From: Verrucomicrobiota bacterium
GTDB taxonomy: Bacteria; Verrucomicrobiota; Verrucomicrobiia; Limisphaerales; CANJSG01
Direction of reading: 5' to 3'
Assembly: GCA_038209745.1 (NCBI GenBank)
Contig: JBBQXJ010000001.1
Span: forward strand, 30,096 to 94,095
DNA: 64,000 nucleotides
Both the position numbers and the translations under genes were made by a program. This document shows, piece by piece, positions 1-64,000 of this stretch. Below the pieces are notes generated by a model that saw only the letters and a program-made list of their open reading frames with translations, made no database searches and had not been told where the DNA came from. Numbering within the stretch: the first letter of the stretch is position 1; each line of letters starts with the position of its first letter.

Positions 1-88
1 GGCGTGCCGAACTCCCGCGCGGCGTCCGCGCGGAGCGCCTCATGGTGATCCGGTCCGGTGTGTTGCTGTTGGCGATGGTCGAGCTTGT
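1..88 (-). CDS. possible anti-sigma factor, N-terminal fragment (continues past window start)
   Basis: ATG at 86-88 (minus) lies 6 nt downstream of the ECF sigma stop (95-97). It reads MNPNKLDHRQQQHTGPDHHEALRADAAREFG. The call rests only on the usual sigma/anti-sigma gene order. Confidence 0.3.
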
Positions 89-94
89 TCGGGT

Positions 95-643
95 TCATGC
101 GGTCTTGGCAAAGAGGTGGGCGAAGAGTTTGCGGGCTCGATGGAGTTTGCCCCGCACTGCGTCGGACGACTGCCCCGTCAGCTCGCCCACCGCGTCGTAG
201 GAAAGCTCCTCATCGGCCACGAGCAACAGCACCAGGCGATACTGCACGGGCAGCTGATCGAGCGTTCGCTGGATCCGCTCGCCCAGCTCGCGGGACTCGA
301 TGACGCGCAACGGACAGTCCGAGGGCGGGGCGGCGTGAGACTCGATGGTGTCGTCTTCGGCACCGTGGATGTTCCGGTGCGCCCAAGAACTACGGAGGTT
401 TTGACAATGGTTGATGGCGATCCGGTAGAGCCAGGTGCGCATCTGGGCGTCGCCCCGGAACGCGCCCAGGCCGCGCCACGCTTTCAGGAACACGTCATGG
501 GTCGCGTCCTGGGCCGTCGACTCGTCCGCCAGCAACCGCAGACAAAGGTAGTAGATGGAGCGCGAATGCTCCTCGTAGACCGTGGCCAGCTCCACCGGAA
601 GAGCGGCCACGGGCTCGGCGTCGATCTGTTGCACAGGTTCCAC
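95..643 (-). CDS. RNA polymerase ECF-type sigma-70 factor (GTG start)
   Basis: 182 aa. Region 2 reads THDVFLKAWRGLGAFRGDAQMRTWLYRIAINHC. Region 4 HTH reads LSYDAVGELTGQSSDAVRGKLHRARK. Confidence 0.9.
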   Translation of the reverse strand: MEPVQQIDAEPVAALPVELATVYEEHSRSIYYLCLRLLADESTAQDATHDVFLKAWRGLGAFRGDAQMRTWLYRIAINHCQNLRSSWAHRNIHGAEDDTIESHAAPPSDCPLRVIESRELGERIQRTLDQLPVQYRLVLLLVADEELSYDAVGELTGQSSDAVRGKLHRARKLFAHLFAKTA

Positions 644-777
644 AAGCAGTTCCGGGGAATCAATCCGTGATTGGACCGGGCCAAAGCCGGGACGTCACGC
701 GGGAAAGCGGAACGTGGAATGGGATCGCCCCACTTTTCGGCTCGCCGCCGGGATCCGCCACGCGATTGTTCCCGTGC

Positions 778-2223
778 ATGCACCCGACATTCTCCCTCTC
801 CGGTTTGCGCCGCCTCGGATCGCTGGGACTGATCGCTCTCCTGCCGGCCACTCTTCACGCGGGAATGCGCCCGAGCCTGAACCCGACGGCCTTGGATCGC
901 TACGTGGCCAAGGCGGATCCGGCTTTCGAATGGAAACTGGCCGCCACGCAGAACGGGAACGGCGGCTCAGTCTTCACCCTGAAGATGACTTCGCAGGAAT
1001 GGCTCACCACCAACGAAGTCGACCGCACGCGCTGGGAACATTGGCTCATCATCGCCAAACCGGAGAAGGTCACCCGCGACACCGCGCTTCTCTTCATTTC
1101 CGGCGGAGCAAACCGGGACGAGGCCGCGCCCGGCGCCTCGCGCGAAATCAGCACGATCGCCAAAGCCACGGGCTCCGTGGTGGCCGAGCTGAAGATGGTC
1201 CCGAACCAGCCGCTGGTCTTCGGGGGCGACGGCAAAGACCGAACCGAGGACGACCTCATCGCCTACACCTGGGACAAGTTCCTCCGCACCGGCGATGAAA
1301 AATGGCCCGCACGCCTGCCCATGACCAAGGCGGCCGTGCGCGCGATGGACGCGGTGACGGCGTTTCTGGGATCGGTAGAGGGCGGCAAGACGAAGATCGA
1401 CAAGTTCGTCGTGGCCGGCGCCTCGAAGCGTGGCTGGACGACCTGGACCACGGCGGCGGTGGACGACCGCGTCGTGGCCATCTGCCCCATCGTGATCGAC
1501 GCGCTGAACGTGGAGGAATCCATGAAGCACCACTTCCAGGCCTATGGATTCTTTGCCCCGGCGGTGGGCAACTACATCGAGCACGGGATCATGGACTGGA
1601 TCGGCACGCCTGAGTCCGCGGCGCTCTACGCCATCGAGGATCCGTTCCGTTATCGCGACCGGTTGACGATGCCCAAGCTCCTGATCAACGCCTGCGGCGA
1701 CCAGTTCTTCCTGCCCGACTCGTCCCGGTTCTACTTTGCCCAACTGACGGGACCGAAGTTCCTCCGCTACGTGCCGAACACGGACCATTCGCTGAAGAAC
1801 AGCGATGCCCTGGAGACGCTGACCGCATGGCATCATCTGATTCTCAGTGGCGGCAAATTCCCTGGATTCACCTGGCGGCATGGAGCGGATGGCTCGCTGA
1901 CCGTCACGGCCACCACCGCGCCCAAGCAGGTTCTGCTCTGGCAGGCGCACAACGATGCGGCGCGCGATTTTCGAATGGAGACGGTGGGTCCCATCTACCA
2001 GTCGTCGCAGGTGGAAAACAGCGGAAGCGGAAGCGCCGTCTATCGCGCCACAGTGCCGAAGCCGGCGAAAGGATGGACCGCCTACCTGATGGAAATGACC
2101 TTCGACGTGGGCGCGCCGGTTCCCCTGAAGCTCACGACCGATGTGCGGGTGATCCCGGACACCCTGCCCTACGCGATGCCGGACAAGCCGAAGCCAAAAG
2201 GCTTCATCACCGGACCGAAGTAG
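778..2223 (+). CDS. secreted PhoPQ-activated pathogenicity-related (PqaA-type) family protein, alpha/beta-hydrolase-like
   Basis: Internal ATG at 778 gives signal peptide MHPTFSLSGLRRLGSLGLIALLPATLHA. The GASKRGWTTWTTAAVDDRV block is typical of this family as I recall it. Confidence 0.7.
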   Translation: MHPTFSLSGLRRLGSLGLIALLPATLHAGMRPSLNPTALDRYVAKADPAFEWKLAATQNGNGGSVFTLKMTSQEWLTTNEVDRTRWEHWLIIAKPEKVTRDTALLFISGGANRDEAAPGASREISTIAKATGSVVAELKMVPNQPLVFGGDGKDRTEDDLIAYTWDKFLRTGDEKWPARLPMTKAAVRAMDAVTAFLGSVEGGKTKIDKFVVAGASKRGWTTWTTAAVDDRVVAICPIVIDALNVEESMKHHFQAYGFFAPAVGNYIEHGIMDWIGTPESAALYAIEDPFRYRDRLTMPKLLINACGDQFFLPDSSRFYFAQLTGPKFLRYVPNTDHSLKNSDALETLTAWHHLILSGGKFPGFTWRHGADGSLTVTATTAPKQVLLWQAHNDAARDFRMETVGPIYQSSQVENSGSGSAVYRATVPKPAKGWTAYLMEMTFDVGAPVPLKLTTDVRVIPDTLPYAMPDKPKPKGFITGPK

Positions 2224-2250
2224 CAGAAGAACTGCTTTCCGAACGGCGGT

Positions 2251-2682
2251 TCACTTCACCGGGAACCACTGGTAAAGGAAGAAGTAGACCAGCACGCCCG
2301 TCACGGAGACATACATCCAGAGCGGCCAAGTGATCTTGGCGATCTTCTTGTGCAGCTCGAAGCGTTGCTTGAAGGCGCGGTTCATGGTGACCAGCACCAG
2401 CGGCACGATCGCGATGGCGAGGATGATGTGGGAGATCAACATCACGTAGTAGAAGGTCCGGATGAACCCCTCTCCACCGAACGGCGTGTGGACCCCTTTC
2501 ACCAGAATCTTGTGCAGCACGTAGCACACGAGGAACACGCAGGAGACGGCGAAGGCCGTGATCATGCACTTGGCGTGGGCCTTCTTCTTTCCCTGCTTGA
2601 TCAAGACGAAGCCGATGATCAGGAGGATGCCGGCGATGGCGTTCAGCGTGGCGTTGATCGGCGGAAGAATGGAGGGATCCAT
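2251..2682 (-). CDS. DUF420 family membrane protein (oxidase-associated)
   Basis: 143 aa, 4 TM helices (MDPSILPPINATLNAIAGILLIIGFVLI...). ATG at 2680-2682 lies 2 nt after the sco1 stop. DUF420 typically accompanies SCO1 and cox genes. Confidence 0.8.
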   Translation of the reverse strand: MDPSILPPINATLNAIAGILLIIGFVLIKQGKKKAHAKCMITAFAVSCVFLVCYVLHKILVKGVHTPFGGEGFIRTFYYVMLISHIILAIAIVPLVLVTMNRAFKQRFELHKKIAKITWPLWMYVSVTGVLVYFFLYQWFPVK

Positions 2683-2684
2683 GG

Positions 2685-3308
2685 TCAATGTTCTTTCAGT
2701 AACCGCCGGACCGCACCGCGAAGTTCCTCTTTCTTCTCGGGAAGCGTGGCGTCGAACCACCCGCGAATCCGACCCTGTTGATCGACGAGGACACAATAAG
2801 GACCGTGAAGGAAAAGGTCGTTCGGATCGACGCGGTGGGTCTCCGCGTTGTCCGTCATGAGGAACTTGAGCCCATTGACCCCAAGCTCCTGCACGTCGCT
2901 CTTCAGACCCGTCAGTAGCCACCAGCGGTCCGCGTTTGCCGAATACTTGTCGCCGTGTTTCTTCAGGACTTCCGGAGTGTCGTGTTCGGTATCCGCCGTA
3001 AGGGAAACCAGCCGGAAGTCGGGTTCGACGGCAAACTCCCGCTGCAGATCGCGAAAGTGCGCGGACAGGGTCGGACAGAGCGAAGGACATCGGGTAAAGA
3101 TGGCGTTTGCGACCCAGACTTTGCCGGACAGCTGTTCCGATCCGACCACGAGCCCAAGCTGGTTGGTCAGATGGAACGCGGGCACTTGTCCGAAGATGCC
3201 CGGCACGGGTGCCCGGCCACTACGCTCGCGGACGAAGACGACGGCGATGACCACGGTCACGCCGATGAGGACGCTCCAGGTGATCCATTCATGGCTGCGT
3301 TGTCGCAC
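2685..3308 (-). CDS. SCO1/SenC family copper chaperone (thioredoxin fold)
   Basis: CPSLCPTL (CxxxC) Cu-binding motif and an N-terminal TM anchor. I place the start at GTG 3308, because the TTG 3350 start of the ORF track lies inside the terminator hairpin 3332-3359. Confidence 0.85.
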   Translation of the reverse strand: MRQRSHEWITWSVLIGVTVVIAVVFVRERSGRAPVPGIFGQVPAFHLTNQLGLVVGSEQLSGKVWVANAIFTRCPSLCPTLSAHFRDLQREFAVEPDFRLVSLTADTEHDTPEVLKKHGDKYSANADRWWLLTGLKSDVQELGVNGLKFLMTDNAETHRVDPNDLFLHGPYCVLVDQQGRIRGWFDATLPEKKEELRGAVRRLLKEH

Positions 3309-3331
3309 GTTCAAAGAGTCGCAGGGTGGAA

Positions 3332-3359
3332 CAAAAAACCCGAGGCGCAAGGCCCCGGG
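3332..3359 (-). terminator. rho-independent terminator after cytochrome oxidase subunit II
   Basis: Minus strand reads CCCGGGG-CCTTGCG-CCTCGGG followed by TTTTTTG: a 7-bp stem (one G-U), a 7-nt loop and a T6 tract, 32 nt after the ctaC stop. Confidence 0.75.
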
Positions 3360-3390
3360 TGGAACGGCTCATAAATGGGCCGGAACGCGG

Positions 3391-4161
3391 TCACTCGAAA
3401 CCGCCCGCCCCGCCGCCACCGGCGGTCGACGCTTGTTCTGAGAACCACTTGTCGTAGTCCGCCTGGGTCTTGACCGTGATGGTGCCGCGCATCAAGGCAT
3501 GGCCTTGGCCACAGAGCTGGGCGCAGGTCAGTAGATAGGTCCCCGTTTTGATCGGTTTGAAGCTGTTGGGAATCATGATGCCGGGGATCGCGTCCTGTTG
3601 GGAGCGCATGGCATGCACCGCGAAGCCGTGGATGACGTCCATCGACGTGACATAGAAGATCGCGTCCTTGTTGACCGGAATCACGATGTCATTGAACTTC
3701 ATGAAGTCGTCCTTGCCCGTCGGATCGGCTGGATCCAAGCCCAGCTTGTTGTCCGCGCTGATGAACTTGATGTCGGAAGCGCCGAACTTGCCGTCAGCTC
3801 CCGGATAGCGGGCATTCCAGCCGAACTGTTGGGCAATGATCCGGATCACTGTGGAATTGGCTTCAGGCGGGAAATCCTTCGCCGCCCGGGCCCAGAGCGG
3901 GATCGCGAACCCGATGAGCAGCACGGCTTCGATGACGGCCACAACGCCTTCCAAATAGGTGGACATGTGGCTCTTAACCCCGACGTAGTCCGCGCGCGGA
4001 TTCCGGCCGGCGCGGAAGCGATATAGACTGAAAAGGAAATAAGCCAACCAGCCAACGAACAACGCGGCCATCAGCAGATGGACGTAGAGGATAAATTGGT
4101 CGGTGCTGGCCCCGTGCGCCGAGGCGTGGGACGCCATCCCGGGGAAATGATACGTTTCCAT
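3391..4161 (-). CDS. ctaC: cytochrome c oxidase subunit II (CuA, no fused cytochrome c domain)
   Basis: Two N-terminal TM helices. CuA site is DVIHGF...CAQLCGQGHALM (H, CxxxCxxxHxxM). No CxxCH motif. Confidence 0.9.
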   Translation of the reverse strand: METYHFPGMASHASAHGASTDQFILYVHLLMAALFVGWLAYFLFSLYRFRAGRNPRADYVGVKSHMSTYLEGVVAVIEAVLLIGFAIPLWARAAKDFPPEANSTVIRIIAQQFGWNARYPGADGKFGASDIKFISADNKLGLDPADPTGKDDFMKFNDIVIPVNKDAIFYVTSMDVIHGFAVHAMRSQQDAIPGIMIPNSFKPIKTGTYLLTCAQLCGQGHALMRGTITVKTQADYDKWFSEQASTAGGGGAGGFE

Positions 4162-4163
4162 GC

Positions 4164-4439
4164 TTAGTCGTTGTCTGTCAGAGATTCATCAGAGGCGTCG
4201 TCCAGTGCCTGGCGCGCTTCGAGCGCAGCCGTGCGCTTGGCGACGTATACAAAGAAGGAGACCAAGCCGCCCAAGACCAACCCGATCACGGCCATAAGGG
4301 ACAGGATCCCCATGTTCATCCCCTCGGCCATCTTGGAGTCGCTCCTGCCGAAACAGGCGGCGCAGGCCCAAGTATTGGGAGATGCCACCAGCAACAGAGC
4401 AGCGGCGGCCACAAAACCGGAACGAAAACGGTTCTTCAT
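4164..4439 (-). CDS. small membrane protein with signal-like N-terminus, CAAC motif and C-terminal TM helix
   Basis: 91 aa (MKNRFRSGFVAAAALLLVASPNTWACAACFGRSD...GILSLMAVIGLVLGGLVSFFVYV). The ATG overlaps the upstream stop (ATGA, 4436-4439), and its own stop lies 2 nt before the ctaC ATG. Confidence 0.5.
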   Translation of the reverse strand: MKNRFRSGFVAAAALLLVASPNTWACAACFGRSDSKMAEGMNMGILSLMAVIGLVLGGLVSFFVYVAKRTAALEARQALDDASDESLTDND

Positions 4440-4642
4440 AAGTAGCTGATGTTTTTGAGTTTCTTGAACACGAGCCGCCCATAGACGACCAATGCCACGG
4501 CGCAAACCGCCGAGCCGATGCCCAACGCGAGATCGGTCCGATCCTTGGACTCGCCCCACGCTTGGAGGAACCAAACGGCGAGCCAAGCAGTCAGGGCGAC
4601 CGAGGCGGTGACGAACACGAGGTGGAGGGCTTTCAGGGACAT
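4436..4642 (-). CDS. small two-TM membrane protein
   Basis: 68 aa (MSLKALHLVFVTASVALTAWLAVWFLQAW...GIGSAVCAVALVVYGRLVF). Strongly G/C-ending codons, 10 nt after the coxIV stop. Confidence 0.5.
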   Translation of the reverse strand: MSLKALHLVFVTASVALTAWLAVWFLQAWGESKDRTDLALGIGSAVCAVALVVYGRLVFKKLKNISYL

Positions 4643-4652
4643 GGAGCGTTCC

Positions 4653-5069
4653 TCAATGGTGGGCGGGAGCGACAGCCGCAGCGTGGGCCGCTCCTCCCGT
4701 GGTTGAATGTTGGTTCAATCCGCCGCCGATCAGACTGCTGCCGGTCATGGACCAGATGGTGATGAAGCTGAGGGCCACAAAAAAGAAGATCGTAACCACC
4801 ATGACGGAGTAGATGAGCTTTTTTTCCGAGATGAGATGCATGAACCATCCGGCGACCAAAGTTCCCTTGACGGAGGCGATGGCAAGGCCGATGGCGATGT
4901 TCTTCCAGTGCTCCCCGAAATCGATATAGGAGATCGCCACGGTCAGAATCGTGCCGAGGATCAGCATGGCGAAAATGAGCATATAGACCTTGATGTGGGC
5001 CTTGATATGCTCGATTTCGTGCGGGTCGTGCCCGTCTTCGGCGTGGGCGTCGGATGCGTGTTCGGCCAT
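4653..5069 (-). CDS. ctaF: cytochrome c oxidase subunit IV family protein (prokaryotic)
   Basis: 138 aa starting at ATG 5069. His-rich N-terminus, then 3 TM helices (YMLIFAMLILGTILTVAISY, IAIGLAIASVKGTLVAGWFMHL, SVMVVTIFFFVALSFITIW). Confidence 0.75.
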   Translation of the reverse strand: MAEHASDAHAEDGHDPHEIEHIKAHIKVYMLIFAMLILGTILTVAISYIDFGEHWKNIAIGLAIASVKGTLVAGWFMHLISEKKLIYSVMVVTIFFFVALSFITIWSMTGSSLIGGGLNQHSTTGGAAHAAAVAPAHH

Positions 5070-5082
5070 AAACAGTTTTCGT

Positions 5083-5931
5083 TTACAGGAGGTAGAGGAC
5101 CGGGAAGAGGAAGATCCAGACAAGATCGACGAAATGCCAGAAGAGGCCGCAGACCTCCACTCGGTTGGTGAAGCGTTCGGGATTCGTCTTCCACATGCGG
5201 GAGCCGGGCAGCCAGAGATAGCCGATGACCAGTGCGCCCCCCACGACATGCAACGCGTGCAGACCGGTCATGGTGAAATAAATCGCAAAGTAGGTGCTCT
5301 GCTGGGGGCCCCAGAAGGTCAGTCTCTTGATGTCCGACATCTTGATCTTCTCGGGTTCATGGGAGGCATGGGCCTCGTCTCCGGATCCATGCTCCGCCGA
5401 AGCCTCGGCGTGCCCCTTCTGCGGGTCCTTGAGAAAGGTGATCTCCTCGACCTTGGCTTGGCGCAGTTTCCGGTCGGTCATGAAATACTGCTTCGGCTCG
5501 AGATGGCCGGTGAAGGCCGTGCCGTCTTTCAGGACGAGATGGTAGTGGGAGAACTTGGCGGCGTATTCGGCGGACTTGATGCCGCAGAAAAGGATCGCGC
5601 AGGCGACCGTGATTCCTTGGTACATGAAGAACTTGTTGAAATTCTTCATTTTCAGCGACGCCCACGCCATGACAACGGTGACGGATGAAACGATCAGGAC
5701 CAAGGTATTGATCGCGCCCATTGGAACGTTGAGCAGTCCGTCCGAGTGGCTCGGCCACGCGGCCAACGCCGGCCAGACCAGCTTGGGATCCGCGCCCACC
5801 CGCAAGAGGATGTAGGACGAGAACAGCGCTCCGAACAGCATGATTTCGGAGGCCAGAAACAGCCAGATGCCGACCTTGGCGTTGTAGAGCCCTGTATCGG
5901 GACGGGGTTTCGTTGTATAGGGGATGTCCAT
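5083..5931 (-). CDS. ctaE: cytochrome c oxidase subunit III (5-TM type, with large loop insertion)
   Basis: GIWLFLASEIMLFGALFSSY, ...TGLHALHVVGG... and CGLFWHFVDLVWIFLFPVLY are classic subunit III blocks. Confidence 0.85.
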   Translation of the reverse strand: MDIPYTTKPRPDTGLYNAKVGIWLFLASEIMLFGALFSSYILLRVGADPKLVWPALAAWPSHSDGLLNVPMGAINTLVLIVSSVTVVMAWASLKMKNFNKFFMYQGITVACAILFCGIKSAEYAAKFSHYHLVLKDGTAFTGHLEPKQYFMTDRKLRQAKVEEITFLKDPQKGHAEASAEHGSGDEAHASHEPEKIKMSDIKRLTFWGPQQSTYFAIYFTMTGLHALHVVGGALVIGYLWLPGSRMWKTNPERFTNRVEVCGLFWHFVDLVWIFLFPVLYLL

Positions 5932-5940
5932 GACGGGAGC

Positions 5941-7797
5941 TTAAGCGTGGGACTTCTTGGATTCGCGTTCGGGGCTCAAGGGAGCGTTCTGGGGCGTGAA
6001 GTCGGTCTTCGCACCCGGCACACTGTATTCATACGGCCCTCGGACCACGGTGGGAACAACGGCGAAGTTTCCGTGCGGCGGCGGAGTCGGCGTCGCCCAT
6101 TCAAGCGTGGTGGCGTCCCAAGGATTGTCGGAGGTGATCTTCTCTCCCTTCCGCATGCTGATGACGAGATTCAGGATGAAGGGGATCTGGGCGATGGCCA
6201 AACACACGGCGGCCCACGAGATGTGCTCGTTGAGCTTGATGATGCCTTCGGAGAGCGCGTCGGGGAAACCTTGGTTCACTGGATTGGCGGCGGCGTAGGT
6301 CGCACCGCCGTCGGACATGCGACGATGCATTCCGGCGAGGCCCTGCAGGAACATCGGCGCGAAGATGGCGTTCATGAAGATGAACGACAGCCAGAAGTGG
6401 GTCTTGCCCCAGAACACGTTCATCTGTCTCCCCGTCATCTTGGGATACCAATGATATATTCCAGCAAAGAGACCGAAGATCGTTCCCGGAGCCACCACGT
6501 AGTGGAAGTGGGCGATGATGTAGTAGGTGTCGTGGAGCTGGATGTCGGAGGCGTTGAAGCCGAGCGGGAGACCGGTCAAACCGCCGATGCCGAACATCAC
6601 CATGAACGCCAAGGCGAAGTGCATCGGGACGTTGAATCGGATCGAGCCACCCCAAAGCGATATGAACAGGCACGTCAGAATGATCACCGAGGGGATCGAG
6701 ATCATCATCGTGGTGGTCTGGAAGAACGTGGAGATCTTCGTGCCCATGCCCGTGAGATACATGTGATGGGCCCAGACGATGAAAGAAAGGAAACCGATGC
6801 CGAGAACGGCATAGACCATCGAGCGGTAGCCCCAGATCGGCTTGCGGGTGTTGTTCGCCACGATCTCCGTCACAATCCCGATCGCGGGCAGGATCAACAC
6901 ATAGACCTCGGGGTGGCCCAGGAACCAAAAGAGATGCTGCCAAAGCAGCGGGCTGCCGCCGCCGCTGACATCCAGCGGATTACCAGAAACAACCAAGCCG
7001 GAGGGTAGGAAGAAACTGGTGTGGAAGAAATTATCCATCAACTGGAGGACGCTGGCCGCCTCCAAGGGCGGAAACGCGAGCAACAGCAGGAAGGCCGTCA
7101 CGAACTGGGCCCAGGTGAAGAAGGGCAACCGCATCCAGGTCATCCCCTTGGCGCGAAGCTGGATGATCGTGGTGATGAAGTTGACCGCGCCGAGAAGCGA
7201 CGCGGTGATGTTGAACACCATTCCGATCAACCAGAAAGTCTGGCCGTTCCATTGGTGGTTGAGGTCGTTGACCGAGGCCAGGGGCGAATACGACGTCCAA
7301 CCGGACTTGGCCGCACCCGCCGGAGTGAAGAAACTGGCGAACATGATCAAGCCGCTCAGGAGGAAGATCCAATAGCTCGCCATGTTGAGCCTGGGAAAGG
7401 CCATGTCGGGCGCGCCAATCTGGAGCGGCGTCACGTAGTTGCCGAAGGCGCCGAAGGCCAAGGGCACGACCGCGAGGAACACCATGATCGTCCCGTGCAT
7501 CGCCCCGAAAGAGTTGTAGAGATCCGGCGAGATGATGCCGCCCTGGGCCAGATCCGTGCCGAACACAGTCTGGAAGAACGCCCCTACAATCGGGACGGCC
7601 TTGCCTGGATAGGCGATCTGCCACCGCATGGCCAGCATCAGGAAGAATCCGAGCAGCATGAAGACCAGGGCGGTCAATCCGTATTGGATGCCGATGATCT
7701 TGTGATCGGTGGAGAAGATGTATTTGCGCCAGAAACCCAACTCTTCGTGATGATGGGCTTCGTGCGCCTCATGAGAGTGAGCAGCTTGATGTGCCAT
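5941..7797 (-). CDS. ctaD: cytochrome c oxidase subunit I
   Basis: STDHKIIGIQY, WFLGHPEVYVLILP and IVWAHHMY motifs. ATG at 7795-7797 chosen (MAHQAAHSHEAH...). Confidence 0.95.
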   Translation of the reverse strand: MAHQAAHSHEAHEAHHHEELGFWRKYIFSTDHKIIGIQYGLTALVFMLLGFFLMLAMRWQIAYPGKAVPIVGAFFQTVFGTDLAQGGIISPDLYNSFGAMHGTIMVFLAVVPLAFGAFGNYVTPLQIGAPDMAFPRLNMASYWIFLLSGLIMFASFFTPAGAAKSGWTSYSPLASVNDLNHQWNGQTFWLIGMVFNITASLLGAVNFITTIIQLRAKGMTWMRLPFFTWAQFVTAFLLLLAFPPLEAASVLQLMDNFFHTSFFLPSGLVVSGNPLDVSGGGSPLLWQHLFWFLGHPEVYVLILPAIGIVTEIVANNTRKPIWGYRSMVYAVLGIGFLSFIVWAHHMYLTGMGTKISTFFQTTTMMISIPSVIILTCLFISLWGGSIRFNVPMHFALAFMVMFGIGGLTGLPLGFNASDIQLHDTYYIIAHFHYVVAPGTIFGLFAGIYHWYPKMTGRQMNVFWGKTHFWLSFIFMNAIFAPMFLQGLAGMHRRMSDGGATYAAANPVNQGFPDALSEGIIKLNEHISWAAVCLAIAQIPFILNLVISMRKGEKITSDNPWDATTLEWATPTPPPHGNFAVVPTVVRGPYEYSVPGAKTDFTPQNAPLSPERESKKSHA

Positions 7798-7905
7798 AAC
7801 TTGTTTCCGTTGCGGATCTGAAAAAACGAATTTGTTCACTGAGGGCGGCTGTCTCTGCAAGAGAACTCACTCGGAGCCCCGCAGAATTCAGCAGCCGTTA
7901 TCGGG

Positions 7906-8811
7906 TCACGGTTTGATCTTATCGACCACCATCAACACCAGAAGGATCGGGAGATACAGAATTGACGCGAAAAACAAGCCGCGGGCGGCTCCGCTCGAAA
8001 GCTGCCGTGCGAAACGAACCGCGGCCCACAGCATGGCGCCTCCAGCCAGAAGAGCTCCCACCAAGTAAAGCGGGCCAACCAGCTTCAACGCCACCGGCGC
8101 CAAGCTCACCGGGATGAGGCCAAGCGTGTGGCTAACGGCTTGGGATCCAGTTTTGCGACCGGAAGCGTCCAATACAGGGAGCATTGCGTAGCCGGCCTTA
8201 CGGTAGTCGTCGCGATACAACCAGGCGATCGCAAGAAAATGGGGCAGTTGCCAGAAAAACAAGATCGCAAAGAGCGACCAGCCGCCGGCCGAAATCTGGT
8301 CGGTGGCCGCAGCCCAACCCATCAGAGGGGGCAGCGCGCCGGGAATCGCCCCGATGGCGGTGTTCAGCGTAGTGACGCGTTTGAGGGGAGTGTAGACGAA
8401 CAGATAGGTCAGCAGGGTGGTGGCACCAAGGAGAGCCGTCAGCGAATTGACCAACGTCGCCAAAATCGCCAACCCACCCACCGACATGGCAGCCCCTAGA
8501 AGGAGAACTGTTCCAGGCTGAAGTTCACCCGAAGGCAAAGGGCGGGAAGACGTCCGGTCCATCCGCGCATCGTGGTTCCGTTCGATGTATTGGTTGAGCG
8601 CCGACGCTCCTGAGGCGACCAGTGCGGTGCCGATCAGCGTTGCGGCGAGAACGTCCCAGCGGGCAGCACCGCTCGTGCCCAGATAGAACCCGACGACAGT
8701 GGTCAACACGACCAAAAAGGTCAGGCGGGCCTTGAACAAATCAGCCAAGATCGCCGCCATTCCCCGTTGTATCGGAGCGGCAACCAAAATGGTGGGCGCG
8801 GAGACTTTCAT
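7906..8811 (-). CDS. ctaB: protoheme IX farnesyltransferase (heme O synthase)
   Basis: 301-aa polytopic UbiA-family protein (NQYIERNHDARMDRTSSRPLPSG). Its ATG overlaps the ctaA stop (ATGA at 8808-8811). Confidence 0.9.
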   Translation of the reverse strand: MKVSAPTILVAAPIQRGMAAILADLFKARLTFLVVLTTVVGFYLGTSGAARWDVLAATLIGTALVASGASALNQYIERNHDARMDRTSSRPLPSGELQPGTVLLLGAAMSVGGLAILATLVNSLTALLGATTLLTYLFVYTPLKRVTTLNTAIGAIPGALPPLMGWAAATDQISAGGWSLFAILFFWQLPHFLAIAWLYRDDYRKAGYAMLPVLDASGRKTGSQAVSHTLGLIPVSLAPVALKLVGPLYLVGALLAGGAMLWAAVRFARQLSSGAARGLFFASILYLPILLVLMVVDKIKP

Positions 8812-9896
8812 GCTTTGAGGACAAGGGCCGGATCAACCATCGATGAGCTGGGAAGTTTTTCGGATTTAGACGAAAGAATCAACTGAAACGACACCAGAGC
8901 GAAGAGAGCTCCGGTCACGAGCGACAGAGCTCCGACTGCCATGTGGGCTGTAGCCACGTCCGCCGCCTTTCCAGTCCAGATCGTCGCGGCTCCCAGCGAT
9001 ACCTGGATCAAGATGAGCCCGAACCAAAGACCGGCAAACATCCGGAGAATGTGAGCCTTGGGAAACAACCTCCGAATCAGGACGAAGCAGGCGAAGATCC
9101 ATGTCGCGATTCCAACGGCTAGGATTCGATGAACCATCTGCAAGACGATCTGCACCGGGGTTATGTCCTCGAATGCGACTGCGGAGATTCGAGCCCGGTT
9201 ATAGCCGGCCACCGCATCGGCGGAGGTGTCAGGCCAGACTTGGCCGTAGGCCAGCGGAAAATCGGGAATAGCCAGACCCGCGTGTTGGTGGCGCATGGTG
9301 GCACCAATCAACAGCTGGCAGAAAATCAACACCGTTCCCACTGTCACCAAACCCCTCGCCTTTTTCAGTGCGGACACGTCCGTCGGCGAAGTAGATGAGA
9401 GCCGCCTCCAGAGCCTCGAAGTCATCAGGACAAGGGCGGCCAGCAGGGACAGAAACAACTGGGCGACTGCGGCATGAAATACACCGAAGATCGCACCCAA
9501 ATTCGTATTTCCGACGATTTGAGCATCAAAAACCACTCGAAATCCACCGAGCACCCCTTGGATGATCACCCCGAAGAAAGCCACAAGACCCAGTTTTTTG
9601 AGCGTCGGACTTGCTTTTGAAAACCACAGCCAAACGGCAAGCGACAAGGTCAAAAGACCCACCAGGGAGCCTTTCAATCGATGCGAATGTTCCCAGAAGA
9701 CCCCACCCTCCCGCCATTTGTTCCAAGGGAGGAGGAACATGTTGTAGCCGTAGCTGTTGGGCCAGTCAGGCACTGACATGCCGACCCCTTTGCTTGTCAC
9801 CATGCCTCCGACACAAAGAAGGAACACCGTGGCCACCGCAGTGGCCCACGCCAGACGATGCACTCCCTGCAAGGGATTCTGCTCGGAAGGGTTCAC
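8808..9896 (-). CDS. ctaA: heme A synthase (COX15/CtaA family)
   Basis: Polytopic, with GMSVPDWPNSYG and WEHSHR motifs. The start is uncertain. GTG 9944 in the ORF track lies upstream of terminator 9909-9940, so I use GTG 9896 (GTG 9863 is also possible). Confidence 0.8.
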   Translation of the reverse strand: MNPSEQNPLQGVHRLAWATAVATVFLLCVGGMVTSKGVGMSVPDWPNSYGYNMFLLPWNKWREGGVFWEHSHRLKGSLVGLLTLSLAVWLWFSKASPTLKKLGLVAFFGVIIQGVLGGFRVVFDAQIVGNTNLGAIFGVFHAAVAQLFLSLLAALVLMTSRLWRRLSSTSPTDVSALKKARGLVTVGTVLIFCQLLIGATMRHQHAGLAIPDFPLAYGQVWPDTSADAVAGYNRARISAVAFEDITPVQIVLQMVHRILAVGIATWIFACFVLIRRLFPKAHILRMFAGLWFGLILIQVSLGAATIWTGKAADVATAHMAVGALSLVTGALFALVSFQLILSSKSEKLPSSSMVDPALVLKA

Positions 9897-9908
9897 GGAC
9901 GACGTTTT

Positions 9909-9940
9909 AGAAAAAGAGCCGGCGGCGTTCAGCCGCCGGC
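9909..9940 (-). terminator. rho-independent terminator after the cupredoxin gene
   Basis: Minus strand reads GCCGGCGGC-TGAAC-GCCGCCGGC followed by TCTTTTTCT: a perfect 9-bp GC stem, 19 nt after the stop at 9960-9962. Confidence 0.8.
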
Positions 9941-9959
9941 TCACGTGGCTTGAGAGTGA

Positions 9960-10670
9960 TTATTTAACTTCGAGGGTGAAGTTTTCTTTTGCTCCACCTG
10001 CTTCAACCGCAATCTCTTTGACCTCTCCATCGGTGTTGCCGTGGGTTTTGCGGTGGTAGACAACCATCTTATACTTGCCGTCCGGCACGTTTTTGATGGT
10101 GTAGTTGCCGTCCTTGTCGGTCACGGCGAAGAACGGATTGTCGAAGACGGCGACGTAGGCGGTCATCCAAGGATGGACGTCGCACTTGAAGAGGATGGGG
10201 ACCTCCATCTTGTCGAACGACATTTCTTTGACCTGTCCCTTGGTCGCTTGGGCGAAGTTGCTGCCCTTGTTGATCTTGGCCCGGCTGCAGTTGACGTTGT
10301 GCAGCACAGGGTCGCTGTTTCTTACTTCAAATTTCTGCCCCGCCATGACCGCGAGGCTAAACGGATGATATTCACAGCCTAATTGGTCGAGCACGGGCTT
10401 GTCGGCCGGCGGGGTGAAGGTCTTGCCATCGATGCCCGTGCCCGACTTGAGATAGACGAACACATCGGCCAAGCCGTCGGCCAAGCCGACATCATACTGC
10501 CGGCTGGTGATCGTCAGCTTTTCTGGAGTCCCGCAGATCACGTCCTTCATTTGGGCCGGAGGCGGAGGCGTGCCCTTGAGGGTGATCTTGCCGGTGATGT
10601 CACCGGCGAAAACAGAATGTGACGCAGCCGTCGCGACCGCCAGGACCAACCAAGTTGAGAGCTTCTTCAT
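9960..10670 (-). CDS. secreted cupredoxin (type-1 Cu) fused to a carboxypeptidase-regulatory-like beta-sandwich
   Basis: Signal peptide MKKLSTWLVLAVATAASHSVFA. Candidate T1Cu ligands are VLHNV ... CDVHPWM (C-x2-H-x2-M). The tail FFAVTDKDGNYTIKNVPDGKYKMVVYH is typical of the CarboxypepD_reg fold. Confidence 0.7.
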   Translation of the reverse strand: MKKLSTWLVLAVATAASHSVFAGDITGKITLKGTPPPPAQMKDVICGTPEKLTITSRQYDVGLADGLADVFVYLKSGTGIDGKTFTPPADKPVLDQLGCEYHPFSLAVMAGQKFEVRNSDPVLHNVNCSRAKINKGSNFAQATKGQVKEMSFDKMEVPILFKCDVHPWMTAYVAVFDNPFFAVTDKDGNYTIKNVPDGKYKMVVYHRKTHGNTDGEVKEIAVEAGGAKENFTLEVK

Positions 10671-10792
10671 GATTCGGATTTCGGTTATCAGCCGAGAAAA
10701 CCTAACGGAGCCAATCGACCCCGCAAGTCCTTTGTGAAAATTTTCACAAGCTCGAGCTTCCTGTTCGACGGGTCTCGTTTGCGGGCCATTCG

Positions 10793-11953
10793 ATGCAGTC
10801 TTCCGCCTCTTTCTTTCTGGTGGTGCCCATGATTCCATCGGGCGTAATGGTAGAACTCCCACCCGAAACCCAGTCAGCCGGGCGCGTGCATGTGAAGTCC
10901 CGAGGGCAACGTCTTCTGTGTTTTGGGGGATGCGACTATTTCCGGCTTTCAACCCATTCCGCCGTTATCCGAGCGGCCCAAACCGCGCTCATCGACGGAG
11001 GCCTCGATGTGGCCGCTTCTAGGATGACCACTGGAAACCACCCGATTTACCGGCAACTGGAGCGGGCGCTCGTCCAATTTTTTCGAATGGAGAGCGCGGT
11101 GCTGGCTTCGTCGGGCTACGCATCCGGCTTGCTCGTGGCGCAGGCACTTTCCGGATCGGTCACCCATGTCTTCTTGGACGAAAGAGCCCACGGATGCCTG
11201 CGCGATGCGGCCCACTGGCTCAGGGTGCCCACGCGGGATTTCAGACATCGGGATCCGACGAGTCTGCGAAAACAACTGGGCCGCCTCTCCGTGGGCGCAA
11301 AACCTCTGATCGGCACCGACGGCATGTTTGCAGCCGACGGCGCTTTGGCGCCCGTCGGAGACCTGCTGGAACTCCTGCCTGAAAACGGCCTCCTCTGGAT
11401 CGATGATTCCCATGGCGCCGGAACTCTCGGCGCGCGCGGTCGAGGTTCGATGGAGGAAGCAAAATCCCGCGTGGGGGCCCGTGCAGACCGGTTGATTGTC
11501 ACGATGACACTGAGCAAAGCGTTCGGCTGCTATGGCGGCGCGGTGCTGGGCCCGGCGGCTCTACGAGAGCGCATTCTGAAGAAAAGTCGCCTTTTCACCG
11601 GCAACACTCCGTTGCCACCGCTGCTGGCAGCCGCCGCGATTGCCTCCATTCACATCCTCAAGACAGACCCCTCCCTGCGGAGACGCCTCCGGGCCAACAC
11701 GACCCAGTTGCGGTCAGCCCTCGCGGCGGAAGGTTGGCCGGTGGAGGCGTCCGCATCGCCCGTATTGGCTTTGACCCCTGCATCCGACAAAGAGGCCGCG
11801 ACGATGCAACGGCGCCTCTTGCGGGCGGGCATCCTTCCGACATTCATCCGGTATCCCGGAGGACCGGACGGAGGATTCCTTCGCCTCGCCGTGTCGAGCG
11901 AGCACTCGGCACAGGAGGTGGAACTGCTCGGACAATCCCTCCGCAGAGACTGA
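10793..11953 (+). CDS. alpha-oxoamine synthase family PLP enzyme (8-amino-7-oxononanoate synthase / KBL-like)
   Basis: [15 protein letters not shown], with the PLP-lysine block [13 protein letters not shown]. Start could also be ATG 10829. Confidence 0.8.
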
Positions 11954-12014
11954 CGCCGAGATCCCATCCATTTACCCCCTTGCCACCCCGGCAGCCGGTT
12001 CGCCAAGGTTTCTC

Positions 12015-13580
12015 ATGGCAGCGACCGCGAAACCGAACGTCATTGACTCCGAGTTCTACCTGAACGCCGACGCGTTTTTTTCGGCCCATCGGGGCATCGC
12101 GCTGACCTACGACGACGTCACGCTGGCGACCCAATACTCCGAAGTCCTTCCCCGGGACACCCAGCTCGACACCAAGCTCGCCAATGGCCTGGAACTGAAC
12201 ATCCCCGTCATTTCGGCGGACATGGACACCGTCACCGAGTCCCGCATGGCAATCGCCATGGCGCTCAACGGAGGCCTCGGTCTCATCCACTACAACATGC
12301 CGGAGCGCGAACAGCTCTCCGAAGTCAGCCGGGTAAAAAACAACATCCACGGGCTGATCCAGGAGCCGATCAAGGTCTCTCCCGACCAGTTCCTCGGCGA
12401 CGTGCTGGAGATGGTGGAGAAGAGGAAATTCGAGTTCCGCACCTTCCCCGTGGTGGATGAACACGGAAAACTCCTCGGCCTTCTCCCCGGCCATGTGGTC
12501 AAGCCCCGCTACGCCAAACGAAAGGTCTCCGAGGCTCTCACGCCCCGCGATCAGATCCACACCCTTCGCAAAAAGGATCTCGGTTCAAACCCGATTGCCA
12601 AGGCCGACAAGTTTTTCACCGACCATCCCGGGATCCACAAGCTGCTCGTCGTCGACGACCAGGACAAGCTCCACGGCCTCTTCACCATGAGCGACGTGGA
12701 GCGGATCACCCAGGAGAAGCGGGCCCAGTTCAAACCCGCGCGCGATTCCAAGTTCCGCCTGATCTGCGGCGCCGCGCTCTCGGCCACGCGCAACGCCTTC
12801 GGCGAGCTCGACCGCGACCGCATCCTCGCCCATCTCGGCGGCCTCGAAGAGCGCGGCGTCGACGTAGTGGCCGTCTCCACCGCTCACGGCTACACCAAGG
12901 GAGTCGGCGAAACCGTGAAGATGATCCGCGACGCGTATCCGAACCTTCCGATCATCGCGGGCAATGTCACCAGCGGCGCCGCCGTCGAGTTCCTGGCCGA
13001 CGCCGGTGCCAACGCCATCAAAGTAGGCCAAGGGCCCGGCTCCATCTGCACCACCCGCGTCGTTGCGGGCGTCGGCATTCCCCAACTCACCGCGCTCTAT
13101 GTCTGCTCCAAAGCCGCCGCCAAGAAGGGCGTTTCCATCATCGCCGACGGCGGCATCACCAAGTCCGGCGATGTGGTCAAGGCCTTGACCCTGTCGCAGG
13201 CGGTGATCTGTGGAGGCATGTTGGCTGGTTGCCCCGAAGCCCCCGGCCAGATCATGGAAATCGGCGGCAAGATGTATAAACAATATCGCGGCATGGGCAG
13301 CATCGCCGCCATGAAGTCCGGCTCCGCCGCGCGCTACGGCCACAGCAAGGACGCCACCCAGAAGGTCGCGGCCGAAGGCGTCGAAGCCCTTAAGGAAGTC
13401 TCCCCGCCGGTCGACGCGATCCTCACCCAGATGATCGGAGGCATCCAGAGCGGCATGGGCTATCTCGGTTCGGCCAACCTCGCCCAGCTCCGCGAAAAAG
13501 CCCGCTACATCCGCGTCAGCCCCGCCGGGATGCGCGAGGCCACCCCGCACGACGTCGTGGAAGTGAAGGCGGGGACGTAG
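12015..13580 (+). CDS. guaB: IMP dehydrogenase
   Basis: Catalytic loop [29 protein letters not shown], and a CBS pair in the middle. Confidence 0.95.
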
Positions 13581-13617
13581 TCTGGGCCGGCTATTCCGCG
13601 GTCAAACCACGCTCGGA

Positions 13618-14499
13618 CTACGTCTTGTTCCGCACAAGGCGCAGTCCGACCGACACCAGCGAGGCCAGTCCGTAGACGATTCCCAAAAACACGACGTCCG
13701 TCGGGCCCACCGGCAGATCCCATTCATAGGCGATCCAAAAACCGAGGAACGCCGAGACCCCACCGATGACCGACGCCAGCACGGTGAACTGGCGCATGTT
13801 CCGGGCGAACAGGTGCGACGTCAGCGCCGGGATCAAAAGAAAACCGAACGAAATCAGCGGCCCCACGCTGAGCACCGCCATGGAAACGGTCAGCCCGATC
13901 AATGCGAAGATCAGCACGTCCCAGAAGACGACGTTCTTCCCCAGCGTGACCGCCATCGCGCGGTCGAAGGAGACCAGCAGGATCTCCTTGTGGAACAGGC
14001 CGAGCACCAGCAGCACGACCCCGAGCGTGACGGCGGTCAGCACCAGGTCGGCGTTGTCGATCGTGATCACCTCGCCCTTCATCAGGTCCAGCCAGCCGAC
14101 CTCCGCATACCGGTTCTTTGAGAGCAGGATGATGCTCAACGCGGAGGCGACGACATAGCCGGCCCCCAGACGCCCCTCGGGCAACCCGCGCCCCCGCCGT
14201 TCCAACACGGCGAACACCATGATGGCGACCAGCGAGAAGAGCGTGGAACCGACGAACGCCACCAGATGTTCGCTGTGGGCCTCGTGCTCCGGCTTCATCG
14301 CCCCCAGCCACATCGGGACGGACAGGGCGATGGCGACACCGGTCGAGGAGATCTGCGGCAGCGCGACACCCATGAAGACGAGCCGTCGCAGGACAAGAAA
14401 GACTCCGACCAACGGACAGGCGAACCCGATGAGCACGCTGGTGTAGACCGAGTTTCGTAGGAGGAAATCGGGCGAGAGGATCTGGTGGAGCGATTCCAT
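13618..14499 (-). CDS. metal (Zn/Mn-type) ABC transporter permease, ABC-3 family
   Basis: About 8 TM helices, adjacent to the ATPase and SBP. ATG 14499 (MESLHQIL) lies 1 nt after the ATPase stop. An alternative start at 14520 would overlap it. Confidence 0.85.
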   Translation of the reverse strand: MESLHQILSPDFLLRNSVYTSVLIGFACPLVGVFLVLRRLVFMGVALPQISSTGVAIALSVPMWLGAMKPEHEAHSEHLVAFVGSTLFSLVAIMVFAVLERRGRGLPEGRLGAGYVVASALSIILLSKNRYAEVGWLDLMKGEVITIDNADLVLTAVTLGVVLLVLGLFHKEILLVSFDRAMAVTLGKNVVFWDVLIFALIGLTVSMAVLSVGPLISFGFLLIPALTSHLFARNMRQFTVLASVIGGVSAFLGFWIAYEWDLPVGPTDVVFLGIVYGLASLVSVGLRLVRNKT

Positions 14500-14500
14500 A

Positions 14501-15205
14501 TCAGCCGATCTCCATTTCAAAAATCTCCGTCATGCGCTCCCGGGTCAGGAGCTCCGCCACGGTGCCGTGGAGAACCTTTCCCTCATGCAGCCACACGACC
14601 TGCTGAGCGTGTTTGCGCACGAGCGGCAGGTCGTGGGTCACCATCAGGATCGTCAGTTTCCGTTCTTCGTGGATGCGCGAGATGAACTGCAGCAAGGAGC
14701 GCGTCGCCGCGACATCCACGCCGGCGGTGGGTTCGTCGAGCACGAGCGCCTCGGGCCGGGTGGCGAGCGCACGGGCGATCAGCACGCGCTGTTTTTGACC
14801 TCCCGACAGGTCGGTGAACTTCTTGTGCGCGAAGCCGTCCGCCGCCGTCGCCTGCAGGCACTCGCGGGCAAAGGCCCGCTCCGACTTCGGCACCCATCGT
14901 CCGGGTCCGATGCGTCCGTAGGCGCCCATCAACGCCACATCAAACCCCGTCAAGGGATAGAGCGGATCGAACTGGCTGGATTGCGGCACGTAGCCGAACC
15001 CGGCGGGCGGATCAATGCGGATGCGGCCCGAGACGGCCGGCTGGAGACCGAGCAGCGTCTTCAGCAAGGTGGACTTGCCGGACCCGTTCGCGCCGAGAAT
15101 GGCGGTGAAGCTGGAACGCTCCACCGCGAGGGAAATGCCGGACAGGAGGGCCTGGCCATCGTAGCCGATCGCCAAGTCGTCCAGCGTGATGATGGGATCG
15201 CTCAT
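14501..15205 (-). CDS. metal ABC transporter ATP-binding protein
   Basis: Walker A GANGSGKST, signature LSGGQKQR, Walker B LVLDEPT. Confidence 0.9.
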   Translation of the reverse strand: MSDPIITLDDLAIGYDGQALLSGISLAVERSSFTAILGANGSGKSTLLKTLLGLQPAVSGRIRIDPPAGFGYVPQSSQFDPLYPLTGFDVALMGAYGRIGPGRWVPKSERAFARECLQATAADGFAHKKFTDLSGGQKQRVLIARALATRPEALVLDEPTAGVDVAATRSLLQFISRIHEERKLTILMVTHDLPLVRKHAQQVVWLHEGKVLHGTVAELLTRERMTEIFEMEIG

Positions 15206-15209
15206 GCCG

Positions 15210-16127
15210 CTATTTCTTCACCGCCCCCACGAACGAACGCACGATATAGTCCATCATCTCGATGTAGGTGTCGGTGTGCGGCACGCCGCCGGGCATGATC
15301 GGGAGTTTGATCAGCGCCGCCCCGGTTTCCTTGGCGATGAGCGAGGGCACCTTCGCGGGGAACTGGGGCTCGCGGACCACGATCGGCACATGCTCGGCCT
15401 TCATGGTGGAGACCAGTTCCTCGATGTGTCGCGGCGTGGGATCAATCCCGGGTTTCAGCTCGATGGTGCCAATATATTTGAACCCGAACCGTTCCGCGAA
15501 GTAGGGCCAGTGTTCGTGGTAGGAGACGAACGCGGTTCCCTTGAGCGGCTCCAGTTCCCGGCTCCACTCGGCGATCTTGGCGTCGAGTTTCGCGAGGTAG
15601 GCGTCGCGGTTGCGCGCGTAGTCCGCCTGATGCTCGGGATCGGCCGTGATCAACGCAACGTAGATGTTCTTGATCGCGGTCTTCGCCAACACCGGGTCAA
15701 GCATGTAGTGCGGATTGCCGTAGGGATGCACGTCGCCTTGCGAGTGGTCGGTGGACGCCGGCACGCCAACGGGCGTGACGCCGGCCGAGCAGTCCACATA
15801 GCCGGGATGGCCGTATTGGATGCGCGGGTTGCGGCTGGCCTCGAGCAATCCGGGCAGAAAGGAATGCTCGCAGCCAAACCCGATCAAGATCACCAGGTCC
15901 GCGCGGTTCAGGCGTGGGACGAAGCTCGGCTTCATCGGCACGCCGTGGGTGTCCTCGATGCCCGTCGCCAGGCTGAAGACATCCACGTGGTCGCCGCCGA
16001 TGTTGCGCGCCAAATCGGCGAGATCGGTCAATGTGGTGACGATACGGATCTTGGCCGCTTGGGCGGATGGGATCGCGAAGGCGAAAGCGCCAACGAGCGC
16101 GAGAAGGTTGAAGAATCGATATTTCAT
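15210..16127 (-). CDS. metal ABC transporter substrate-binding protein (TroA/ZnuA cluster A-I)
   Basis: Signal peptide MKYRFFNLLALVGAFAFAIPSAQA, plus DTHGVP, GDVHPYGNPHYMLDP and YHEHWPYF metal-ligand blocks. Confidence 0.85.
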   Translation of the reverse strand: MKYRFFNLLALVGAFAFAIPSAQAAKIRIVTTLTDLADLARNIGGDHVDVFSLATGIEDTHGVPMKPSFVPRLNRADLVILIGFGCEHSFLPGLLEASRNPRIQYGHPGYVDCSAGVTPVGVPASTDHSQGDVHPYGNPHYMLDPVLAKTAIKNIYVALITADPEHQADYARNRDAYLAKLDAKIAEWSRELEPLKGTAFVSYHEHWPYFAERFGFKYIGTIELKPGIDPTPRHIEELVSTMKAEHVPIVVREPQFPAKVPSLIAKETGAALIKLPIMPGGVPHTDTYIEMMDYIVRSFVGAVKK

Positions 16128-16149
16128 GGGGGTGTTCTCCGTGGTTCGT

Positions 16150-17574
16150 TCACCGCTGCTGCCAGCCGTGGGCATGGGCGCCGATGATCCAGGCCCATTG
16201 CAGATAGACGGCGTCGTCCGAAGGCAGGCCAGAAGACGCGCTGTTTTCCGTGTGGGTGTATTGCAGCCGGAGCTGGTTCCAGTGGCTCACCGCAAAGGTG
16301 AGGTAGGGCGAATAGGCGAACGTCTCGACGGAGTTGTTCTGCGGGCTTTGCACCCAGTCGAAGAGAAATCCGGCGCTCCATTTTCGGTTCCATTTGTAGG
16401 TCGCATAGGAATACAGGCCCAGTGAACCGATGCTGCCGTAGGCTTCGTCCCCGCTCGGCCGGCCGCCGTTCGCCGGATTCAGGCTTCCATCCGGGTCCGT
16501 CCAATAGCGGGTGTCGCCATAGAGAAGCTCCGTTCCCCAGTCGAGCCGGCGGTATTCGTTGTCGGCCAGCGGCACGTAGCTGAACCGCAGATCCAGGCCC
16601 GCGACGCGACGCGCCTTCTCGGTCAACGTGCTGCCGTCCGGCTGGACCAGGACGCCGCCGCGATCCCGCGTGATCGGGTTGATCAAGCCTGACACGCCCG
16701 TCTCCATCTCCAGGTCGGGCGTCAGATCGAAGTAGGTGGAGAGGCGCCCGAAGTAGTTGAGACCGCCCAGAGGACGGTAGGCGCCGGGATTGTTCAGCGG
16801 ACTGCCGCCGCCGAAGCCGTTTCCGAAGCCCGCCACCGCGCTGATGTAGTGGTCCGTCGGCAACAGCCAGCTCAGCTGCGCGCCGTCGGTCCGGGACTCG
16901 CCGCCGATGTATTGGTCGAGCGCCAGCGGCCGGTTCACGAACGGCAGCTCGTGGTCGTGGATGTCCGACAGTTTCCCGAACTCGGCGAAGAACCGGCCCG
17001 CTTTGAGTTCGAGCCCCCAAGGCAGCGAAGTCGTCTGCAGCGCCGCCTCTTCGACGCCCAAGCTCGCTTCGCCCGAGGCCGCATCGGCCGAGGCGTTGAG
17101 CACGGCGTAGCCTTTGGCGAACGGATCGACCGACGCCGAGAAGTCCAACTCCAGTGAACGCTGGAACACATCAAACCCGCCCGCCCGCCCGTTCCCGGTC
17201 TGATCCGAGCCCCGGCTGTTGTAGGAGAACACGGTCTCTCCCACCAAGCCGATGGCCGGATTGAATTCACCGGGGAGGATCTTCTTCTGTGCCTCCACCA
17301 CCGAATCGACCTCTTTCTTCAGGTCCTGTATCTGCGTGGACTCGGGAGTGGCTGCGGCTGGCTGCGGCGCTGGGGGAGCAGATTGGAGTTTCTCAAGCTG
17401 GTGCTGGAGGGAATCGATCTGCTGCCGCTGCTCCTGCGCAGTCTGCTCGAACTTGCGCTGCATTTCTCCGAGCTGTTTCTTCAACTGCTCGATATCGGTC
17501 GTCTCCTGGGCTGCCAGCGGCAAAATGCCGAGGCAGAGGGCCGAAGACAGGCCCACAAGGGTTCTGGATTTCAT
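16150..17574 (-). CDS. outer-membrane beta-barrel (porin-like) protein with N-terminal coiled coil
   Basis: Signal peptide MKSRTLVGLSSALCLGILPLAAQ, then a heptad-rich region (IEQLKKQLGEMQRKFEQTAQEQRQQIDSLQHQLEKLQ). The remaining ~370 aa alternate in beta-strand fashion and are Gly/aromatic-rich. The tail is WAWIIGAHAHGWQQR. Confidence 0.55.
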   Translation of the reverse strand: MKSRTLVGLSSALCLGILPLAAQETTDIEQLKKQLGEMQRKFEQTAQEQRQQIDSLQHQLEKLQSAPPAPQPAAATPESTQIQDLKKEVDSVVEAQKKILPGEFNPAIGLVGETVFSYNSRGSDQTGNGRAGGFDVFQRSLELDFSASVDPFAKGYAVLNASADAASGEASLGVEEAALQTTSLPWGLELKAGRFFAEFGKLSDIHDHELPFVNRPLALDQYIGGESRTDGAQLSWLLPTDHYISAVAGFGNGFGGGSPLNNPGAYRPLGGLNYFGRLSTYFDLTPDLEMETGVSGLINPITRDRGGVLVQPDGSTLTEKARRVAGLDLRFSYVPLADNEYRRLDWGTELLYGDTRYWTDPDGSLNPANGGRPSGDEAYGSIGSLGLYSYATYKWNRKWSAGFLFDWVQSPQNNSVETFAYSPYLTFAVSHWNQLRLQYTHTENSASSGLPSDDAVYLQWAWIIGAHAHGWQQR

Positions 17575-17674
17575 ATGCGATACACCGACGGGGTTTGATT
17601 CAAGGAATGTCGCGGTGCGGCCGCGAAGCCGGTCAAGCTTCAGCGCGTCGCAACTGGGACAGATGGGGGATGAA

Positions 17675-18007
17675 TCAACCCTGCGGTGGACCGCGGGAAT
17701 GATAGGGGAGAACAACAGGGGAGGAAACGACACCAAAGGACGCGGAAAAAACCTCGATCCAAGATTCGGGCTGCCTCGGGAGCGGCCCCACATCGGTCTG
17801 GGCCAGTCCGGTTTCTCCGTTCGCCCAGTGGACAAAGGCGCAGTCGTGGCCGGAGGCCCCGGCATCGGGATGGAGCAGCGGATGAATCGCATCGCCGGCC
17901 GTCAGGAGAAAAACCAGCGCAAGCATCAACGCTCCCGCCAAGCTGCGGCAAACCTTCCATCCCAAGGCGGATCGCGCCTTGTTATGAGAGATTGACGGAG
18001 CGTTCAT
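17675..18007 (-). CDS. small His/Cys-containing single-TM protein, hypothetical
   Basis: 110 aa from ATG 18007, with TM helix SLAGALMLALVFLLTAG followed by DAIHPLLHPDAGASGHDCAFVHW. Coding status uncertain. Confidence 0.35.
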   Translation of the reverse strand: MNAPSISHNKARSALGWKVCRSLAGALMLALVFLLTAGDAIHPLLHPDAGASGHDCAFVHWANGETGLAQTDVGPLPRQPESWIEVFSASFGVVSSPVVLPYHSRGPPQG

Positions 18008-18163
18008 TTTTTCGACGGGAGACAAACCCGGGGTGCCTTGCCGCTTGGATCGGGCAAACCTTTCGGATCGTCCGACCGACATCGGAACAGTCGACCGGCA
18101 AGATGGTGGACTTGAGGGCGCAGTCAACTCAATGCCTTCCCCGACACGCCGGACGCCTTCTTC

Positions 18164-18388
18164 TCAGAACTGGAACGGCTCGTTCATCCGGCCGCACTGG
18201 GGACACTTGGACAGGTCCACATCCGAGTCGTCGGTGTAGGTGTAGCCGCACTTCTCGCAACGGAAGATGCGGTCGGGCGCTTCGGTGGACCGGAACCGGC
18301 GTCGACGGAACTCCCATTGCACCACCAAGGCCAAGAGCCCTGCCAGAAGCACGATCAAATAAAGCGCGATGTGGGCTTCGGGTGTCAC
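18164..18388 (-). CDS. small TM + zinc-ribbon protein
   Basis: GTG start at 18388 overlaps the TonB-like stop (GTGA). TM helix IALYLIVLLAGLLALVV, then CEKCGYTYTDDSDVDLSKCPQCG (CxxC-x16-CxxC). Confidence 0.45.
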   Translation of the reverse strand: MTPEAHIALYLIVLLAGLLALVVQWEFRRRRFRSTEAPDRIFRCEKCGYTYTDDSDVDLSKCPQCGRMNEPFQF

Positions 18389-19185
18389 GGTTGCGGGGCT
18401 CCCTGGGGCAACTGCGTGTTCCACCGGATCCGGAGGAGCCCCGTTGCGAGCGGAGCGCCTCGATTCGGCTTGAACGCCAAATCCAGCGCCGTTTTCACCG
18501 CCAATTGATCCGCCAGATGGGCCACTTCGGACCCACCGCTGCGCTCGGCCAACCGTGCGGTCAGCACCCGGCCTTCGGCATTTACCGCGACGGCCACCAC
18601 GGAGTCCTTCAACAGTTCGCCGGAGGTCTGGTCTGGAAGAGGCGGCAACGGCTCTTCCAGACGGTCGCGCAAGACCCTGTCCAGCTCGGCGCTGGACTCC
18701 GTCCTCAGCGGTGCGGGCAGCGGCAGAACCGGCGGCTGGAGAAGCGCGGGCAGATCGGATTCCTCGCTCGCGGCGAGCAACGGCCGCGATGCTTGTGGAA
18801 GCATCGCGTAGGCTTGGCCGAGCGTATTGGTCTGGAGCGAGAGCCAGTGGGTGGCGTCGACCCATTCAACCCGCACCTGGGGCAGAGCCGGCAGTTGCAG
18901 CCAGCCTTCGCCGGAAAAGCCGAGGTATCCGGGCAGCACGGCTCCGGCCGGATCGGGCACTCCGAAGAACGTCGCCAAGGCCTGCGGCGAAATCGCAGCG
19001 GGAATCCAGCGCACGGATGGGCCTTTGGGTTGCCGCGCCGCCATCTCGTCCGGCCGGCTGCCCGTGGCGTAGATGAAGCCCACCTGAACCACAAAAAACA
19101 CCACGCCCCAGACGACCATCTTGCGGACGGACCATCCCGCGTCTACCGCCGGAGTCTCCTTCTCGTTGGCGCCGGGATGTGTCAC
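18385..19185 (-). CDS. TonB/TolA-like energy transducer (GTG start)
   Basis: N-terminal TM helix (MVVWGVVFFVVQVGFIY), a Pro-rich middle (LPALLQPPVLPLPAPL...LPPLP) and a C-terminal TonB_C-like block (VAVAVNAEGRVLTARLAERSGGSEVAHLADQLAVKTALDLAFKP). Lies directly after exbD. Confidence 0.6.
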   Translation of the reverse strand: MTHPGANEKETPAVDAGWSVRKMVVWGVVFFVVQVGFIYATGSRPDEMAARQPKGPSVRWIPAAISPQALATFFGVPDPAGAVLPGYLGFSGEGWLQLPALPQVRVEWVDATHWLSLQTNTLGQAYAMLPQASRPLLAASEESDLPALLQPPVLPLPAPLRTESSAELDRVLRDRLEEPLPPLPDQTSGELLKDSVVAVAVNAEGRVLTARLAERSGGSEVAHLADQLAVKTALDLAFKPNRGAPLATGLLRIRWNTQLPQGAPQP

Positions 19186-19188
19186 GGG

Positions 19189-19851
19189 CTAGCGGATCCT
19201 GGTGTTTTCAAACGCGCCCGGCCGAGCGGCGAGCAGGATCTCCTGGATGCCGGCTTCACGGGCCACCTCGGTGAGTCGGATCAGGGTGGCGTTGTCCACC
19301 GCCCGGTCCGCCAAGACCACGAGCGTGACCGGATCCGGCCGCGCTCCGACGGCGTCGCTGAGGGAGATGCGCAGCTGGGCTTCGTTGACGAGCCGGTTCT
19401 GGAAGAAGAACTGGCCGGAGAAATTCACCGCGACGGCCACCGACCGGTTCGCCGTGCCGCCCAGCTCTCCGCGCGCCATCGGCAGTTCGATCCGGCCCGC
19501 CGCTTCCACGAGCTTTCGGACGGAGTCGACCAGCCCACGAGGCGCCGTGTCCGTGGAGACCACGCGGACCGTGCTGCCCGCCGGGAGTTCCGCGAGGCGA
19601 CGACGGAGCGTGGGCAAGTCGTTGGTGAGATAGGCGCTGTCCGCGAACTGCACGACGCCGGTGCCGGTGACCTGGATGACCGCCGTGACGGCGTTCAGTC
19701 CCGAGGCCGAACGATCGAGACGGATCGGGATCCCGGGCGTGTAGACGAGCCCGGCCAACACAACGAAGAAAAGCAGCAGGAACAGCACCGAGACCAGCGG
19801 CGCGACGTTGATCTCGCCCCGGAAGACCTTCGCGTTGCGCGGGAATTTCAT
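19189..19851 (-). CDS. ExbD/TolR family protein with two tandem periplasmic domains
   Basis: GEINVAPLVSVLFLLLFFVV TM anchor, 220 aa (typical ExbD is about 135 aa). Two ExbD-like repeats, roughly aa 40-124 and 131-210. ATGA overlap with exbB (19848-19851). Confidence 0.8.
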   Translation of the reverse strand: MKFPRNAKVFRGEINVAPLVSVLFLLLFFVVLAGLVYTPGIPIRLDRSASGLNAVTAVIQVTGTGVVQFADSAYLTNDLPTLRRRLAELPAGSTVRVVSTDTAPRGLVDSVRKLVEAAGRIELPMARGELGGTANRSVAVAVNFSGQFFFQNRLVNEAQLRISLSDAVGARPDPVTLVVLADRAVDNATLIRLTEVAREAGIQEILLAARPGAFENTRIR

Positions 19852-20471
19852 TCCGTGGGCACGGTGATGTCGCCGACGAGGTTCAGCGCCTCGGTGGACG
19901 CCTGTTCCATGTCGAGCACGATGGCGTTCACACGGCCGACGAGGAAGTTGTAGCCTCCATACGAGACGATCGCGACGACCAGACCGCCGGCGGTGCAGAT
20001 GAGCGCTTCCCAGACCCCGCTCGAAAGGCTGCTGACGCTGGCCATGAGGCCCGCGGCTTCCAGCTGGCGAAACACTTTCATCAGACCCAGGACCGTTCCC
20101 AGCAAACCGACGAGCGGCGAAATGTGGGCCACGGTGGCGAGGATGTTCAGCCGCTTCTCCAGCCGGGGCACTTCGAGGAATCCGGCGTCTTCCAAAGCCT
20201 GGCGCACGCCGTCGCGGCCGCGATCACGGTTCAACACCGCCACCTTGACCAGACGGGGCACGGGGCCGGCGGTGGCGTCGCAGATCGCGACGGCCTCGAC
20301 GATGTTGTCGCGTTTGAGGACGTTGCGGACGCCGTTGAGGAACTCGGCGGCGTTGATCTGCGCGCGGTGGTAGTGGAGCTGACGTTCGATGAAGACCGTC
20401 AGCCCGACGGCGCTCAGCGCGAGCAGCACCCACATGAGGGGCCCGCCCTGCGAAAAGAAACTCGGCAACAT
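19848..20471 (-). CDS. MotA/TolQ/ExbB proton-channel protein
   Basis: 3 TM helices and the conserved ISPLVGLLGTVLGLMKVF...VWEALICTAGGLVVAIVSY. Start at ATG 20471 (MLPSFFSQGGPLMWVLL); the ORF extends to 20525. Confidence 0.85.
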   Translation of the reverse strand: MLPSFFSQGGPLMWVLLALSAVGLTVFIERQLHYHRAQINAAEFLNGVRNVLKRDNIVEAVAICDATAGPVPRLVKVAVLNRDRGRDGVRQALEDAGFLEVPRLEKRLNILATVAHISPLVGLLGTVLGLMKVFRQLEAAGLMASVSSLSSGVWEALICTAGGLVVAIVSYGGYNFLVGRVNAIVLDMEQASTEALNLVGDITVPTE

Positions 20472-20582
20472 GGGCAGCGTTATACGCGGGGCCTTCCCGA
20501 AAGCAAATGGCGCGGTGTGGACCACGACCTCTTCGTCCGGATCCCACGAGCAACGATACCGATGGATGGCGGCAAGGAGCGG

Positions 20583-21266
20583 TCAGACCTTCGGCCGCGC
20601 CACGATCCGCACCTCCCGCTCCGGTCGGATCGCATGCAGGAGTCCACGCAGCAGTCTGAAGCCGCCTTCTCCGAGCTTCATCCGCTTGGCCAAAACACCG
20701 GCGAAACGGTCATAGCCGAACCGTCCCACGCCGGCCTTTTCCACCTGCCAACCGCATTCCGTCGCCAGCGCTCCGAGTGTCTGGACGTTCCACGAGTAGA
20801 GATGATGGTTCGGCTCCGCCGGGTCGTAGCGGCGGAATTTGCGGCCGGTTTCCAGCGGGACATGCAGCAGCAACCGGCCCCCGGGCTTCAGCAGCCGCTT
20901 CAGCTCGACCAGCACCTTCGCCGGCTCCAGCACATGCTCCAACGCATGATGGCAGATCAGCACATCGGCGCACTCTTGGGGGAGATCCTCGATTCGTGGA
21001 ACAAACTCGATGCCGGCGACCGTCAATTCATCGACGAGGAAGCCGGAAACGTCGTGCCCCAGCTTCCGGGCGCACGCCAGCTCCCGGAGGTTCCATCCGG
21101 CGCCCACGCCGAATTCCAGCACCGTGTCCGTGGGTCGAACGAACGGGCGAAACTTCTCCGCTCTCAGCCGCGCCACCCACGGCAGCGCTTCCGCCGGCAG
21201 GGCGCGCTTCACGCCGTGATAATGGCGGCCGGCATCGTCGCGATAGTGCTGTTCGGCATCGGGCAC
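20583..21266 (-). CDS. class I SAM-dependent methyltransferase (GTG start)
   Basis: Motif I VLEFGVGAGWN, followed by ADVLICHHALEHV and LKPGGRLLL. Confidence 0.8.
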   Translation of the reverse strand: MPDAEQHYRDDAGRHYHGVKRALPAEALPWVARLRAEKFRPFVRPTDTVLEFGVGAGWNLRELACARKLGHDVSGFLVDELTVAGIEFVPRIEDLPQECADVLICHHALEHVLEPAKVLVELKRLLKPGGRLLLHVPLETGRKFRRYDPAEPNHHLYSWNVQTLGALATECGWQVEKAGVGRFGYDRFAGVLAKRMKLGEGGFRLLRGLLHAIRPEREVRIVARPKV

Positions 21267-21337
21267 GGCGCGAGGCTCGCCGGTGCGGCCGGAGTTGCCA
21301 ATTGAAGTTTGCCCTCCGCTCCTTTAGGCATTCGCGC

Positions 21338-22393
21338 ATGCGATTTATCGGCAGCGTCATCGAAAAGCTCCAGCGCCACCCGAAGCGGATCGTCTTCCCG
21401 GAAGGCACGGAGCCGCGCGTGATCCAGGCCGCCCGCCAGTTCTACTCCCTCCGCCTCGGCGTCCCCATTCTGCTGGGCAACCGGACCAAGGTGAAGGAAG
21501 CCGCCGAACGCCTGAACGTTTCCCTCGAAGGCGTCCGCATCATCAACCCCGAGGAAAGCGAGGATCTGGAGAACTTCACCCGCCGTTTCAGCCTGCTGCG
21601 GCGCTCGAAGGGCATCCAGGAACGGGAGGCCCGAGAGGCCATGCTGAACCCGAACTACTACGGCGCGATGATGGTGGCGATGCACCAGGCCGATGGCTTC
21701 GTCTCCGGCACCAGCGAGGTCTCGGGCTCCGTCCTCCGGCCCCTCTTCCACATCATCAAGGTCGCCCCCAAGGCGACGACCGCCTCCAGCTGCATGGTCA
21801 TGGAGGTGGAGGATTCACGGTTCGGCCAGAACGGCGTGATGTTCATGGCGGATTGCGGCGTCATCCCCGAGCCGAACGTGGAGCAGCTCTCGGACATCGC
21901 GATCTCGACCGCCCGCCTCGCCAAACAGCTCATGGGCCAGCGGGCCCATGCCGCCCTTCTCTCCTACTCCACGAAAGGCAGCGCGAGCCAGCCCAGCATC
22001 GGCCGCGTGCAGGCCGCCACCGCCCTCGCCCAACAACGCGGACATGAACAGGGCCTCGACGCCGATTTCGACGGCGAACTCCAGGTCGACACCGCCCTGA
22101 TGCCCGAGATCGCCAGCCGCAAGCTGCCCGAAAGCAAGGTCGCCGGCCGCGCCAACGTCCTCATCTTCCCCGACCTGAACTCCGGCAACATCGCCAGCAA
22201 GCTCGTCCAGCACGTCGCCCGCGCCAACGCCTACGGCCAGATCCTCCTCGGCCTCGACCGCCCAGCCGCCGACGTCTCCCGCGGCGCCAGCGCCCACGAC
22301 ATTCTCGGTGTCGCCGCCATCATCGGCCTCCAGTCGATCGAATACGCCAAGCTCTACCCCGAATCCGGCACCTCCCTCCCTGGCGACCAGTAG
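21338..22393 (+). CDS. pta: phosphate acetyltransferase, catalytic PTA_PTB domain only
   Basis: ATG 21338 (MRFIGSVIEKLQRHPKRIVFPEGTEPRV). Also SGTSEVSGSVLRPLF, GELQVDTAL and ANVLIFPDLNSGNI. Confidence 0.9.
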   Translation: MRFIGSVIEKLQRHPKRIVFPEGTEPRVIQAARQFYSLRLGVPILLGNRTKVKEAAERLNVSLEGVRIINPEESEDLENFTRRFSLLRRSKGIQEREAREAMLNPNYYGAMMVAMHQADGFVSGTSEVSGSVLRPLFHIIKVAPKATTASSCMVMEVEDSRFGQNGVMFMADCGVIPEPNVEQLSDIAISTARLAKQLMGQRAHAALLSYSTKGSASQPSIGRVQAATALAQQRGHEQGLDADFDGELQVDTALMPEIASRKLPESKVAGRANVLIFPDLNSGNIASKLVQHVARANAYGQILLGLDRPAADVSRGASAHDILGVAAIIGLQSIEYAKLYPESGTSLPGDQ

Positions 22394-22428
22394 GGCTTCA
22401 ACCTCCCGATGGCCATTCGTCCCACGCC

Positions 22429-23523
22429 ATGAACGCATCCACCCCCCGAGTCTTCATCGCCGCCACCCGCCAGAACGACGGCAAGACCACCACGTCTCTC
22501 GGCCTCGTGGCCGCCCTCCAGAAGCACTATCCCCGCGTCGGCTACATCAAGCCCGTCGGCCAGCGGTTCGTCGCCGTGGACGAGGACAAGATCGACGAGG
22601 ACACCGTGCTGATGGACAAGGTCTACCAGCTCAACTGCCCCCTCCCCGCGATGAGCCCCATCGCGATCGAGCCCGACTTCACCCGAAAATATCTCCAGAG
22701 CTCGAACAACGACGTCTTGGTCCGCAAGATCCAGAAGGCCTTCGACCGCGTTTCATGGGAGAAGGACTTCGTCCTCTGCGAAGGCTCCGGCCACGCCGGC
22801 GTCGGCTCCGTCTTCGACCTTTCGAACGCCCAGGTCGCGAAGGTTCTCGGGGCCAAGGTCATCATCGTCAGCCAGGGCGGCATCGGGAAACCGATCGACG
22901 AAATATCGTTGAACCAGGCCCTCTTCCAGAAGGAAGGCGTCGAGATCATCGGCGTCATCCTCAACAAGGTCCTGCCCGAGAAGCTCGACTTCATCACCGA
23001 GTTCGCCAGGCGCGGCCTCAAGCGCAAGGGGCTCGACCTCCTCGGAGTCCTGCCCTATCAGCCCGTCCTGTCCAGTCCCACCATCGAGCTCATCCGCGAG
23101 GAGCTCGACGCCGCTCCGCTCAATGAATCCAGCGGCGTGGACAACATCATTGAGAGCATCGTCGTCGGCGCCATGGCCCCAAAAAACGCCCTCCGCCACT
23201 TCCAGAACGGCGCCCTCGTCATCACCCCTGGCGATCGAGAAGACCTGATCCTCGCCATTGCCGCCACCCTCTCGGATTCCCGCACCCACAACCTCGCCGG
23301 CCTCGTCCTCACCGGCGACATCCAGCCCGGACCGGTCGTGCTCGAAGCGATCAAGCGCATGCCCTTCCCCGTGCTCCAGACGCCCACGGAAACTTATCAG
23401 GTCGCGTCCAAGGTCCACGACGTGACCGTGAAGACCCGTCCCAGCGACACCATGAAGATCTCCGTCATCCGCGACCTCATCGCCCAGCACGTCGATGTGG
23501 AACGGATCATCGAAGCGCTGTGA
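22429..23523 (+). CDS. stand-alone Pta N-terminal-like protein (BioD/CobQ-type P-loop + DRTGG domain)
   Basis: RVFIAATRQNDGKTTTSLGLV P-loop, with a C-terminal ALVITPGDREDLILA...LTGD block matching the DRTGG domain of long Pta enzymes. Confidence 0.8.
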   Translation: MNASTPRVFIAATRQNDGKTTTSLGLVAALQKHYPRVGYIKPVGQRFVAVDEDKIDEDTVLMDKVYQLNCPLPAMSPIAIEPDFTRKYLQSSNNDVLVRKIQKAFDRVSWEKDFVLCEGSGHAGVGSVFDLSNAQVAKVLGAKVIIVSQGGIGKPIDEISLNQALFQKEGVEIIGVILNKVLPEKLDFITEFARRGLKRKGLDLLGVLPYQPVLSSPTIELIREELDAAPLNESSGVDNIIESIVVGAMAPKNALRHFQNGALVITPGDREDLILAIAATLSDSRTHNLAGLVLTGDIQPGPVVLEAIKRMPFPVLQTPTETYQVASKVHDVTVKTRPSDTMKISVIRDLIAQHVDVERIIEAL

Positions 23524-23528
23524 AACCG

Positions 23529-23631
23529 GAGTCTGAATTTAACTCTTAATCTTCGTCTCAATCTGATTCTCAACCACACCCGCATCGATTGGGATCAAGA
23601 GTAAGATTGAGATTAAGACTCGCCATTCTCC
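23529..23631. repeat. AT-rich imperfect inverted repeat filling the pta-N/hisC intergenic region
   Basis: Left arm GAGTCT..CTTAATCT..TCTCAATCT pairs with right arm AGATTGAGATTAAGACTC. The region is conspicuously AT-rich in a GC-rich background. Confidence 0.5.
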
Positions 23632-23632
23632 C

Positions 23633-24730
23633 ATGCCTCCCCAACCCAATCCCCAGCTCGCCACGCTCCCCGTCTACCAGCCCGGTCGGCCCATTGAAGA
23701 GGTCGCCCGGGAACTCGGCCTGGAAGCCAAGTCCATCATCAAGCTGGCCTCCAACGAGAACCCGCTCGGGCCGTCGCCCAAGGCCGTCGCCGCGATGGAA
23801 ACGGTCGTCCGCAACCTGCATCTCTACCCGGATGGAAACGCCTTCTACCTGAAGCGCGCCTTGGCGGAAAAGCTGGATGTGGAGACTTCGAACCTGATCC
23901 TCGGCAATGGCTCCAACGAGATCATCGAGTTCATCGGCCACGCCTTCATGGGGCCCGGCTCGAACATCGTCGTCTCCCAATACTGCTTCGCCATCTATCC
24001 CATCGTCGCGAAGATGATGGGTGCCGACGTGATCACCGTGCCCGCGAGGAAGCTGGGCCACGACCTGACGGCGATGGCCGCCGCCATCACGCCCCAAACC
24101 CGCGTGGTCTTCGTGGCCAATCCCAACAATCCCACCGGCACGCTCGCCACCCGGGAGGAAGCCACGACCTTCCTCGATGCCGTGCCGGAGAACGTCCTGC
24201 TGGTGATGGACGAGGCGTATATCGAGTTTCTCACCGACCCGGTCGATCTGCTCCCGCTCATCCGTGCCGGCACCCAGCCGAACATTCTGCTCATGCGGAC
24301 GTTCTCCAAGATCTTCGGCCTGGCCGGACTGCGGCTCGGCTACGGCATCGGGTCGCCGGCGTTGATCTCCGCAATGGAGAAGGTCCGCCAGCCCTTCAAC
24401 ATCAACGCCATCGCCCAAGCCGGCGCCCTCGCCGCCCTCGACGACGCCGAGCACCTCGCCGCCACCCGCCTGAACAACCGTCTGGGGCTCGACCTCCTCG
24501 AATCCGCCTTCCGCCAGATGGGTCTCGAATTCGTCCAATCCGCCGGGAACTTCATCCTCGTCCGAGTGGGCGACGGCGGGAAGGTCTTCGCCGAACTCCA
24601 AAAGCGGGGCGTCATCACGCGTCTGATGGCCGGCTATCAGCTTCCAGAATGGATCCGCATCTCCGTCGGCACCTCCCACGAAAACACGCGCTGCCTGGCC
24701 GCATTGCGAGAGGTGCTGGACAAGGCGTAA
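23633..24730 (+). CDS. hisC: histidinol-phosphate aminotransferase
   Basis: KLASNENPLGPSP and the PLP-lysine block RTFSKIFGLAGLRLGY. Confidence 0.9.
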   Translation: MPPQPNPQLATLPVYQPGRPIEEVARELGLEAKSIIKLASNENPLGPSPKAVAAMETVVRNLHLYPDGNAFYLKRALAEKLDVETSNLILGNGSNEIIEFIGHAFMGPGSNIVVSQYCFAIYPIVAKMMGADVITVPARKLGHDLTAMAAAITPQTRVVFVANPNNPTGTLATREEATTFLDAVPENVLLVMDEAYIEFLTDPVDLLPLIRAGTQPNILLMRTFSKIFGLAGLRLGYGIGSPALISAMEKVRQPFNINAIAQAGALAALDDAEHLAATRLNNRLGLDLLESAFRQMGLEFVQSAGNFILVRVGDGGKVFAELQKRGVITRLMAGYQLPEWIRISVGTSHENTRCLAALREVLDKA

Positions 24731-24796
24731 GGCTAACTCGAAGTCGCGGGGCTGGGACGGCTCGCCGCTGTGTCCGCTCCGCGACCCAAAAGAAAA

Positions 24797-24825
24797 GGCG
24801 GGCCCGTTTTCGGGCCCGCCTTTCT
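24797..24825. terminator. bidirectional rho-independent terminator between convergent genes
   Basis: AAAA-GGCGGGCCC-GTTTTC-GGGCCCGCC-TTTCTT: a perfect 9-bp stem flanked by an A-tract and a T-tract. Confidence 0.8.
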
Positions 24826-24839
24826 TGATTCTTAACCGC

Positions 24840-27215
24840 TCAGTTCGGCAGCGCGTTGATCGTCTGCAGCACTTCCTGCTCGATCGGCTTCCCGTCCTTC
24901 GCCTTCAGGAGGAACTTGGTGAGCACCTGGGCCACCGGTTTCCAGTCGGCGAAGTGGAGCGTCAGCGTCCGGCCGTCGGCCGAGAGTTCGGTGCTGACCA
25001 CCGCGATCTTGTCGTGACCGAGCTTTGTCGGATCCATCGCGGACACGTCCCAGCCGCCATAGTTCAGGTTGTTGTCGGGGTTGTGCTTGATGTGGCCGTT
25101 GACCGCTTTGTCCTCGGTGAACTTGTTGGCGTAGTTCCAACGTTCGACGGCGAAATTCTCCTTGTCGGTCGCTTCCTTGGCATCGAGCGGCTGGGTGAAA
25201 TGGAACTTCATGCCGTCCTTGGTGGTCGTGATACCGTCGACGGAATAGCGGGGCTTGCCGGTGAAGCGCACCCGTTCGAAGCCGCCGAGCTTCACCGCCT
25301 TGGTCTGCCAACCCTGGAGACCGACGACGTAGAGCTGACCGTCGGCCGGGTTGAAGCGCCCGCGCATGGCCGAGGAGCTGAACTTCACGGGAATGCGGAC
25401 GGCGCCGGCCTGCATGTGTCCTTTGACCTCTTCGGTCATCACATCGTAGATCGCGCACTGGCCGTAGGAGAGATGGAGGAGCGTGCCTTTGGGCAGACCC
25501 CAGCGGTTGTCGAGCACCCACACTTGGCCACCGCCCGAATTGTCCCATGACATGTCGAACCACATGAGGGGCTGGTCGCGTTCGGAGAAGGGTTTTCCGC
25601 CGGTGTCTTCCACGCCGTAGAAGCCGCCGGGCTTGATCCAGTTGAGCGGGCAGGCCGGCACCCAGGAGCCTTCGTTGTCGCCGGAGGTGAGCTGGCCGTT
25701 CCACGGATTGACGCCGATGCCGTTGGGGGCGCGGAGTCCCGAGGCCACGACCTCGAACTTCTTCCCGTCTTTGGAAACCTTCAGGAGCTTGCCGGCGTCC
25801 GCCGTGACCAAGCCGTTGCCGCCACCGCCGCCGAAGCCGCGACCGCCGCCACGGACGGGGCCCGCCTTGGAGAAGTAGAAGTTGCCTTCCTTGTCGGTCT
25901 GCAGGTCGAAGACGAACTCGTGGAAGCCCCAAGAGGCGGTGATGTCATAGTTGAAGTTCTCGTAGAAATCCGCCTGTCCGTCGTTGTTCAGATCGTGCAG
26001 GCGGGTGATGCCGTCGCGTCCCGAGACGTAGATGGTGCCGTCCACGATCTTCAGACCGAGCGAGTCGAACATGCCGGAGGCGAAGCGGGTCCACTTGACG
26101 TCGGCGAGCTTGGAGTCGATGCCGGTGACGATCCAGACGTCGCCTTCCCAGGTGGAGACGGCGGCGGAATGGCCGCCGGGGAAGAAGTCGAATCCGCCGG
26201 TGCGGACGCGGCGCTTCCAGGGATTGTCCAGCGGGGCGTTGATGGTGTCGGTGACGAACGACCCGTCCGGGGTCTCGCTGGTGTCGAGCTTGCCGCCAGG
26301 GGCGACGGCCTGGGGCCAGCGGTTGGCCTCGGGCTTCATCGGATCGACCATGTTGACGGGGGTCGCGGCCAGCTTGGCGACGACGGCCTGCTTGCTCTTG
26401 TCACCGGACCAGAGCGTCACCTTGAAGGTGGTGGCCTCGGTTCCTTTGGCGATCTTCAAGACGAGACGCCCACCGCTGGCTTCCAGAGTGGCGCCGGCGG
26501 GAGCGCCCGACAGCATCGCCACGGTGACGGAATCACCGGGACCGTTCAGCGTGGCTTTGGCGCCTTCCACCGAGCCGCTCGCCCCGGCGACGTCTGCCAG
26601 CATGGTGGAGATCGTCTCGCCGGTCTTGGAGGAGAACAGACCCTTTGGCGGAACGATCTTCAGAGTGCGGGTGAAGGCAACCTCGCCATCCGCCTCTTCG
26701 CTGCCGGGCTGTTCGTAGACCTTGGTGCCGCGAACCGTCTCCGCGATCACAACCTTGTCCCCCACGACGTAGACACCGTCGAAACGGGCCACACTGTGGT
26801 CCATCGGACCGAAAGGCTCCGGGCTGCGGGTGTCCTTGAAGTCGCCGTCCTTGCCGGCCCAACCGGGACCCATCGGAGTCCCGATCTTCTGCGAACCGAC
26901 CATTTCGGGGAATGCGCCGTGGGCGCCGTCATAGGTGACACCGTGGGTGCTGATGAATCCGCCGGTCCAGGCGGCCTGCCAGCGGACGAGGTCTTCGTCG
27001 AAGCTCATCGTCGCGTTGTGGCCGACGTGGATCGCGATGCCTTTGGGCGCCTTGTCGGCCGGTTCGTCGCCCGTCTTGCGGGTGCCGATGATGGTTTTCT
27101 GGAACGGGAAGTCGTCCTGGAGAAGGCGGTATTGGGCGGAAGCCGTGAAAGTCAGACCGGCGAGGCCGGCGACCAGCAGGGTCCGCATGAGGAATTGGCG
27201 GTTTGGAAAACGCAT
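24840..27215 (-). CDS. large secreted beta-propeller protein, heme-less relative of PVC membrane-bound-dehydrogenase-type proteins
   Basis: Signal peptide (MRFPNRQFLMRTLLVAGLAGLTFTASA; ATG 27188 is also possible). Repeated propeller-like blocks (DGITRLHDLNNDGQADF, GLRAPNGIGVNPWNGQLTSGDNEGSW). No CxxCH anywhere. Confidence 0.6.
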   Translation of the reverse strand: MRFPNRQFLMRTLLVAGLAGLTFTASAQYRLLQDDFPFQKTIIGTRKTGDEPADKAPKGIAIHVGHNATMSFDEDLVRWQAAWTGGFISTHGVTYDGAHGAFPEMVGSQKIGTPMGPGWAGKDGDFKDTRSPEPFGPMDHSVARFDGVYVVGDKVVIAETVRGTKVYEQPGSEEADGEVAFTRTLKIVPPKGLFSSKTGETISTMLADVAGASGSVEGAKATLNGPGDSVTVAMLSGAPAGATLEASGGRLVLKIAKGTEATTFKVTLWSGDKSKQAVVAKLAATPVNMVDPMKPEANRWPQAVAPGGKLDTSETPDGSFVTDTINAPLDNPWKRRVRTGGFDFFPGGHSAAVSTWEGDVWIVTGIDSKLADVKWTRFASGMFDSLGLKIVDGTIYVSGRDGITRLHDLNNDGQADFYENFNYDITASWGFHEFVFDLQTDKEGNFYFSKAGPVRGGGRGFGGGGGNGLVTADAGKLLKVSKDGKKFEVVASGLRAPNGIGVNPWNGQLTSGDNEGSWVPACPLNWIKPGGFYGVEDTGGKPFSERDQPLMWFDMSWDNSGGGQVWVLDNRWGLPKGTLLHLSYGQCAIYDVMTEEVKGHMQAGAVRIPVKFSSSAMRGRFNPADGQLYVVGLQGWQTKAVKLGGFERVRFTGKPRYSVDGITTTKDGMKFHFTQPLDAKEATDKENFAVERWNYANKFTEDKAVNGHIKHNPDNNLNYGGWDVSAMDPTKLGHDKIAVVSTELSADGRTLTLHFADWKPVAQVLTKFLLKAKDGKPIEQEVLQTINALPN

Positions 27216-27332
27216 AAAGTTCAAAGTTCGTAGCTGGACGTTGTCGGGACGGGCGAGATTCAACAACTAGCCGGGGTTAGGAACAGGTTTTTTTCAGAGC
27301 CACGTCGCGAGGCACCCTTTTCCCGTCGAAAC

Positions 27333-28487
27333 CTAGCCGCGCACCTGGGCCAGCAGCCGGGGCAGCGCGGCGCAGACGGCGCCCACTTCCACCTCGGTCG
27401 TTTCCCGGCCGAGGGAGAGCCGGACCAACGAGTTCGCCTGGGCCTGGGTCGCGCCCATCGCCAGCATGACATGCGAGGGCTCCAAGCTTCCCGCCGAACA
27501 CGCGGAACCGCTGGAGGCGCAGATCCCCTCCAAGTCCAGCACCGCCATCAACACGATGCTGTCGGTCCCGTCCACGGTGAATGCCACGGTATTGGGCAGG
27601 CGGGCTTCGGACCCGACGCCGGCAAATCCGCGAAGGACCACCCCGGGAATGGATCCGGCCGCCCGCGCCAGTTGCCCGGTCCACAACGCGAGCTGGGTCT
27701 GAGCAAAGACCGGTTCCCGCACGAAGCGCTCCGACGCTTCGGCGAATCCGATGATCGCAGGCAGGTTCTCCGTGCCGGCGCGGCGTTCGTTTTCATGTCC
27801 GCCGCCGAAGAGGATCGGATCCGGCTGCAGCGGCGACCGGATGAAAAGCGCGCCCGCTCCTTTGGGTCCGTGAAATTTATGGGCGCAGACGGACACCAGA
27901 TCGGCGTTGAACTGGTGGATGGTCTCGAACGGCAGCTTGCCAAACCACTGCGCCGCATCCGTGTGGAAGGCGACGCCCCGCTCCCGGCAAACGCCGCCCA
28001 ACTCGGCTACGGGTTGGACAACGCCCGTCTCGTTGTTCGCCGCCATGATCGACACCAGCACGGTGTCGGGGCGCAGCGCCCTTCGCAGATCGCCCGGAGC
28101 CACGACCCCCTCCGAGCCCACGGGCAGATAGGTGACCGCGAAGCCCTCCTTCTTCTCCAGATACTGGAAGCAATGGAGAGCCGCGTGGTGCTCGATCTGC
28201 GAGGTGATCAAATGACGGCCTTTGTCCCGCAACAGCCGGGCCGTGCCGAAGATGGCGAGATTGTTCGACTCCGTCCCGCCGCCGGTGAAGACCACTTCGC
28301 TCGGTTTGGCCTTCCACACCTGCGAGACCCGGTCGCGGGCGTCGTCCAGCAACGCCCGCGCTTCCCGTCCGATGCGATGGATCGACGATGGGTTGCCCCA
28401 GACCTTGTCCAAGTAGGGCAGCATGGCCTCGCGCACCGCCGGATCGAGCGGCGTGGTGGCGTTGTAGTCGAAGTAGATGGTCCGCAT
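27333..28487 (-). CDS. cysteine desulfurase (NifS/IscS class)
   Basis: PLP-lysine block SVCAHKFHGPKG and active-site SSGSACSAGS. Confidence 0.9.
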   Translation of the reverse strand: MRTIYFDYNATTPLDPAVREAMLPYLDKVWGNPSSIHRIGREARALLDDARDRVSQVWKAKPSEVVFTGGGTESNNLAIFGTARLLRDKGRHLITSQIEHHAALHCFQYLEKKEGFAVTYLPVGSEGVVAPGDLRRALRPDTVLVSIMAANNETGVVQPVAELGGVCRERGVAFHTDAAQWFGKLPFETIHQFNADLVSVCAHKFHGPKGAGALFIRSPLQPDPILFGGGHENERRAGTENLPAIIGFAEASERFVREPVFAQTQLALWTGQLARAAGSIPGVVLRGFAGVGSEARLPNTVAFTVDGTDSIVLMAVLDLEGICASSGSACSAGSLEPSHVMLAMGATQAQANSLVRLSLGRETTEVEVGAVCAALPRLLAQVRG

Positions 28488-28599
28488 CTTTCAAAGGGGG
28501 GCGAGGGCTCCCGCCTAACGCCACAAAACCATCGGCCCGGCACACCGGACGGAACGATGGCAACCGCGACGCTCCTGCTGAGTTAGCTGCATGGCATGG

Positions 28600-28977
28600 C
28601 TAGGTATTCGCGTTCTCATCTGCAAATGACCGTAAAGAATCAGGACTTGGTAAAATTTTCGGTGTGTCGCCAGCCATACTATAAACCTCCAAGCCAGCGA
28701 GAACGCCTGACTGCTCGAAAACAAAAATGCCGGACCTCTCCTCACCGATACCGAAGACAAAGTCGGCAATCGGTCGAAGTCCGCCAGCCGGCTTCGGCTG
28801 ACCGTCAATGCTGAAATTGATGCTGGCGCAACCGCAGGGACATCGCGTGGGTAAGACCTGTGCGTGCTCAAGCTGGGGCAGGAACTGGTGAGTCTCTGGC
28901 TCGCCGTGCTCCAACATCCAGCGCACGAGCGTCCGCTCCTCGCTCGTTAGGTCTCGATTGGATACACTCTCGCTCAT
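28600..28977 (-). CDS. hypothetical protein with CPCGC motif
   Basis: 125 aa from ATG 28977 (MSESVSNRDLTSEERTLVRWMLEHG...TRCPCGCASINFSIDG...LAGLEVYSMAG). Visibly lower GC than the flanks. Confidence 0.5.
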   Translation of the reverse strand: MSESVSNRDLTSEERTLVRWMLEHGEPETHQFLPQLEHAQVLPTRCPCGCASINFSIDGQPKPAGGLRPIADFVFGIGEERSGIFVFEQSGVLAGLEVYSMAGDTPKILPSPDSLRSFADENANT

Positions 28978-29009
28978 AGCTGGTGCATAGCGACGCCTAG
29001 CATCAGGAC

Positions 29010-29624
29010 TCAGCGGCGATTTGGCTGGGTGGGATCGATGAGCTTCGGCGGCGGAAAGGCGACGCCAGCGTAGATCTCCCTCAAAGAGAGCGTCACGCCC
29101 AACTTCGGCAGGACCAGCGTGCCGTCCAGACCCGACGAACTCCGCAGCAGCCATTCGTCCGAGTCCTGCCGGATGAAGAGATCCAACGTCGGCTCCGACT
29201 GGCTGATGACGAGGTATTCCCGGAGCGACCGCATCTTCTGGTAGAGCTTGAACTTCACGCCCCGGTCGTAGCCCTCGGTCGTCGGTGAAGCCACTTCCAC
29301 GAGCAACGACGGATTGGTGATCGTGTCGTCTTGTTCGTCGTCGAACTCCAACGGACCGCAGACCACGGAGATGTCTGGATAGGTGTAGAACGGAACGCCG
29401 GGAGGACGGACTCGGAGGTCGCTCGTGTAGGAACGGCACGGTCCGCCCCGGAGCTGGTTCCCAAGGGCGATGAGGGTATTCGCCCCGATCAAGCTGTGCA
29501 TCGGCGATCCGCCCGCCATCGCGAACACCTCACCGTCGTAGAACTCGGTCTTGAACTCGGCGGCCCGCTCCAAGGCGAGGTATTCCGCTTCGGTCAGGCG
29601 TTGGACTGGATGTGCGAGGCCCAT
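29010..29624 (-). CDS. Uma2 (DUF820) family endonuclease
   Basis: EYLALERAAEFKTEFYDGEVFAMAGGSPMH, PDISVVCG and LLVEVASPTTEGYDRGVKFKLYQKMRSLREYLVIS are the PD-(D/E)xK-like Uma2 blocks. Confidence 0.8.
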   Translation of the reverse strand: MGLAHPVQRLTEAEYLALERAAEFKTEFYDGEVFAMAGGSPMHSLIGANTLIALGNQLRGGPCRSYTSDLRVRPPGVPFYTYPDISVVCGPLEFDDEQDDTITNPSLLVEVASPTTEGYDRGVKFKLYQKMRSLREYLVISQSEPTLDLFIRQDSDEWLLRSSSGLDGTLVLPKLGVTLSLREIYAGVAFPPPKLIDPTQPNRR

Positions 29625-29653
29625 AATGGCTCCAGTGAAGCAGAACCCGCCGC

Positions 29654-30286
29654 TCAGGAGAAGCGGTCTTCCGTCCACGGATCCGCCGTGTTGCTGTAGC
29701 CGCGCAGCTCCCAGAAGCCAAGGATGTCGCGGTCCAGGAAGACGATCTCCCTGATCCATTTCGCGCCCTTCCAAGCGTAGCGTTTCGGCACGATCACCCG
29801 GGCCGGGCCGCCGTGTTCCTTGGCCAGCGGCTGGCCGTTCCACGAATGGGCGATGAGCACGTCGTCGTCCATCATCACGTCCAACGGGTTGTTCGTGCTG
29901 TAGCTGTCGTGGCTCTTGAAGAAGACGTGGGAGGCTTGGGCCTTGGGCTTCACCAGATCGGCCAGCGTGAAGAACGCCACGCCGGTGAACTCCATGTCGA
30001 ACTGGCTCCAGGTGGTCACGCAGTGGAAGTCGCTGGTGTCGGCGAACTGCGGCAGCGCCATGAACTGTTCCCAGTTCAACGTCACCGGATTCTCGACGAG
30101 GCCGTGGATCTTCAGCTCCCACCCGCCCACCGGGACCTCCGGCTTGATGCCGAGATCGAGCACCGGAAAGTTGCGAACCTGCCGCTGGCCGGGCGGCAAT
30201 CGGTTCTCCGAGCGCACGGCCGGCTTTTCCTTGCCGGCCATCTTCCGCGCCCAGCGTTCCTTCGCCGCGATGTAGGCTTCTTTCAT
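29654..30286 (-). CDS. sulfite-oxidase-like molybdopterin-dependent oxidoreductase (short, cytoplasmic type)
   Basis: ATG 30286. Contains LPPGQRQVRNFPVLDLG, FHCVTTWS and GGPARVIVPKRYAWKGAKWIREI. Confidence 0.8.
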   Translation of the reverse strand: MKEAYIAAKERWARKMAGKEKPAVRSENRLPPGQRQVRNFPVLDLGIKPEVPVGGWELKIHGLVENPVTLNWEQFMALPQFADTSDFHCVTTWSQFDMEFTGVAFFTLADLVKPKAQASHVFFKSHDSYSTNNPLDVMMDDDVLIAHSWNGQPLAKEHGGPARVIVPKRYAWKGAKWIREIVFLDRDILGFWELRGYSNTADPWTEDRFS

Positions 30287-30405
30287 CGTCGCGAAGATAC
30301 CGATGAAGCCTCCGAAAGAAAGGAAGCTCGCGCAGGGAGGTTTGCGGCCCTCCCTCCGGCCGGCGCGAAGTCCCATGCCCCCGTTCCGACCGCTGACATC
30401 AGCCG

Positions 30406-30422
30406 CAGGATTCGGAATCCTG
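30406..30422. promoter_or_regulatory. perfect 8-1-8 palindrome in a divergent promoter region
   Basis: CAGGATTC-G-GAATCCTG, between the divergent starts at 30286 (minus) and 30648 (plus). Confidence 0.3.
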
Positions 30423-30647
30423 TATCCAACGCCGCTTCTGGCAGCTCACGCCGGCCAGAGATCCCCGATCGCACGGGTCGCTTGGTTGTCTATTCTATCT
30501 GCGGGTCTTTCTTGGGTCGTGGCGATCCTTCCCCACTTGATTCTGGAGAGGGTCGCCCCGTGGATGGGGATTCCCACGCGAGTTGCCTGATCGGTTCCCC
30601 TCAAGGCCACTGGCGCACGCGCCTTCTCCCCGCTAGCTTCCGCGCCC

Positions 30648-31904
30648 ATGACCGTTGAACTCATCAACACCGGCTCCGAGCTGATGCTGGGGCGCGTGCT
30701 GAACACCCACGCCCAATGGCTCGGCCGGCAGCTCTCCGACCTCGGCTATTCACTCGTCCGCCAGGTCGCCGTGCCAGACACCGGCGCGGACATCCAGCAG
30801 GCGGTCCGCGAATCCCTCGGCCGTTCCCGCATCGTCATCGTCACCGGCGGGCTCGGGCCCACGTCCGACGACATCACCCGGCAGCTCATCGCCGAACTGC
30901 TCGGGCGGAAGCTGGTGTTGGACGAGCGGGTGCTCGGCGAGATCCGGGAATTCTTCCGCACCCGCAACCGGCCCATGACGCCGAACAACGAGGTGCAGGC
31001 GCTCGCCCCCGAAGGCGCCCTCGTCCTCTACAATCCCAACGGCACCGCGCCCGGCCTCGCGATGGAAGTGGCGCCCAATCCGTTCGCCGCCACGCCGGCC
31101 TGGCTCTTCATGTTGCCCGGACCGCCGCGCGAACTTCGGCCCATGTTCTCCGAACAGGTCGTCCCGCTGCTGCGCGCCAAGTGCCCGCTGGAATCCGAAG
31201 TGTCCTGCGCGACGTGGCGCACGACGGGCCTGGGGGAATCGGCCTTGGCCCAGCGGATGGAAGAGCGGTTGGCCGCGCTCAAGGACCAGGGCGTCGAGCT
31301 CGGCTACTGCGCCCATTACGGCGCGGTCGACGTCCGCGTCATCGCCCGGGGTACCGGCGCGCTCCAGCTCACGCAGGAAGCCGGCGAGGTGATCCGGGAC
31401 GAGCTGGGAGAAGCGATCTTCGGCCGGGACGACGACACGCTGGAACTGGTCGTGGTCCGCGAATTGACCGAGCGGCACCAGACCTTGGCCGTGGCCGAGT
31501 CCTGCACCGGCGGCGCCATCGCCCATCGGCTCACGAACATCCCCGGCGCTTCGGCGCCGTTCCTCGGCGGCTTCGTCACCTACAGCAACGAAGCCAAGCA
31601 GAAGTTCCTCGGCGTGCAGGCCGAGACGCTCGCCCGCCACGGCGCCGTCAGCGAGGAGACCGCCCGCGAAATGGCCGAAGGCGCCCGGCGGGCCCTGGGC
31701 AGCGACTACGCCCTCGCCGTCACGGGAATTGCCGGCCCCACCGGCGGCACGGATGCCAAACCCGTCGGCACCGTCTTCATCGCCCTGGCCTCGGCCGACA
31801 AGACCATCGTGCTGCGGCAGCTCAACCGCTGGGATCGCGAAGCCTTCAAAGCGGTGACGGGGAACCAGGCGCTTGAGCTGTTGCGGCGGACGTTGGCGAA
31901 ATAG
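30648..31904 (+). CDS. cinA: CinA family competence/damage-inducible protein (MoCF-like + NMN deamidase domains)
   Basis: MTVELINTGSELMLGRVLNTHAQWL, IVIVTGGLGPTSDDIT, and C-terminal AESCTGGAIAHRLTNIPGAS. Confidence 0.9.
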   Translation: MTVELINTGSELMLGRVLNTHAQWLGRQLSDLGYSLVRQVAVPDTGADIQQAVRESLGRSRIVIVTGGLGPTSDDITRQLIAELLGRKLVLDERVLGEIREFFRTRNRPMTPNNEVQALAPEGALVLYNPNGTAPGLAMEVAPNPFAATPAWLFMLPGPPRELRPMFSEQVVPLLRAKCPLESEVSCATWRTTGLGESALAQRMEERLAALKDQGVELGYCAHYGAVDVRVIARGTGALQLTQEAGEVIRDELGEAIFGRDDDTLELVVVRELTERHQTLAVAESCTGGAIAHRLTNIPGASAPFLGGFVTYSNEAKQKFLGVQAETLARHGAVSEETAREMAEGARRALGSDYALAVTGIAGPTGGTDAKPVGTVFIALASADKTIVLRQLNRWDREAFKAVTGNQALELLRRTLAK

Positions 31905-31944
31905 GGTGCGGGCGGCTCTGCCCCGCCTTGGTTTAGCCAAGCCG

Positions 31945-32370
31945 TCATGGTGAGACGTAGTGATAAGTTCTCAGCACGCTCCCCTGCGCATCGAAGGCTA
32001 TCCACCAACACTCGGGTGTGAAAAATGGGTAATACCAATACTGCTCGGTGCACCCCGCGACACGATCGCTCGGACCCCGCTGAGATCCATAAATGCCGAT
32101 CGTCGCGTCGGTGGCGGCTGTCGGCGTTCCCATGACGGACACCACTCGGTTCCGGCTGTCCCCGGCGTGGATCCGTTCAAAGCCCAGCTCGCATCGATGG
32201 GCCTGCCACAGGTAAAACCCAACGACAGCTAGATCGAGGGCGATGACCCCGAAGGCGAAAAGCCTCGCTCGGCGATGCTTGGTGAAGACTGCAACCGCAA
32301 GGCCTCCAGAAAGGTAGGGCGAAGGCTCCCGCCAAGCCGCCGTTTGACCCGCTGACGACGGAACTGCCAC
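31945..32370 (-). CDS. hypothetical membrane-anchored protein (GTG start)
   Basis: 141 aa with one TM helix (LFAFGVIALDLAVVGFYLW) and a Cys/Trp/Tyr-rich C-terminal domain. No recognisable family. Confidence 0.4.
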   Translation of the reverse strand: MAVPSSAGQTAAWREPSPYLSGGLAVAVFTKHRRARLFAFGVIALDLAVVGFYLWQAHRCELGFERIHAGDSRNRVVSVMGTPTAATDATIGIYGSQRGPSDRVAGCTEQYWYYPFFTPECWWIAFDAQGSVLRTYHYVSP

Positions 32371-32516
32371 ACTGGCGACTTCCCAGCGTTCCGGAGTCGC
32401 CCGTGGAGCCGGACCGGAAGGCTCTTCCGCCCCAAGGCGACTCCGCGCTTAGCCAAGACTTCCCCTGAAACGGATTCCCGGTATGATCACCCCTCGGCTT
32501 AGGCCGGTTTTGCTCC

Positions 32517-34127
32517 ATGCTTACGATTCGTGATCTGAAAATGTCCTACGGCGGCCGCACTCTCTTCGAGAACGCCTCCATGCAGGTGAACTACGGCGAC
32601 CGCGTGGGACTCGTCGGTCCCAACGGCGCCGGCAAGTCCACCCTGTTCTCCATCATCCTCAAGACCAACGTGCCCGACGAGGGCGTCGTCGAGCGCGACG
32701 CCTGGACGATGATCGGATACCTGCCGCAGGAGGGTGAGCCCGCCGGGGAGGAGACCGTGCTGGAGGTCGCCACCGGTCGCGTCGCCGAACTGCCGCGCCT
32801 GGAGGCCAAGCTCCGCGAACTGGAGGCCGCCGGCACCGTCGACACTCCGGAATACATGGAGACGACCGCCATGCACGACGCGTTGAACGATGCCCAAGTG
32901 GAGGCCAAGGCCAAGAAGCTCCTCGTCGGCCTCGGCTACAGGGAAACCGACTTCGCCCGTCCCGCCAAGGAGATGAGCGGCGGCTGGATCATGCGCGCGC
33001 ATCTGGCGCGGCTGTTGGTGATGGAGCCCGATCTGTTGCTGCTGGACGAGCCCACGAACCACTTGGACCTGCTCGCGCTGCTCTGGCTGCAGAACTACCT
33101 GAAGACCTATTCCGGCGCGCTGCTGATGATCTCCCATGATCGCCAGTTCATGGACGAGCTGGTCACCCAGGTCTTCGAGATCAACGAAAAGAAGCTCGTC
33201 TCCTACGCCGGCAACTACACCGACTACCTGCGCCAGCGCGAAGAGCGCTATGACCAGGCGCTCGCCGCCTACAAGAACCAGCAGAAGGAGATCCAGGCGC
33301 TCCAGGATTTTGCCGACCGCTTCCGCTCCGTCGCCTCGAAGGCCGCCCAGGCCATGAGCAAGCTCAAGCAGATCGAGCGCATGGACCAGCTGGAGAAACC
33401 CATGGCGCCGCGGAAGCCGTTCCGCTTCCAGATCCCGACCCCGCCACGTATCGGGCAACGGGCGATCATCCTCGAGGGAATCCACATGGCCTACGGCGAC
33501 AACCCGGTCTACACCGGCCTGGATCTCACCGTGGAACGGGACGAACGCACCGTGCTGGTGGGCCCGAACGGCGCCGGCAAATCCACCCTGCTCAAGATCC
33601 TCGCCGGCGAGGTCGGCTTCCAGAAGGGCAACCGCCAAGAGGGGCACAACACGAAGGTGGGCTACTTCAGCCAGCACCGCAGCGCGACCCTAAACCCGAA
33701 CAACACGGTCCTGGAAGAGGTCATGGCCAGTGCGCCGGCGCTGCGGGAAGACGAGGCCCGGGGCGTCCTCGGCTCCTTCATGTTCCGCAAGGAGGAGATC
33801 TACAAGAAGACCGAGGTGCTGAGCGGCGGGGAGAAGACGCGGCTGAACCTGGTGAAGTTCCTCGTCGATCCGCCCAACCTGTTGTTGATGGACGAGCCGA
33901 CGACCCATCTCGACATCACCACGGTCGAGTCGCTGATGTTCGCACTGGAGAACTACGCGGGCACGCTCGTCTTCATCTCCCATGACGTGCATTTCATCCG
34001 GCGCCTCGCCAACAAGGTGCTGCACGTGAACAACGGGCAGGTGCGCTCCTATCCCGGCGGCTACGACTACTTCCTGGAGAAGACCGAGTCCGGAGAGGAC
34101 GCCCGCGCGGCGCTGACGGCGAAGTGA
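32517..34127 (+). CDS. ABC-F family ATPase (translation-factor type)
   Basis: Two cassettes: GPNGAGKST twice, MSGGW / LSGGEK signatures, LLLDEPTNHLD / LLMDEPTTHLD. No TM domain. Confidence 0.9.
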   Translation: MLTIRDLKMSYGGRTLFENASMQVNYGDRVGLVGPNGAGKSTLFSIILKTNVPDEGVVERDAWTMIGYLPQEGEPAGEETVLEVATGRVAELPRLEAKLRELEAAGTVDTPEYMETTAMHDALNDAQVEAKAKKLLVGLGYRETDFARPAKEMSGGWIMRAHLARLLVMEPDLLLLDEPTNHLDLLALLWLQNYLKTYSGALLMISHDRQFMDELVTQVFEINEKKLVSYAGNYTDYLRQREERYDQALAAYKNQQKEIQALQDFADRFRSVASKAAQAMSKLKQIERMDQLEKPMAPRKPFRFQIPTPPRIGQRAIILEGIHMAYGDNPVYTGLDLTVERDERTVLVGPNGAGKSTLLKILAGEVGFQKGNRQEGHNTKVGYFSQHRSATLNPNNTVLEEVMASAPALREDEARGVLGSFMFRKEEIYKKTEVLSGGEKTRLNLVKFLVDPPNLLLMDEPTTHLDITTVESLMFALENYAGTLVFISHDVHFIRRLANKVLHVNNGQVRSYPGGYDYFLEKTESGEDARAALTAK

Positions 34128-34165
34128 GCCAGTCGAAGGACCGGTGGCTCTTTCAAGGAAGATGA

Positions 34166-34194
34166 ATGGCGGCAGAACTTCCGTTCGCCGCCAT
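34166..34194. terminator. hairpin between convergent ABC-F and queG (no clear U-tract)
   Basis: ATGGCGGCAGAAC-TTCC-GTTCGCCGCCAT: 12 bp with one bulge. It abuts the queG stop codon. Confidence 0.35.
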
Positions 34195-35240
34195 CATCGC
34201 TGTCCTACCCGGCGTTCAATCTCTCCGATGGCCCAGGACGCGTGTTCCGCGATCAGCGGTTCGGGATCGGTGGCGGCACGGCTCAATGCGGGCAGGGCCG
34301 AAGCATCGCCGGTGTTTCCTAGAGCCACGCACACGTTGCGCAGAAGCCCGCGCCGTTTGGTCCGGAGAATCGGGGTGCCGGCGAAGCGCTGCTTGAAGGC
34401 GGGCTGATCGAGGGAGAGCAGTTCCAGCAAGTCGGCCAGGTCGAGATCCGGCCGGGCGTGTTCGCGCATGATGCGGCCCTCGCGGGCGAAACGGTTCCAC
34501 GGACAGACCGACAGACAGTCGTCACAGCCGTAGATCCGATTGCCAATGGCCAGACGAAGCTCGACCGGGATCGAGCCCTTCAGCTCGATGGTCAAGTAGG
34601 AGATGCAGCGGCGGGCATCCAGGGCGAAGGGCGCCGTGATGGCGCCGGTGGGACAGGCGGTGATGCACCGGGTGCAGCGGCCGCAATGGTTGGTCTCCGG
34701 TGCGTCGGGTTCCAGCTCCAGCGTGGTGATGATCTCCGAAAGGAAGAACCAGTTCCCCAAACGGCGGCCGATGAGATTGGTGTGCTTGCCCACGAAGCCA
34801 AGCCCGGCCCGCTGGGCGAGGTCGCGCTCCAGGAGCGGCCCGGTATCCACATACCAGAGCGAACGGGAGTCTCCTCCTCCCAAGGATCCCACGAATTCCG
34901 TGAGCGATCTCAGCCGACCGGCCAACACGTCGTGGTAGTCCGCATGGCGGGCATAGCGGGCAATCACTCCGGTGGGCCTATCGGACCTCGGACCACCGGG
35001 ATCCGGCATCGCTTCCCGATGATAGCTCGTCGCGAGGACGATCAGGCTACGGGCGTCCGGAAGCACCTTTTGGGGATCGACCCGCTTCTCGGCGTTGCGG
35101 GCCAGCCACTGCATCTCGCCATTGCGCCCATCCTGGAGCCAGTCCTGGAAGGCAAGGCGATGATCGGGCGGATCGGCATGGGTGAAACGGCAGGCGTCGA
35201 AGCCCAGTTCCAAGGCGCGCTGGCGGACGACGTCTTTCAC
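34194..35240 (-). CDS. queG: tRNA epoxyqueuosine(34) reductase (GTG start)
   Basis: 4Fe-4S motif CGRCTRCITACPTGA, CISYLTIE, CDDCLSVCPWN, and a C-terminal HEAT-like ALGNTGD. Confidence 0.9.
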   Translation of the reverse strand: MKDVVRQRALELGFDACRFTHADPPDHRLAFQDWLQDGRNGEMQWLARNAEKRVDPQKVLPDARSLIVLATSYHREAMPDPGGPRSDRPTGVIARYARHADYHDVLAGRLRSLTEFVGSLGGGDSRSLWYVDTGPLLERDLAQRAGLGFVGKHTNLIGRRLGNWFFLSEIITTLELEPDAPETNHCGRCTRCITACPTGAITAPFALDARRCISYLTIELKGSIPVELRLAIGNRIYGCDDCLSVCPWNRFAREGRIMREHARPDLDLADLLELLSLDQPAFKQRFAGTPILRTKRRGLLRNVCVALGNTGDASALPALSRAATDPEPLIAEHASWAIGEIERRVGQR

Positions 35241-35776
35241 TTCGCGACGTGGCGCATCAGGTTGAACTGGTGGACGACATGCTGCGCCACCTCGCGGGCC
35301 GACCGGGTCTCGACGCCGATGAGGACGTCGGCCTGTCGGTAGGCCGGCTCGCGCGCGGCGAGCAATTCGCGGATCCTCGCCAGGGGATCGGGCGTCTGGA
35401 GCAGGGGCCGGTGCGTCATGTGCCGGACCCGTTCGTAGATGGTTTCGGTCGACGCCCAGAGGCAGACGACAAGGGCGTGCCGCTGGAGAGAGGCGAGGCT
35501 CTCCGGATCGACGATGAGCCCTCCACCGGTGGAGATGACGAGCCCCTCGCGGTCGGCCAGACTCTGGACAAGTTTCCGTTCCATTGAGCGGAACACTTCT
35601 TCTCCGTGGTCCGCGAAGATCTCGCGGATGGAGCGGCCGGCTTCCCGCTCGATGCGTTCGTCGGTGTCGACGAACTCGAATCCGAGCTGTTCACAGACCA
35701 TCCGCCCAACGGTGCTCTTGCCGACTCCCATGAAGCCGGCAAGCGCCAGATTGCGGATGTGCCGTGTCGCGTGCAT
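35237..35776 (-). CDS. aroK: shikimate kinase
   Basis: Walker A GFMGVGKSTVGR, DTDERIE and STGGG. ATG 35776 (35788 also possible). The stop overlaps the queG GTG (GTGA). Confidence 0.85.
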   Translation of the reverse strand: MHATRHIRNLALAGFMGVGKSTVGRMVCEQLGFEFVDTDERIEREAGRSIREIFADHGEEVFRSMERKLVQSLADREGLVISTGGGLIVDPESLASLQRHALVVCLWASTETIYERVRHMTHRPLLQTPDPLARIRELLAAREPAYRQADVLIGVETRSAREVAQHVVHQFNLMRHVAK

Positions 35777-36178
35777 GCCGTCAGCCATAACCGACGGAAG
35801 ACGGGCATCGCACGAGGTTTCTGAGGCCCAGCCGCCCACGCGCATGGAAGAGGGGTCCATCGCACCCTGGTTTCTCCCCGAGCGTTGCCGACCCGAGACC
35901 GGAGAATCCGCCCCTTGTTTCGAAAAGAGAGTCCGATGCGGGACAGGTTCAAGCCACGGCCGGCGTTTTCTCAGTAGCGCGATCCATTCCGGGCCACCTA
36001 CCCCCGATGCGTGCTTCACAGACAGACAAAAACCGCCTTCAAGACAGCGGTTCCAGAATCGAGACCTTGCAGAATCCGGCGATGTCACGTCGAACGACAG
36101 ATGTGTCTTGTTCGATCCGTCGGCCGAGAGGGTCTGACGAGTTTCCACTGCGGCATCGCCCCTGCTAGATGGGTCATC

Positions 36179-36652
36179 GTGATCAAGTCAGTTGGAAAAG
36201 CGATATTCGGTGGCCGGTGGCTCGGGCTCTTTGCCGTGGCTTTGGGGTGCGTGGCCGGCGCGGCGGAGAACCAGGCTCCAAGAATGAGGGTGCTGCAGTT
36301 CAAGGTGACGTCTGCGGGAATCAGTCTCATCGGATCGACGAATGTCGTCGGCCGCTGCAAACCCCAGCCGGACGCGCCTGTGGGGATCGAATATCAGGTC
36401 CGCTCCGCCGACAGCGTCGTGCTCCGAAAGGCGACCGTCAGCAATCCGCTCGTGCAGCGCACCTGCTTCGAGGAAGTGCCCGGATCGGGCGAACTGACCA
36501 CCAAATACGTCGAGCTGCCCGAAGCCGATCTCGTTGTCCGGGTGCCGGCCGACGCAGCCGCCAGCTCCATCCGGTTCTACGAACACGCCCCCGCCGGGAG
36601 CCGCGTCGCCAATTCCGCCCCGCGCCTTCTGGCCGAGATCTCCCTGAAGTAA
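36179..36652 (+). CDS. small secreted beta-rich protein, possibly a detached M64 N-terminal-domain homologue (GTG start)
   Basis: Signal-like VIKSVGKAIFGGRWLGLFAVALGCVAGAAE followed by a ~125-aa beta-strand-pattern domain. Its stop lies 2 nt before the M64 peptidase ATG. Confidence 0.5.
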   Translation: MIKSVGKAIFGGRWLGLFAVALGCVAGAAENQAPRMRVLQFKVTSAGISLIGSTNVVGRCKPQPDAPVGIEYQVRSADSVVLRKATVSNPLVQRTCFEEVPGSGELTTKYVELPEADLVVRVPADAAASSIRFYEHAPAGSRVANSAPRLLAEISLK

Positions 36653-36654
36653 AC

Positions 36655-38070
36655 ATGATCGCCGCCCTTCCATGCCCCGACTCCATGACCCGATTCCTCG
36701 CTCGGGCCGTAGTGTGGCTCGGAGTCCTATGCTCCGGTCTCTCCGTCTTCGGCCAACAAGTCTTCACCGTCCTCACCAACGGGCCGACAGCCAACCGGAT
36801 CAACATCGTGATCGTCTCCGAAGGCTACACCGCCGCAGAACTGGCGACGTTCCGCACCGACGCGACGAATTCGGTCGCGGCGCTGCTTTCAGAATCCCCG
36901 TTCGCTCTGTATCGGAACATGTTCAACGGTTACGGCATCGCCGTTGCCTCGAACGAATCGGGTTCGGACCATCCGAGTCGCGGTGTTTACAAGGACACCT
37001 TTTTCAACAGCAGTTTCGACAGCTACGGCACCACCCGATTGGTCACCATTCCTCCGAATGATTTCGACTACAGCTCCGCGAACGGCACCTACAAGGTGAC
37101 TCAACTGCTCAACGCGCTCCTGCCCGAGTGGGACATCGTCATGATCCTCGTCAACGACACCGAGTATGGCGGCTCCGGCGGCGGATATCTCGTGGTTTCG
37201 AAGAACGGCAGCTCGTCCGAGATCGCCCGTCACGAATTGGGCCACACCTTCGCGCGCCTCGGGGACGAGTATTCTTCAGCCTATCCCGGCTACCCCGCGA
37301 TCGAGGAGCCGAACACGACCCGCGAGACCAACCGTAACAGCATCAAATGGAGTGCTTGGTTCAAGTCATCCACGCCCACACCCACCCCGCAGACGTCGGC
37401 CTATGGTTCAGTCGTCGGACTCTTCCAAGGAGCCCACTACAACACCACCGGGTGGTATCGGCCCAAGCTCAACTGCAAGATGCAGTCCCTCGGCCAGCCC
37501 TACTGCGAAATCTGCGCTGAAGCCCTTCTCACCTCCGCCTACGGCCGGATCAATGCGGCCGGAGACACCTTCCCTTCCACGGGCGCGGTGGTGGCGGCCG
37601 CTGCCGGTTCCGCGCTGGCCCTGAACGTCAACCCCCTCGTCCCGAGCGCCACGCGCACCGTTCAATGGTCGCTGAACAGCGTGCCCATCAGCGGCGGGAC
37701 GAACATCAGCCTTTCCCTGGCCGCATCCGCTTTGGCGCCGGGAACGAACTTCGTGCGCTGCATCGTCCGCGACACGACCAGCCTGGTGAAAATGGATCCT
37801 CTGAACAAACTCCAAGGCCTCGTCGAATGGCGGGTCACCGTCGATGGCGCCCACCTCTTCATGGACCCGCCCGTATGGCTTGGCGGCGGCCGGCTGGCGC
37901 TGAAGGTCACCGGTTATGCACCCAAGGGCGTGGTGCTCCAAACCACCGATGATTTCACCCACTGGACCGATCTGTCGATCCACGGACCGATGGACGGCTC
38001 CATGAACACGACGAACGTCATCCCGTCGGGGATCTCCGCCGTGGGCTTCCGCGCGGTGGCGACGGAGTAG
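36655..38070 (+). CDS. M64 family (IgA-peptidase-like) zinc metallopeptidase with C-terminal Ig-like domains
   Basis: NIVIVSEGYT, ILVNDTEYGGSGGGYL and HELGHTFARLGDEY (HExxH). Own signal peptide (FLARAVVWLGVLCSGLSVFG). Confidence 0.8.
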   Translation: MIAALPCPDSMTRFLARAVVWLGVLCSGLSVFGQQVFTVLTNGPTANRINIVIVSEGYTAAELATFRTDATNSVAALLSESPFALYRNMFNGYGIAVASNESGSDHPSRGVYKDTFFNSSFDSYGTTRLVTIPPNDFDYSSANGTYKVTQLLNALLPEWDIVMILVNDTEYGGSGGGYLVVSKNGSSSEIARHELGHTFARLGDEYSSAYPGYPAIEEPNTTRETNRNSIKWSAWFKSSTPTPTPQTSAYGSVVGLFQGAHYNTTGWYRPKLNCKMQSLGQPYCEICAEALLTSAYGRINAAGDTFPSTGAVVAAAAGSALALNVNPLVPSATRTVQWSLNSVPISGGTNISLSLAASALAPGTNFVRCIVRDTTSLVKMDPLNKLQGLVEWRVTVDGAHLFMDPPVWLGGGRLALKVTGYAPKGVVLQTTDDFTHWTDLSIHGPMDGSMNTTNVIPSGISAVGFRAVATE

Positions 38071-38209
38071 GACGCCGGAACAACCACGGACGGAGCAGCC
38101 CCATCGCGGCAAGGTAGACCGTCCATCCCGCAAAGGCCGGGGCCAGATGAACCGGGTTGATGTAGGTCCAGTCGGGCATCTTCGCTGAGAAATTGCCGGT
38201 GGCCGCCGC

Positions 38210-39391
38210 TCACTCCACCAGCCGATACCAGTTGTCCCGCTTCTTCGGCTCGTAGCCGAGTTCGGCGATCAGACGCTCCATGTCGGCCGAGCCCATCCGG
38301 TGCGTCGTGCCGGCGCTGCTGACGACGTTCTCCTCGATCATGATCGATCCCAGATCGTTGGCCCCGTATTTGAGCGCCACCTGTCCGATCTCCTGGCCCT
38401 GGGTGACCCATGAGCTCTGGATACTGGGAATGTTGTCGAGGTAGATGCGGGCCAGGGCCTGCGTCTTGAGATACTCGTGCGAACCGACCGTGGGCGTCTT
38501 CAGGACCGCGTTCTCCGGCTGGAAGGTCCAGCAGATGAAGGCGGTGAAGGCGCCTCCTTTGAGCGAACCGCTTTCCAGCGCCCCGGAATAGGCCGCCGCT
38601 CGGGCCATCGGGGATCCGGCATCGGGAATCGGCAACCCGGCGAGCGAACGGTCCTGGTGGCTGCGGACCACTTCCAAGTGTTCGAGCCGATCGTCCGGAG
38701 TCTCCACATGGCCGAACATCATCGTGACGGAGCTGGCCAAGCCGAGCCGGTGCGCCACGTCCATCACGCCCATCCATTCACTCGTGTTCGCCTTGAGCGG
38801 TGCGATGCGTTTCCGGACGCGGTCCACCAAAATCTCGCCGCCACCGCCGGGAATGCTGCCCAAACCCGCGTCGACAAAGTCGCGGATGATCTGCTCCACG
38901 GGCTCGTTGAAGACTTCCTGGAAATGGATGAACTCGCTGGGACTGAAGCCGTGGATGTTGAACCCGGGGAACTTGTCCCGGACATGGCTGAGCAGGTCGA
39001 GATACCACTGTTTGGTGAGCTTCGGATGGTGTCCCCCCTGCATGAGCATCTGCGCTCCGCCGAGGGCGAGGGTCTCCTCGATCTTGCGGTCGAGTTCATC
39101 GAGGGAAATGACGTAGCTGTCGGCGTCCTTTTCCGTCCGCCAAAAAGCGCAGAACTTGCAGTAGACGTTGCAGACGTTGGTGTAGTTGACGTTGCGGTCG
39201 ACGATGTAGGTGACCACGTCGTTGCCGCGTCCGCCATGGGCCGCCGCCCGGTGCAGCTGGCGACGGCGATCGGCCAAGGCGCCCACCTCCTCCAATGGGA
39301 GCGTGGAAATCCGGCGCGCCTCGTCGAGCGAAATGCGGCCACCGTCCCAGACCTTCTGCAGAAGACCGTCCAACGACGCGTCGTAGATCAT
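38210..39391 (-). CDS. mqnC: futalosine-pathway radical SAM enzyme, most like cyclic dehypoxanthinyl futalosine synthase
   Basis: TYIVDRNVNYTNVCNVYCKFCAF (CxxxCxxC), GGAQMLMQGGHHP, SIPGGGGEIL, SSWVTQG and GANDLGSIMIEENVV. I cannot fully exclude MqnE. Confidence 0.75.
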   Translation of the reverse strand: MIYDASLDGLLQKVWDGGRISLDEARRISTLPLEEVGALADRRRQLHRAAAHGGRGNDVVTYIVDRNVNYTNVCNVYCKFCAFWRTEKDADSYVISLDELDRKIEETLALGGAQMLMQGGHHPKLTKQWYLDLLSHVRDKFPGFNIHGFSPSEFIHFQEVFNEPVEQIIRDFVDAGLGSIPGGGGEILVDRVRKRIAPLKANTSEWMGVMDVAHRLGLASSVTMMFGHVETPDDRLEHLEVVRSHQDRSLAGLPIPDAGSPMARAAAYSGALESGSLKGGAFTAFICWTFQPENAVLKTPTVGSHEYLKTQALARIYLDNIPSIQSSWVTQGQEIGQVALKYGANDLGSIMIEENVVSSAGTTHRMGSADMERLIAELGYEPKKRDNWYRLVE

Positions 39392-39473
39392 GGTTGAATC
39401 CTATCAGTCCGGGACCGGAAACCAAGGCCGCCGGACAGTTCGAAGCTCCGCTTACGATTCCGGTAAGGCGGGC

Positions 39474-39665
39474 TCAAAACGGCTTGGCCGGCATCAACAA
39501 CCGGATGCCGACGATGAGGCAGACCAAGGCGCCGCCCAATCCGGCGGGAGCCCTCAGGTCGATGTTCCCCTCCATGCTCGCGCGGTGCGACATCAGGGCC
39601 AGCACGCCCATGACGAGCAACGCGCTGCCCAGAGCGAATACGACGAGTGCGGCAATCTTCTTCAT
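39474..39665 (-). CDS. small two-TM membrane protein
   Basis: 63 aa (MKKIAALVVFALGSALLVMGVLALM...LGGALVCLIVGIRLLM), ATG start, between mqnA and mqnC. Confidence 0.4.
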   Translation of the reverse strand: MKKIAALVVFALGSALLVMGVLALMSHRASMEGNIDLRAPAGLGGALVCLIVGIRLLMPAKPF

Positions 39666-39740
39666 GAAAGGTCAATTTCTCCCACCCCATGGGCCTTTGA
39701 CAGGGAAATTCTCGATCCATCGCGGCCATCCCGCCGCCGA

Positions 39741-40628
39741 TCACAGGACAAATTTAGACTCGAACACTTCTTGGCCGGAGAACTTCGCAATCATCCCCGC
39801 GAATCGGGCGAGCCCACGTTTCTCATCCGCACCCATCATGTAGCGAATGTGCCCGCCGAGGTAGTCCTGGCGGAAGGCGCGGTCGAACTCCGAGCGATCG
39901 CGGATGATGTCGTCCAGCGTCTCTAGGCCGAAGTCGGCCGCCTCGTGGAGAATGCGCCGCAGGTCCGTGGTGTCCTTGTCCCGCCAAAGCACCCAGACGG
40001 CATAGACGAACGGCAACCCGGTCAGAGTGTCCCAAGCAGCCCCGAGATCCCAGATCGACCGCTCTGGATTCGTGCGGAGATAGCGGATCGCCGGATCGCC
40101 GATCAGCAGAACGTTGTCCGGCATCAAGTCGGCGTCGTATTCGAGCAGCGGGATGAAGTCCGGAAACGATCCCCGCTCCGCCAGCAGCACGCGGAGCAGG
40201 TTCACGCTGGTCAAGGAAGCCGGATCGAGGTGGATCTGCGTGATCTCCTCCAGCGGCTGAGTGTGGGCGAGGTAGACGCTCTTCACCTCGCCGCGGGACC
40301 CGATGCAGATCCCGTCGAGAATGTCGTAGTCGTCGCAGAACAGAGCCTCCGTCACGCTCAAGAGCGCGGCGTCCAGCTTCCCCTTGCGCAGCAGGGCCGC
40401 GAGTTCCTTCGGCGGCACGAACAGCACCTGGTCCTCGATCCCACGGGTCAAGGGCACGGCGTTGAGGTAGGGGACGGAACCAACCCTGAAGCCGGACAGG
40501 GTCTGTTCGAGCAGGTCTTCCTCCGGATCGATCTCGAACCGGGGCTCGGCCCGCGGCGGACGCGGCAACTCCCTAACGGAAACCGGATCGGCGGGGCCGG
40601 AGCTCGGCGAGGCTTCAGGCTGGCTCAT
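39741..40628 (-). CDS. mqnA: chorismate dehydratase (MqnA/MqnD family, futalosine pathway)
   Basis: FRVGSVPYLNAVPL, LDAALLSVTEAL and LPFVYAVWV. Start at ATG 40628. Confidence 0.8.
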   Translation of the reverse strand: MSQPEASPSSGPADPVSVRELPRPPRAEPRFEIDPEEDLLEQTLSGFRVGSVPYLNAVPLTRGIEDQVLFVPPKELAALLRKGKLDAALLSVTEALFCDDYDILDGICIGSRGEVKSVYLAHTQPLEEITQIHLDPASLTSVNLLRVLLAERGSFPDFIPLLEYDADLMPDNVLLIGDPAIRYLRTNPERSIWDLGAAWDTLTGLPFVYAVWVLWRDKDTTDLRRILHEAADFGLETLDDIIRDRSEFDRAFRQDYLGGHIRYMMGADEKRGLARFAGMIAKFSGQEVFESKFVL

Positions 40629-40760
40629 GGGAGGACATTTCGTGCGGCGAAGCTGGAGGGGGAAGTCATCCGGGTCAACGACCGGCCCTGGCGCGGGTGC
40701 TCCTCGATGGCCCCTGAAAATCCATTCTTCATGAAACAACGTGCCTGACCGGCTCGCTGC

Positions 40761-41222
40761 TCAAATGTCGATCACCGGGCCGCCGCCGCCCTTCTTATCA
40801 TCATCGTCGTCGCCGCCGATACGAGGGCCGGGGCCCGGATTCTGGCCGTTTCCGCGTCGCACCCGGACCCGCGATTCGGAGGTGCCCGTGAGCACACCGA
40901 GAACCGTGGAGACGATGCTGATGACGATCCCTCCAAAAAGCGCCGGCCAGAAGCCTTCCACGCTGAAACCCGGCCTCATCAGCCAGCCCACCAGACTGAG
41001 CATGATGGCGTTGATGACGAGCATGAACAACCCGAGCGTCAGGATGACCAACGGAAGGGACAGCAGCAGCAGCACCGGTCGCAGCAACGCGTTCAGCACC
41101 CCGAGAAGCAACGAGGCCATCAGCAGATCGGGCCAGCCCCGGAAATGCACCCCGGACACGACAAGGCTCGCCGCCAGCACGCTCACCGTGTTGATCGTCC
41201 AACGTTGAAGAAACAGTTTCAC
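40761..41222 (-). CDS. phage-holin-4-like / DUF360 family membrane protein (GTG start)
   Basis: 4 TM helices, LLLGVLNALLRPVLLLLSLPLVILTLGLFMLVINAIML, and a Gly/Asp-rich tail. Confidence 0.75.
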   Translation of the reverse strand: MKLFLQRWTINTVSVLAASLVVSGVHFRGWPDLLMASLLLGVLNALLRPVLLLLSLPLVILTLGLFMLVINAIMLSLVGWLMRPGFSVEGFWPALFGGIVISIVSTVLGVLTGTSESRVRVRRGNGQNPGPGPRIGGDDDDDKKGGGGPVIDI

Positions 41223-41304
41223 TGGGGCTGAGGCTAAAGCAGGAATCGTATTTCAGCCAAGCGGGAGGTGGAGCGCATCCGGAGTCGGACGCCCGGTTCT
41301 CGCA

Positions 41305-42282
41305 TCACGCCCGGCCCGGCATCACCTGGAGAAACTGTGCGTCCTTGGTCGCGTTCACTTCCACCACGCGCAGCGAAGCGGGCAACAGGCAGAACTGCCC
41401 GGGCTTCAACACCGCGTCGCCGGATCCGCCCTTCACCTTCAGTTCGCCGCACACCACCCCGAGGATCTGGAACGAGGCCAGAGGCAGCGCCACCGTGGTC
41501 TGCGCAGCGAGTTCGCAGACGCGGACGCGGAAGAGCGGATCGTCCACCAGGGGCTGGATTCGGAGCGGCCCGTGCGACTCGAAGCCGGCCCGGATGAGAT
41601 CCGGCTCGAAGTCCGCGAAGTCGACGCTGGCCAGCGACTGCGCCACATGGAGATCGCGCGGCTTGCCGGCGGCGTCGACGCGGTTCCAATCGAAGACACG
41701 GTAGGTCGTGTCGGAATTCTGCTGGATCTCGAAAAGGACGCTGCCGGCCCCGAGCGCGTGGACGCGGCCGGAAGGCAGGAACATCGCATCTCCCGCGCGC
41801 ACCCGGATCCGATGGAAGCAATCCGCCACGGTGCCGTCCTGGGTGCGCCGTTCGAACTCGTCGCGGGACACCCCGTTCCGCAGGCCGACGTAGAGCCGCG
41901 CTTCGGGCGTGGTGCTGGTGAAATACCACAGCTCCGTCTTGGGCTCGCCCCGCAACTCGGCAGCCTTGGCGGCGGGCGGATGGACCTGGAGCGAGAGATC
42001 CTGCTGGGCGTCGAGGATCTTCACCAACAGCGGGAACACCGGCGGAACTGGACGCCCCGAACCGAAGAGCTCCGGACCGAACTTCTCCATGAGGTATCGC
42101 AACGATTTTCCGGCCATCGGTCCGTTTGCGACGATGCTCTGGTCCTCCGGCCGGTCACAGATCTCCCACGATTCGCCGATGGGCACGGCCGGCGGGAGCG
42201 GCTTCCGGTAGAGCGTCTCCAGCAGGCGTCCGCCCCAGATGCGTTCCTTGAAGAGAGGTTCGAAGAGAAAGGGGTAGAGCAT
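41305..42282 (-). CDS. manA: class I mannose-6-phosphate isomerase
   Basis: KERIWGG, GESWEICDRP, LSLQVHPP and GDAMFLPSGRVHALG. Confidence 0.85.
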   Translation of the reverse strand: MLYPFLFEPLFKERIWGGRLLETLYRKPLPPAVPIGESWEICDRPEDQSIVANGPMAGKSLRYLMEKFGPELFGSGRPVPPVFPLLVKILDAQQDLSLQVHPPAAKAAELRGEPKTELWYFTSTTPEARLYVGLRNGVSRDEFERRTQDGTVADCFHRIRVRAGDAMFLPSGRVHALGAGSVLFEIQQNSDTTYRVFDWNRVDAAGKPRDLHVAQSLASVDFADFEPDLIRAGFESHGPLRIQPLVDDPLFRVRVCELAAQTTVALPLASFQILGVVCGELKVKGGSGDAVLKPGQFCLLPASLRVVEVNATKDAQFLQVMPGRA

Positions 42283-42293
42283 GGGAATCCGTG

Positions 42294-42647
42294 TTAGCCG
42301 GCGACCAGGGGCGAATCCGACAGAATCAGAACGCAGGCCAAAACATCCGTTTCAAAGTCCAGCATCACACCCCAGTGCCGCCGTATGATCGAAACAATCT
42401 GAGGGGTCGGACAATTACCCAGGCGAAGAAAGACGAGTTTCGGCGGGTGACCGCGCAGCAGGCTTCGTTGGTGGAAATCCGCATCCTTGGAAACCAAGGT
42501 GAATCCATTGGTTTTCGCGAACTCCCAAATCTCTCCGTCATCGGTGTGGATGAGGCGGTGGGTTTTGACATGCGCCGATCCTGGAAAGAGTTCCGCGATC
42601 TGCGGGACGATGCGATCCGATAGGTTCTCGTCCAGCAGGAGTTTCAC
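42294..42647 (-). CDS. DUF5615 family PIN-like putative toxin (GTG start)
   Basis: VKLLLDENLSDRIVPQIAELFPGSAHV...LVSKDADF. The GTG overlaps the DUF433 stop (GTGA at 42644-42647). Confidence 0.7.
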   Translation of the reverse strand: MKLLLDENLSDRIVPQIAELFPGSAHVKTHRLIHTDDGEIWEFAKTNGFTLVSKDADFHQRSLLRGHPPKLVFLRLGNCPTPQIVSIIRRHWGVMLDFETDVLACVLILSDSPLVAG

Positions 42648-42868
42648 ACTGTGGCGACGAAGAGCCTCCGTTCGCGGTCGGCGGCAAAAGCGAGGCACGC
42701 CTTGATGTCCTCCCGGGTCAGTTCGGAAAAGTCGACCATGATTTCATCCTCGGTCATGCCCCCCGCCAGATACTCCAACACGTCATAGACCGTGATCCGC
42801 ATTCCTCGGATGCACGGCTTGCCGCTGCGCTTGCCCGGCTCGATCGTGATGATGCGGCTGTAGTCCAT
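42644..42868 (-). CDS. DUF433 domain protein, putative antitoxin
   Basis: 74 aa: GKRSGKPCIRGMRITVYDVLEYLAGGMTEDEIMVDFSELTREDIKACLAFA. Confidence 0.8.
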   Translation of the reverse strand: MDYSRIITIEPGKRSGKPCIRGMRITVYDVLEYLAGGMTEDEIMVDFSELTREDIKACLAFAADRERRLFVATV

Positions 42869-42929
42869 GTAAGAAGAGTATCGGACGGGCAGAATTCGAC
42901 AAGGCTGTCCGCAACCAACGGTTACGGGT

Positions 42930-43913
42930 TCACCCCGCCTTACCCGTCTGGGGTCCTTCCGTGAAATGTCCGAAGGAGCGGAACTTCCTGTAGCGCTGGT
43001 CGAGGCGTTCCCGGACACCGAGCTTGGAGACGGCGTCGAGGTTCGAGACCAGGGCGCGCTTGAGGCTTTCGGCGGCCGCTGCGGGATCCGTGTTCGCGCC
43101 GCCGAGGGGTTCGGAGACGACTTCGTCCACCAGACCGAGTTCACGCAGGTCCTTGGCCGAGATCTTGAGAGCCTCGGCGGCCTTGACCGACGCGGTGCGG
43201 TCTTTCCAAAGAATGGCGGCGCAACCTTCGGGGCTGATGACGGAGTAGTAGGCGTTTTCCAGGATGAGAACCTTGTCGGCCACGCCGATGCCGAGGGCGC
43301 CACCGGAACCGCCTTCGCCGATGACGGCGGCGATGATCGGCACCTCGAAAAGCATCATCTCACGGAGGTTCACCGCGATCGCCTCTCCGATATGGCGTTC
43401 CTCGGAGCCGATGCCGGGATACGCGCCGGCGGTGTCGATGAGCGTGATGATGGGGAGGCCGAACTTGTCCGCCATTTTCATGAGGCGAAGCGCCTTGCGG
43501 TAGCCTTCCGGATGGGCGGAGCCGAAGTTGCGGAGAATGTTCTCCTTGGTGTCGCGGCCCTTCTGGGTGCCGAGGACCATGACCTTGCGGCCATCGATCT
43601 TGGCGAAGCCGCCGACGACGGCGCGATCGTCCGAAAAGGCACGGTCGCCGTGGAGTTCCTCGAAGTCCTCGAAGGCGAGCCCGATGTAGTCGAGGGTGAA
43701 CGGACGCCTGGGGTGACGCGCGAGTTGGACGCGCTGCCAAGGCGTCAGGTCGGAATAGACCCGCTTCTTGGTCTCGCCGAGCTTGGCCTCCATCTGCTGG
43801 ATCTCAGCCTCGAAGCTCACGCTCAGCCCCTCGTTCTGGGACTGTTTGCGGAGATCATCCAGCTGGCGCTGGAGTTCGAATATCGGCTTCTCGAATTCGA
43901 GCTGATGTTTCAT
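42930..43913 (-). CDS. accA: acetyl-CoA carboxylase carboxyltransferase subunit alpha
   Basis: LARHPRRPFTLDYI, ELHGDRAFSDDRAVVGG, TPGAYPG-type block DTAGAYPGIGSEERH, and VIGEGGSGGALG. Confidence 0.95.
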   Translation of the reverse strand: MKHQLEFEKPIFELQRQLDDLRKQSQNEGLSVSFEAEIQQMEAKLGETKKRVYSDLTPWQRVQLARHPRRPFTLDYIGLAFEDFEELHGDRAFSDDRAVVGGFAKIDGRKVMVLGTQKGRDTKENILRNFGSAHPEGYRKALRLMKMADKFGLPIITLIDTAGAYPGIGSEERHIGEAIAVNLREMMLFEVPIIAAVIGEGGSGGALGIGVADKVLILENAYYSVISPEGCAAILWKDRTASVKAAEALKISAKDLRELGLVDEVVSEPLGGANTDPAAAAESLKRALVSNLDAVSKLGVRERLDQRYRKFRSFGHFTEGPQTGKAG

Positions 43914-44131
43914 AGCTATGGTCGAAATCTAGGGTTGGCTCGAAAGGCAGGCAACGGGCGAATTGCCTCCTGGAAATCCGAAGAGCGAAGGTCGAACTGG
44001 ACTGGCTGAGATCCACCACGCAAGACGCTTGGTAAAACAGCAGGAAGCCCCTCACCCGTTCTGGGTTCAACAAGTCTGCTTTCGCAGTCGGCATGAAACG
44101 AAATCGGTTGGGAGCTCCTCCGTATCCACTC

Positions 44132-44545
44132 CTATGCGACCCGATTGCGCGGCAGTCTCCTCCGGAAGCTCGGCCCCCGCAGTTTCAAGTTGATGACGGA
44201 CGGAAACAGCCCGTCCTTGCGCAAGCCCAGCACCTTTGGGAAGACCCGCGTTTCACCGTCGGAAACACGCCGTGGCTGTGTTTCCAGTTTGGTCGGTGAT
44301 TCGCGGCTCACATCCCGCCCGAAGATCTGGAGTTTGCGGACAGCTCCGCTCCGGCGGACAAACTTCAAGCAGCGGTCTCCGGGTGTCATCGGCCCACTTC
44401 CTGGGCGGCGTTGCGGGCCGGTTTCTCCTGATAGGATCGGGAAGGTCTGGAAGCATTCGTTGAAGGTCGAAAAGGAAGCCCCGGAGGCAATGGCTTCCGG
44501 GGCTTTTTGACAAGGCGTGGCTGCGTCGCCGAGCAGCCCTGACAA
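44132..44545 (-). pseudogene. possible relic of an IS66-family Orf2 (TnpB)-like gene
   Basis: The only ORF with coding-like third-position bias in a 700-bp gap. FQTFPIL...TPGDRCLKFVRRSGAVRKLQIFGRD...TKLETQPRRV loosely parallels the IS66 Orf2 pattern GFxxL...DPxSGxLFVFRxRRGDxLKxLxWD...KRLExGxF. No partner orf1/orf3 is present. Confidence 0.2.
44476..44508. terminator. strong hairpin with a T-tract on the plus strand (weaker on minus)
   Basis: AAGCCCCGGA-GGCAATGGCT-TCCGGGGCTT followed by TTT: a perfect 10-bp stem. On the minus strand it is followed by CCTTTTC. Confidence 0.6.
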
Positions 44546-44560
44546 TTTTCGTCCACGCGA

Positions 44561-44575
44561 GGGAGGGAGGGAGGG
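44561..44575 (+). repeat. perfect G-quadruplex-forming motif (GGGA)3GGG
   Basis: GGGAGGGAGGGAGGG: four G3 tracts with 1-nt loops. Lies 43 nt downstream of the eno stop, on the non-template side. Confidence 0.6.
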
Positions 44576-44597
44576 TCGGTGCGGCGGAGCACCGACC
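44574..44597 (-). terminator. hairpin immediately downstream of eno (no U-tract)
   Basis: GGTCGGTGC-GGCGGA-GCACCGACC, a 9-bp stem 20 nt after the eno stop. On the minus strand it is followed by the C-rich complement of the G4 motif. Confidence 0.4.
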
Positions 44598-44617
44598 GGC
44601 CCAACCGAGAACTGGCT

Positions 44618-46099
<1,482 letters not shown>

Positions 46100-47200
46100 T
46101 CAGTCGGCGTCGCCGAGGATCACGTCGACGGTTTCACCGGGGCGGACTTCGAGTCCGGCAGGAACCGGGATGCGGATGGCCAGCGCCAGCTCCATGGTGC
46201 GGACATTGAGACCGGCGTTGGGATAAAGGTGGGGGTTGAGAGGCTCCAGGCGGGAGGCGACCGAAGAGATGTGGGACTGGACGCCAGGGCGCCCCTGCGA
46301 GCGGGCCCGCACCTCGACCTTTGTTCCGGGCTTGGGGGCCGAAAGGACGGGCTGTCTGAGATAGGCGATAATCTCCCTCGGCTTGATGGCGGCCACCGTG
46401 AGGATGGGATCGCCGGTGGCAACGGCGTCTCCGACCTGGTGGAAGAGGGTTCCGATTTCGCCGTCGATCGGGCTGGTCAGGATGGATTCGCTGAGCTCGA
46501 CCTGGACGAGGCGGAGCTTCTTCTCCTGGACGTCGACCGCAGCGCGAAGGGCTTCGGCCGCGGAGCCGGGGGTGATGCCGGCGCGGATGACCTGGGCCTC
46601 GGCCACGGCTTCGGCGGCGGCCGCGGCGATGATGGTGAACTCCTGGACCTGGACGCGACGGGCTTTGGCGACGGATTCGAGGCGTTCGAGTTCTTCGGCC
46701 GACATGATGTCGACTTTGGCGAGGGCGCGGCCGCGGAGGACTTCGGAGTCGGCAAGCTCGACTTCGACCTTGGCCACGGCGAGGCGGGCGTTGAAGTCCA
46801 AGCTCTCGAGGCGGAGACGTTCAAAGTCCACGAGGATCTGGTTCTGCGGGCGGAGCGTCTGGAGGTTGCCCATGAGAGCGGTCGTTTCGGCGCGGATGAC
46901 CTCGAGTGTGGCGGTCAACTGGACGGAATTCGCCGGCAGCACCCGGACCAGCGGATCTCCGGCTCGCACGAGCTGGTTCGGCTTCACCAGAACGGCGGAG
47001 ACGACGACGGGTCTGGGGGTGCCGATCTTGGTCTCGATCACTTCGACCTGGCCGACAATGCCCCGGGGGCCGAGCTGGTTCCGCCAGACCATCACGGCGA
47101 GGGCGGCAACGACGGTGAAGACGAGCAGCGGGAGGACGCGGATCTTGAACTCGCGCCAGCGGAGGCGGGCCGGGATGGGAATGGGTGCGAGGGACGGCAT
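46100..47200 (-). CDS. HlyD-family periplasmic adaptor (membrane fusion protein), orphan
   Basis: N-terminal TM helix (VLPLLVFTVVAALAVMVW), lipoyl-like halves (VKPNQLVRAGDPLVRV / LTSPIDGEIGTLFHQVGDAVATGDPIL), a long Ala/Glu coiled-coil hairpin and a beta-barrel tail. Confidence 0.8.
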   Translation of the reverse strand: MPSLAPIPIPARLRWREFKIRVLPLLVFTVVAALAVMVWRNQLGPRGIVGQVEVIETKIGTPRPVVVSAVLVKPNQLVRAGDPLVRVLPANSVQLTATLEVIRAETTALMGNLQTLRPQNQILVDFERLRLESLDFNARLAVAKVEVELADSEVLRGRALAKVDIMSAEELERLESVAKARRVQVQEFTIIAAAAAEAVAEAQVIRAGITPGSAAEALRAAVDVQEKKLRLVQVELSESILTSPIDGEIGTLFHQVGDAVATGDPILTVAAIKPREIIAYLRQPVLSAPKPGTKVEVRARSQGRPGVQSHISSVASRLEPLNPHLYPNAGLNVRTMELALAIRIPVPAGLEVRPGETVDVILGDAD

Positions 47201-47203
47201 GGG

Positions 47204-47896
47204 TCAGAGTTCCGATTCGTCTTCGGCCTTGATGCTGGTGAGCCGGGCCACGCCTTCCAGAGACTGCAGCTCCGAGGTGAGGTCCACCACGCGGGACGGA
47301 TCGCGCAGGAGGATGCGGTAGGAAAGATCGGTGCCCTGCGACGCCTCGTGGCTGCGCTGGCTGGCCAGATTGATCTGGAGGCCGTGGCGATCGAGCAGGC
47401 GGGTGAGATCGGCCAGTTCCCGGAGGGGGCGGTCCCAGCGGATGTTCAGGATGACATCGTAGCGGTGCCGGGAACCGAAGCCGACAAACCAGAGGTAGAG
47501 CAGGATCCCGGAGACGATGGCCGTACCGAGGACGGCCGTGGTGAATTTCTGCGTGCCGCAGGCCATTCCAACGACGATGGAGGAGAGCAGATACGAGGTG
47601 TCCAGGGTGTCGCGCAGGATGTTGCGGAAGCGGACGATGGCGAACACGGCCATGAGCCCGAAGGCGGTGACGAGGTTGTTGGCCATCACCACCATGACCA
47701 AAGCGACGAGCACCGGCATGATGGACAGAGCGCTGACGAAGGAGCGGCTGTAGGACAGGCCCGGATGGGTCAGCATGTAGATGGCGGCCAGGAGCTGTCC
47801 GGCGAGGAAGGCCAACATGCCGGCCAGCAGGACCGGCATCAGATCTGTCGGGACGGCGGCATAGTCGCCGTGGATCAACCAGTTCATCGAGTTCAT
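47204..47896 (-). CDS. DUF4956 domain membrane protein
   Basis: HPGLSYSRSFVSALSIMPVLVALVMVVMANNLVTAFGLMAVFAIVRFRNILRD and VVGMACG match the DUF4956 core as I recall it. The ATG overlaps the VTC stop (ATGA, 47893-47896). Confidence 0.8.
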   Translation of the reverse strand: MNSMNWLIHGDYAAVPTDLMPVLLAGMLAFLAGQLLAAIYMLTHPGLSYSRSFVSALSIMPVLVALVMVVMANNLVTAFGLMAVFAIVRFRNILRDTLDTSYLLSSIVVGMACGTQKFTTAVLGTAIVSGILLYLWFVGFGSRHRYDVILNIRWDRPLRELADLTRLLDRHGLQINLASQRSHEASQGTDLSYRILLRDPSRVVDLTSELQSLEGVARLTSIKAEDESEL

Positions 47897-48744
47897 CGTG
47901 ATATCGAGGCTTCGGACGAGCCTTCTCTCAAGCTGTTGAGGGCGGCGAGCCGGACTTCCCTGCGGGCCTCGAAGACGGGGTCCGCTTCTTCCGAGGTTTC
48001 GGAGAAAAATCGTTCCCCCTTGAGCGCTATCCCGTCGGCATACTTGGCCGCGCTGCACTGGACCAGGCCGAAAACACGGACCAGTTCACGAAGCCAGTTG
48101 GGGAAGCGGGTGGTGAACTTCAGCTCCAACACCACCTTGTTGCCGAAAACTTGAACCGGGTCGTCCATCTCGCCGGTGAAGCGGGTGGTGAACTCGGGCG
48201 CGCACTGCACATCCCGGTCCAAGGTGACACGGAGGGAATTGTCCGCGGTGCTGATCCAGGCTTCTCGGTGGTAGAAGACGTGGGCCCGTGGACGTGCGCT
48301 GTGCCGAACCATCAGCGCGTGGAAACTGTGGACGGCGGCGATCTGCTTGGGATCCCTGGAAACAATCTGGTCGAGGTCCGCCTGTTGGCCCGCGAGGAAG
48401 GCCTCCACGAACTCCCGGCGAATGGCACCGCGCTGCTTGAGGATCGCCTCGTTCATCCGGCGCTTGATCTCCACGAACACCGGCGCTCCGGGGGCGTCTT
48501 CGTAGAACCGCATCCGCAGCTTGTAGCGGTTCTTGTTGCCATTGATCGTGTTCCAGTAGGTGGTGAGATTTCTGGAGTCGAGGTAGAGGCTGTGGACCGG
48601 GTAGGAGAGGCGTGGACGTCCCGCGCCGAATTCGTCGAGCTCAAGGTGGCAGCTCAAAAAATCCCGCACCTCCAAGGCCACGGCCTCGGAGACGATGTAT
48701 TTCAACTCCAGCCTCTGGAGTTGGATATCGTCGGGCACAATCAT
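47893..48744 (-). CDS. VTC-domain (polyphosphate polymerase-like, CYTH-fold) protein
   Basis: RLELKYIV, SLYLDS, YKLRMRFY, FVEIKRR, LRVTLDRD and VLELKF form the alternating basic beta-strand pattern of the VTC tunnel domain. ATG 48744 (the ORF track starts one TTG codon earlier). Confidence 0.8.
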   Translation of the reverse strand: MIVPDDIQLQRLELKYIVSEAVALEVRDFLSCHLELDEFGAGRPRLSYPVHSLYLDSRNLTTYWNTINGNKNRYKLRMRFYEDAPGAPVFVEIKRRMNEAILKQRGAIRREFVEAFLAGQQADLDQIVSRDPKQIAAVHSFHALMVRHSARPRAHVFYHREAWISTADNSLRVTLDRDVQCAPEFTTRFTGEMDDPVQVFGNKVVLELKFTTRFPNWLRELVRVFGLVQCSAAKYADGIALKGERFFSETSEEADPVFEARREVRLAALNSLREGSSEASISR

Positions 48745-48892
48745 CAAATTTGAACGTCAGTGCAGGGCTGTCGGTGAAGCTGGATTCTTCACAAAGTTGT
48801 CACACGCCTGTCAAGAAACCCTCTGGGCATCTGGGCACAGCAACCCCTGGTTCGGGCCGCAGCCGCGATGAAGATCGAGCACTCCCTCCAAT

Positions 48893-48922
48893 GCGCGGTC
48901 GGAGGCTTGGCTCCGACCGCGC
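48893..48922 (-). terminator. hairpin downstream of sodC (no U-tract)
   Basis: GCGCGGTCGGA-GGCTTGGC-TCCGACCGCGC, a perfect 11-bp stem 13 nt after the sodC stop. Confidence 0.4.
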
Positions 48923-48935
48923 GACTCCCGTCCGA

Positions 48936-49481
48936 TCAGGGCTTGGCGACGCCGATGACCGCCTGGGCGACGCGCTTGCCGGCGTTGCCCGTGGGCTGGG
49001 TCTTCAGGTCGTCGGCATCCGCGTGGATGATCAAGCCGCGGCCGATGATCGAATCGGCGCCCTCGAACGAGAGCTGCTTGTCCACCGTGTCGAGCATGGC
49101 GTGGCCGTTCTCGTCCGCGACCAGATTGCCCAGATCGCCCTCGTGGCGCATGTCCGCCATCGGGCCGGCGTGCGGGTGGCCGCCGGGATTGAAGTGGCCG
49201 CCGGTGCCGGTGCCGTCCTTGGCCGAGATGTCGCCGAACTGGTGGATGTGGAATCCGTGCCCGCCGGGCTTGAGCCCCATCACATGGGCCACGACGTGGA
49301 CGCCGCCGTCCACCTTGGTGAACTTGACGGAACCGTGGACGGAGTTGCCCTCGGTCGCGGAGATCACGGCGATGGCGGCGGTGACCGGTTCGGCGGCCGA
49401 GGAGACCAGCGGCGAAGCGATGAGCGACGCGGCCAGCAGGCCGGCAAGACGGAAAGAGGAGGAGACGGAGCGAAGTTTCAT
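48936..49481 (-). CDS. sodC: periplasmic Cu,Zn superoxide dismutase
   Basis: Signal peptide MKLRSVSSSFRLAGLLAASLIASPLVSSA. Also HGFHIHQFGD, GGHFNP, HEGDLGN and GNAGKRVAQAVIG. Confidence 0.9.
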   Translation of the reverse strand: MKLRSVSSSFRLAGLLAASLIASPLVSSAAEPVTAAIAVISATEGNSVHGSVKFTKVDGGVHVVAHVMGLKPGGHGFHIHQFGDISAKDGTGTGGHFNPGGHPHAGPMADMRHEGDLGNLVADENGHAMLDTVDKQLSFEGADSIIGRGLIIHADADDLKTQPTGNAGKRVAQAVIGVAKP

Positions 49482-49777
49482 GGCAGGAATTTGAGTGGTT
49501 GGCTTGAAAACACCGGACAGTCCTGCCCGGCACTCTTTTGAGAACCTAAGCACCTTCCGCCCGCCGCGCCAACCCATGAGCGGCACTTTCGATGATTGCT
49601 TCTTTTTGTCCTCCGTCGCCCGCGCTCGTGTTTTTGACGGGAATCGGTGTCTCCATGTTTCCTCGGCGAACTCGCTATTGATCCCGATCCTTTGGTGCCA
49701 AACAAGGGCGAAGCCTTGATCGCGGAGTTTGGCCTTCTGAGCCGGGCTCGGCGCCGCCGATGAATTTGATCCGTGAT

Positions 49778-50887
49778 CTACCGGACCCGCACAAACACCT
49801 TCCCCGGCAGTTGCTTGATCAGCCGTTTCATCTCCAAGCCCAGCAGCGTCACGGACACGGTGGGACTGGGTAGGGCGCTGCGCTGGATCAGTTCGTCGAT
49901 CGAGGTCTCCGTTTCGCTGAGGAGCTCGTAGAGGCGCTGCTCGGTGTCGTTCAGGGCGATGGTGGGAAGTTCGCCGGTCTCGGCCGCGCTGGCGGGACGA
50001 TTGCTCGCCGGGAAGAGGTATTCGAACTCGCTCAGGATGTCCTCCGCGCCTTCGCAGAGCTTCGCGCCTTTCTTGATCAGTTCGTGGCAACCCTTGCTGC
50101 GCGGCGAATCGATGCGGCCCGGCACTGCGAAGACCTGGCGGCCGTAGTCGGCGGCCATGTTGGCGGTGATGAGCGCGCCGCTGGTCAGGTTCGCCTCCAC
50201 CACCACGGTGCCGAGCGTCATTCCGGCGACGATGCGGTTGCGGATGGGGAAGGTCTGCTTGTCGGCCTTGCGGTTGAAAGGGAACTGGCTGATCAGCGCG
50301 CCGCCGCTCTCGACGATGCGATGGAAGAGGTCGCGGTTCTCGGACGGGAACACCAGATTGATGCCCGTGCCCAGCACCGCGACGGTCCGGCCCTTGGCCT
50401 GCAAGGCGCCTTGATGCGCCGCCGAATCGACGCCGCGCGCGCCGCCGCTCACCACGGTCACTCCGATGTGCGCGAGCTGGTAGGCGAGCTTCCGGGCGAT
50501 GTCGGTGCCGTAGGGCGTGACCATCCGCGATCCGACCAGGGCCACGGCCATGCGATCCTGGGTCGAAAGTTCGCCCTTCACGTAGAGCACGATGGGCGGG
50601 TCGTAGATCTCCTTGAGCGAGGGCGGATAGAGTTCGTCGTCCTGGGTGACGACCGTGCAGCCGAATTCCTCGATCCGCTTCATCTCCCCGGCCAGGTCGA
50701 CGTCCTTTTCCCATGAGGAAATGGCCTCGGCCACTTCCTGGCCGATCCCTTGGACGTGCTGCAGCTGTTGGCGGGAAGCGCCCAGGATCGACGGCGCGTC
50801 GCCGAAGTGTTCGATCAACTTGCGCAGCCGGACGGGACCGACGTGCTCGATCATGTTCAGCGCGACGAACGCTTCCTTGGGATCCAT
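49778..50887 (-). CDS. dprA: DNA-processing protein DprA
   Basis: GSRMVTPYG, SGGARGVDSAAHQGAL and FPIRNRIVAGM, with a C-terminal winged-helix-like tail. Confidence 0.9.
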   Translation of the reverse strand: MDPKEAFVALNMIEHVGPVRLRKLIEHFGDAPSILGASRQQLQHVQGIGQEVAEAISSWEKDVDLAGEMKRIEEFGCTVVTQDDELYPPSLKEIYDPPIVLYVKGELSTQDRMAVALVGSRMVTPYGTDIARKLAYQLAHIGVTVVSGGARGVDSAAHQGALQAKGRTVAVLGTGINLVFPSENRDLFHRIVESGGALISQFPFNRKADKQTFPIRNRIVAGMTLGTVVVEANLTSGALITANMAADYGRQVFAVPGRIDSPRSKGCHELIKKGAKLCEGAEDILSEFEYLFPASNRPASAAETGELPTIALNDTEQRLYELLSETETSIDELIQRSALPSPTVSVTLLGLEMKRLIKQLPGKVFVRVR

Positions 50888-51025
50888 GCGCCGGATCTTT
50901 CGGCTGCGGATCGATCTGTCAAAGGCTGGTTTTGGCCACGCCTGCTCCGGGCACAGTCCCTTCCATCAAGAGGCCGACCATTGTCCCGGTGAATTCCGTT
51001 GAGCCCCGCCCAGTCGGGAGGAACG

Positions 51026-54000
51026 ATGTCGCCCATGCCCTTGATCCAGTCGTTCCGCGCGGCCCATGTCCGTCTAGCCTTGTTATGGGTGCTCGGCCAG
51101 CTGGCCACGGGCCCGGGCGCGATGGCAGCCGATCCGTTCGAAGCCATGGTGCGCGAGACCGAGCCGCTGCCACCGGCCGAGGAGCGGAAGACCTTCTCCC
51201 TGCCGCCCGGTTTCGACATCCAGCTCGTCGCCTCCGAGCCGGACATCAACAAGCCGATGAACATGGCCTTCGACGCCACCGGCCGGCTCTGGGTCACCAC
51301 GTCGATCGAGTATCCCTTTCCGGCGAAGGACCGACCCGGCCGTGACCGCTTGATGATCTTCGAGGACTTCGGGCCCGACGGCCGTGCGCGCAAAGTCACC
51401 CAGTTCGCCGACGGCCTGAACATCCCCATCGGCGTCTATCCCTTCCGGTCCGCACGCAGCCCGGGCGTTAGCCCGAAAGAACCTTCCTCCAATCAAGGAC
51501 GCTCTCTTCTGCCTGAAGGCGGGACTACGAACGAAACGTGGAAGGCCGTCGTCTGGAGCATTCCCTACATCTGGCTGCTGGAAGACACCACCGGCGACGG
51601 CAAGGCTGACAAGCGCACCCAGCTCTACGGCCCGTTCGACGTGTCCCGCGACACCCACGGCAACCAATCCTCCTTCCGACGCGGCTTCGACGGCTGGATC
51701 TACGCCACGCACGGCTTCAACAACGACTCGTGGATCACGAACCGCGACGGCTCGGTGGTCCACCTGAACTCCGGCAACAGCTACCGCTTCCGGCCCGATG
51801 GTTCCAAGCTGGAGCACCACACCCATGGGCAGGTGAATCCCTTCGGCCTCGCGTGGGATCCGCGCGGCAACCTCTACTCCAGCGACTGCCACAGCGCCCC
51901 GATCTACCAACTGCTCGACGGCGGCTATTATCCCAGTTTCGGCAAGCCCGACGATGGACTCGGCTTCGCGCCGGTGATGATCGAGCACGCCCACGGCAGC
52001 ACCGCCATCGACGGGGCGCTCTACTACGCGGACAATCTTTGGCCCGCCGAATACCAGGACACGTTCTTCATCGGCAACGTCATGACCAGCCGGTTGAACC
52101 GGGACAAGATCACCTTCCACGGCTCCACGCCCAAGGCGACCGAACAGCCCGACTTCCTCACCACGACCGATCCATGGTTCCGCCCGGTCGATAACCAGCT
52201 CGGCCCCGACGGTGCGCTCTACGTGGCCGACTTCTACAACCGGATCATCGGCCACTACGAAGTGCCGCTGACCCATCCCGGCCGCGACCACGAGCGCGGC
52301 CGCATCTGGCGCGTGGTCTATACGAACGCCGTTGTAGGACGGGCTTCCAGCCCGGCAAGTCCCGCGAACACCTCTCTCCGTCCCGCCGCGCTTCCCTCCG
52401 ATCTCGCCAGCCTCCTCGAGGAGCTCGCTTCTCCCAACCTCACGCGCCGTCTGCTGGCCCAGCACGAGATAGAAGACCGTTTCGATGACACCGCCGTCGC
52501 CCGGCTGAAAACGACCGCCCAAGGCGTCTATGACTTCCCGAACGGTGACAAGCGTTTCGCCCAAGTCCACGCCATGTGGGCGCTGCGGAATCTGGACCGG
52601 CTCGACGACGAATCCCTTCGTGCGGGCCTGCCACCGGCCGACCCCCTATTAAAGGTTCATGCGATGCGGATTCTCGCCGAGATGGGCTGGCGAGAGGCGA
52701 GCAGCCATCCGGGAACGCGCCAGCACGACAGCGTCGGCAATCTGCGCGGCGCCATCCTTCTGAGCCTCGGTGACGACAACGCGCTGGTGCGGCGCTGCGC
52801 AGCGGAAGCGCTGACCGCCTGGCCCGACGCTGGAAACCTTCCGCCGCTTCTCGGAGCTCTGTCCAAGACTGACCGCGCCGACAGCCATCTCCTCTATGTT
52901 CTCCGCAAGGCCGTCCGGGACACCCTCGAAGTCCCGGGCGCCTTCGACGAACTTGCCAAACTCCCGGAAGCCCAACGCGCGCTCGTCGCCGATATCCTGC
53001 CTGCCGTCCCGACCGCCGCCGCAGCCCAATACATCCTTTCCAACTTGCCGCAGCTCGGAACCGATTCCGCCCAGATCGGCGCGCTCCTCCAACACGCCGC
53101 GCGTTACGGCGACGCGGAGAGCGCGCCCGCCATCGCACGGTTCGCCCTGGACCGCTACGCAGCCGATCCAGCGATGCAGCTCGCGCTGATCAAATCCGTC
53201 CGTTCCGGCCTCGATCAACGCGGCGCCGCGACCCCCGAGGCCGTCACTGAGTGGGGTCGGCAACTCGCCGTCAAACTACTCGATGGGGTGGGAGCCGCCG
53301 TCTCCGATTGGCGGGCTCTGCCGCTGGAAGGCGCGGGACAATCCGCAGTGCCGTGGGTCTTCCAAGACCGCCCTTGCGCCGAAGGCCAGACCACTCGCGT
53401 CATCAGCTCGCTCGCGCCCGGCGGCGAAGCGTTGACCGGAATTCTCCGCAGCAAACGCTTCAGTCTGCCGCAGAGCCTCGGCTTCTACTTGGCCGGGCAC
53501 GACGGCTATCCGGACAAGCCGCTGAAACACGTGAACAAGGTCGTGCTCAAGTCCTCGGACGGAACCGTCCTCCGCGAAGCCTCTCCGCCCCGCAACGACA
53601 TCGCGGTGAAGGTCGAGTGGACCTTCACCGCAGCCGAACGGGGCCGCGAAGCGTTCCTGGAAGTCATCGATGGCGACACCGGCGACGCCTACGCATGGCT
53701 GGCCATTGGCCGGATCGAGCCGGCCGTCGTCCAGCTCCCGGCGATCGCGCCCCACGAACTCGCGGGCCGGTTGGCGGATGCCGTCCAGCTTGCCGCCGCG
53801 TTTCCATCCACTGCGGCCACGGCCCAGCTGCGGGCCGTGGCCGACGGACCCCTCGCCGCCAAGGAACAGGCGCTCGTCCTGAAAACGCTGCTCGCCCAGG
53901 ACGTTTCCTACGCAGCAGCACTGGTGCCCCGTCTCCTGCCCGGCGCTCCCGACGAAGCGGTGCTTGCGACCGTCTTGGCGGAGACGGATCAACCCGAGGC

Positions 54001-54703
54001 CCGGACCGCCGTGGTCGGGTTTCTGGGAACCGCTCCGGCGCGGTTGCAGTCGTCCGTGGCGTGGGTCATGGCGGGATCCAAATCGGGCGCGGAAGCCCTC
54101 CTGACGGGGATGGCCGCGGGCAAGATCTCGGCCCGCGTCCTCGGCGAGGCCAAGCTGGTGGAGCGTCTGCGGGCCTCGAATCCCGACGACTTCACCGCGC
54201 GGCTGGCCGCCTTGACCAAGGACCTGCCGCCGGCGGATGGCGAGCGGCAGAAGCGGGTCGATACGCGGCGCGCCGGTCTGGATCCGGCCCATGCGGACGT
54301 CGCCCACGGTCGCCAGATCTTCCAGCAGACCTGTGCCGCCTGCCATCGGATCGCGGGCGAAGGCGGGTTGATCGGGCCGCAGCTCGACGGCATCGGCCTC
54401 CGGGGCGCGGAGCGGCTCTGTGAGGACATCTTGGATCCGAACCGCAACGTCGATTCGGCCTTCCGCCAAACGTTGCTGACCCTGAAAGATGACGAAGTGG
54501 TCAGCGGTCTCTTCCGTCGCGAAGAGGGCGCGACGCTCGTGCTGGCCGATGCGACCGGCGCTGAGATCAAGGTTCAGAAGAACCAGGTGAAGGCGCGGAT
54601 CGAATCCACCACATCGCTCATGCCCGACCTCTTCGGCGAGGCCATCGCGCCGGCCGATTTCAACGATCTGATCGCATGGTTGATGACGCAGCGGGGCCGG
54701 TAG
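51026..54703 (+). CDS. PVC-type heme-binding CxxCH protein (membrane-bound-dehydrogenase-like propeller + HEAT repeats + C-terminal cytochrome c)
   Basis: ATG 51026 is preceded by GGGAGG. N-terminal FDIQLVASEPDINKPMNMAFDATGRLWV, HEAT-like repeats (ALVRRCAAEALTAWPD), and C-terminal GRQIFQQTCAACHRIAGEGG...LMP. Confidence 0.8.
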   Translation: MSPMPLIQSFRAAHVRLALLWVLGQLATGPGAMAADPFEAMVRETEPLPPAEERKTFSLPPGFDIQLVASEPDINKPMNMAFDATGRLWVTTSIEYPFPAKDRPGRDRLMIFEDFGPDGRARKVTQFADGLNIPIGVYPFRSARSPGVSPKEPSSNQGRSLLPEGGTTNETWKAVVWSIPYIWLLEDTTGDGKADKRTQLYGPFDVSRDTHGNQSSFRRGFDGWIYATHGFNNDSWITNRDGSVVHLNSGNSYRFRPDGSKLEHHTHGQVNPFGLAWDPRGNLYSSDCHSAPIYQLLDGGYYPSFGKPDDGLGFAPVMIEHAHGSTAIDGALYYADNLWPAEYQDTFFIGNVMTSRLNRDKITFHGSTPKATEQPDFLTTTDPWFRPVDNQLGPDGALYVADFYNRIIGHYEVPLTHPGRDHERGRIWRVVYTNAVVGRASSPASPANTSLRPAALPSDLASLLEELASPNLTRRLLAQHEIEDRFDDTAVARLKTTAQGVYDFPNGDKRFAQVHAMWALRNLDRLDDESLRAGLPPADPLLKVHAMRILAEMGWREASSHPGTRQHDSVGNLRGAILLSLGDDNALVRRCAAEALTAWPDAGNLPPLLGALSKTDRADSHLLYVLRKAVRDTLEVPGAFDELAKLPEAQRALVADILPAVPTAAAAQYILSNLPQLGTDSAQIGALLQHAARYGDAESAPAIARFALDRYAADPAMQLALIKSVRSGLDQRGAATPEAVTEWGRQLAVKLLDGVGAAVSDWRALPLEGAGQSAVPWVFQDRPCAEGQTTRVISSLAPGGEALTGILRSKRFSLPQSLGFYLAGHDGYPDKPLKHVNKVVLKSSDGTVLREASPPRNDIAVKVEWTFTAAERGREAFLEVIDGDTGDAYAWLAIGRIEPAVVQLPAIAPHELAGRLADAVQLAAAFPSTAATAQLRAVADGPLAAKEQALVLKTLLAQDVSYAAALVPRLLPGAPDEAVLATVLAETDQPEARTAVVGFLGTAPARLQSSVAWVMAGSKSGAEALLTGMAAGKISARVLGEAKLVERLRASNPDDFTARLAALTKDLPPADGERQKRVDTRRAGLDPAHADVAHGRQIFQQTCAACHRIAGEGGLIGPQLDGIGLRGAERLCEDILDPNRNVDSAFRQTLLTLKDDEVVSGLFRREEGATLVLADATGAEIKVQKNQVKARIESTTSLMPDLFGEAIAPADFNDLIAWLMTQRGR

Positions 54704-54731
54704 CGGCGGGCGTCTTTCCGTAGCCCCGATT

Positions 54732-55055
54732 CTAGATCTCTTCCGGCTTTGTTTGGCTCGTTGCGGAATCGCTTTTCTCTTCAGCGTAGGCGAAGCGCAT
54801 CAAGTGCGGGGCACCTCTGAGAAAATACAAACCGATACCCGCCGTCCAAGCGGAGGCCACGAGGTAGTTGGCGGGAGTGGCGGCGTGCGATGACTCCCGG
54901 CCGATCATTGTGACCAACGCCGAGTAGAGATACAGGGCGCTGGCGATCAGCAGGGGCAAGCCGATCGTCCGAATGACCACTCCGAAACAGTCTCTGGGTT
55001 TCATGTTGCGATACGGTGTGTTGTTCGATGGTGAACGACAGAAAACAGAGGTCAT
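54732..55055 (-). CDS. small hypothetical membrane protein (3 TM)
   Basis: 107 aa (ATG 55055; ATG 55004 also possible). Contains VIRTIGLPLLIASALYLYSALV and YLVASAWTAGIGLYFL. Lower GC than the flanks. Confidence 0.4.
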   Translation of the reverse strand: MTSVFCRSPSNNTPYRNMKPRDCFGVVIRTIGLPLLIASALYLYSALVTMIGRESSHAATPANYLVASAWTAGIGLYFLRGAPHLMRFAYAEEKSDSATSQTKPEEI

Positions 55056-55068
55056 CGATTGGCCTTAC

Positions 55069-55494
55069 CTAGCTTCGGGACAGGTCTGTGAGTTTGGTCC
55101 GCGTGATCAACGACCATAGAAAGATTTGGCCGCCGAAGTAGGCGACCACGAGGAACAGGACCATCAGGAAGAGCGAGCTCCAAACTCGGCCTACGGAATA
55201 CCAGTCCGTCTCGACACCCAGCAGAACGATCCCGCCGTAGTGGACAATCAGCAGAGCGGCCGCAGCGATTCGACAGCTTTGGAATCGTCGAAAAACGAGC
55301 AGGGTTCCGACGATTGGCCAGATCGCAAGACCCCATGGAGCTTGAGTCCCGGAGGCGCTAAACGGCGCCAGCAACGCCTCGCCGAAAAATGACGACCCAT
55401 GGCCCGCACCACCCATCAGCATGCCCATGAACGTCAGGAAAAACTGAAAGGCGGAGACTCCGACAACGAAGCCGATTCCTCTCAGTGTTTTCAT
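55069..55494 (-). CDS. hypothetical polytopic membrane protein (4-5 TM)
   Basis: 141 aa. The ATG overlaps the stop of the GNAT-nitrilase gene (ATGA, 55491-55494). No recognisable family. Confidence 0.5.
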   Translation of the reverse strand: MKTLRGIGFVVGVSAFQFFLTFMGMLMGGAGHGSSFFGEALLAPFSASGTQAPWGLAIWPIVGTLLVFRRFQSCRIAAAALLIVHYGGIVLLGVETDWYSVGRVWSSLFLMVLFLVVAYFGGQIFLWSLITRTKLTDLSRS

Positions 55495-57098
55495 GCGCCG
55501 ATTTGACCGTTCTCGGCCCGAACGGGCTGATCACCCAGCGGGCCTTCGCCTTGTTTGGCGGCTTCGGAAACGGCGGCGGAGACGGTGGACACGATCTTGA
55601 AAAGATCGCCGCGGCGGTCGAGCCGGGGGGTGACGGTGCCGGAATGGCGGGCGGCGTGGAGGGCGTCGAGGTCCACGTCGCAGATGAGGACGGTCTCCTC
55701 GTTCGAGTCGGCCTCGGCGGCGATGCCGTCGCGGGCGAAGGCGAAGTCGGAGGGCGTGAAGACGGCGGCCTGGCCGTATTGCACGTCCATGTTGGTCACG
55801 TCGGGGAGGTTGCCGACATTGCCGGCGATGGCGACGTAGACCTGGTTTTCGATGGCCCGGGCATGGGCGCAGACGCGCACCCTGAGGTAGCCCTGGCGGT
55901 TGTCCGTGCAGAAGGGCACGAAGATGATCTCCGCTCCGGAGTCGGCCAGATAACGGGCGGCTTCGGGGAACTCCACGTCGTAGCAGATGAGCACGCCGAT
56001 GCGGGCCTTGGGCGTGTCGATGGTCTGGAGGGTGTGGCCGCCGGAGATGCCCCACCAGCGGCGTTCGTTCGGGGTGATGTGGAGCTTGGGCTGCTCGACG
56101 ATCTGGCCGTTGGGAAGACAGACGTGGCAGAGGTTCAGGAGTTCCTTGCCCTTCTTCACCGGATGGCTGCCGCCGATGATGGTGATGCCGTGCTTCCCCG
56201 CGAGGCCGCTGAGGAGCTGGGAAAGCTTGGGCGTGTATTCGGAGAGGCGCTTCATCCCCTCCTGCGGCGAAAGCTCGGTGCCGGCGGAAAGGAGCTGCAT
56301 GGCGAAGAGCTCGGGCAGCAGGACGAAGTCGGCTTCGTAGTCGGCCGCCACTTCGGTGAAGTAGGTGACCTGGCGGGCGAGATCGGCGAAGGACTTCACC
56401 TTGCGCATCTGGTATTGCACGCAGGCCAGCCGGACCTTTCTCGCGCCGCCCCGGGGAGCTTTGTAGTCGGGGTTCAACCACTCGATGAGGCTGGCCCAGT
56501 TGCGGCTGTTCGGATCCCGGAGGTAGTTCGGCATGACGCCGCGCAGGTGGAAGCCTTCGCGGATCTGGAAACTGAGGACGAGGTCCTTCAGCTCGCCGGC
56601 CGAGACGCGCTGGGCGTACTCGGCGGAGGTCATGGTGTCGGCCACGTCGGAGTAGTTCCACAGGCGGCCGCCCGCGAGGATGCGGCGTTTGTTGAGCTTC
56701 TTGCAAAGCTGGCGCCGGGCCTCGTAGAGCGCGTGTCCGACACCCAGTCCCCGGGCGTCCGGATGCACGTAGACGTCGGCCCCGTAGAGGGTGTCGGCTT
56801 CGGGGTCGTGGTTGGTGAAATAGCCGCTGTCCGTGATGCCGGACCAGGTGTGGTGGCGGAGGGGTTCCCGGCCGATGTCCACGATCAGCGAAGCGGCGGC
56901 GCCGACGATCTTGCCGCCGGAGACGGCCACAAACTGGCCCTGGGGAAAGAGCCGGAGATGGCTCCGGAGATGCGATTCGCCCCAGACGATGTTGTCGCTC
57001 GCCAGGACGGGATAGGCGGCATGGTTCAGCTCGATCAGAGCGGGAATGTCCTGCCGCGTCGCCTCTCGGACCTTGATGGCGGGTTTGGTTCGACTCAT
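55491..57098 (-). CDS. bifunctional GNAT N-acetyltransferase / carbon-nitrogen hydrolase (nitrilase superfamily) protein
   Basis: ATG 57098. GNAT block VHPDARGLGVGHALY. Nitrilase E-K-C triad context: LLPELF, and GVLICYDVEFPE. Confidence 0.85.
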   Translation of the reverse strand: MSRTKPAIKVREATRQDIPALIELNHAAYPVLASDNIVWGESHLRSHLRLFPQGQFVAVSGGKIVGAAASLIVDIGREPLRHHTWSGITDSGYFTNHDPEADTLYGADVYVHPDARGLGVGHALYEARRQLCKKLNKRRILAGGRLWNYSDVADTMTSAEYAQRVSAGELKDLVLSFQIREGFHLRGVMPNYLRDPNSRNWASLIEWLNPDYKAPRGGARKVRLACVQYQMRKVKSFADLARQVTYFTEVAADYEADFVLLPELFAMQLLSAGTELSPQEGMKRLSEYTPKLSQLLSGLAGKHGITIIGGSHPVKKGKELLNLCHVCLPNGQIVEQPKLHITPNERRWWGISGGHTLQTIDTPKARIGVLICYDVEFPEAARYLADSGAEIIFVPFCTDNRQGYLRVRVCAHARAIENQVYVAIAGNVGNLPDVTNMDVQYGQAAVFTPSDFAFARDGIAAEADSNEETVLICDVDLDALHAARHSGTVTPRLDRRGDLFKIVSTVSAAVSEAAKQGEGPLGDQPVRAENGQIGA

Positions 57099-57151
57099 GC
57101 CGAACGCTACCCTCTGAGACGCCGCAAGTCGATGGAGAGCTGGTCGGAACC

Positions 57152-58387
57152 CTAGGGCTTTGCGGCGCGGCTGAGGATGAAGCGATAGGGATACGGCTTG
57201 GCGGCGGCGCGCTCCAAGGCGACCAAACCGTCGTCCACTTCCCGGGCTAGACGGGCCAGTTTCTTGGCCTCTGGATTGTCGCCGTTGAACCGTTCGCGGA
57301 ACGCTGCACCGCCCCAGGCCTTGTCCCGGGCATCGACCAGTTCCCTGACCGAATCGGACTGCGCGTCCCACGGACCCCCGGGCTCCCAGCCGTTGCTCGT
57401 GGCAGAGGCGATGTTCTCGCCCCGGGCCAGACGCTCGGCCGGATACGTGCCGAGCAACCGACCTTCCACGCGCAGCTCGTAGTCGCCGGCGGGAAGCGCT
57501 TTCACGATGAGAGTGTAGCCGTTGAGGCCTTCGGGAATGGGGATCCAACGGTAGTTGAGGGCGCCGAAGATCCCAAGGTTCAGCGGCAGTCCGCGATCCA
57601 ATCGGGTGAACTCGATGCCGTCCGGCGTGGTCTTCAGGGCCGTGATCTTGCAGCCGTCGGCGCCCAGCACCTTGCCGGTGGTCGCATCGAGGGTGGCGGA
57701 GGAAACTTCGGCCGGCGCGTCGAGGCCCTTGATGATGGCGTAGGCCATGGCGAGCTGGCCGAGGTCGTTGAGATGGATGCCGTCGTCCACGTGTAGGCGG
57801 GTCTGCTTTTTCGGATCGGTCTCCTTCGTGTTGGCCTCTACGACACGGCGTTGGACATCGCGCATGCTCCGGGAAATGTCGATTGAACCGGCCCCGAGCG
57901 AACGCGCCAAGGCCATGCCGTCATCGGCCATCTTCTGGAGGTAGCCGTCGGCCGATTTCGCGGGATCTTCGGCGGTGATGGAGGGCGAGCAGATGAAGAC
58001 GCGGATGTGCCGCTTCTGGCAGCGGGTGACGATCCCACGAATTCCATCGAGATACTTCTGGCGATGTTCGTCGTCCGCCTTGGTGCCCCAGCCGATGTCG
58101 TTGATCCCGAAAGCGACCGTAACCACGGTGGCGCCCTTGCTGAAGACGTCGCGTTCCAGCCGCTCCAGACTGCCGAACGCGGTGTCGCCGCCCTGACCCG
58201 CGTTGACGAAGCGCACCTTTCGATCGGGGAAACGCATCAACGTGTAGTGCTCGACCACCTTGGTGTAGCCGCGCGCCGCCGTGATGCTGTCGCCAAGGAA
58301 CGCGAGGGTGTCGCCGTCATGGAGGGCGAAGTCGGCCCGGGCGATCCAAGTGGTAACCCCGAGAAGGAGAGCGAAGAGGAGGCGCAT
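57152..58387 (-). CDS. secreted SGNH/GDSL hydrolase with C-terminal beta-domain
   Basis: Signal peptide MRLLFALLLGVTTWIARA. SGNH blocks FLGDSIT, NAGQGGDT, FGINDIG and DGIHLN. Confidence 0.8.
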   Translation of the reverse strand: MRLLFALLLGVTTWIARADFALHDGDTLAFLGDSITAARGYTKVVEHYTLMRFPDRKVRFVNAGQGGDTAFGSLERLERDVFSKGATVVTVAFGINDIGWGTKADDEHRQKYLDGIRGIVTRCQKRHIRVFICSPSITAEDPAKSADGYLQKMADDGMALARSLGAGSIDISRSMRDVQRRVVEANTKETDPKKQTRLHVDDGIHLNDLGQLAMAYAIIKGLDAPAEVSSATLDATTGKVLGADGCKITALKTTPDGIEFTRLDRGLPLNLGIFGALNYRWIPIPEGLNGYTLIVKALPAGDYELRVEGRLLGTYPAERLARGENIASATSNGWEPGGPWDAQSDSVRELVDARDKAWGGAAFRERFNGDNPEAKKLARLAREVDDGLVALERAAAKPYPYRFILSRAAKP

Positions 58388-58398
58388 GGCGGGAAATC

Positions 58399-59859
58399 TT
58401 ACGGGCGTTTCGCGGCAGTCTGAGCCGTCTGGGCGGGCTTCAGCCGTGGGTCGTCGAGGTCGAGTCGGTAGAGGATCTGGTTGTAGTCGTAGCGCGGGGT
58501 GGGGGTGGGATTGGCGGAGAACGTGTGGGTGTAGGTGCCTTCGAAGAGCAGCATGGGGGAGCCGGTCGGCGTGAAGTCGAGGTGAAGGCAGGGATTGTAG
58601 AACGTGTAGTTGCGGTGGGTCAGCACCTTCACGGCGGGGCCCCAGGGACCGGTCGGCGCATCGGCTTCGGCATACCAAAGCTCGCCGAGGGCGGAGGGCG
58701 TGCCGCCGTTTTGCTGGAACACGGAGACCCATTTCTGGCGCCACGGATGCCAGCCCATGCCGCCCGAATGGACGCCGCGATGCGGCTTCACTTCTCCGCT
58801 GCCATCGGCCGCCATCAGGGTGGCCTGCTGGGTCAGCGGTTCCCACGACGCGGGGTCCTGCCACGCCTCGAACGTCGCCGGACAGCGCATCGTGGGAAAC
58901 GGATGCGTGAAGAGCATCCAGTCTTCGCCCGCCGCATCTTTCCACGGCACCGCGTGGCCCTGCGGGACCACCGGCGACCGGGGCGATTCGGCGGACATTT
59001 TCCAGATGACTTTCAACCTCTCGAAGGACCGGCGGCTCTCGTTCCAAACGGCCAGGCCCCATTCGTAGGCCTCCATCGATGGGCGGACCTTCATGTAGGT
59101 GCAGACGAGATGGGGGGTGCCGGTTCGATCGGGCAGACTGACCATCGCGGTGGCCCAGGTCGGTCCCTCGCCCGACATCGGCGTGATGCCTCGGAGGCGG
59201 TCCTGGTCGTCGCGGAACATCTCGAAGTCCACGCGCAGCGGCGGTTCGAAAATATTCAGTGGAAGCGGCGCGGTGGTGGCGCCGGAACTGTCGAAGATGC
59301 CGAGCGGATAGTTGGGCAGGGTCGTGTCGCCCCAGAGCCAGTAGCGTCTGCCGCGATGGATCGTGGTCTGGACGCTGTCGCTGCCGAAGACGCCGCTCTC
59401 CCTCCGGTCCAGATCGTGTCCGGTCCGCTGGCTCTCGGCGAAGAGCCCGGCGCCGGTCAGACGGCCCAGCCGGCGGGCGATCATCGTGCGTGTCACCTCG
59501 ATCTTGAGAGTCTTGCCCGGCTCGGGCGTCCAGCGAACCCCGCGATAGCCGAACCCGTCCTTCGGCACTTCGTAGCCGTCGGCGGCGACATGGAAGAACG
59601 TTTCCCTCCCCATGACCTCGGGCAGATCGACGGCCACGACGCCGGCGTTGTCGGTATAAAAAGTGACGCTGTGCGTGGTCTTGAGTTCAACCAATGGAAC
59701 GGGCCAGCCGGACCCTTTTTCGACCACTTCGATCCGACCCGGCTCGGCGGCCCGGGTTGCATTCGAGACCAAGGGCAGAAGCGCCAAAGCGGTGGCGAGC
59801 GGGCGCCAGACGCCGAATGGCCCGGTTGTCGGAAGGCGATGTTTCAAGACGGGAACCAT
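58399..59859 (-). CDS. secreted hypothetical protein (N-terminal beta-sandwich + unknown catalytic-looking domain)
   Basis: ATG 59859 with a signal-like LATALALLPLVSNATRA. Contains RRYWLWGDTTLP and WYAEADAPTGPWGP motifs. Sandwiched between GH10 and SGNH. Confidence 0.55.
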   Translation of the reverse strand: MVPVLKHRLPTTGPFGVWRPLATALALLPLVSNATRAAEPGRIEVVEKGSGWPVPLVELKTTHSVTFYTDNAGVVAVDLPEVMGRETFFHVAADGYEVPKDGFGYRGVRWTPEPGKTLKIEVTRTMIARRLGRLTGAGLFAESQRTGHDLDRRESGVFGSDSVQTTIHRGRRYWLWGDTTLPNYPLGIFDSSGATTAPLPLNIFEPPLRVDFEMFRDDQDRLRGITPMSGEGPTWATAMVSLPDRTGTPHLVCTYMKVRPSMEAYEWGLAVWNESRRSFERLKVIWKMSAESPRSPVVPQGHAVPWKDAAGEDWMLFTHPFPTMRCPATFEAWQDPASWEPLTQQATLMAADGSGEVKPHRGVHSGGMGWHPWRQKWVSVFQQNGGTPSALGELWYAEADAPTGPWGPAVKVLTHRNYTFYNPCLHLDFTPTGSPMLLFEGTYTHTFSANPTPTPRYDYNQILYRLDLDDPRLKPAQTAQTAAKRP

Positions 59860-59899
59860 TGCTGAACGATCCCCGGAACCGGCGCCTTCGTCGACTCCG

Positions 59900-61036
59900 C
59901 TATTTTTCGGAAAGGACCTTGATGACCGCATTGAAGGCCGGCTTGGGTTGGCGGGCACGGTCGAAGAGCAGTGGATGGTTCACCCGTTTCCACGGGAAGT
60001 CGTTCAACCAGCTCTCGCCGTCGTGGAGGTTCCAGAAGGAGACGCGCTCGATGACGTCCGCGTGTTTCCGGTAGATCTGGAAGAGGCGGCCGTATTGCTC
60101 GGCCTGGCGTTGCAAGACTTCTGGCGGGCAGCCGGCGCGATAGGGATCGATGAGCGCCATTTCCTCGCGGTATTTGCCGCCATCGGCCCACCAGCGGCCG
60201 CGCGGGATGACGTCGATGTCCAGCTCGGACACGACGACCTTCATGCCCAGTTCCTTCATGGCGACGAGGGTCGCCTCGATGTCGTCGAACGGCACGTGGT
60301 CCAGCTCGTAGTGGCCCTGCATGCCGACGGCGTGGATCGGGGCGCCCCGTTCCTTCAGGGAGCGGACGAGCCGGATCATCTTCTCGCGCTTGGCGGGGAG
60401 CTCGTTGTTGTAGTCGTTGTAGATGAGCAGGGCCGCAGGATCGGTCTCGTGGGCGATCTCGAAGGCGCGGGCGATGAAGTCCTCGCCGCAGGCCGTGGAC
60501 CAGCCGGAGGGGCGGAGGTAGTTGGTGCCGTCGTCGAGGGCTTCGTTGACCACGTCCCACTGGGCGATACGACCCTGGTAGCGTCCGACCTCGGTGACGA
60601 TATGGCGGCGCATCCGCTCCAGCAGCACCATGCGGGACGCGGTCTTGCCGCCGTCCAAAAAGAACCAGGCGGGGGTGCGGTCGTCCTTGGCCCAGACGAG
60701 ACAATGGCCGACGACGCGAAGCCCGTTGCTCTGGGCAAAGGCAACGAATTCATCGGGCTGCTCGAAGCGGAACATTCCAGGAGCCGACTGGCTGGCGGCG
60801 GGCTTCATGCAGTTCTCCGGCGTGACATACTCAAACTGGGCCTGCAACAGGGCCCAGTCGTTGGTCAGAAACGGGATGCGATCGCTGATGCCCACCCCGA
60901 TGTGGAAAAAGCCGCCGGCGGTGCCGCGAAGGGTGGGAACGGGCGGAGCCACTGGAGCGGGCGCAGGGGATCGGCAGCTGGATAGCAGCGGACCAAGAAC
61001 CAGTGCAACCAAAGCGAGGCGGCGAAGTCTTGTCAT
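59900..61036 (-). CDS. GH10 endo-1,4-beta-xylanase, lipoprotein
   Basis: Lipobox LVLGPLLSSC. GHCLVW, WDVVNEA (acid/base Glu), YNDYN, GMQGHY and VSELDI (nucleophile Glu). Confidence 0.9.
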   Translation of the reverse strand: MTRLRRLALVALVLGPLLSSCRSPAPAPVAPPVPTLRGTAGGFFHIGVGISDRIPFLTNDWALLQAQFEYVTPENCMKPAASQSAPGMFRFEQPDEFVAFAQSNGLRVVGHCLVWAKDDRTPAWFFLDGGKTASRMVLLERMRRHIVTEVGRYQGRIAQWDVVNEALDDGTNYLRPSGWSTACGEDFIARAFEIAHETDPAALLIYNDYNNELPAKREKMIRLVRSLKERGAPIHAVGMQGHYELDHVPFDDIEATLVAMKELGMKVVVSELDIDVIPRGRWWADGGKYREEMALIDPYRAGCPPEVLQRQAEQYGRLFQIYRKHADVIERVSFWNLHDGESWLNDFPWKRVNHPLLFDRARQPKPAFNAVIKVLSEK

Positions 61037-61139
61037 CGATGGATTTGATCCTGCCAGAACCCGTTGGGAAAGCCTGCCATCCAAAGAGACGACAGGAGTT
61101 CCGGTTGTCAGAAGTCCGCCGCTCGCCTAGAGATTCTCA

Positions 61140-63704
61140 ATGACCCCAGTGACCCTTTATTCGTGTCGTGTGAAGGATCCGGCCCCAGCCGGCTTCACGG
61201 CGCGCTGGGCGGGTTTCGCGGCGATGCTGGTCCTGGGTTCGGCCGCGATGGCCGATAACGCCCGCTTCCGCAAAGACATCCACCCGATCCTGACCGAATA
61301 CTGCTACGACTGTCACGGCGACGGAATGGAGAAGGGCAATGTGGCCTTCGATGGATTCGCCTCGGACGAGGCGCTGCTGGCCGACCGCACCCTTTGGCTG
61401 CAGGTCCTGAAGAACCTCCAGACCCGGACGATGCCGCCGGAAAAAAAGGACCGCCCTTCGGACCGCCAGATCGCGAGGCTGGAAAGCTGGATCAAATCCG
61501 AAGTCTTCCAGATCGATCCCAAAAATCCGGATCCAGGCCGTGTGACCGTGCGGCGGCTGAACCGCGCCGAGTATCGCAACACCGTCCGCGATCTCATGGG
61601 GGTGGACTACGACACGAAGGAGGAGTTTCCCCCGGACGATTCCGGCTACGGCTTCGACAACATCAGCGACGTCCTCACGTTGCCGCCCATGCTGCTGGAA
61701 AAGTATCTCGATGCCGCCAAGGACATCGTGAACCGGGTGGTGCCACTCGTGGAGCGCGTCGCGCCGGAAACGATCATCGGAAAGTTCGAGGGCGAAGGCA
61801 CCTGGGGCACCAGCCTGTCCTACTACGCAAAGAACGCGGTCACCAACCGCTTCAACATGGCGCACGCGGGCCGCTACAAGGTCGTCCTCGATCTCCGCGC
61901 CAACGAGAAGTTCGTGGACAACGTCTTCGACCTCAACAAGTGCCGGCTCACCTTCCGGCTCGATGGCGAGGTGCTGTTGACCAAGGAATTCAACCGCGAG
62001 GGCAATCTCCCGTTCCTCTTCGACTTCGACCGGGAATGCGCGGCCGGCGGCCATGAAATGTCGTTCGAGGTCGAACCGCTCACTTCGGAAAAGCAGGTCA
62101 GAGCGTTGAAGCTCCGGATCAACCAGGTCGCCTTCACCGGCCCGCTCGACGACCGCAAGACGTGGGTCCGGCCGAAGGGCTTCGAGCGGTTCTTCACCAA
62201 GGACGCGCCAACCGATGCCGAAGGCCGCCGAGCCTACGCCCGGGAGCTGCTCGGGAATTTCGCCACGAAGGCCTTCCGCCGGCCGATCGATCCGGCCACG
62301 GCCGAAAAGCTGGCCTCGCTGGCCCAGACGGTCTACGACGCGCCGGGGAAGACCTTCGAGGCGGGAATGGCCCACGCGATGGTGGCGGTGCTCGCTTCGC
62401 CCCGCTTCCTTTTCCGGGAAGAAGCGCCCGCGCCTGCTCTCGTCGATGGCCGCTTCCCGTTTGTCGACGAACATTCGCTGGCTTCGCGCCTGTCCTACTT
62501 CCTCTGGTCCACCATGCCGGACGACGAGCTGCGGCGACTGGCCGACGAGGGAAAGCTCCGCGCCACTCTTCCGGCCCAGATCCAGCGGATGCTGAAGGAC
62601 AAACGCTCCTACGCGTTCGTCCAGAACTTCGCCGGCCAATGGCTGCTCGCGCGGGACATCGAGACGGTGCCGATCGATTCCGGCGTCGTCGTCCGGCGCG
62701 ACGAGAGCCGGGACTCCGAATTCGAGGCCAAGCAGAAGCGGCTCAGCGCGCTTCGCAAACGGCAAAACGGCGATCTGACCAAGGAGGAGCAGGCCGAGTT
62801 CGACACCCTGCTGGCCGAGGTCCGTCAGGTGGTCCGCCGAAAACGCCCGGAGTTGAACGGTGATCTGCGCCGGGCGATGCGCGCGGAGACGGAGAAGTAT
62901 TTCGAGCACGTCATGCGCGACGACCGGCCGCTGGTCGAGCTGATCGACAGCGACTACACCTATCTGAACGAGCGGCTCGCTCAGCACTACGGCATGAGCA
63001 ACGTCCTCGGGGACGACTTCCGCCTCGTGAAGCTCCCGCCCGACAGCCCGCGCGGCGGCGTGCTGACCATGGGCACCATTTTGGCGACGACCTCCAATCC
63101 CACCCGCACTTCGCCGGTGAAACGCGGAGTCTTCATCCTCGACCATCTTCTCGGTGCGCCGCCGCCGCCGCCGCCGCCGAACATTCCGCCGCTGGAAAAC
63201 ACCGAATCCGCCAACAAGGGCCGCGAGCTGACCCTGCGCGAGACGCTGGAGATCCATCGCGCCAAGCCGCTCTGCAGCTCGTGCCACAATCGCATGGATC
63301 CGCTCGGGCTGGCCCTGGAGAACTTCAACGCCATCGGCATGTGGCGCGACACGGAGCGGCAGCAGCCGATCGAACCTGCCGGCCGGTTGATCAGCGGCGA
63401 GTCGTTCCAGGACATCCGCGGGCTGAAAAAGATTCTCGCGACGACGCACGCCGAGGATTTCCGCCGGTGCCTGACGGAGAAGCTCCTGACCTATGCTCTC
63501 GGGCGTGGACTGGAGTATTACGACGTCGCGACCGTCGACTCGATCGTCGACCGCATCGCCAAGGAGGACGGCAAGTTCTCCGCCCTGATGCTTGGGATCA
63601 TCGAGTCCGCCCCGTTTCAACGGACCCGCACCGACCGTTCCACCGTTTCCCTGCCCCGTCCCGAACCCGCGCAGCTCCGCGCCCAACTGAAGTCCTCGCC
63701 ATGA
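61140..63704 (+). CDS. DUF1587/DUF1592/DUF1595/DUF1588/DUF1585-type multidomain protein with N-terminal CxxCH
   Basis: FRKDIHPILTEYCYDCHGDG, RRLNRAEYRNTVRDL, SYFLWSTMPDDEL, FAGQWL, SPVKRGVFI and CSSCHNRMDPLG are the hallmark blocks of this PVC family. Confidence 0.85.
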   Translation: MTPVTLYSCRVKDPAPAGFTARWAGFAAMLVLGSAAMADNARFRKDIHPILTEYCYDCHGDGMEKGNVAFDGFASDEALLADRTLWLQVLKNLQTRTMPPEKKDRPSDRQIARLESWIKSEVFQIDPKNPDPGRVTVRRLNRAEYRNTVRDLMGVDYDTKEEFPPDDSGYGFDNISDVLTLPPMLLEKYLDAAKDIVNRVVPLVERVAPETIIGKFEGEGTWGTSLSYYAKNAVTNRFNMAHAGRYKVVLDLRANEKFVDNVFDLNKCRLTFRLDGEVLLTKEFNREGNLPFLFDFDRECAAGGHEMSFEVEPLTSEKQVRALKLRINQVAFTGPLDDRKTWVRPKGFERFFTKDAPTDAEGRRAYARELLGNFATKAFRRPIDPATAEKLASLAQTVYDAPGKTFEAGMAHAMVAVLASPRFLFREEAPAPALVDGRFPFVDEHSLASRLSYFLWSTMPDDELRRLADEGKLRATLPAQIQRMLKDKRSYAFVQNFAGQWLLARDIETVPIDSGVVVRRDESRDSEFEAKQKRLSALRKRQNGDLTKEEQAEFDTLLAEVRQVVRRKRPELNGDLRRAMRAETEKYFEHVMRDDRPLVELIDSDYTYLNERLAQHYGMSNVLGDDFRLVKLPPDSPRGGVLTMGTILATTSNPTRTSPVKRGVFILDHLLGAPPPPPPPNIPPLENTESANKGRELTLRETLEIHRAKPLCSSCHNRMDPLGLALENFNAIGMWRDTERQQPIEPAGRLISGESFQDIRGLKKILATTHAEDFRRCLTEKLLTYALGRGLEYYDVATVDSIVDRIAKEDGKFSALMLGIIESAPFQRTRTDRSTVSLPRPEPAQLRAQLKSSP

Positions 63705-64000
63705 ACCAGACCCCGTCTTCCCGCCAAGCCCTCGCCGCCTTCAGCCGCCGCAACTTCCTCCGCGGTCTCGGTGCGTGCCTCGCCCTGCCGGCCTTCGAGT
63801 CGATCGGCGGCGGCCGGCTCTTCGCCGCCGAGAGCGCCAAGCTGGCCGTGACCTCCACCGGCGCCCCGCTCCGCACCGCGTTCATCTACTTTCCCAATGG
63901 CGCGATCCCCGGCGCCTGGTGGCCCGAGAAGGACGGTTCCGATTTCGCCCTCAGCAAGACGCTCGAACCGCTCGCGGCCAGCCGCCAGCACATCCAGATC
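63701..64000 (+). CDS. DUF1552 domain protein with Tat signal, N-terminal fragment (continues past window end)
   Basis: The ATG overlaps the upstream stop (ATGA, 63701-63704). Tat-like SRRNFLRGLGACLALPAFESIG, then TAFIYFPNGAIPGAWWP. Confidence 0.8.
   Translation, partial: MNQTPSSRQALAAFSRRNFLRGLGACLALPAFESIGGGRLFAAESAKLAVTSTGAPLRTAFIYFPNGAIPGAWWPEKDGSDFALSKTLEPLAASRQHIQI

Follow-up and report, generated by a model that had tools for sequence, protein, structure and literature searches.

Organization of the nine-gene string

Nine co-directional genes on the minus strand of a verrucomicrobial contig (positions 13618-20471 of the 64,000-nucleotide stretch of DNA analyzed here, the window) raise the question of whether an ExbB/ExbD/TonB-like motor serves a metal-uptake route that crosses the outer membrane through a protein (OMP) other than a TonB-dependent transporter (TBDT). 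The initial annotation had proposed a route of this kind or, alternatively, a Tol-like system merely adjacent to a metal importer. All nine ORFs were confirmed in position, and the order, overlaps, and gaps reported for them match the ORF coordinates and the sequence exactly. The window's ten largest ORFs contain no Plug or TonB_dep_Rec domain, in agreement with the earlier statement that the window lacks a TBDT. An unrelated methyltransferase gene (20583-21266) lies on the same strand as the nine genes, and thus, co-directionality alone is weak evidence of a functional link.

The first four genes (18164-20471), referred to here as module A, encode an ExbB/TolQ-like proton channel of 207 aa (19848-20471; PF01618, 7e-30), an ExbD/TolR-like protein of 220 aa (19189-19851; PF02472, 9e-14), a TonB-like protein of 266 aa (18385-19185), and a Zn-ribbon protein of 74 aa (18164-18388) that contains a transmembrane (TM) segment and a CxxC..CxxC arrangement with a rubredoxin-like match (4e-6). 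The exbB and exbD genes share 4 nt (ATGA), 3 nt separate exbD from the TonB-like gene, and the Zn-ribbon ORF overlaps the TonB-like gene at a GTGA, the two genes overlapping in every relative examined. TolQ is the best NCBIfam match of ExbB, with a score far under its cut-off, and ExbD has two periplasmic ExbD-like stretches (NCBIfam TolR at residues 13-74 and ExbD at 120-207). The TonB-like protein, which has an N-terminal TM segment, a Pro-rich spacer, and a weakly TonB-C-like end, matched no Pfam or NCBIfam family and has just 6 homologue clusters. Its sole matches among PDB profiles were TonB C-terminal domains (E about 0.7), and a low-confidence model predicts a beta-beta-alpha-beta C-terminus.

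A 156-nt gap (18008-18163) separates these genes from module B (13618-18007). Its first gene is a small ORF of 110 aa (17675-18007; uORF), followed after 100 nt (17575-17674) by the gene of a 474-aa OMP (16150-17574) with a signal peptide, a periplasmic coiled coil, and a predicted 16-strand porin-like barrel. The remaining genes encode a cluster A-I substrate-binding protein (SBP) of the ZnuA type (15210-16127; PF01297, 3e-56), a ZnuC/AztA-like ABC ATPase (14501-15205; PF00005, best NCBIfam match AztA, 6e-53), and, in last place, a ZnuB/AztB-like ABC-3 permease (13618-14499; PF00950, 4e-39, best NCBIfam match AztB), with gaps of 22 nt between OMP and SBP, 4 nt between SBP and ATPase, and 1 nt between ATPase and permease.

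Synteny of the two modules in related loci

The OMP-SBP-ATPase-permease arrangement is intact in all 80 related loci, which belong to at least five phyla and whose hosts include Syntrophales and Thermodesulfovibrionales. Permease identity across these loci is 70-82%, and the flanks are variable, the commonest flanking gene family being present in 11 of the 80. None of the 80 loci has exbB, exbD, or tonB-like genes adjoining the cassette. In the closest relative, L090, the place of the 156-nt gap is taken by three opposite-strand genes that separate the uORF from the Zn-ribbon gene. Module A, in turn, is kept as a four-gene unit (exbB-exbD-tonB-like-Zn-ribbon) at the loci of the TonB-like homologues (L081-L088), which share the upstream neighbors of the window but have different downstream genes; in L083-L086 it is followed by BBP2, another beta-barrel gene.

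The proposed tie between a non-TBDT OMP and a metal importer was thus upheld, whereas the link to the motor was not, and the synteny result favors the alternative of a Tol-like system merely adjacent to the importer. Our best reading, which we hold to be probable, is that the window contains two independent modules that are neighbors in this lineage only: module A, a narrowly distributed TonB/Tol-like energizing unit independent of the cassette, and module B, a mobile and self-contained cassette of five genes that has spread from one phylum to another. Neither a terminator nor a sigma-70-type promoter was detected in the 156-nt gap; since no terminator was found there, read-through from module A into the cassette may occur in this organism.

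The importer and its Vibrio counterpart

The importer resembles ZnuABC and AztABC in having a PF01297 SBP with three His ligands, an ABC-3 permease, and an ABC ATPase, as well as in the order SBP-ATPase-permease. The best NCBIfam matches of the three proteins are AztC, AztA, and AztB, all with equivalog scores far under the cut-offs. The three-His site of the SBP (H61, H140, and H204) is invariant in 77 sequences. These His residues align with the metal-binding motifs of Synechocystis ZnuA, and an Ala occupies the position aligned with the 'isDk' motif of YfeA. The window importer differs from ZnuABC/AztABC in that a dedicated OMP of porin-like type and a putative leader peptide belong to the same operon. 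In its SBP, a short DHSQGDVHPYGNPH loop takes the place of a long His-rich one, and H88, H128, H134, and C113 are additional invariant residues.

The omr-znuA2-znuB2 operon of Vibrio (V. parahaemolyticus VP_RS21430-21420, where ZnuA2 is Vpa1307) is a distant version of the cassette, in which the gene of an OMP from the same superfamily immediately precedes those of a ZnuA-subfamily SBP and an ABC-3 permease. In V. campbellii, the homologous OMP, which is located with ZnuA2 and ZnuB2, shares 26% identity with the window OMP over the whole barrel (E = 3e-23), and the window SBP shares 27% identity with ZnuA2 and has in common with it a DxSxGDxHxxGNPH loop. The V. campbellii locus contains two perfect TGTTAT-N3-ATAACA boxes, when 0.01 are expected by chance, whose arms agree with the Zur boxes listed for Caulobacter (PMC4176598). 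The V. parahaemolyticus operon is induced 283- to 1033-fold under Zn limitation (PMC9817125), and its ZnuA2 is required for growth on Zn depletion (PMC3794297). The Vibrio version lacks an ATPase gene and the leader peptide, its OMP has no N-terminal coiled coil and carries HMHTD in place of HDHE, and it is controlled transcriptionally through Zur. A Zur box, for which the initial annotation had recommended a search, was not found in the regulatory regions of the window. The Vibrio OMP, so far uncharacterized, is labeled 'TonB-dependent receptor', a label that is unsupported for a protein of 380 aa with no Plug/TBDT domains.

The uORF as a putative arrest peptide

A uORF homologue lies directly upstream of the OMP gene in 73 of 74 loci, and L021 and L061 have extra copies downstream of the permease. 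The family alignment reveals an N-terminal signal anchor/TM segment, a His/Cys metal motif, and a C-terminal arrest motif. In the window, the putative metal-sensing motif is H42-x3-H46-x-D48-x5-H54-D-C56-x3-H60 (17828-17884), where H42 and C56 are invariant in the family and H46 nearly so. Relatives from other phyla have HHH[DE]D..H.[DE]C-x-x-C at this position, while verrucomicrobial uORFs have lost the second Cys and retained the His cluster. The window uORF shows CAFV where relatives carry CxxC. The C-terminal motif is RAPP in 55 of 59 members and RGPP in the other four, within 1-11 residues of the stop; in the window, the putative arrest motif RGPP (R105-P108; 17684-17695) ends two codons before it. 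The spacing between the Cys motif and RAPP/RGPP is 44-45 residues throughout the family. A distance of 45 residues between metal and arrest motifs is a hallmark of DUF2946 proteins (PMC9426467). RGPP and RAPP are proven arrest cores, RGPP being the strongest, and both are strongly avoided in proteomes except where arrest is used (PMC12992588).

These features suggest that the uORF is probably a divergent CruR/CutF (DUF2946)-like leader peptide and part of the cassette, a role that the initial annotation had missed. CruR (Bp2923 of B. pertussis) and CutF (R. capsulatus) are experimental precedents (PMC9426467, PMC9973294, bioRxiv 10.1101/2025.02.05.636593). Like them, the uORF is a small exported ORF in the first position of an operon, with a Cys/His motif that precedes the RAPP-type arrest motif of the C-terminus by a constant interval of about 45 residues, and with a long structured intergenic region ahead of an envelope metal-homeostasis gene. 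It differs from them in its metal motif (a single Cys and a cluster of His residues where they have CxxC or CxxxC), in ending with RGPP instead of RAPP, in the downstream genes, which encode a porin and a ZnuABC-type importer, and in its likely ligand, zinc instead of copper. It also remains under the Pfam threshold: PF11162 matches were weak (7 of 24 uORF members, plus three profile hits), and the window uORF matched no Pfam or NCBIfam family and did not reach PF11162 even at E = 1. The portions searched of three DUF2946/RAPP papers make no mention of either a porin or a ZnuABC-type importer.

In view of this kinship, the cassette and leader peptide might be devoted to copper or to a different soft metal (Ni or Co, for example), a possibility that we regard as unlikely. 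CruR and CutF are copper sensors, as is every characterized DUF2946 member, and most DUF2946 operons have a link to copper (PMC9426467, PMC9973294); moreover, His-only CutF-like clusters have been linked to the Ni/Co proteins HupE/UreJ (PMC9973294). The uORF members from other phyla still have CxxC, the window encodes copper enzymes (COX1 and a Cu/Zn SOD domain), and binding of Cu(II), Ni, or Co is likewise possible at a three-His site. However, many of the cassette hosts are strict anaerobes (Syntrophales, Thermodesulfovibrionales), for which little need of copper is expected. The SBP has the ZnuA three-His set and AztC/ZnuA as best match, and it is the His cluster, not the second Cys, that the verrucomicrobial uORFs keep. 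Finally, the Vibrio operon with its Zur-matching boxes responds to Zn (PMC9817125, PMC3794297). We therefore consider that the metal of the cassette is probably zinc.

The leader RNA between the uORF and the OMP gene, 50-250 nt long across the cassette loci, is structured. In the window, its minimum free energy was -49.6 kcal/mol, compared with -36.9 +/- 3.9 for shuffled sequences (z = -3.27), and none of 200 shuffles was as stable. Downstream of the uORF stop lies a tract rich in C and poor in G, and a long helix holds the RGPP arrest codons in its 5' arm and ends its 3' arm 3 nt before the OMP AUG. Both arms are conserved in the close relatives L089 and L090, and in 15 relatives the leader contains a hairpin in which 6 of the 9 pairs show compensatory changes, along with an anti-SD:SD helix. 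When the footprint of a stalled ribosome was blocked in silico, the OMP start region was not freed, the unpaired probability at -14..+3 dropping from 0.41 to 0.19. A simple unmasking model is therefore unsupported.

The latter result counts in favor of a rival proposal, in which the uORF encodes a stable periplasmic protein anchored in the membrane, either a metallochaperone or a sensor subunit of the transporter, with RAPP/RGPP being incidental or structural. The signal anchor with a conserved periplasmic-facing ligand cluster would suit such a protein, and a leader role is less obvious for the copies behind the permease in L021 and L061. Nevertheless, we judge this proposal quite improbable, given the near invariance of R[AG]PP near the stop at a fixed 44-45-residue distance, its avoidance in proteins that make no use of arrest (PMC12992588), the location of the uORF at the head of the cassette before a structured leader, and the fact that the CruR and CutF proteins are undetectable in vivo (PMC9426467, PMC9973294).

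A predicted porin-like outer-membrane protein

The OMP had no match in Pfam or NCBIfam, yet it belongs to a large family, with more than 1700 homologues in one search and 2861 clusters at 50% identity in another. Its AF2 model, of moderate confidence (pLDDT 65.5), consists of N-terminal helices followed by 16 long beta-strands, and the top PDB matches in Foldseek are all porins (OmpM1, OmpT/U, Omp32, OprP, and DcaP), with a probability of 1.0 for OmpM1, Omp32, OprP, and DcaP. Residues H206-D207-H208-E209 (the HDHE motif), H431, and the HxH pair H467 and H469 do not vary among 76 sequences. The loop that connects strands 5 and 6 contains HDHE, which the order of the strands, rather than coordinates, would place in the pore.

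The OMP is thus predicted to be an uncharacterized porin-like channel of 16 strands with a coiled coil at its N-terminus. It shares with the trimeric porin DcaP of A. baumannii and with the ion-selective porins OprP/OprO a predicted 16-strand barrel whose strand 5-6 loop contains short helices, and with DcaP also the periplasmic coiled coil. Sequence similarity to these porins is too low to be detected (structural alignments give about 10-13% identity). Unlike theirs, its gene always accompanies a metal importer, and its invariant His/Asp/Glu motifs point to a metal-cation filter instead of an anion/dicarboxylate one. The OMP is expected to play the part that the TonB-dependent zinc receptors ZnuD and ZnuK/ZnuL/ZnuM play for ZnuABC, bringing zinc through the outer membrane to the importer; in contrast to them, it has no plug, no 22-strand barrel, and no conserved ExbBD-TonB link.

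That the motor energizes this OMP, for example via the coiled coil, within one nine-gene TonB-dependent operon is highly improbable and already largely refuted by synteny: the co-directional genes with short gaps and no detected terminator, the conserved mature N-terminus of the OMP (Q-E-T-x), and the beta-barrel gene behind module A in L083-L086 are outweighed by the lack of adjacency in all 80 cassette loci, the presence of module A without the cassette in L081-L088, the separation of the modules in L090, the unrelated or absent ExbBD genes near the cassette in its hosts, the resemblance of a 16-strand, plugless OMP to passive porins, and the fact that the receptor label in Vibrio is an annotation string.

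A probable TonB-independent route for zinc

Taken as a whole, the cassette is likely to be a mobile route of zinc uptake that works independently of TonB and is controlled by an arrest peptide. Its expression would be set after transcription start. The nascent exported leader peptide would stall the ribosome at RGPP, two codons ahead of the stop, when the His/Cys motif 45 residues upstream would be just out of the exit tunnel. By analogy with CruR, from which the direction of control is taken, stalling under metal scarcity would keep the downstream genes on; binding of the metal would free the stall, and the structured C-rich leader would then switch the OMP and importer genes off. Zn2+ would diffuse through the cation-selective 16-strand porin, whose putative pore loop carries the invariant His-Asp-His-Glu motif, would be captured in the periplasm by the three-His SBP, and would be pumped to the cytoplasm by the ABC transporter, without spending TonB energy. 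Because the OMP-importer arrangement is conserved in 80 of 80 loci and its distant counterpart in Vibrio is a zinc operon regulated by Zur, a route from the outer membrane to the cytoplasm that dispenses with a TBDT is plausible.

Gene string and domain content

The string comprises nine ORFs on the minus strand, whose overlaps and gaps agree exactly with those reported in the initial annotation. Six of the nine encoded proteins were confirmed by Pfam and NCBIfam, i.e., ExbB, ExbD, a protein with a transmembrane (TM) helix and a zinc ribbon, a ZnuA-family substrate-binding protein (SBP), an ABC ATPase, and an ABC-3 permease. No curated family of either library matched the TonB-like protein, the His/Cys small ORF (sORF), or the 474-aa outer-membrane protein (OMP). 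The methyltransferase gene upstream of exbB shares the strand of the nine genes, and thus co-directionality alone is weak evidence. A sigma-70 scan detected no promoter, and terminator-like sites did not exceed the chance level. The absence of a TonB-dependent receptor (TBDT) from the window was also corroborated, since none of its ten largest ORFs carries TBDT domains.

Elsewhere in the window, a 592-aa protein (48936-50714, minus strand) has a Cu/Zn superoxide dismutase domain at its C-terminus only (residues 459-587), while no domain is assigned to the 450 residues of its N-terminal part. A 1234-aa DUF7133 plus cytochrome c protein and a PSD/PSCyt (DUF1585-1595) protein are encoded at 50999-54703 and 61140-63704, respectively, on the plus strand. 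The last two families are linked to Planctomycetota-Verrucomicrobiota genomes, in agreement with where the window is placed taxonomically.

Independence of the two modules

Twenty OMP homologues were aligned, and the alignment was used to fetch 80 genomic loci spanning Verrucomicrobiota, Nitrospirota, Thermodesulfobacteriota, Acidobacteriota, Planctomycetota, and others. A tblastn comparison of the nine window proteins with these loci revealed that the OMP-SBP-ATPase-permease order is kept wherever the contig permits, and that the cassette proteins are 55-82% identical even between phyla. None of the 80 loci has exbB, exbD, or a tonB-like gene adjoining the cassette. Homologues of the TonB-like protein form only six clusters, and their contigs carry an exbB (207 aa)-exbD (220 aa)-tonB-like (263-266 aa)-Zn-ribbon (74 aa) unit. 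The upstream neighbours of this unit (module A; 18164-20471 in the window) are common to the window and its relatives, i.e., methyltransferase, PTA, DRTGG/CbiA, and aminotransferase genes. The downstream genes vary among relatives, being a succinate-dehydrogenase-like cluster, a BBP2 barrel followed by Ldh, or genes of the opposite strand. In the nearest relative, L090, three opposite-strand genes (a 58-aa ORF, bPH_5, and Band_7) lie between the Zn-ribbon gene and the leader-peptide gene, whose product is 69% identical to that of the window, and therefore the two modules cannot form one transcript there.

According to this synteny, module A and the five-gene cassette (13618-18007) are adjacent in this lineage only, and TonB coupling of the cassette is not supported. 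The nine genes had been proposed to form one trans-envelope metal route, with a porin-like OMP in place of the TBDT. The part of this proposal that runs from the OMP to the ABC importer is sustained by the synteny of the cassette, while the TonB link is opposed by the absence of synteny in relatives, an outcome named with the proposal as refuting it. This case shows that tight co-directional spacing by itself can mimic an operon. No gene family flanking the cassette is conserved in the 80 loci that could hint at the metal. Fur-family regulators, among which Zur, Fur, and PerR are not distinguishable, occur in 6-7 of the 80 loci and are adjacent in one locus only.

The ExbB/ExbD/TonB-like unit

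The 207-aa ExbB (PF01618) obtained its best NCBIfam score with TolQ. The ExbD homologue (19189-19851, minus strand; PF02472) has 220 aa, a length that is kept in all relatives, the usual ExbD length being 130-140 aa. It contains two ExbD/TolR-like periplasmic stretches (Pfam, residues 12-119; NCBIfam ExbD, residues 120-207). Since the TolQ, TolR, ExbB, and ExbD equivalogs all score far under their cut-offs, TonB-type and Tol-type systems are indistinguishable here. The TonB-like protein has no Pfam match, and so none to PF03544, but its sequence contains a TM helix and a Pro-rich spacer, and its PDB profile matches are TonB C-terminal domains only, with marginal values (E = 0.7-0.8). Its low-confidence AF2 model finishes in a beta-beta-alpha-beta end and was too poor (pLDDT 44.6) for a fold search. 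The TM segment has no His (SxxxH motif). Module A is therefore described here, from the features of its proteins, as a putative TonB/Tol-like unit.

The last gene of the unit (18164-18388, minus strand) encodes a 74-aa protein with a TM helix and a CxxC..CxxC zinc ribbon; it overlaps the stop of the tonB-like gene (GTGA) and is present in every relative of module A. This protein may be an unrecognised fourth subunit of the ExbBD-TonB-like unit. In four loci of TonB-like homologues (L083-L086), the Zn-ribbon gene is followed, on the same strand and after about 630 nt, by a gene encoding a 394-aa BBP2 (PF07642) beta-barrel. Thus, a non-TBDT barrel adjoins module A in a second lineage, which could be a coincidence or a hint at the client of the module.

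A putative arrest-peptide leader of the cassette

An HMM of the initial hits detected a homologue of the sORF directly upstream of the OMP gene in 56 of the 74 loci with enough upstream sequence, and a motif scan added 17 of the other 18. The family alignment reveals a basic N-terminus plus one TM helix, a His/Cys cluster, and a C-terminal RAPP that hardly varies. In the window sORF, SLAGALMLALVFLLTAG is the hydrophobic stretch that comes after the basic N-terminus; this feature, conserved in the alignment, was recognised by sequence inspection and not with a dedicated predictor. The further counterparts are HPLLHPDAGASGHDCAFVH and RGPP-QG-stop.

The DUF2946 (PF11162) proteins, such as CruR and CutF, are exported nascent peptides that sense copper through CxxC/CxxxC and stall the ribosome at a C-terminal RAPP/Pro-rich motif, the stall controlling the downstream gene by Rho termination in CruR and by an RBS-masking stem-loop in CutF (PMC9426467; PMC9973294; bioRxiv 10.1101/2025.02.05.636593). 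The sORF occupies the place of such peptides, being the first gene of the operon and preceding a long intergenic stretch, of 100 nt here and ~50-250 nt in relatives, and it is predicted to carry their N-terminal export signal, either a signal peptide or an N-in/C-out TM helix. CxxC/CxxxC is absent from the window sORF, which has C56-A-F-V instead, and in its verrucomicrobial relatives the sequence is C-A-V-T, with LHxLIHxDA in addition. CxxC does occur in the sORFs that head the same cassette in Nitrospirota, Thermodesulfobacteriota, and other phyla, where the metal cluster is FHHH[DE]D..H.[DE]C-x-x-C.

The putative arrest motif is RAPP in 55 and RGPP in 4 of 59 family members, with tails of 1-11 residues; the window has RGPP and two residues before the stop. 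Among RAPP-like cores, RGPP caused the most robust arrest (PMC12992588). Wherever CxxC exists, 44-45 residues intervene between the Cys motif and RAPP, and the first Cys is 47-48 residues from the arrest motif in 51 of 59 members (48 in the window). The family thus reproduces the spacing hallmark of ~45 residues of CruR/DUF2946, the value for CruR being 45 residues (PMC9426467). The window sORF does not match PF11162 at E <= 1; weak matches were obtained for 7 of 24 relatives (best E = 0.0022), and three hits of a profile search carry this domain. These comparisons point to a divergent sister group of DUF2946 and not to a scored member. Together with the position upstream of the OMP gene, they indicate that the sORF belongs to the cassette as a predicted, divergent CruR-like arrest-peptide leader.

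Extra RAPP leader-peptide genes were found in three of the fetched loci (L021, 14302-14640; L061, 14171-14491; L008, 9006-9338, minus strand). They sit downstream of the permease gene or on the opposite strand, and may head a further regulated gene.

Leader RNA and upstream elements

The leader segment of 136 nt that starts at the RGPP codons and extends slightly beyond the OMP start is predicted to form a long helix. The minimum free energy of this leader is -49.6 kcal/mol, compared with -36.9 +/- 3.9 for shuffled sequences (z = -3.27), and 0 of 200 shuffles were as stable. The 5' arm is formed by the RGPP-QG-stop codons, the stop is followed by a C-rich, G-poor tract, and the 3' arm stops 3 nt short of the OMP AUG. 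The two closest relatives have kept both arms. Fifteen verrucomicrobial relatives have a leader with a different structure and the same logic: a 9-bp hairpin directly after the stop, six pairs of which show compensatory changes, and a UCCG:UGGA helix over the Shine-Dalgarno sequence.

A simple unmasking, in which a ribosome on RGPP frees the OMP start, is not supported, given that a fold constrained by blocking the ribosome footprint re-pairs the 3' arm elsewhere and the start is not freed in silico. Our claim is therefore limited to ribosome occupancy at RGPP having to remodel the leader; the on/off direction of the control would, by analogy, be that of CruR.

The search for a Zur box, with a proteobacterial pattern, yielded one chance-level match with two mismatches in the window, located inside the OMP gene. 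In six loci of verrucomicrobial relatives (L015, L016, L019, L025, L012, and L021), a promoter-like CTTGCC-N17-TATATT lies about 20-100 nt upstream of the leader-peptide gene. An 18-bp palindrome, GTTTGC-TATATT-GCAAAC, covers its -10 element and is accompanied by an extra TTTGCAAT half-site; this arrangement resembles the operator of a repressor. The element has no counterpart in the window.

The outer-membrane protein

The AF2 model of the OMP (pLDDT 65.5, pTM 0.59) presents two long N-terminal helices (coiled coil) followed by 16 long strands, with a helix-containing loop between strands 5 and 6. The mature N-terminus, QETTDIEQL, leads directly into the coiled coil. A Foldseek search retrieved OmpM1, OmpT/U, Omp32, OprP, DcaP, and similar porins (probability 1.0, ~10-13% identity), all the top PDB structure matches being 16-18-strand porins; a profile search against PDB returned coiled-coil noise only. 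The OMP does not show the marks of a TonB-dependent transporter: neither the plug (PF07715) nor the 22-strand barrel (PF00593) was matched in Pfam or NCBIfam, the model has 16 strands, and coupling to ExbB-ExbD-TonB is conserved neither in the 80 cassette loci nor in L090. Across 76 sequences, the invariant residues are H206-D207-H208-E209, in the strand 5-6 loop, H431, H467, H469, and many acidic residues. The OMP has more than 1700 homologues, and its superfamily includes 2861 clusters (E <= 1e-3, 50%-identity library). Our literature search for a porin coupled to ZnuABC retrieved only papers on mycobacterial MspD and on TBDTs.

The importer and its metal

The cassette importer consists of a cluster A-I SBP (PF01297), an ABC-3 permease, and an ABC ATPase, according to Pfam and NCBIfam, and its best NCBIfam matches are AztC, AztA, and AztB, all under the cut-offs. 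The SBP (15210-16127, minus strand) belongs to the ZnuA family. Its H61, H140, and H204, which we take to be the metal ligands, align with the metal-binding His motifs of Synechocystis ZnuA and are invariant in 77 sequences, and an Ala is found where the 'isDk' motif of YfeA aligns. This ligand set would be of the zinc type, i.e., three His and no Asp/Glu pair as in Mn/Fe SBPs. Other residues invariant in the family are H88, H128, D132, H134, C113, and C86, which suggests a possible second metal site or a disulfide.

A tblastn search of plasmid records with the OMP led to chromosome 2 of Vibrio campbellii (NZ_CP050465), where a 380-aa protein (6929-8071 of the fetched locus, L091) aligns with the window OMP over the whole barrel (E = 3e-23). 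The gene order is OMP, ZnuA-family protein, and ABC-3 permease and, unlike the window cassette, this operon has no ATPase gene. The Vibrio ZnuA-family protein and the window SBP share an unusual DxSxGDxHxxGNPH loop. Two perfect TGTTAT-N3-ATAACA boxes, for which 0.01 are expected by chance, precede the Vibrio OMP gene, and their arms match Caulobacter Zur boxes (PMC4176598). Judging from its genes, their order, and the species, the locus is apparently the omr-znuA2-znuB2 cluster that has been reported in V. campbellii, V. parahaemolyticus, and V. vulnificus. Zinc limitation induces the cluster 283- to 1033-fold in V. parahaemolyticus, and the OMP family includes the most strongly induced (~1000-fold) Zur-regulon gene listed in that work for this species (PMC9817125); its ZnuA2 (Vpa1307) sustains growth when zinc is depleted (PMC3794297). 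The published label of omr, 'TonB-dependent receptor', seems erroneous for a protein of 380 aa that has no Plug or TBDT domain. This protein has a His-rich loop (EFEDHDHGHADEHGHDHSHGA). ZrgD/ZrgE were discarded as the Vibrio counterpart, since these small proteins, TM and periplasmic, belong to a MacB-like system (PMC9820375).

Taking together the SBP ligand set, the NCBIfam matches, and the Vibrio locus, zinc is thus the best-supported substrate of the cassette, its response to zinc and zinc transport being suggested by analogy with a distant Vibrio operon. The chief alternative is copper, in view of the CruR precedent. In the searched text of the three DUF2946/RAPP papers, ABC transporters and porins are not mentioned; zinc is absent from that of the two papers other than the CruR paper, and one of the three suggests Ni or Co as the metal sensed by some CutF-like proteins.

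Significance of the cassette

The five-gene cassette is mobile and probably serves for zinc uptake. It combines a ZnuABC-type importer with an uncharacterised family of porins and a putative, divergent CruR-like arrest leader. Our literature search found no description of this combination. A more ambitious joint reading, to which we grant a little less than even chances, is that the sORF is the first zinc-responsive RAPP/RGPP arrest-peptide sensor, controlling an as yet uncharacterised family of TonB-independent, zinc-selective porins that are lined by His/Asp/Glu and hard-wired to ZnuABC, in a cassette that has spread among at least five phyla. The RAPP/RGPP arrest-peptide metal sensors characterised to date all sense copper. 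In this reading, the Vibrio omr product would be a porin mis-annotated as a TonB-dependent receptor.

To our knowledge, zinc is known to cross the outer membrane only via TonB-dependent receptors and unspecific porins, and a dedicated porin family tied to a ZnuABC importer would be a candidate, open to direct testing, for a channel that passes zinc selectively and passively. With the cassette, metal-sensing ribosome-arrest leaders of the CruR/CutF type, which serve operons for copper efflux and TBDTs, would also be extended to an ABC importer and, probably, zinc. Finally, the use of Zur boxes in Vibrio and of a putative arrest peptide elsewhere represents two solutions for one cassette, and offers a natural comparison.
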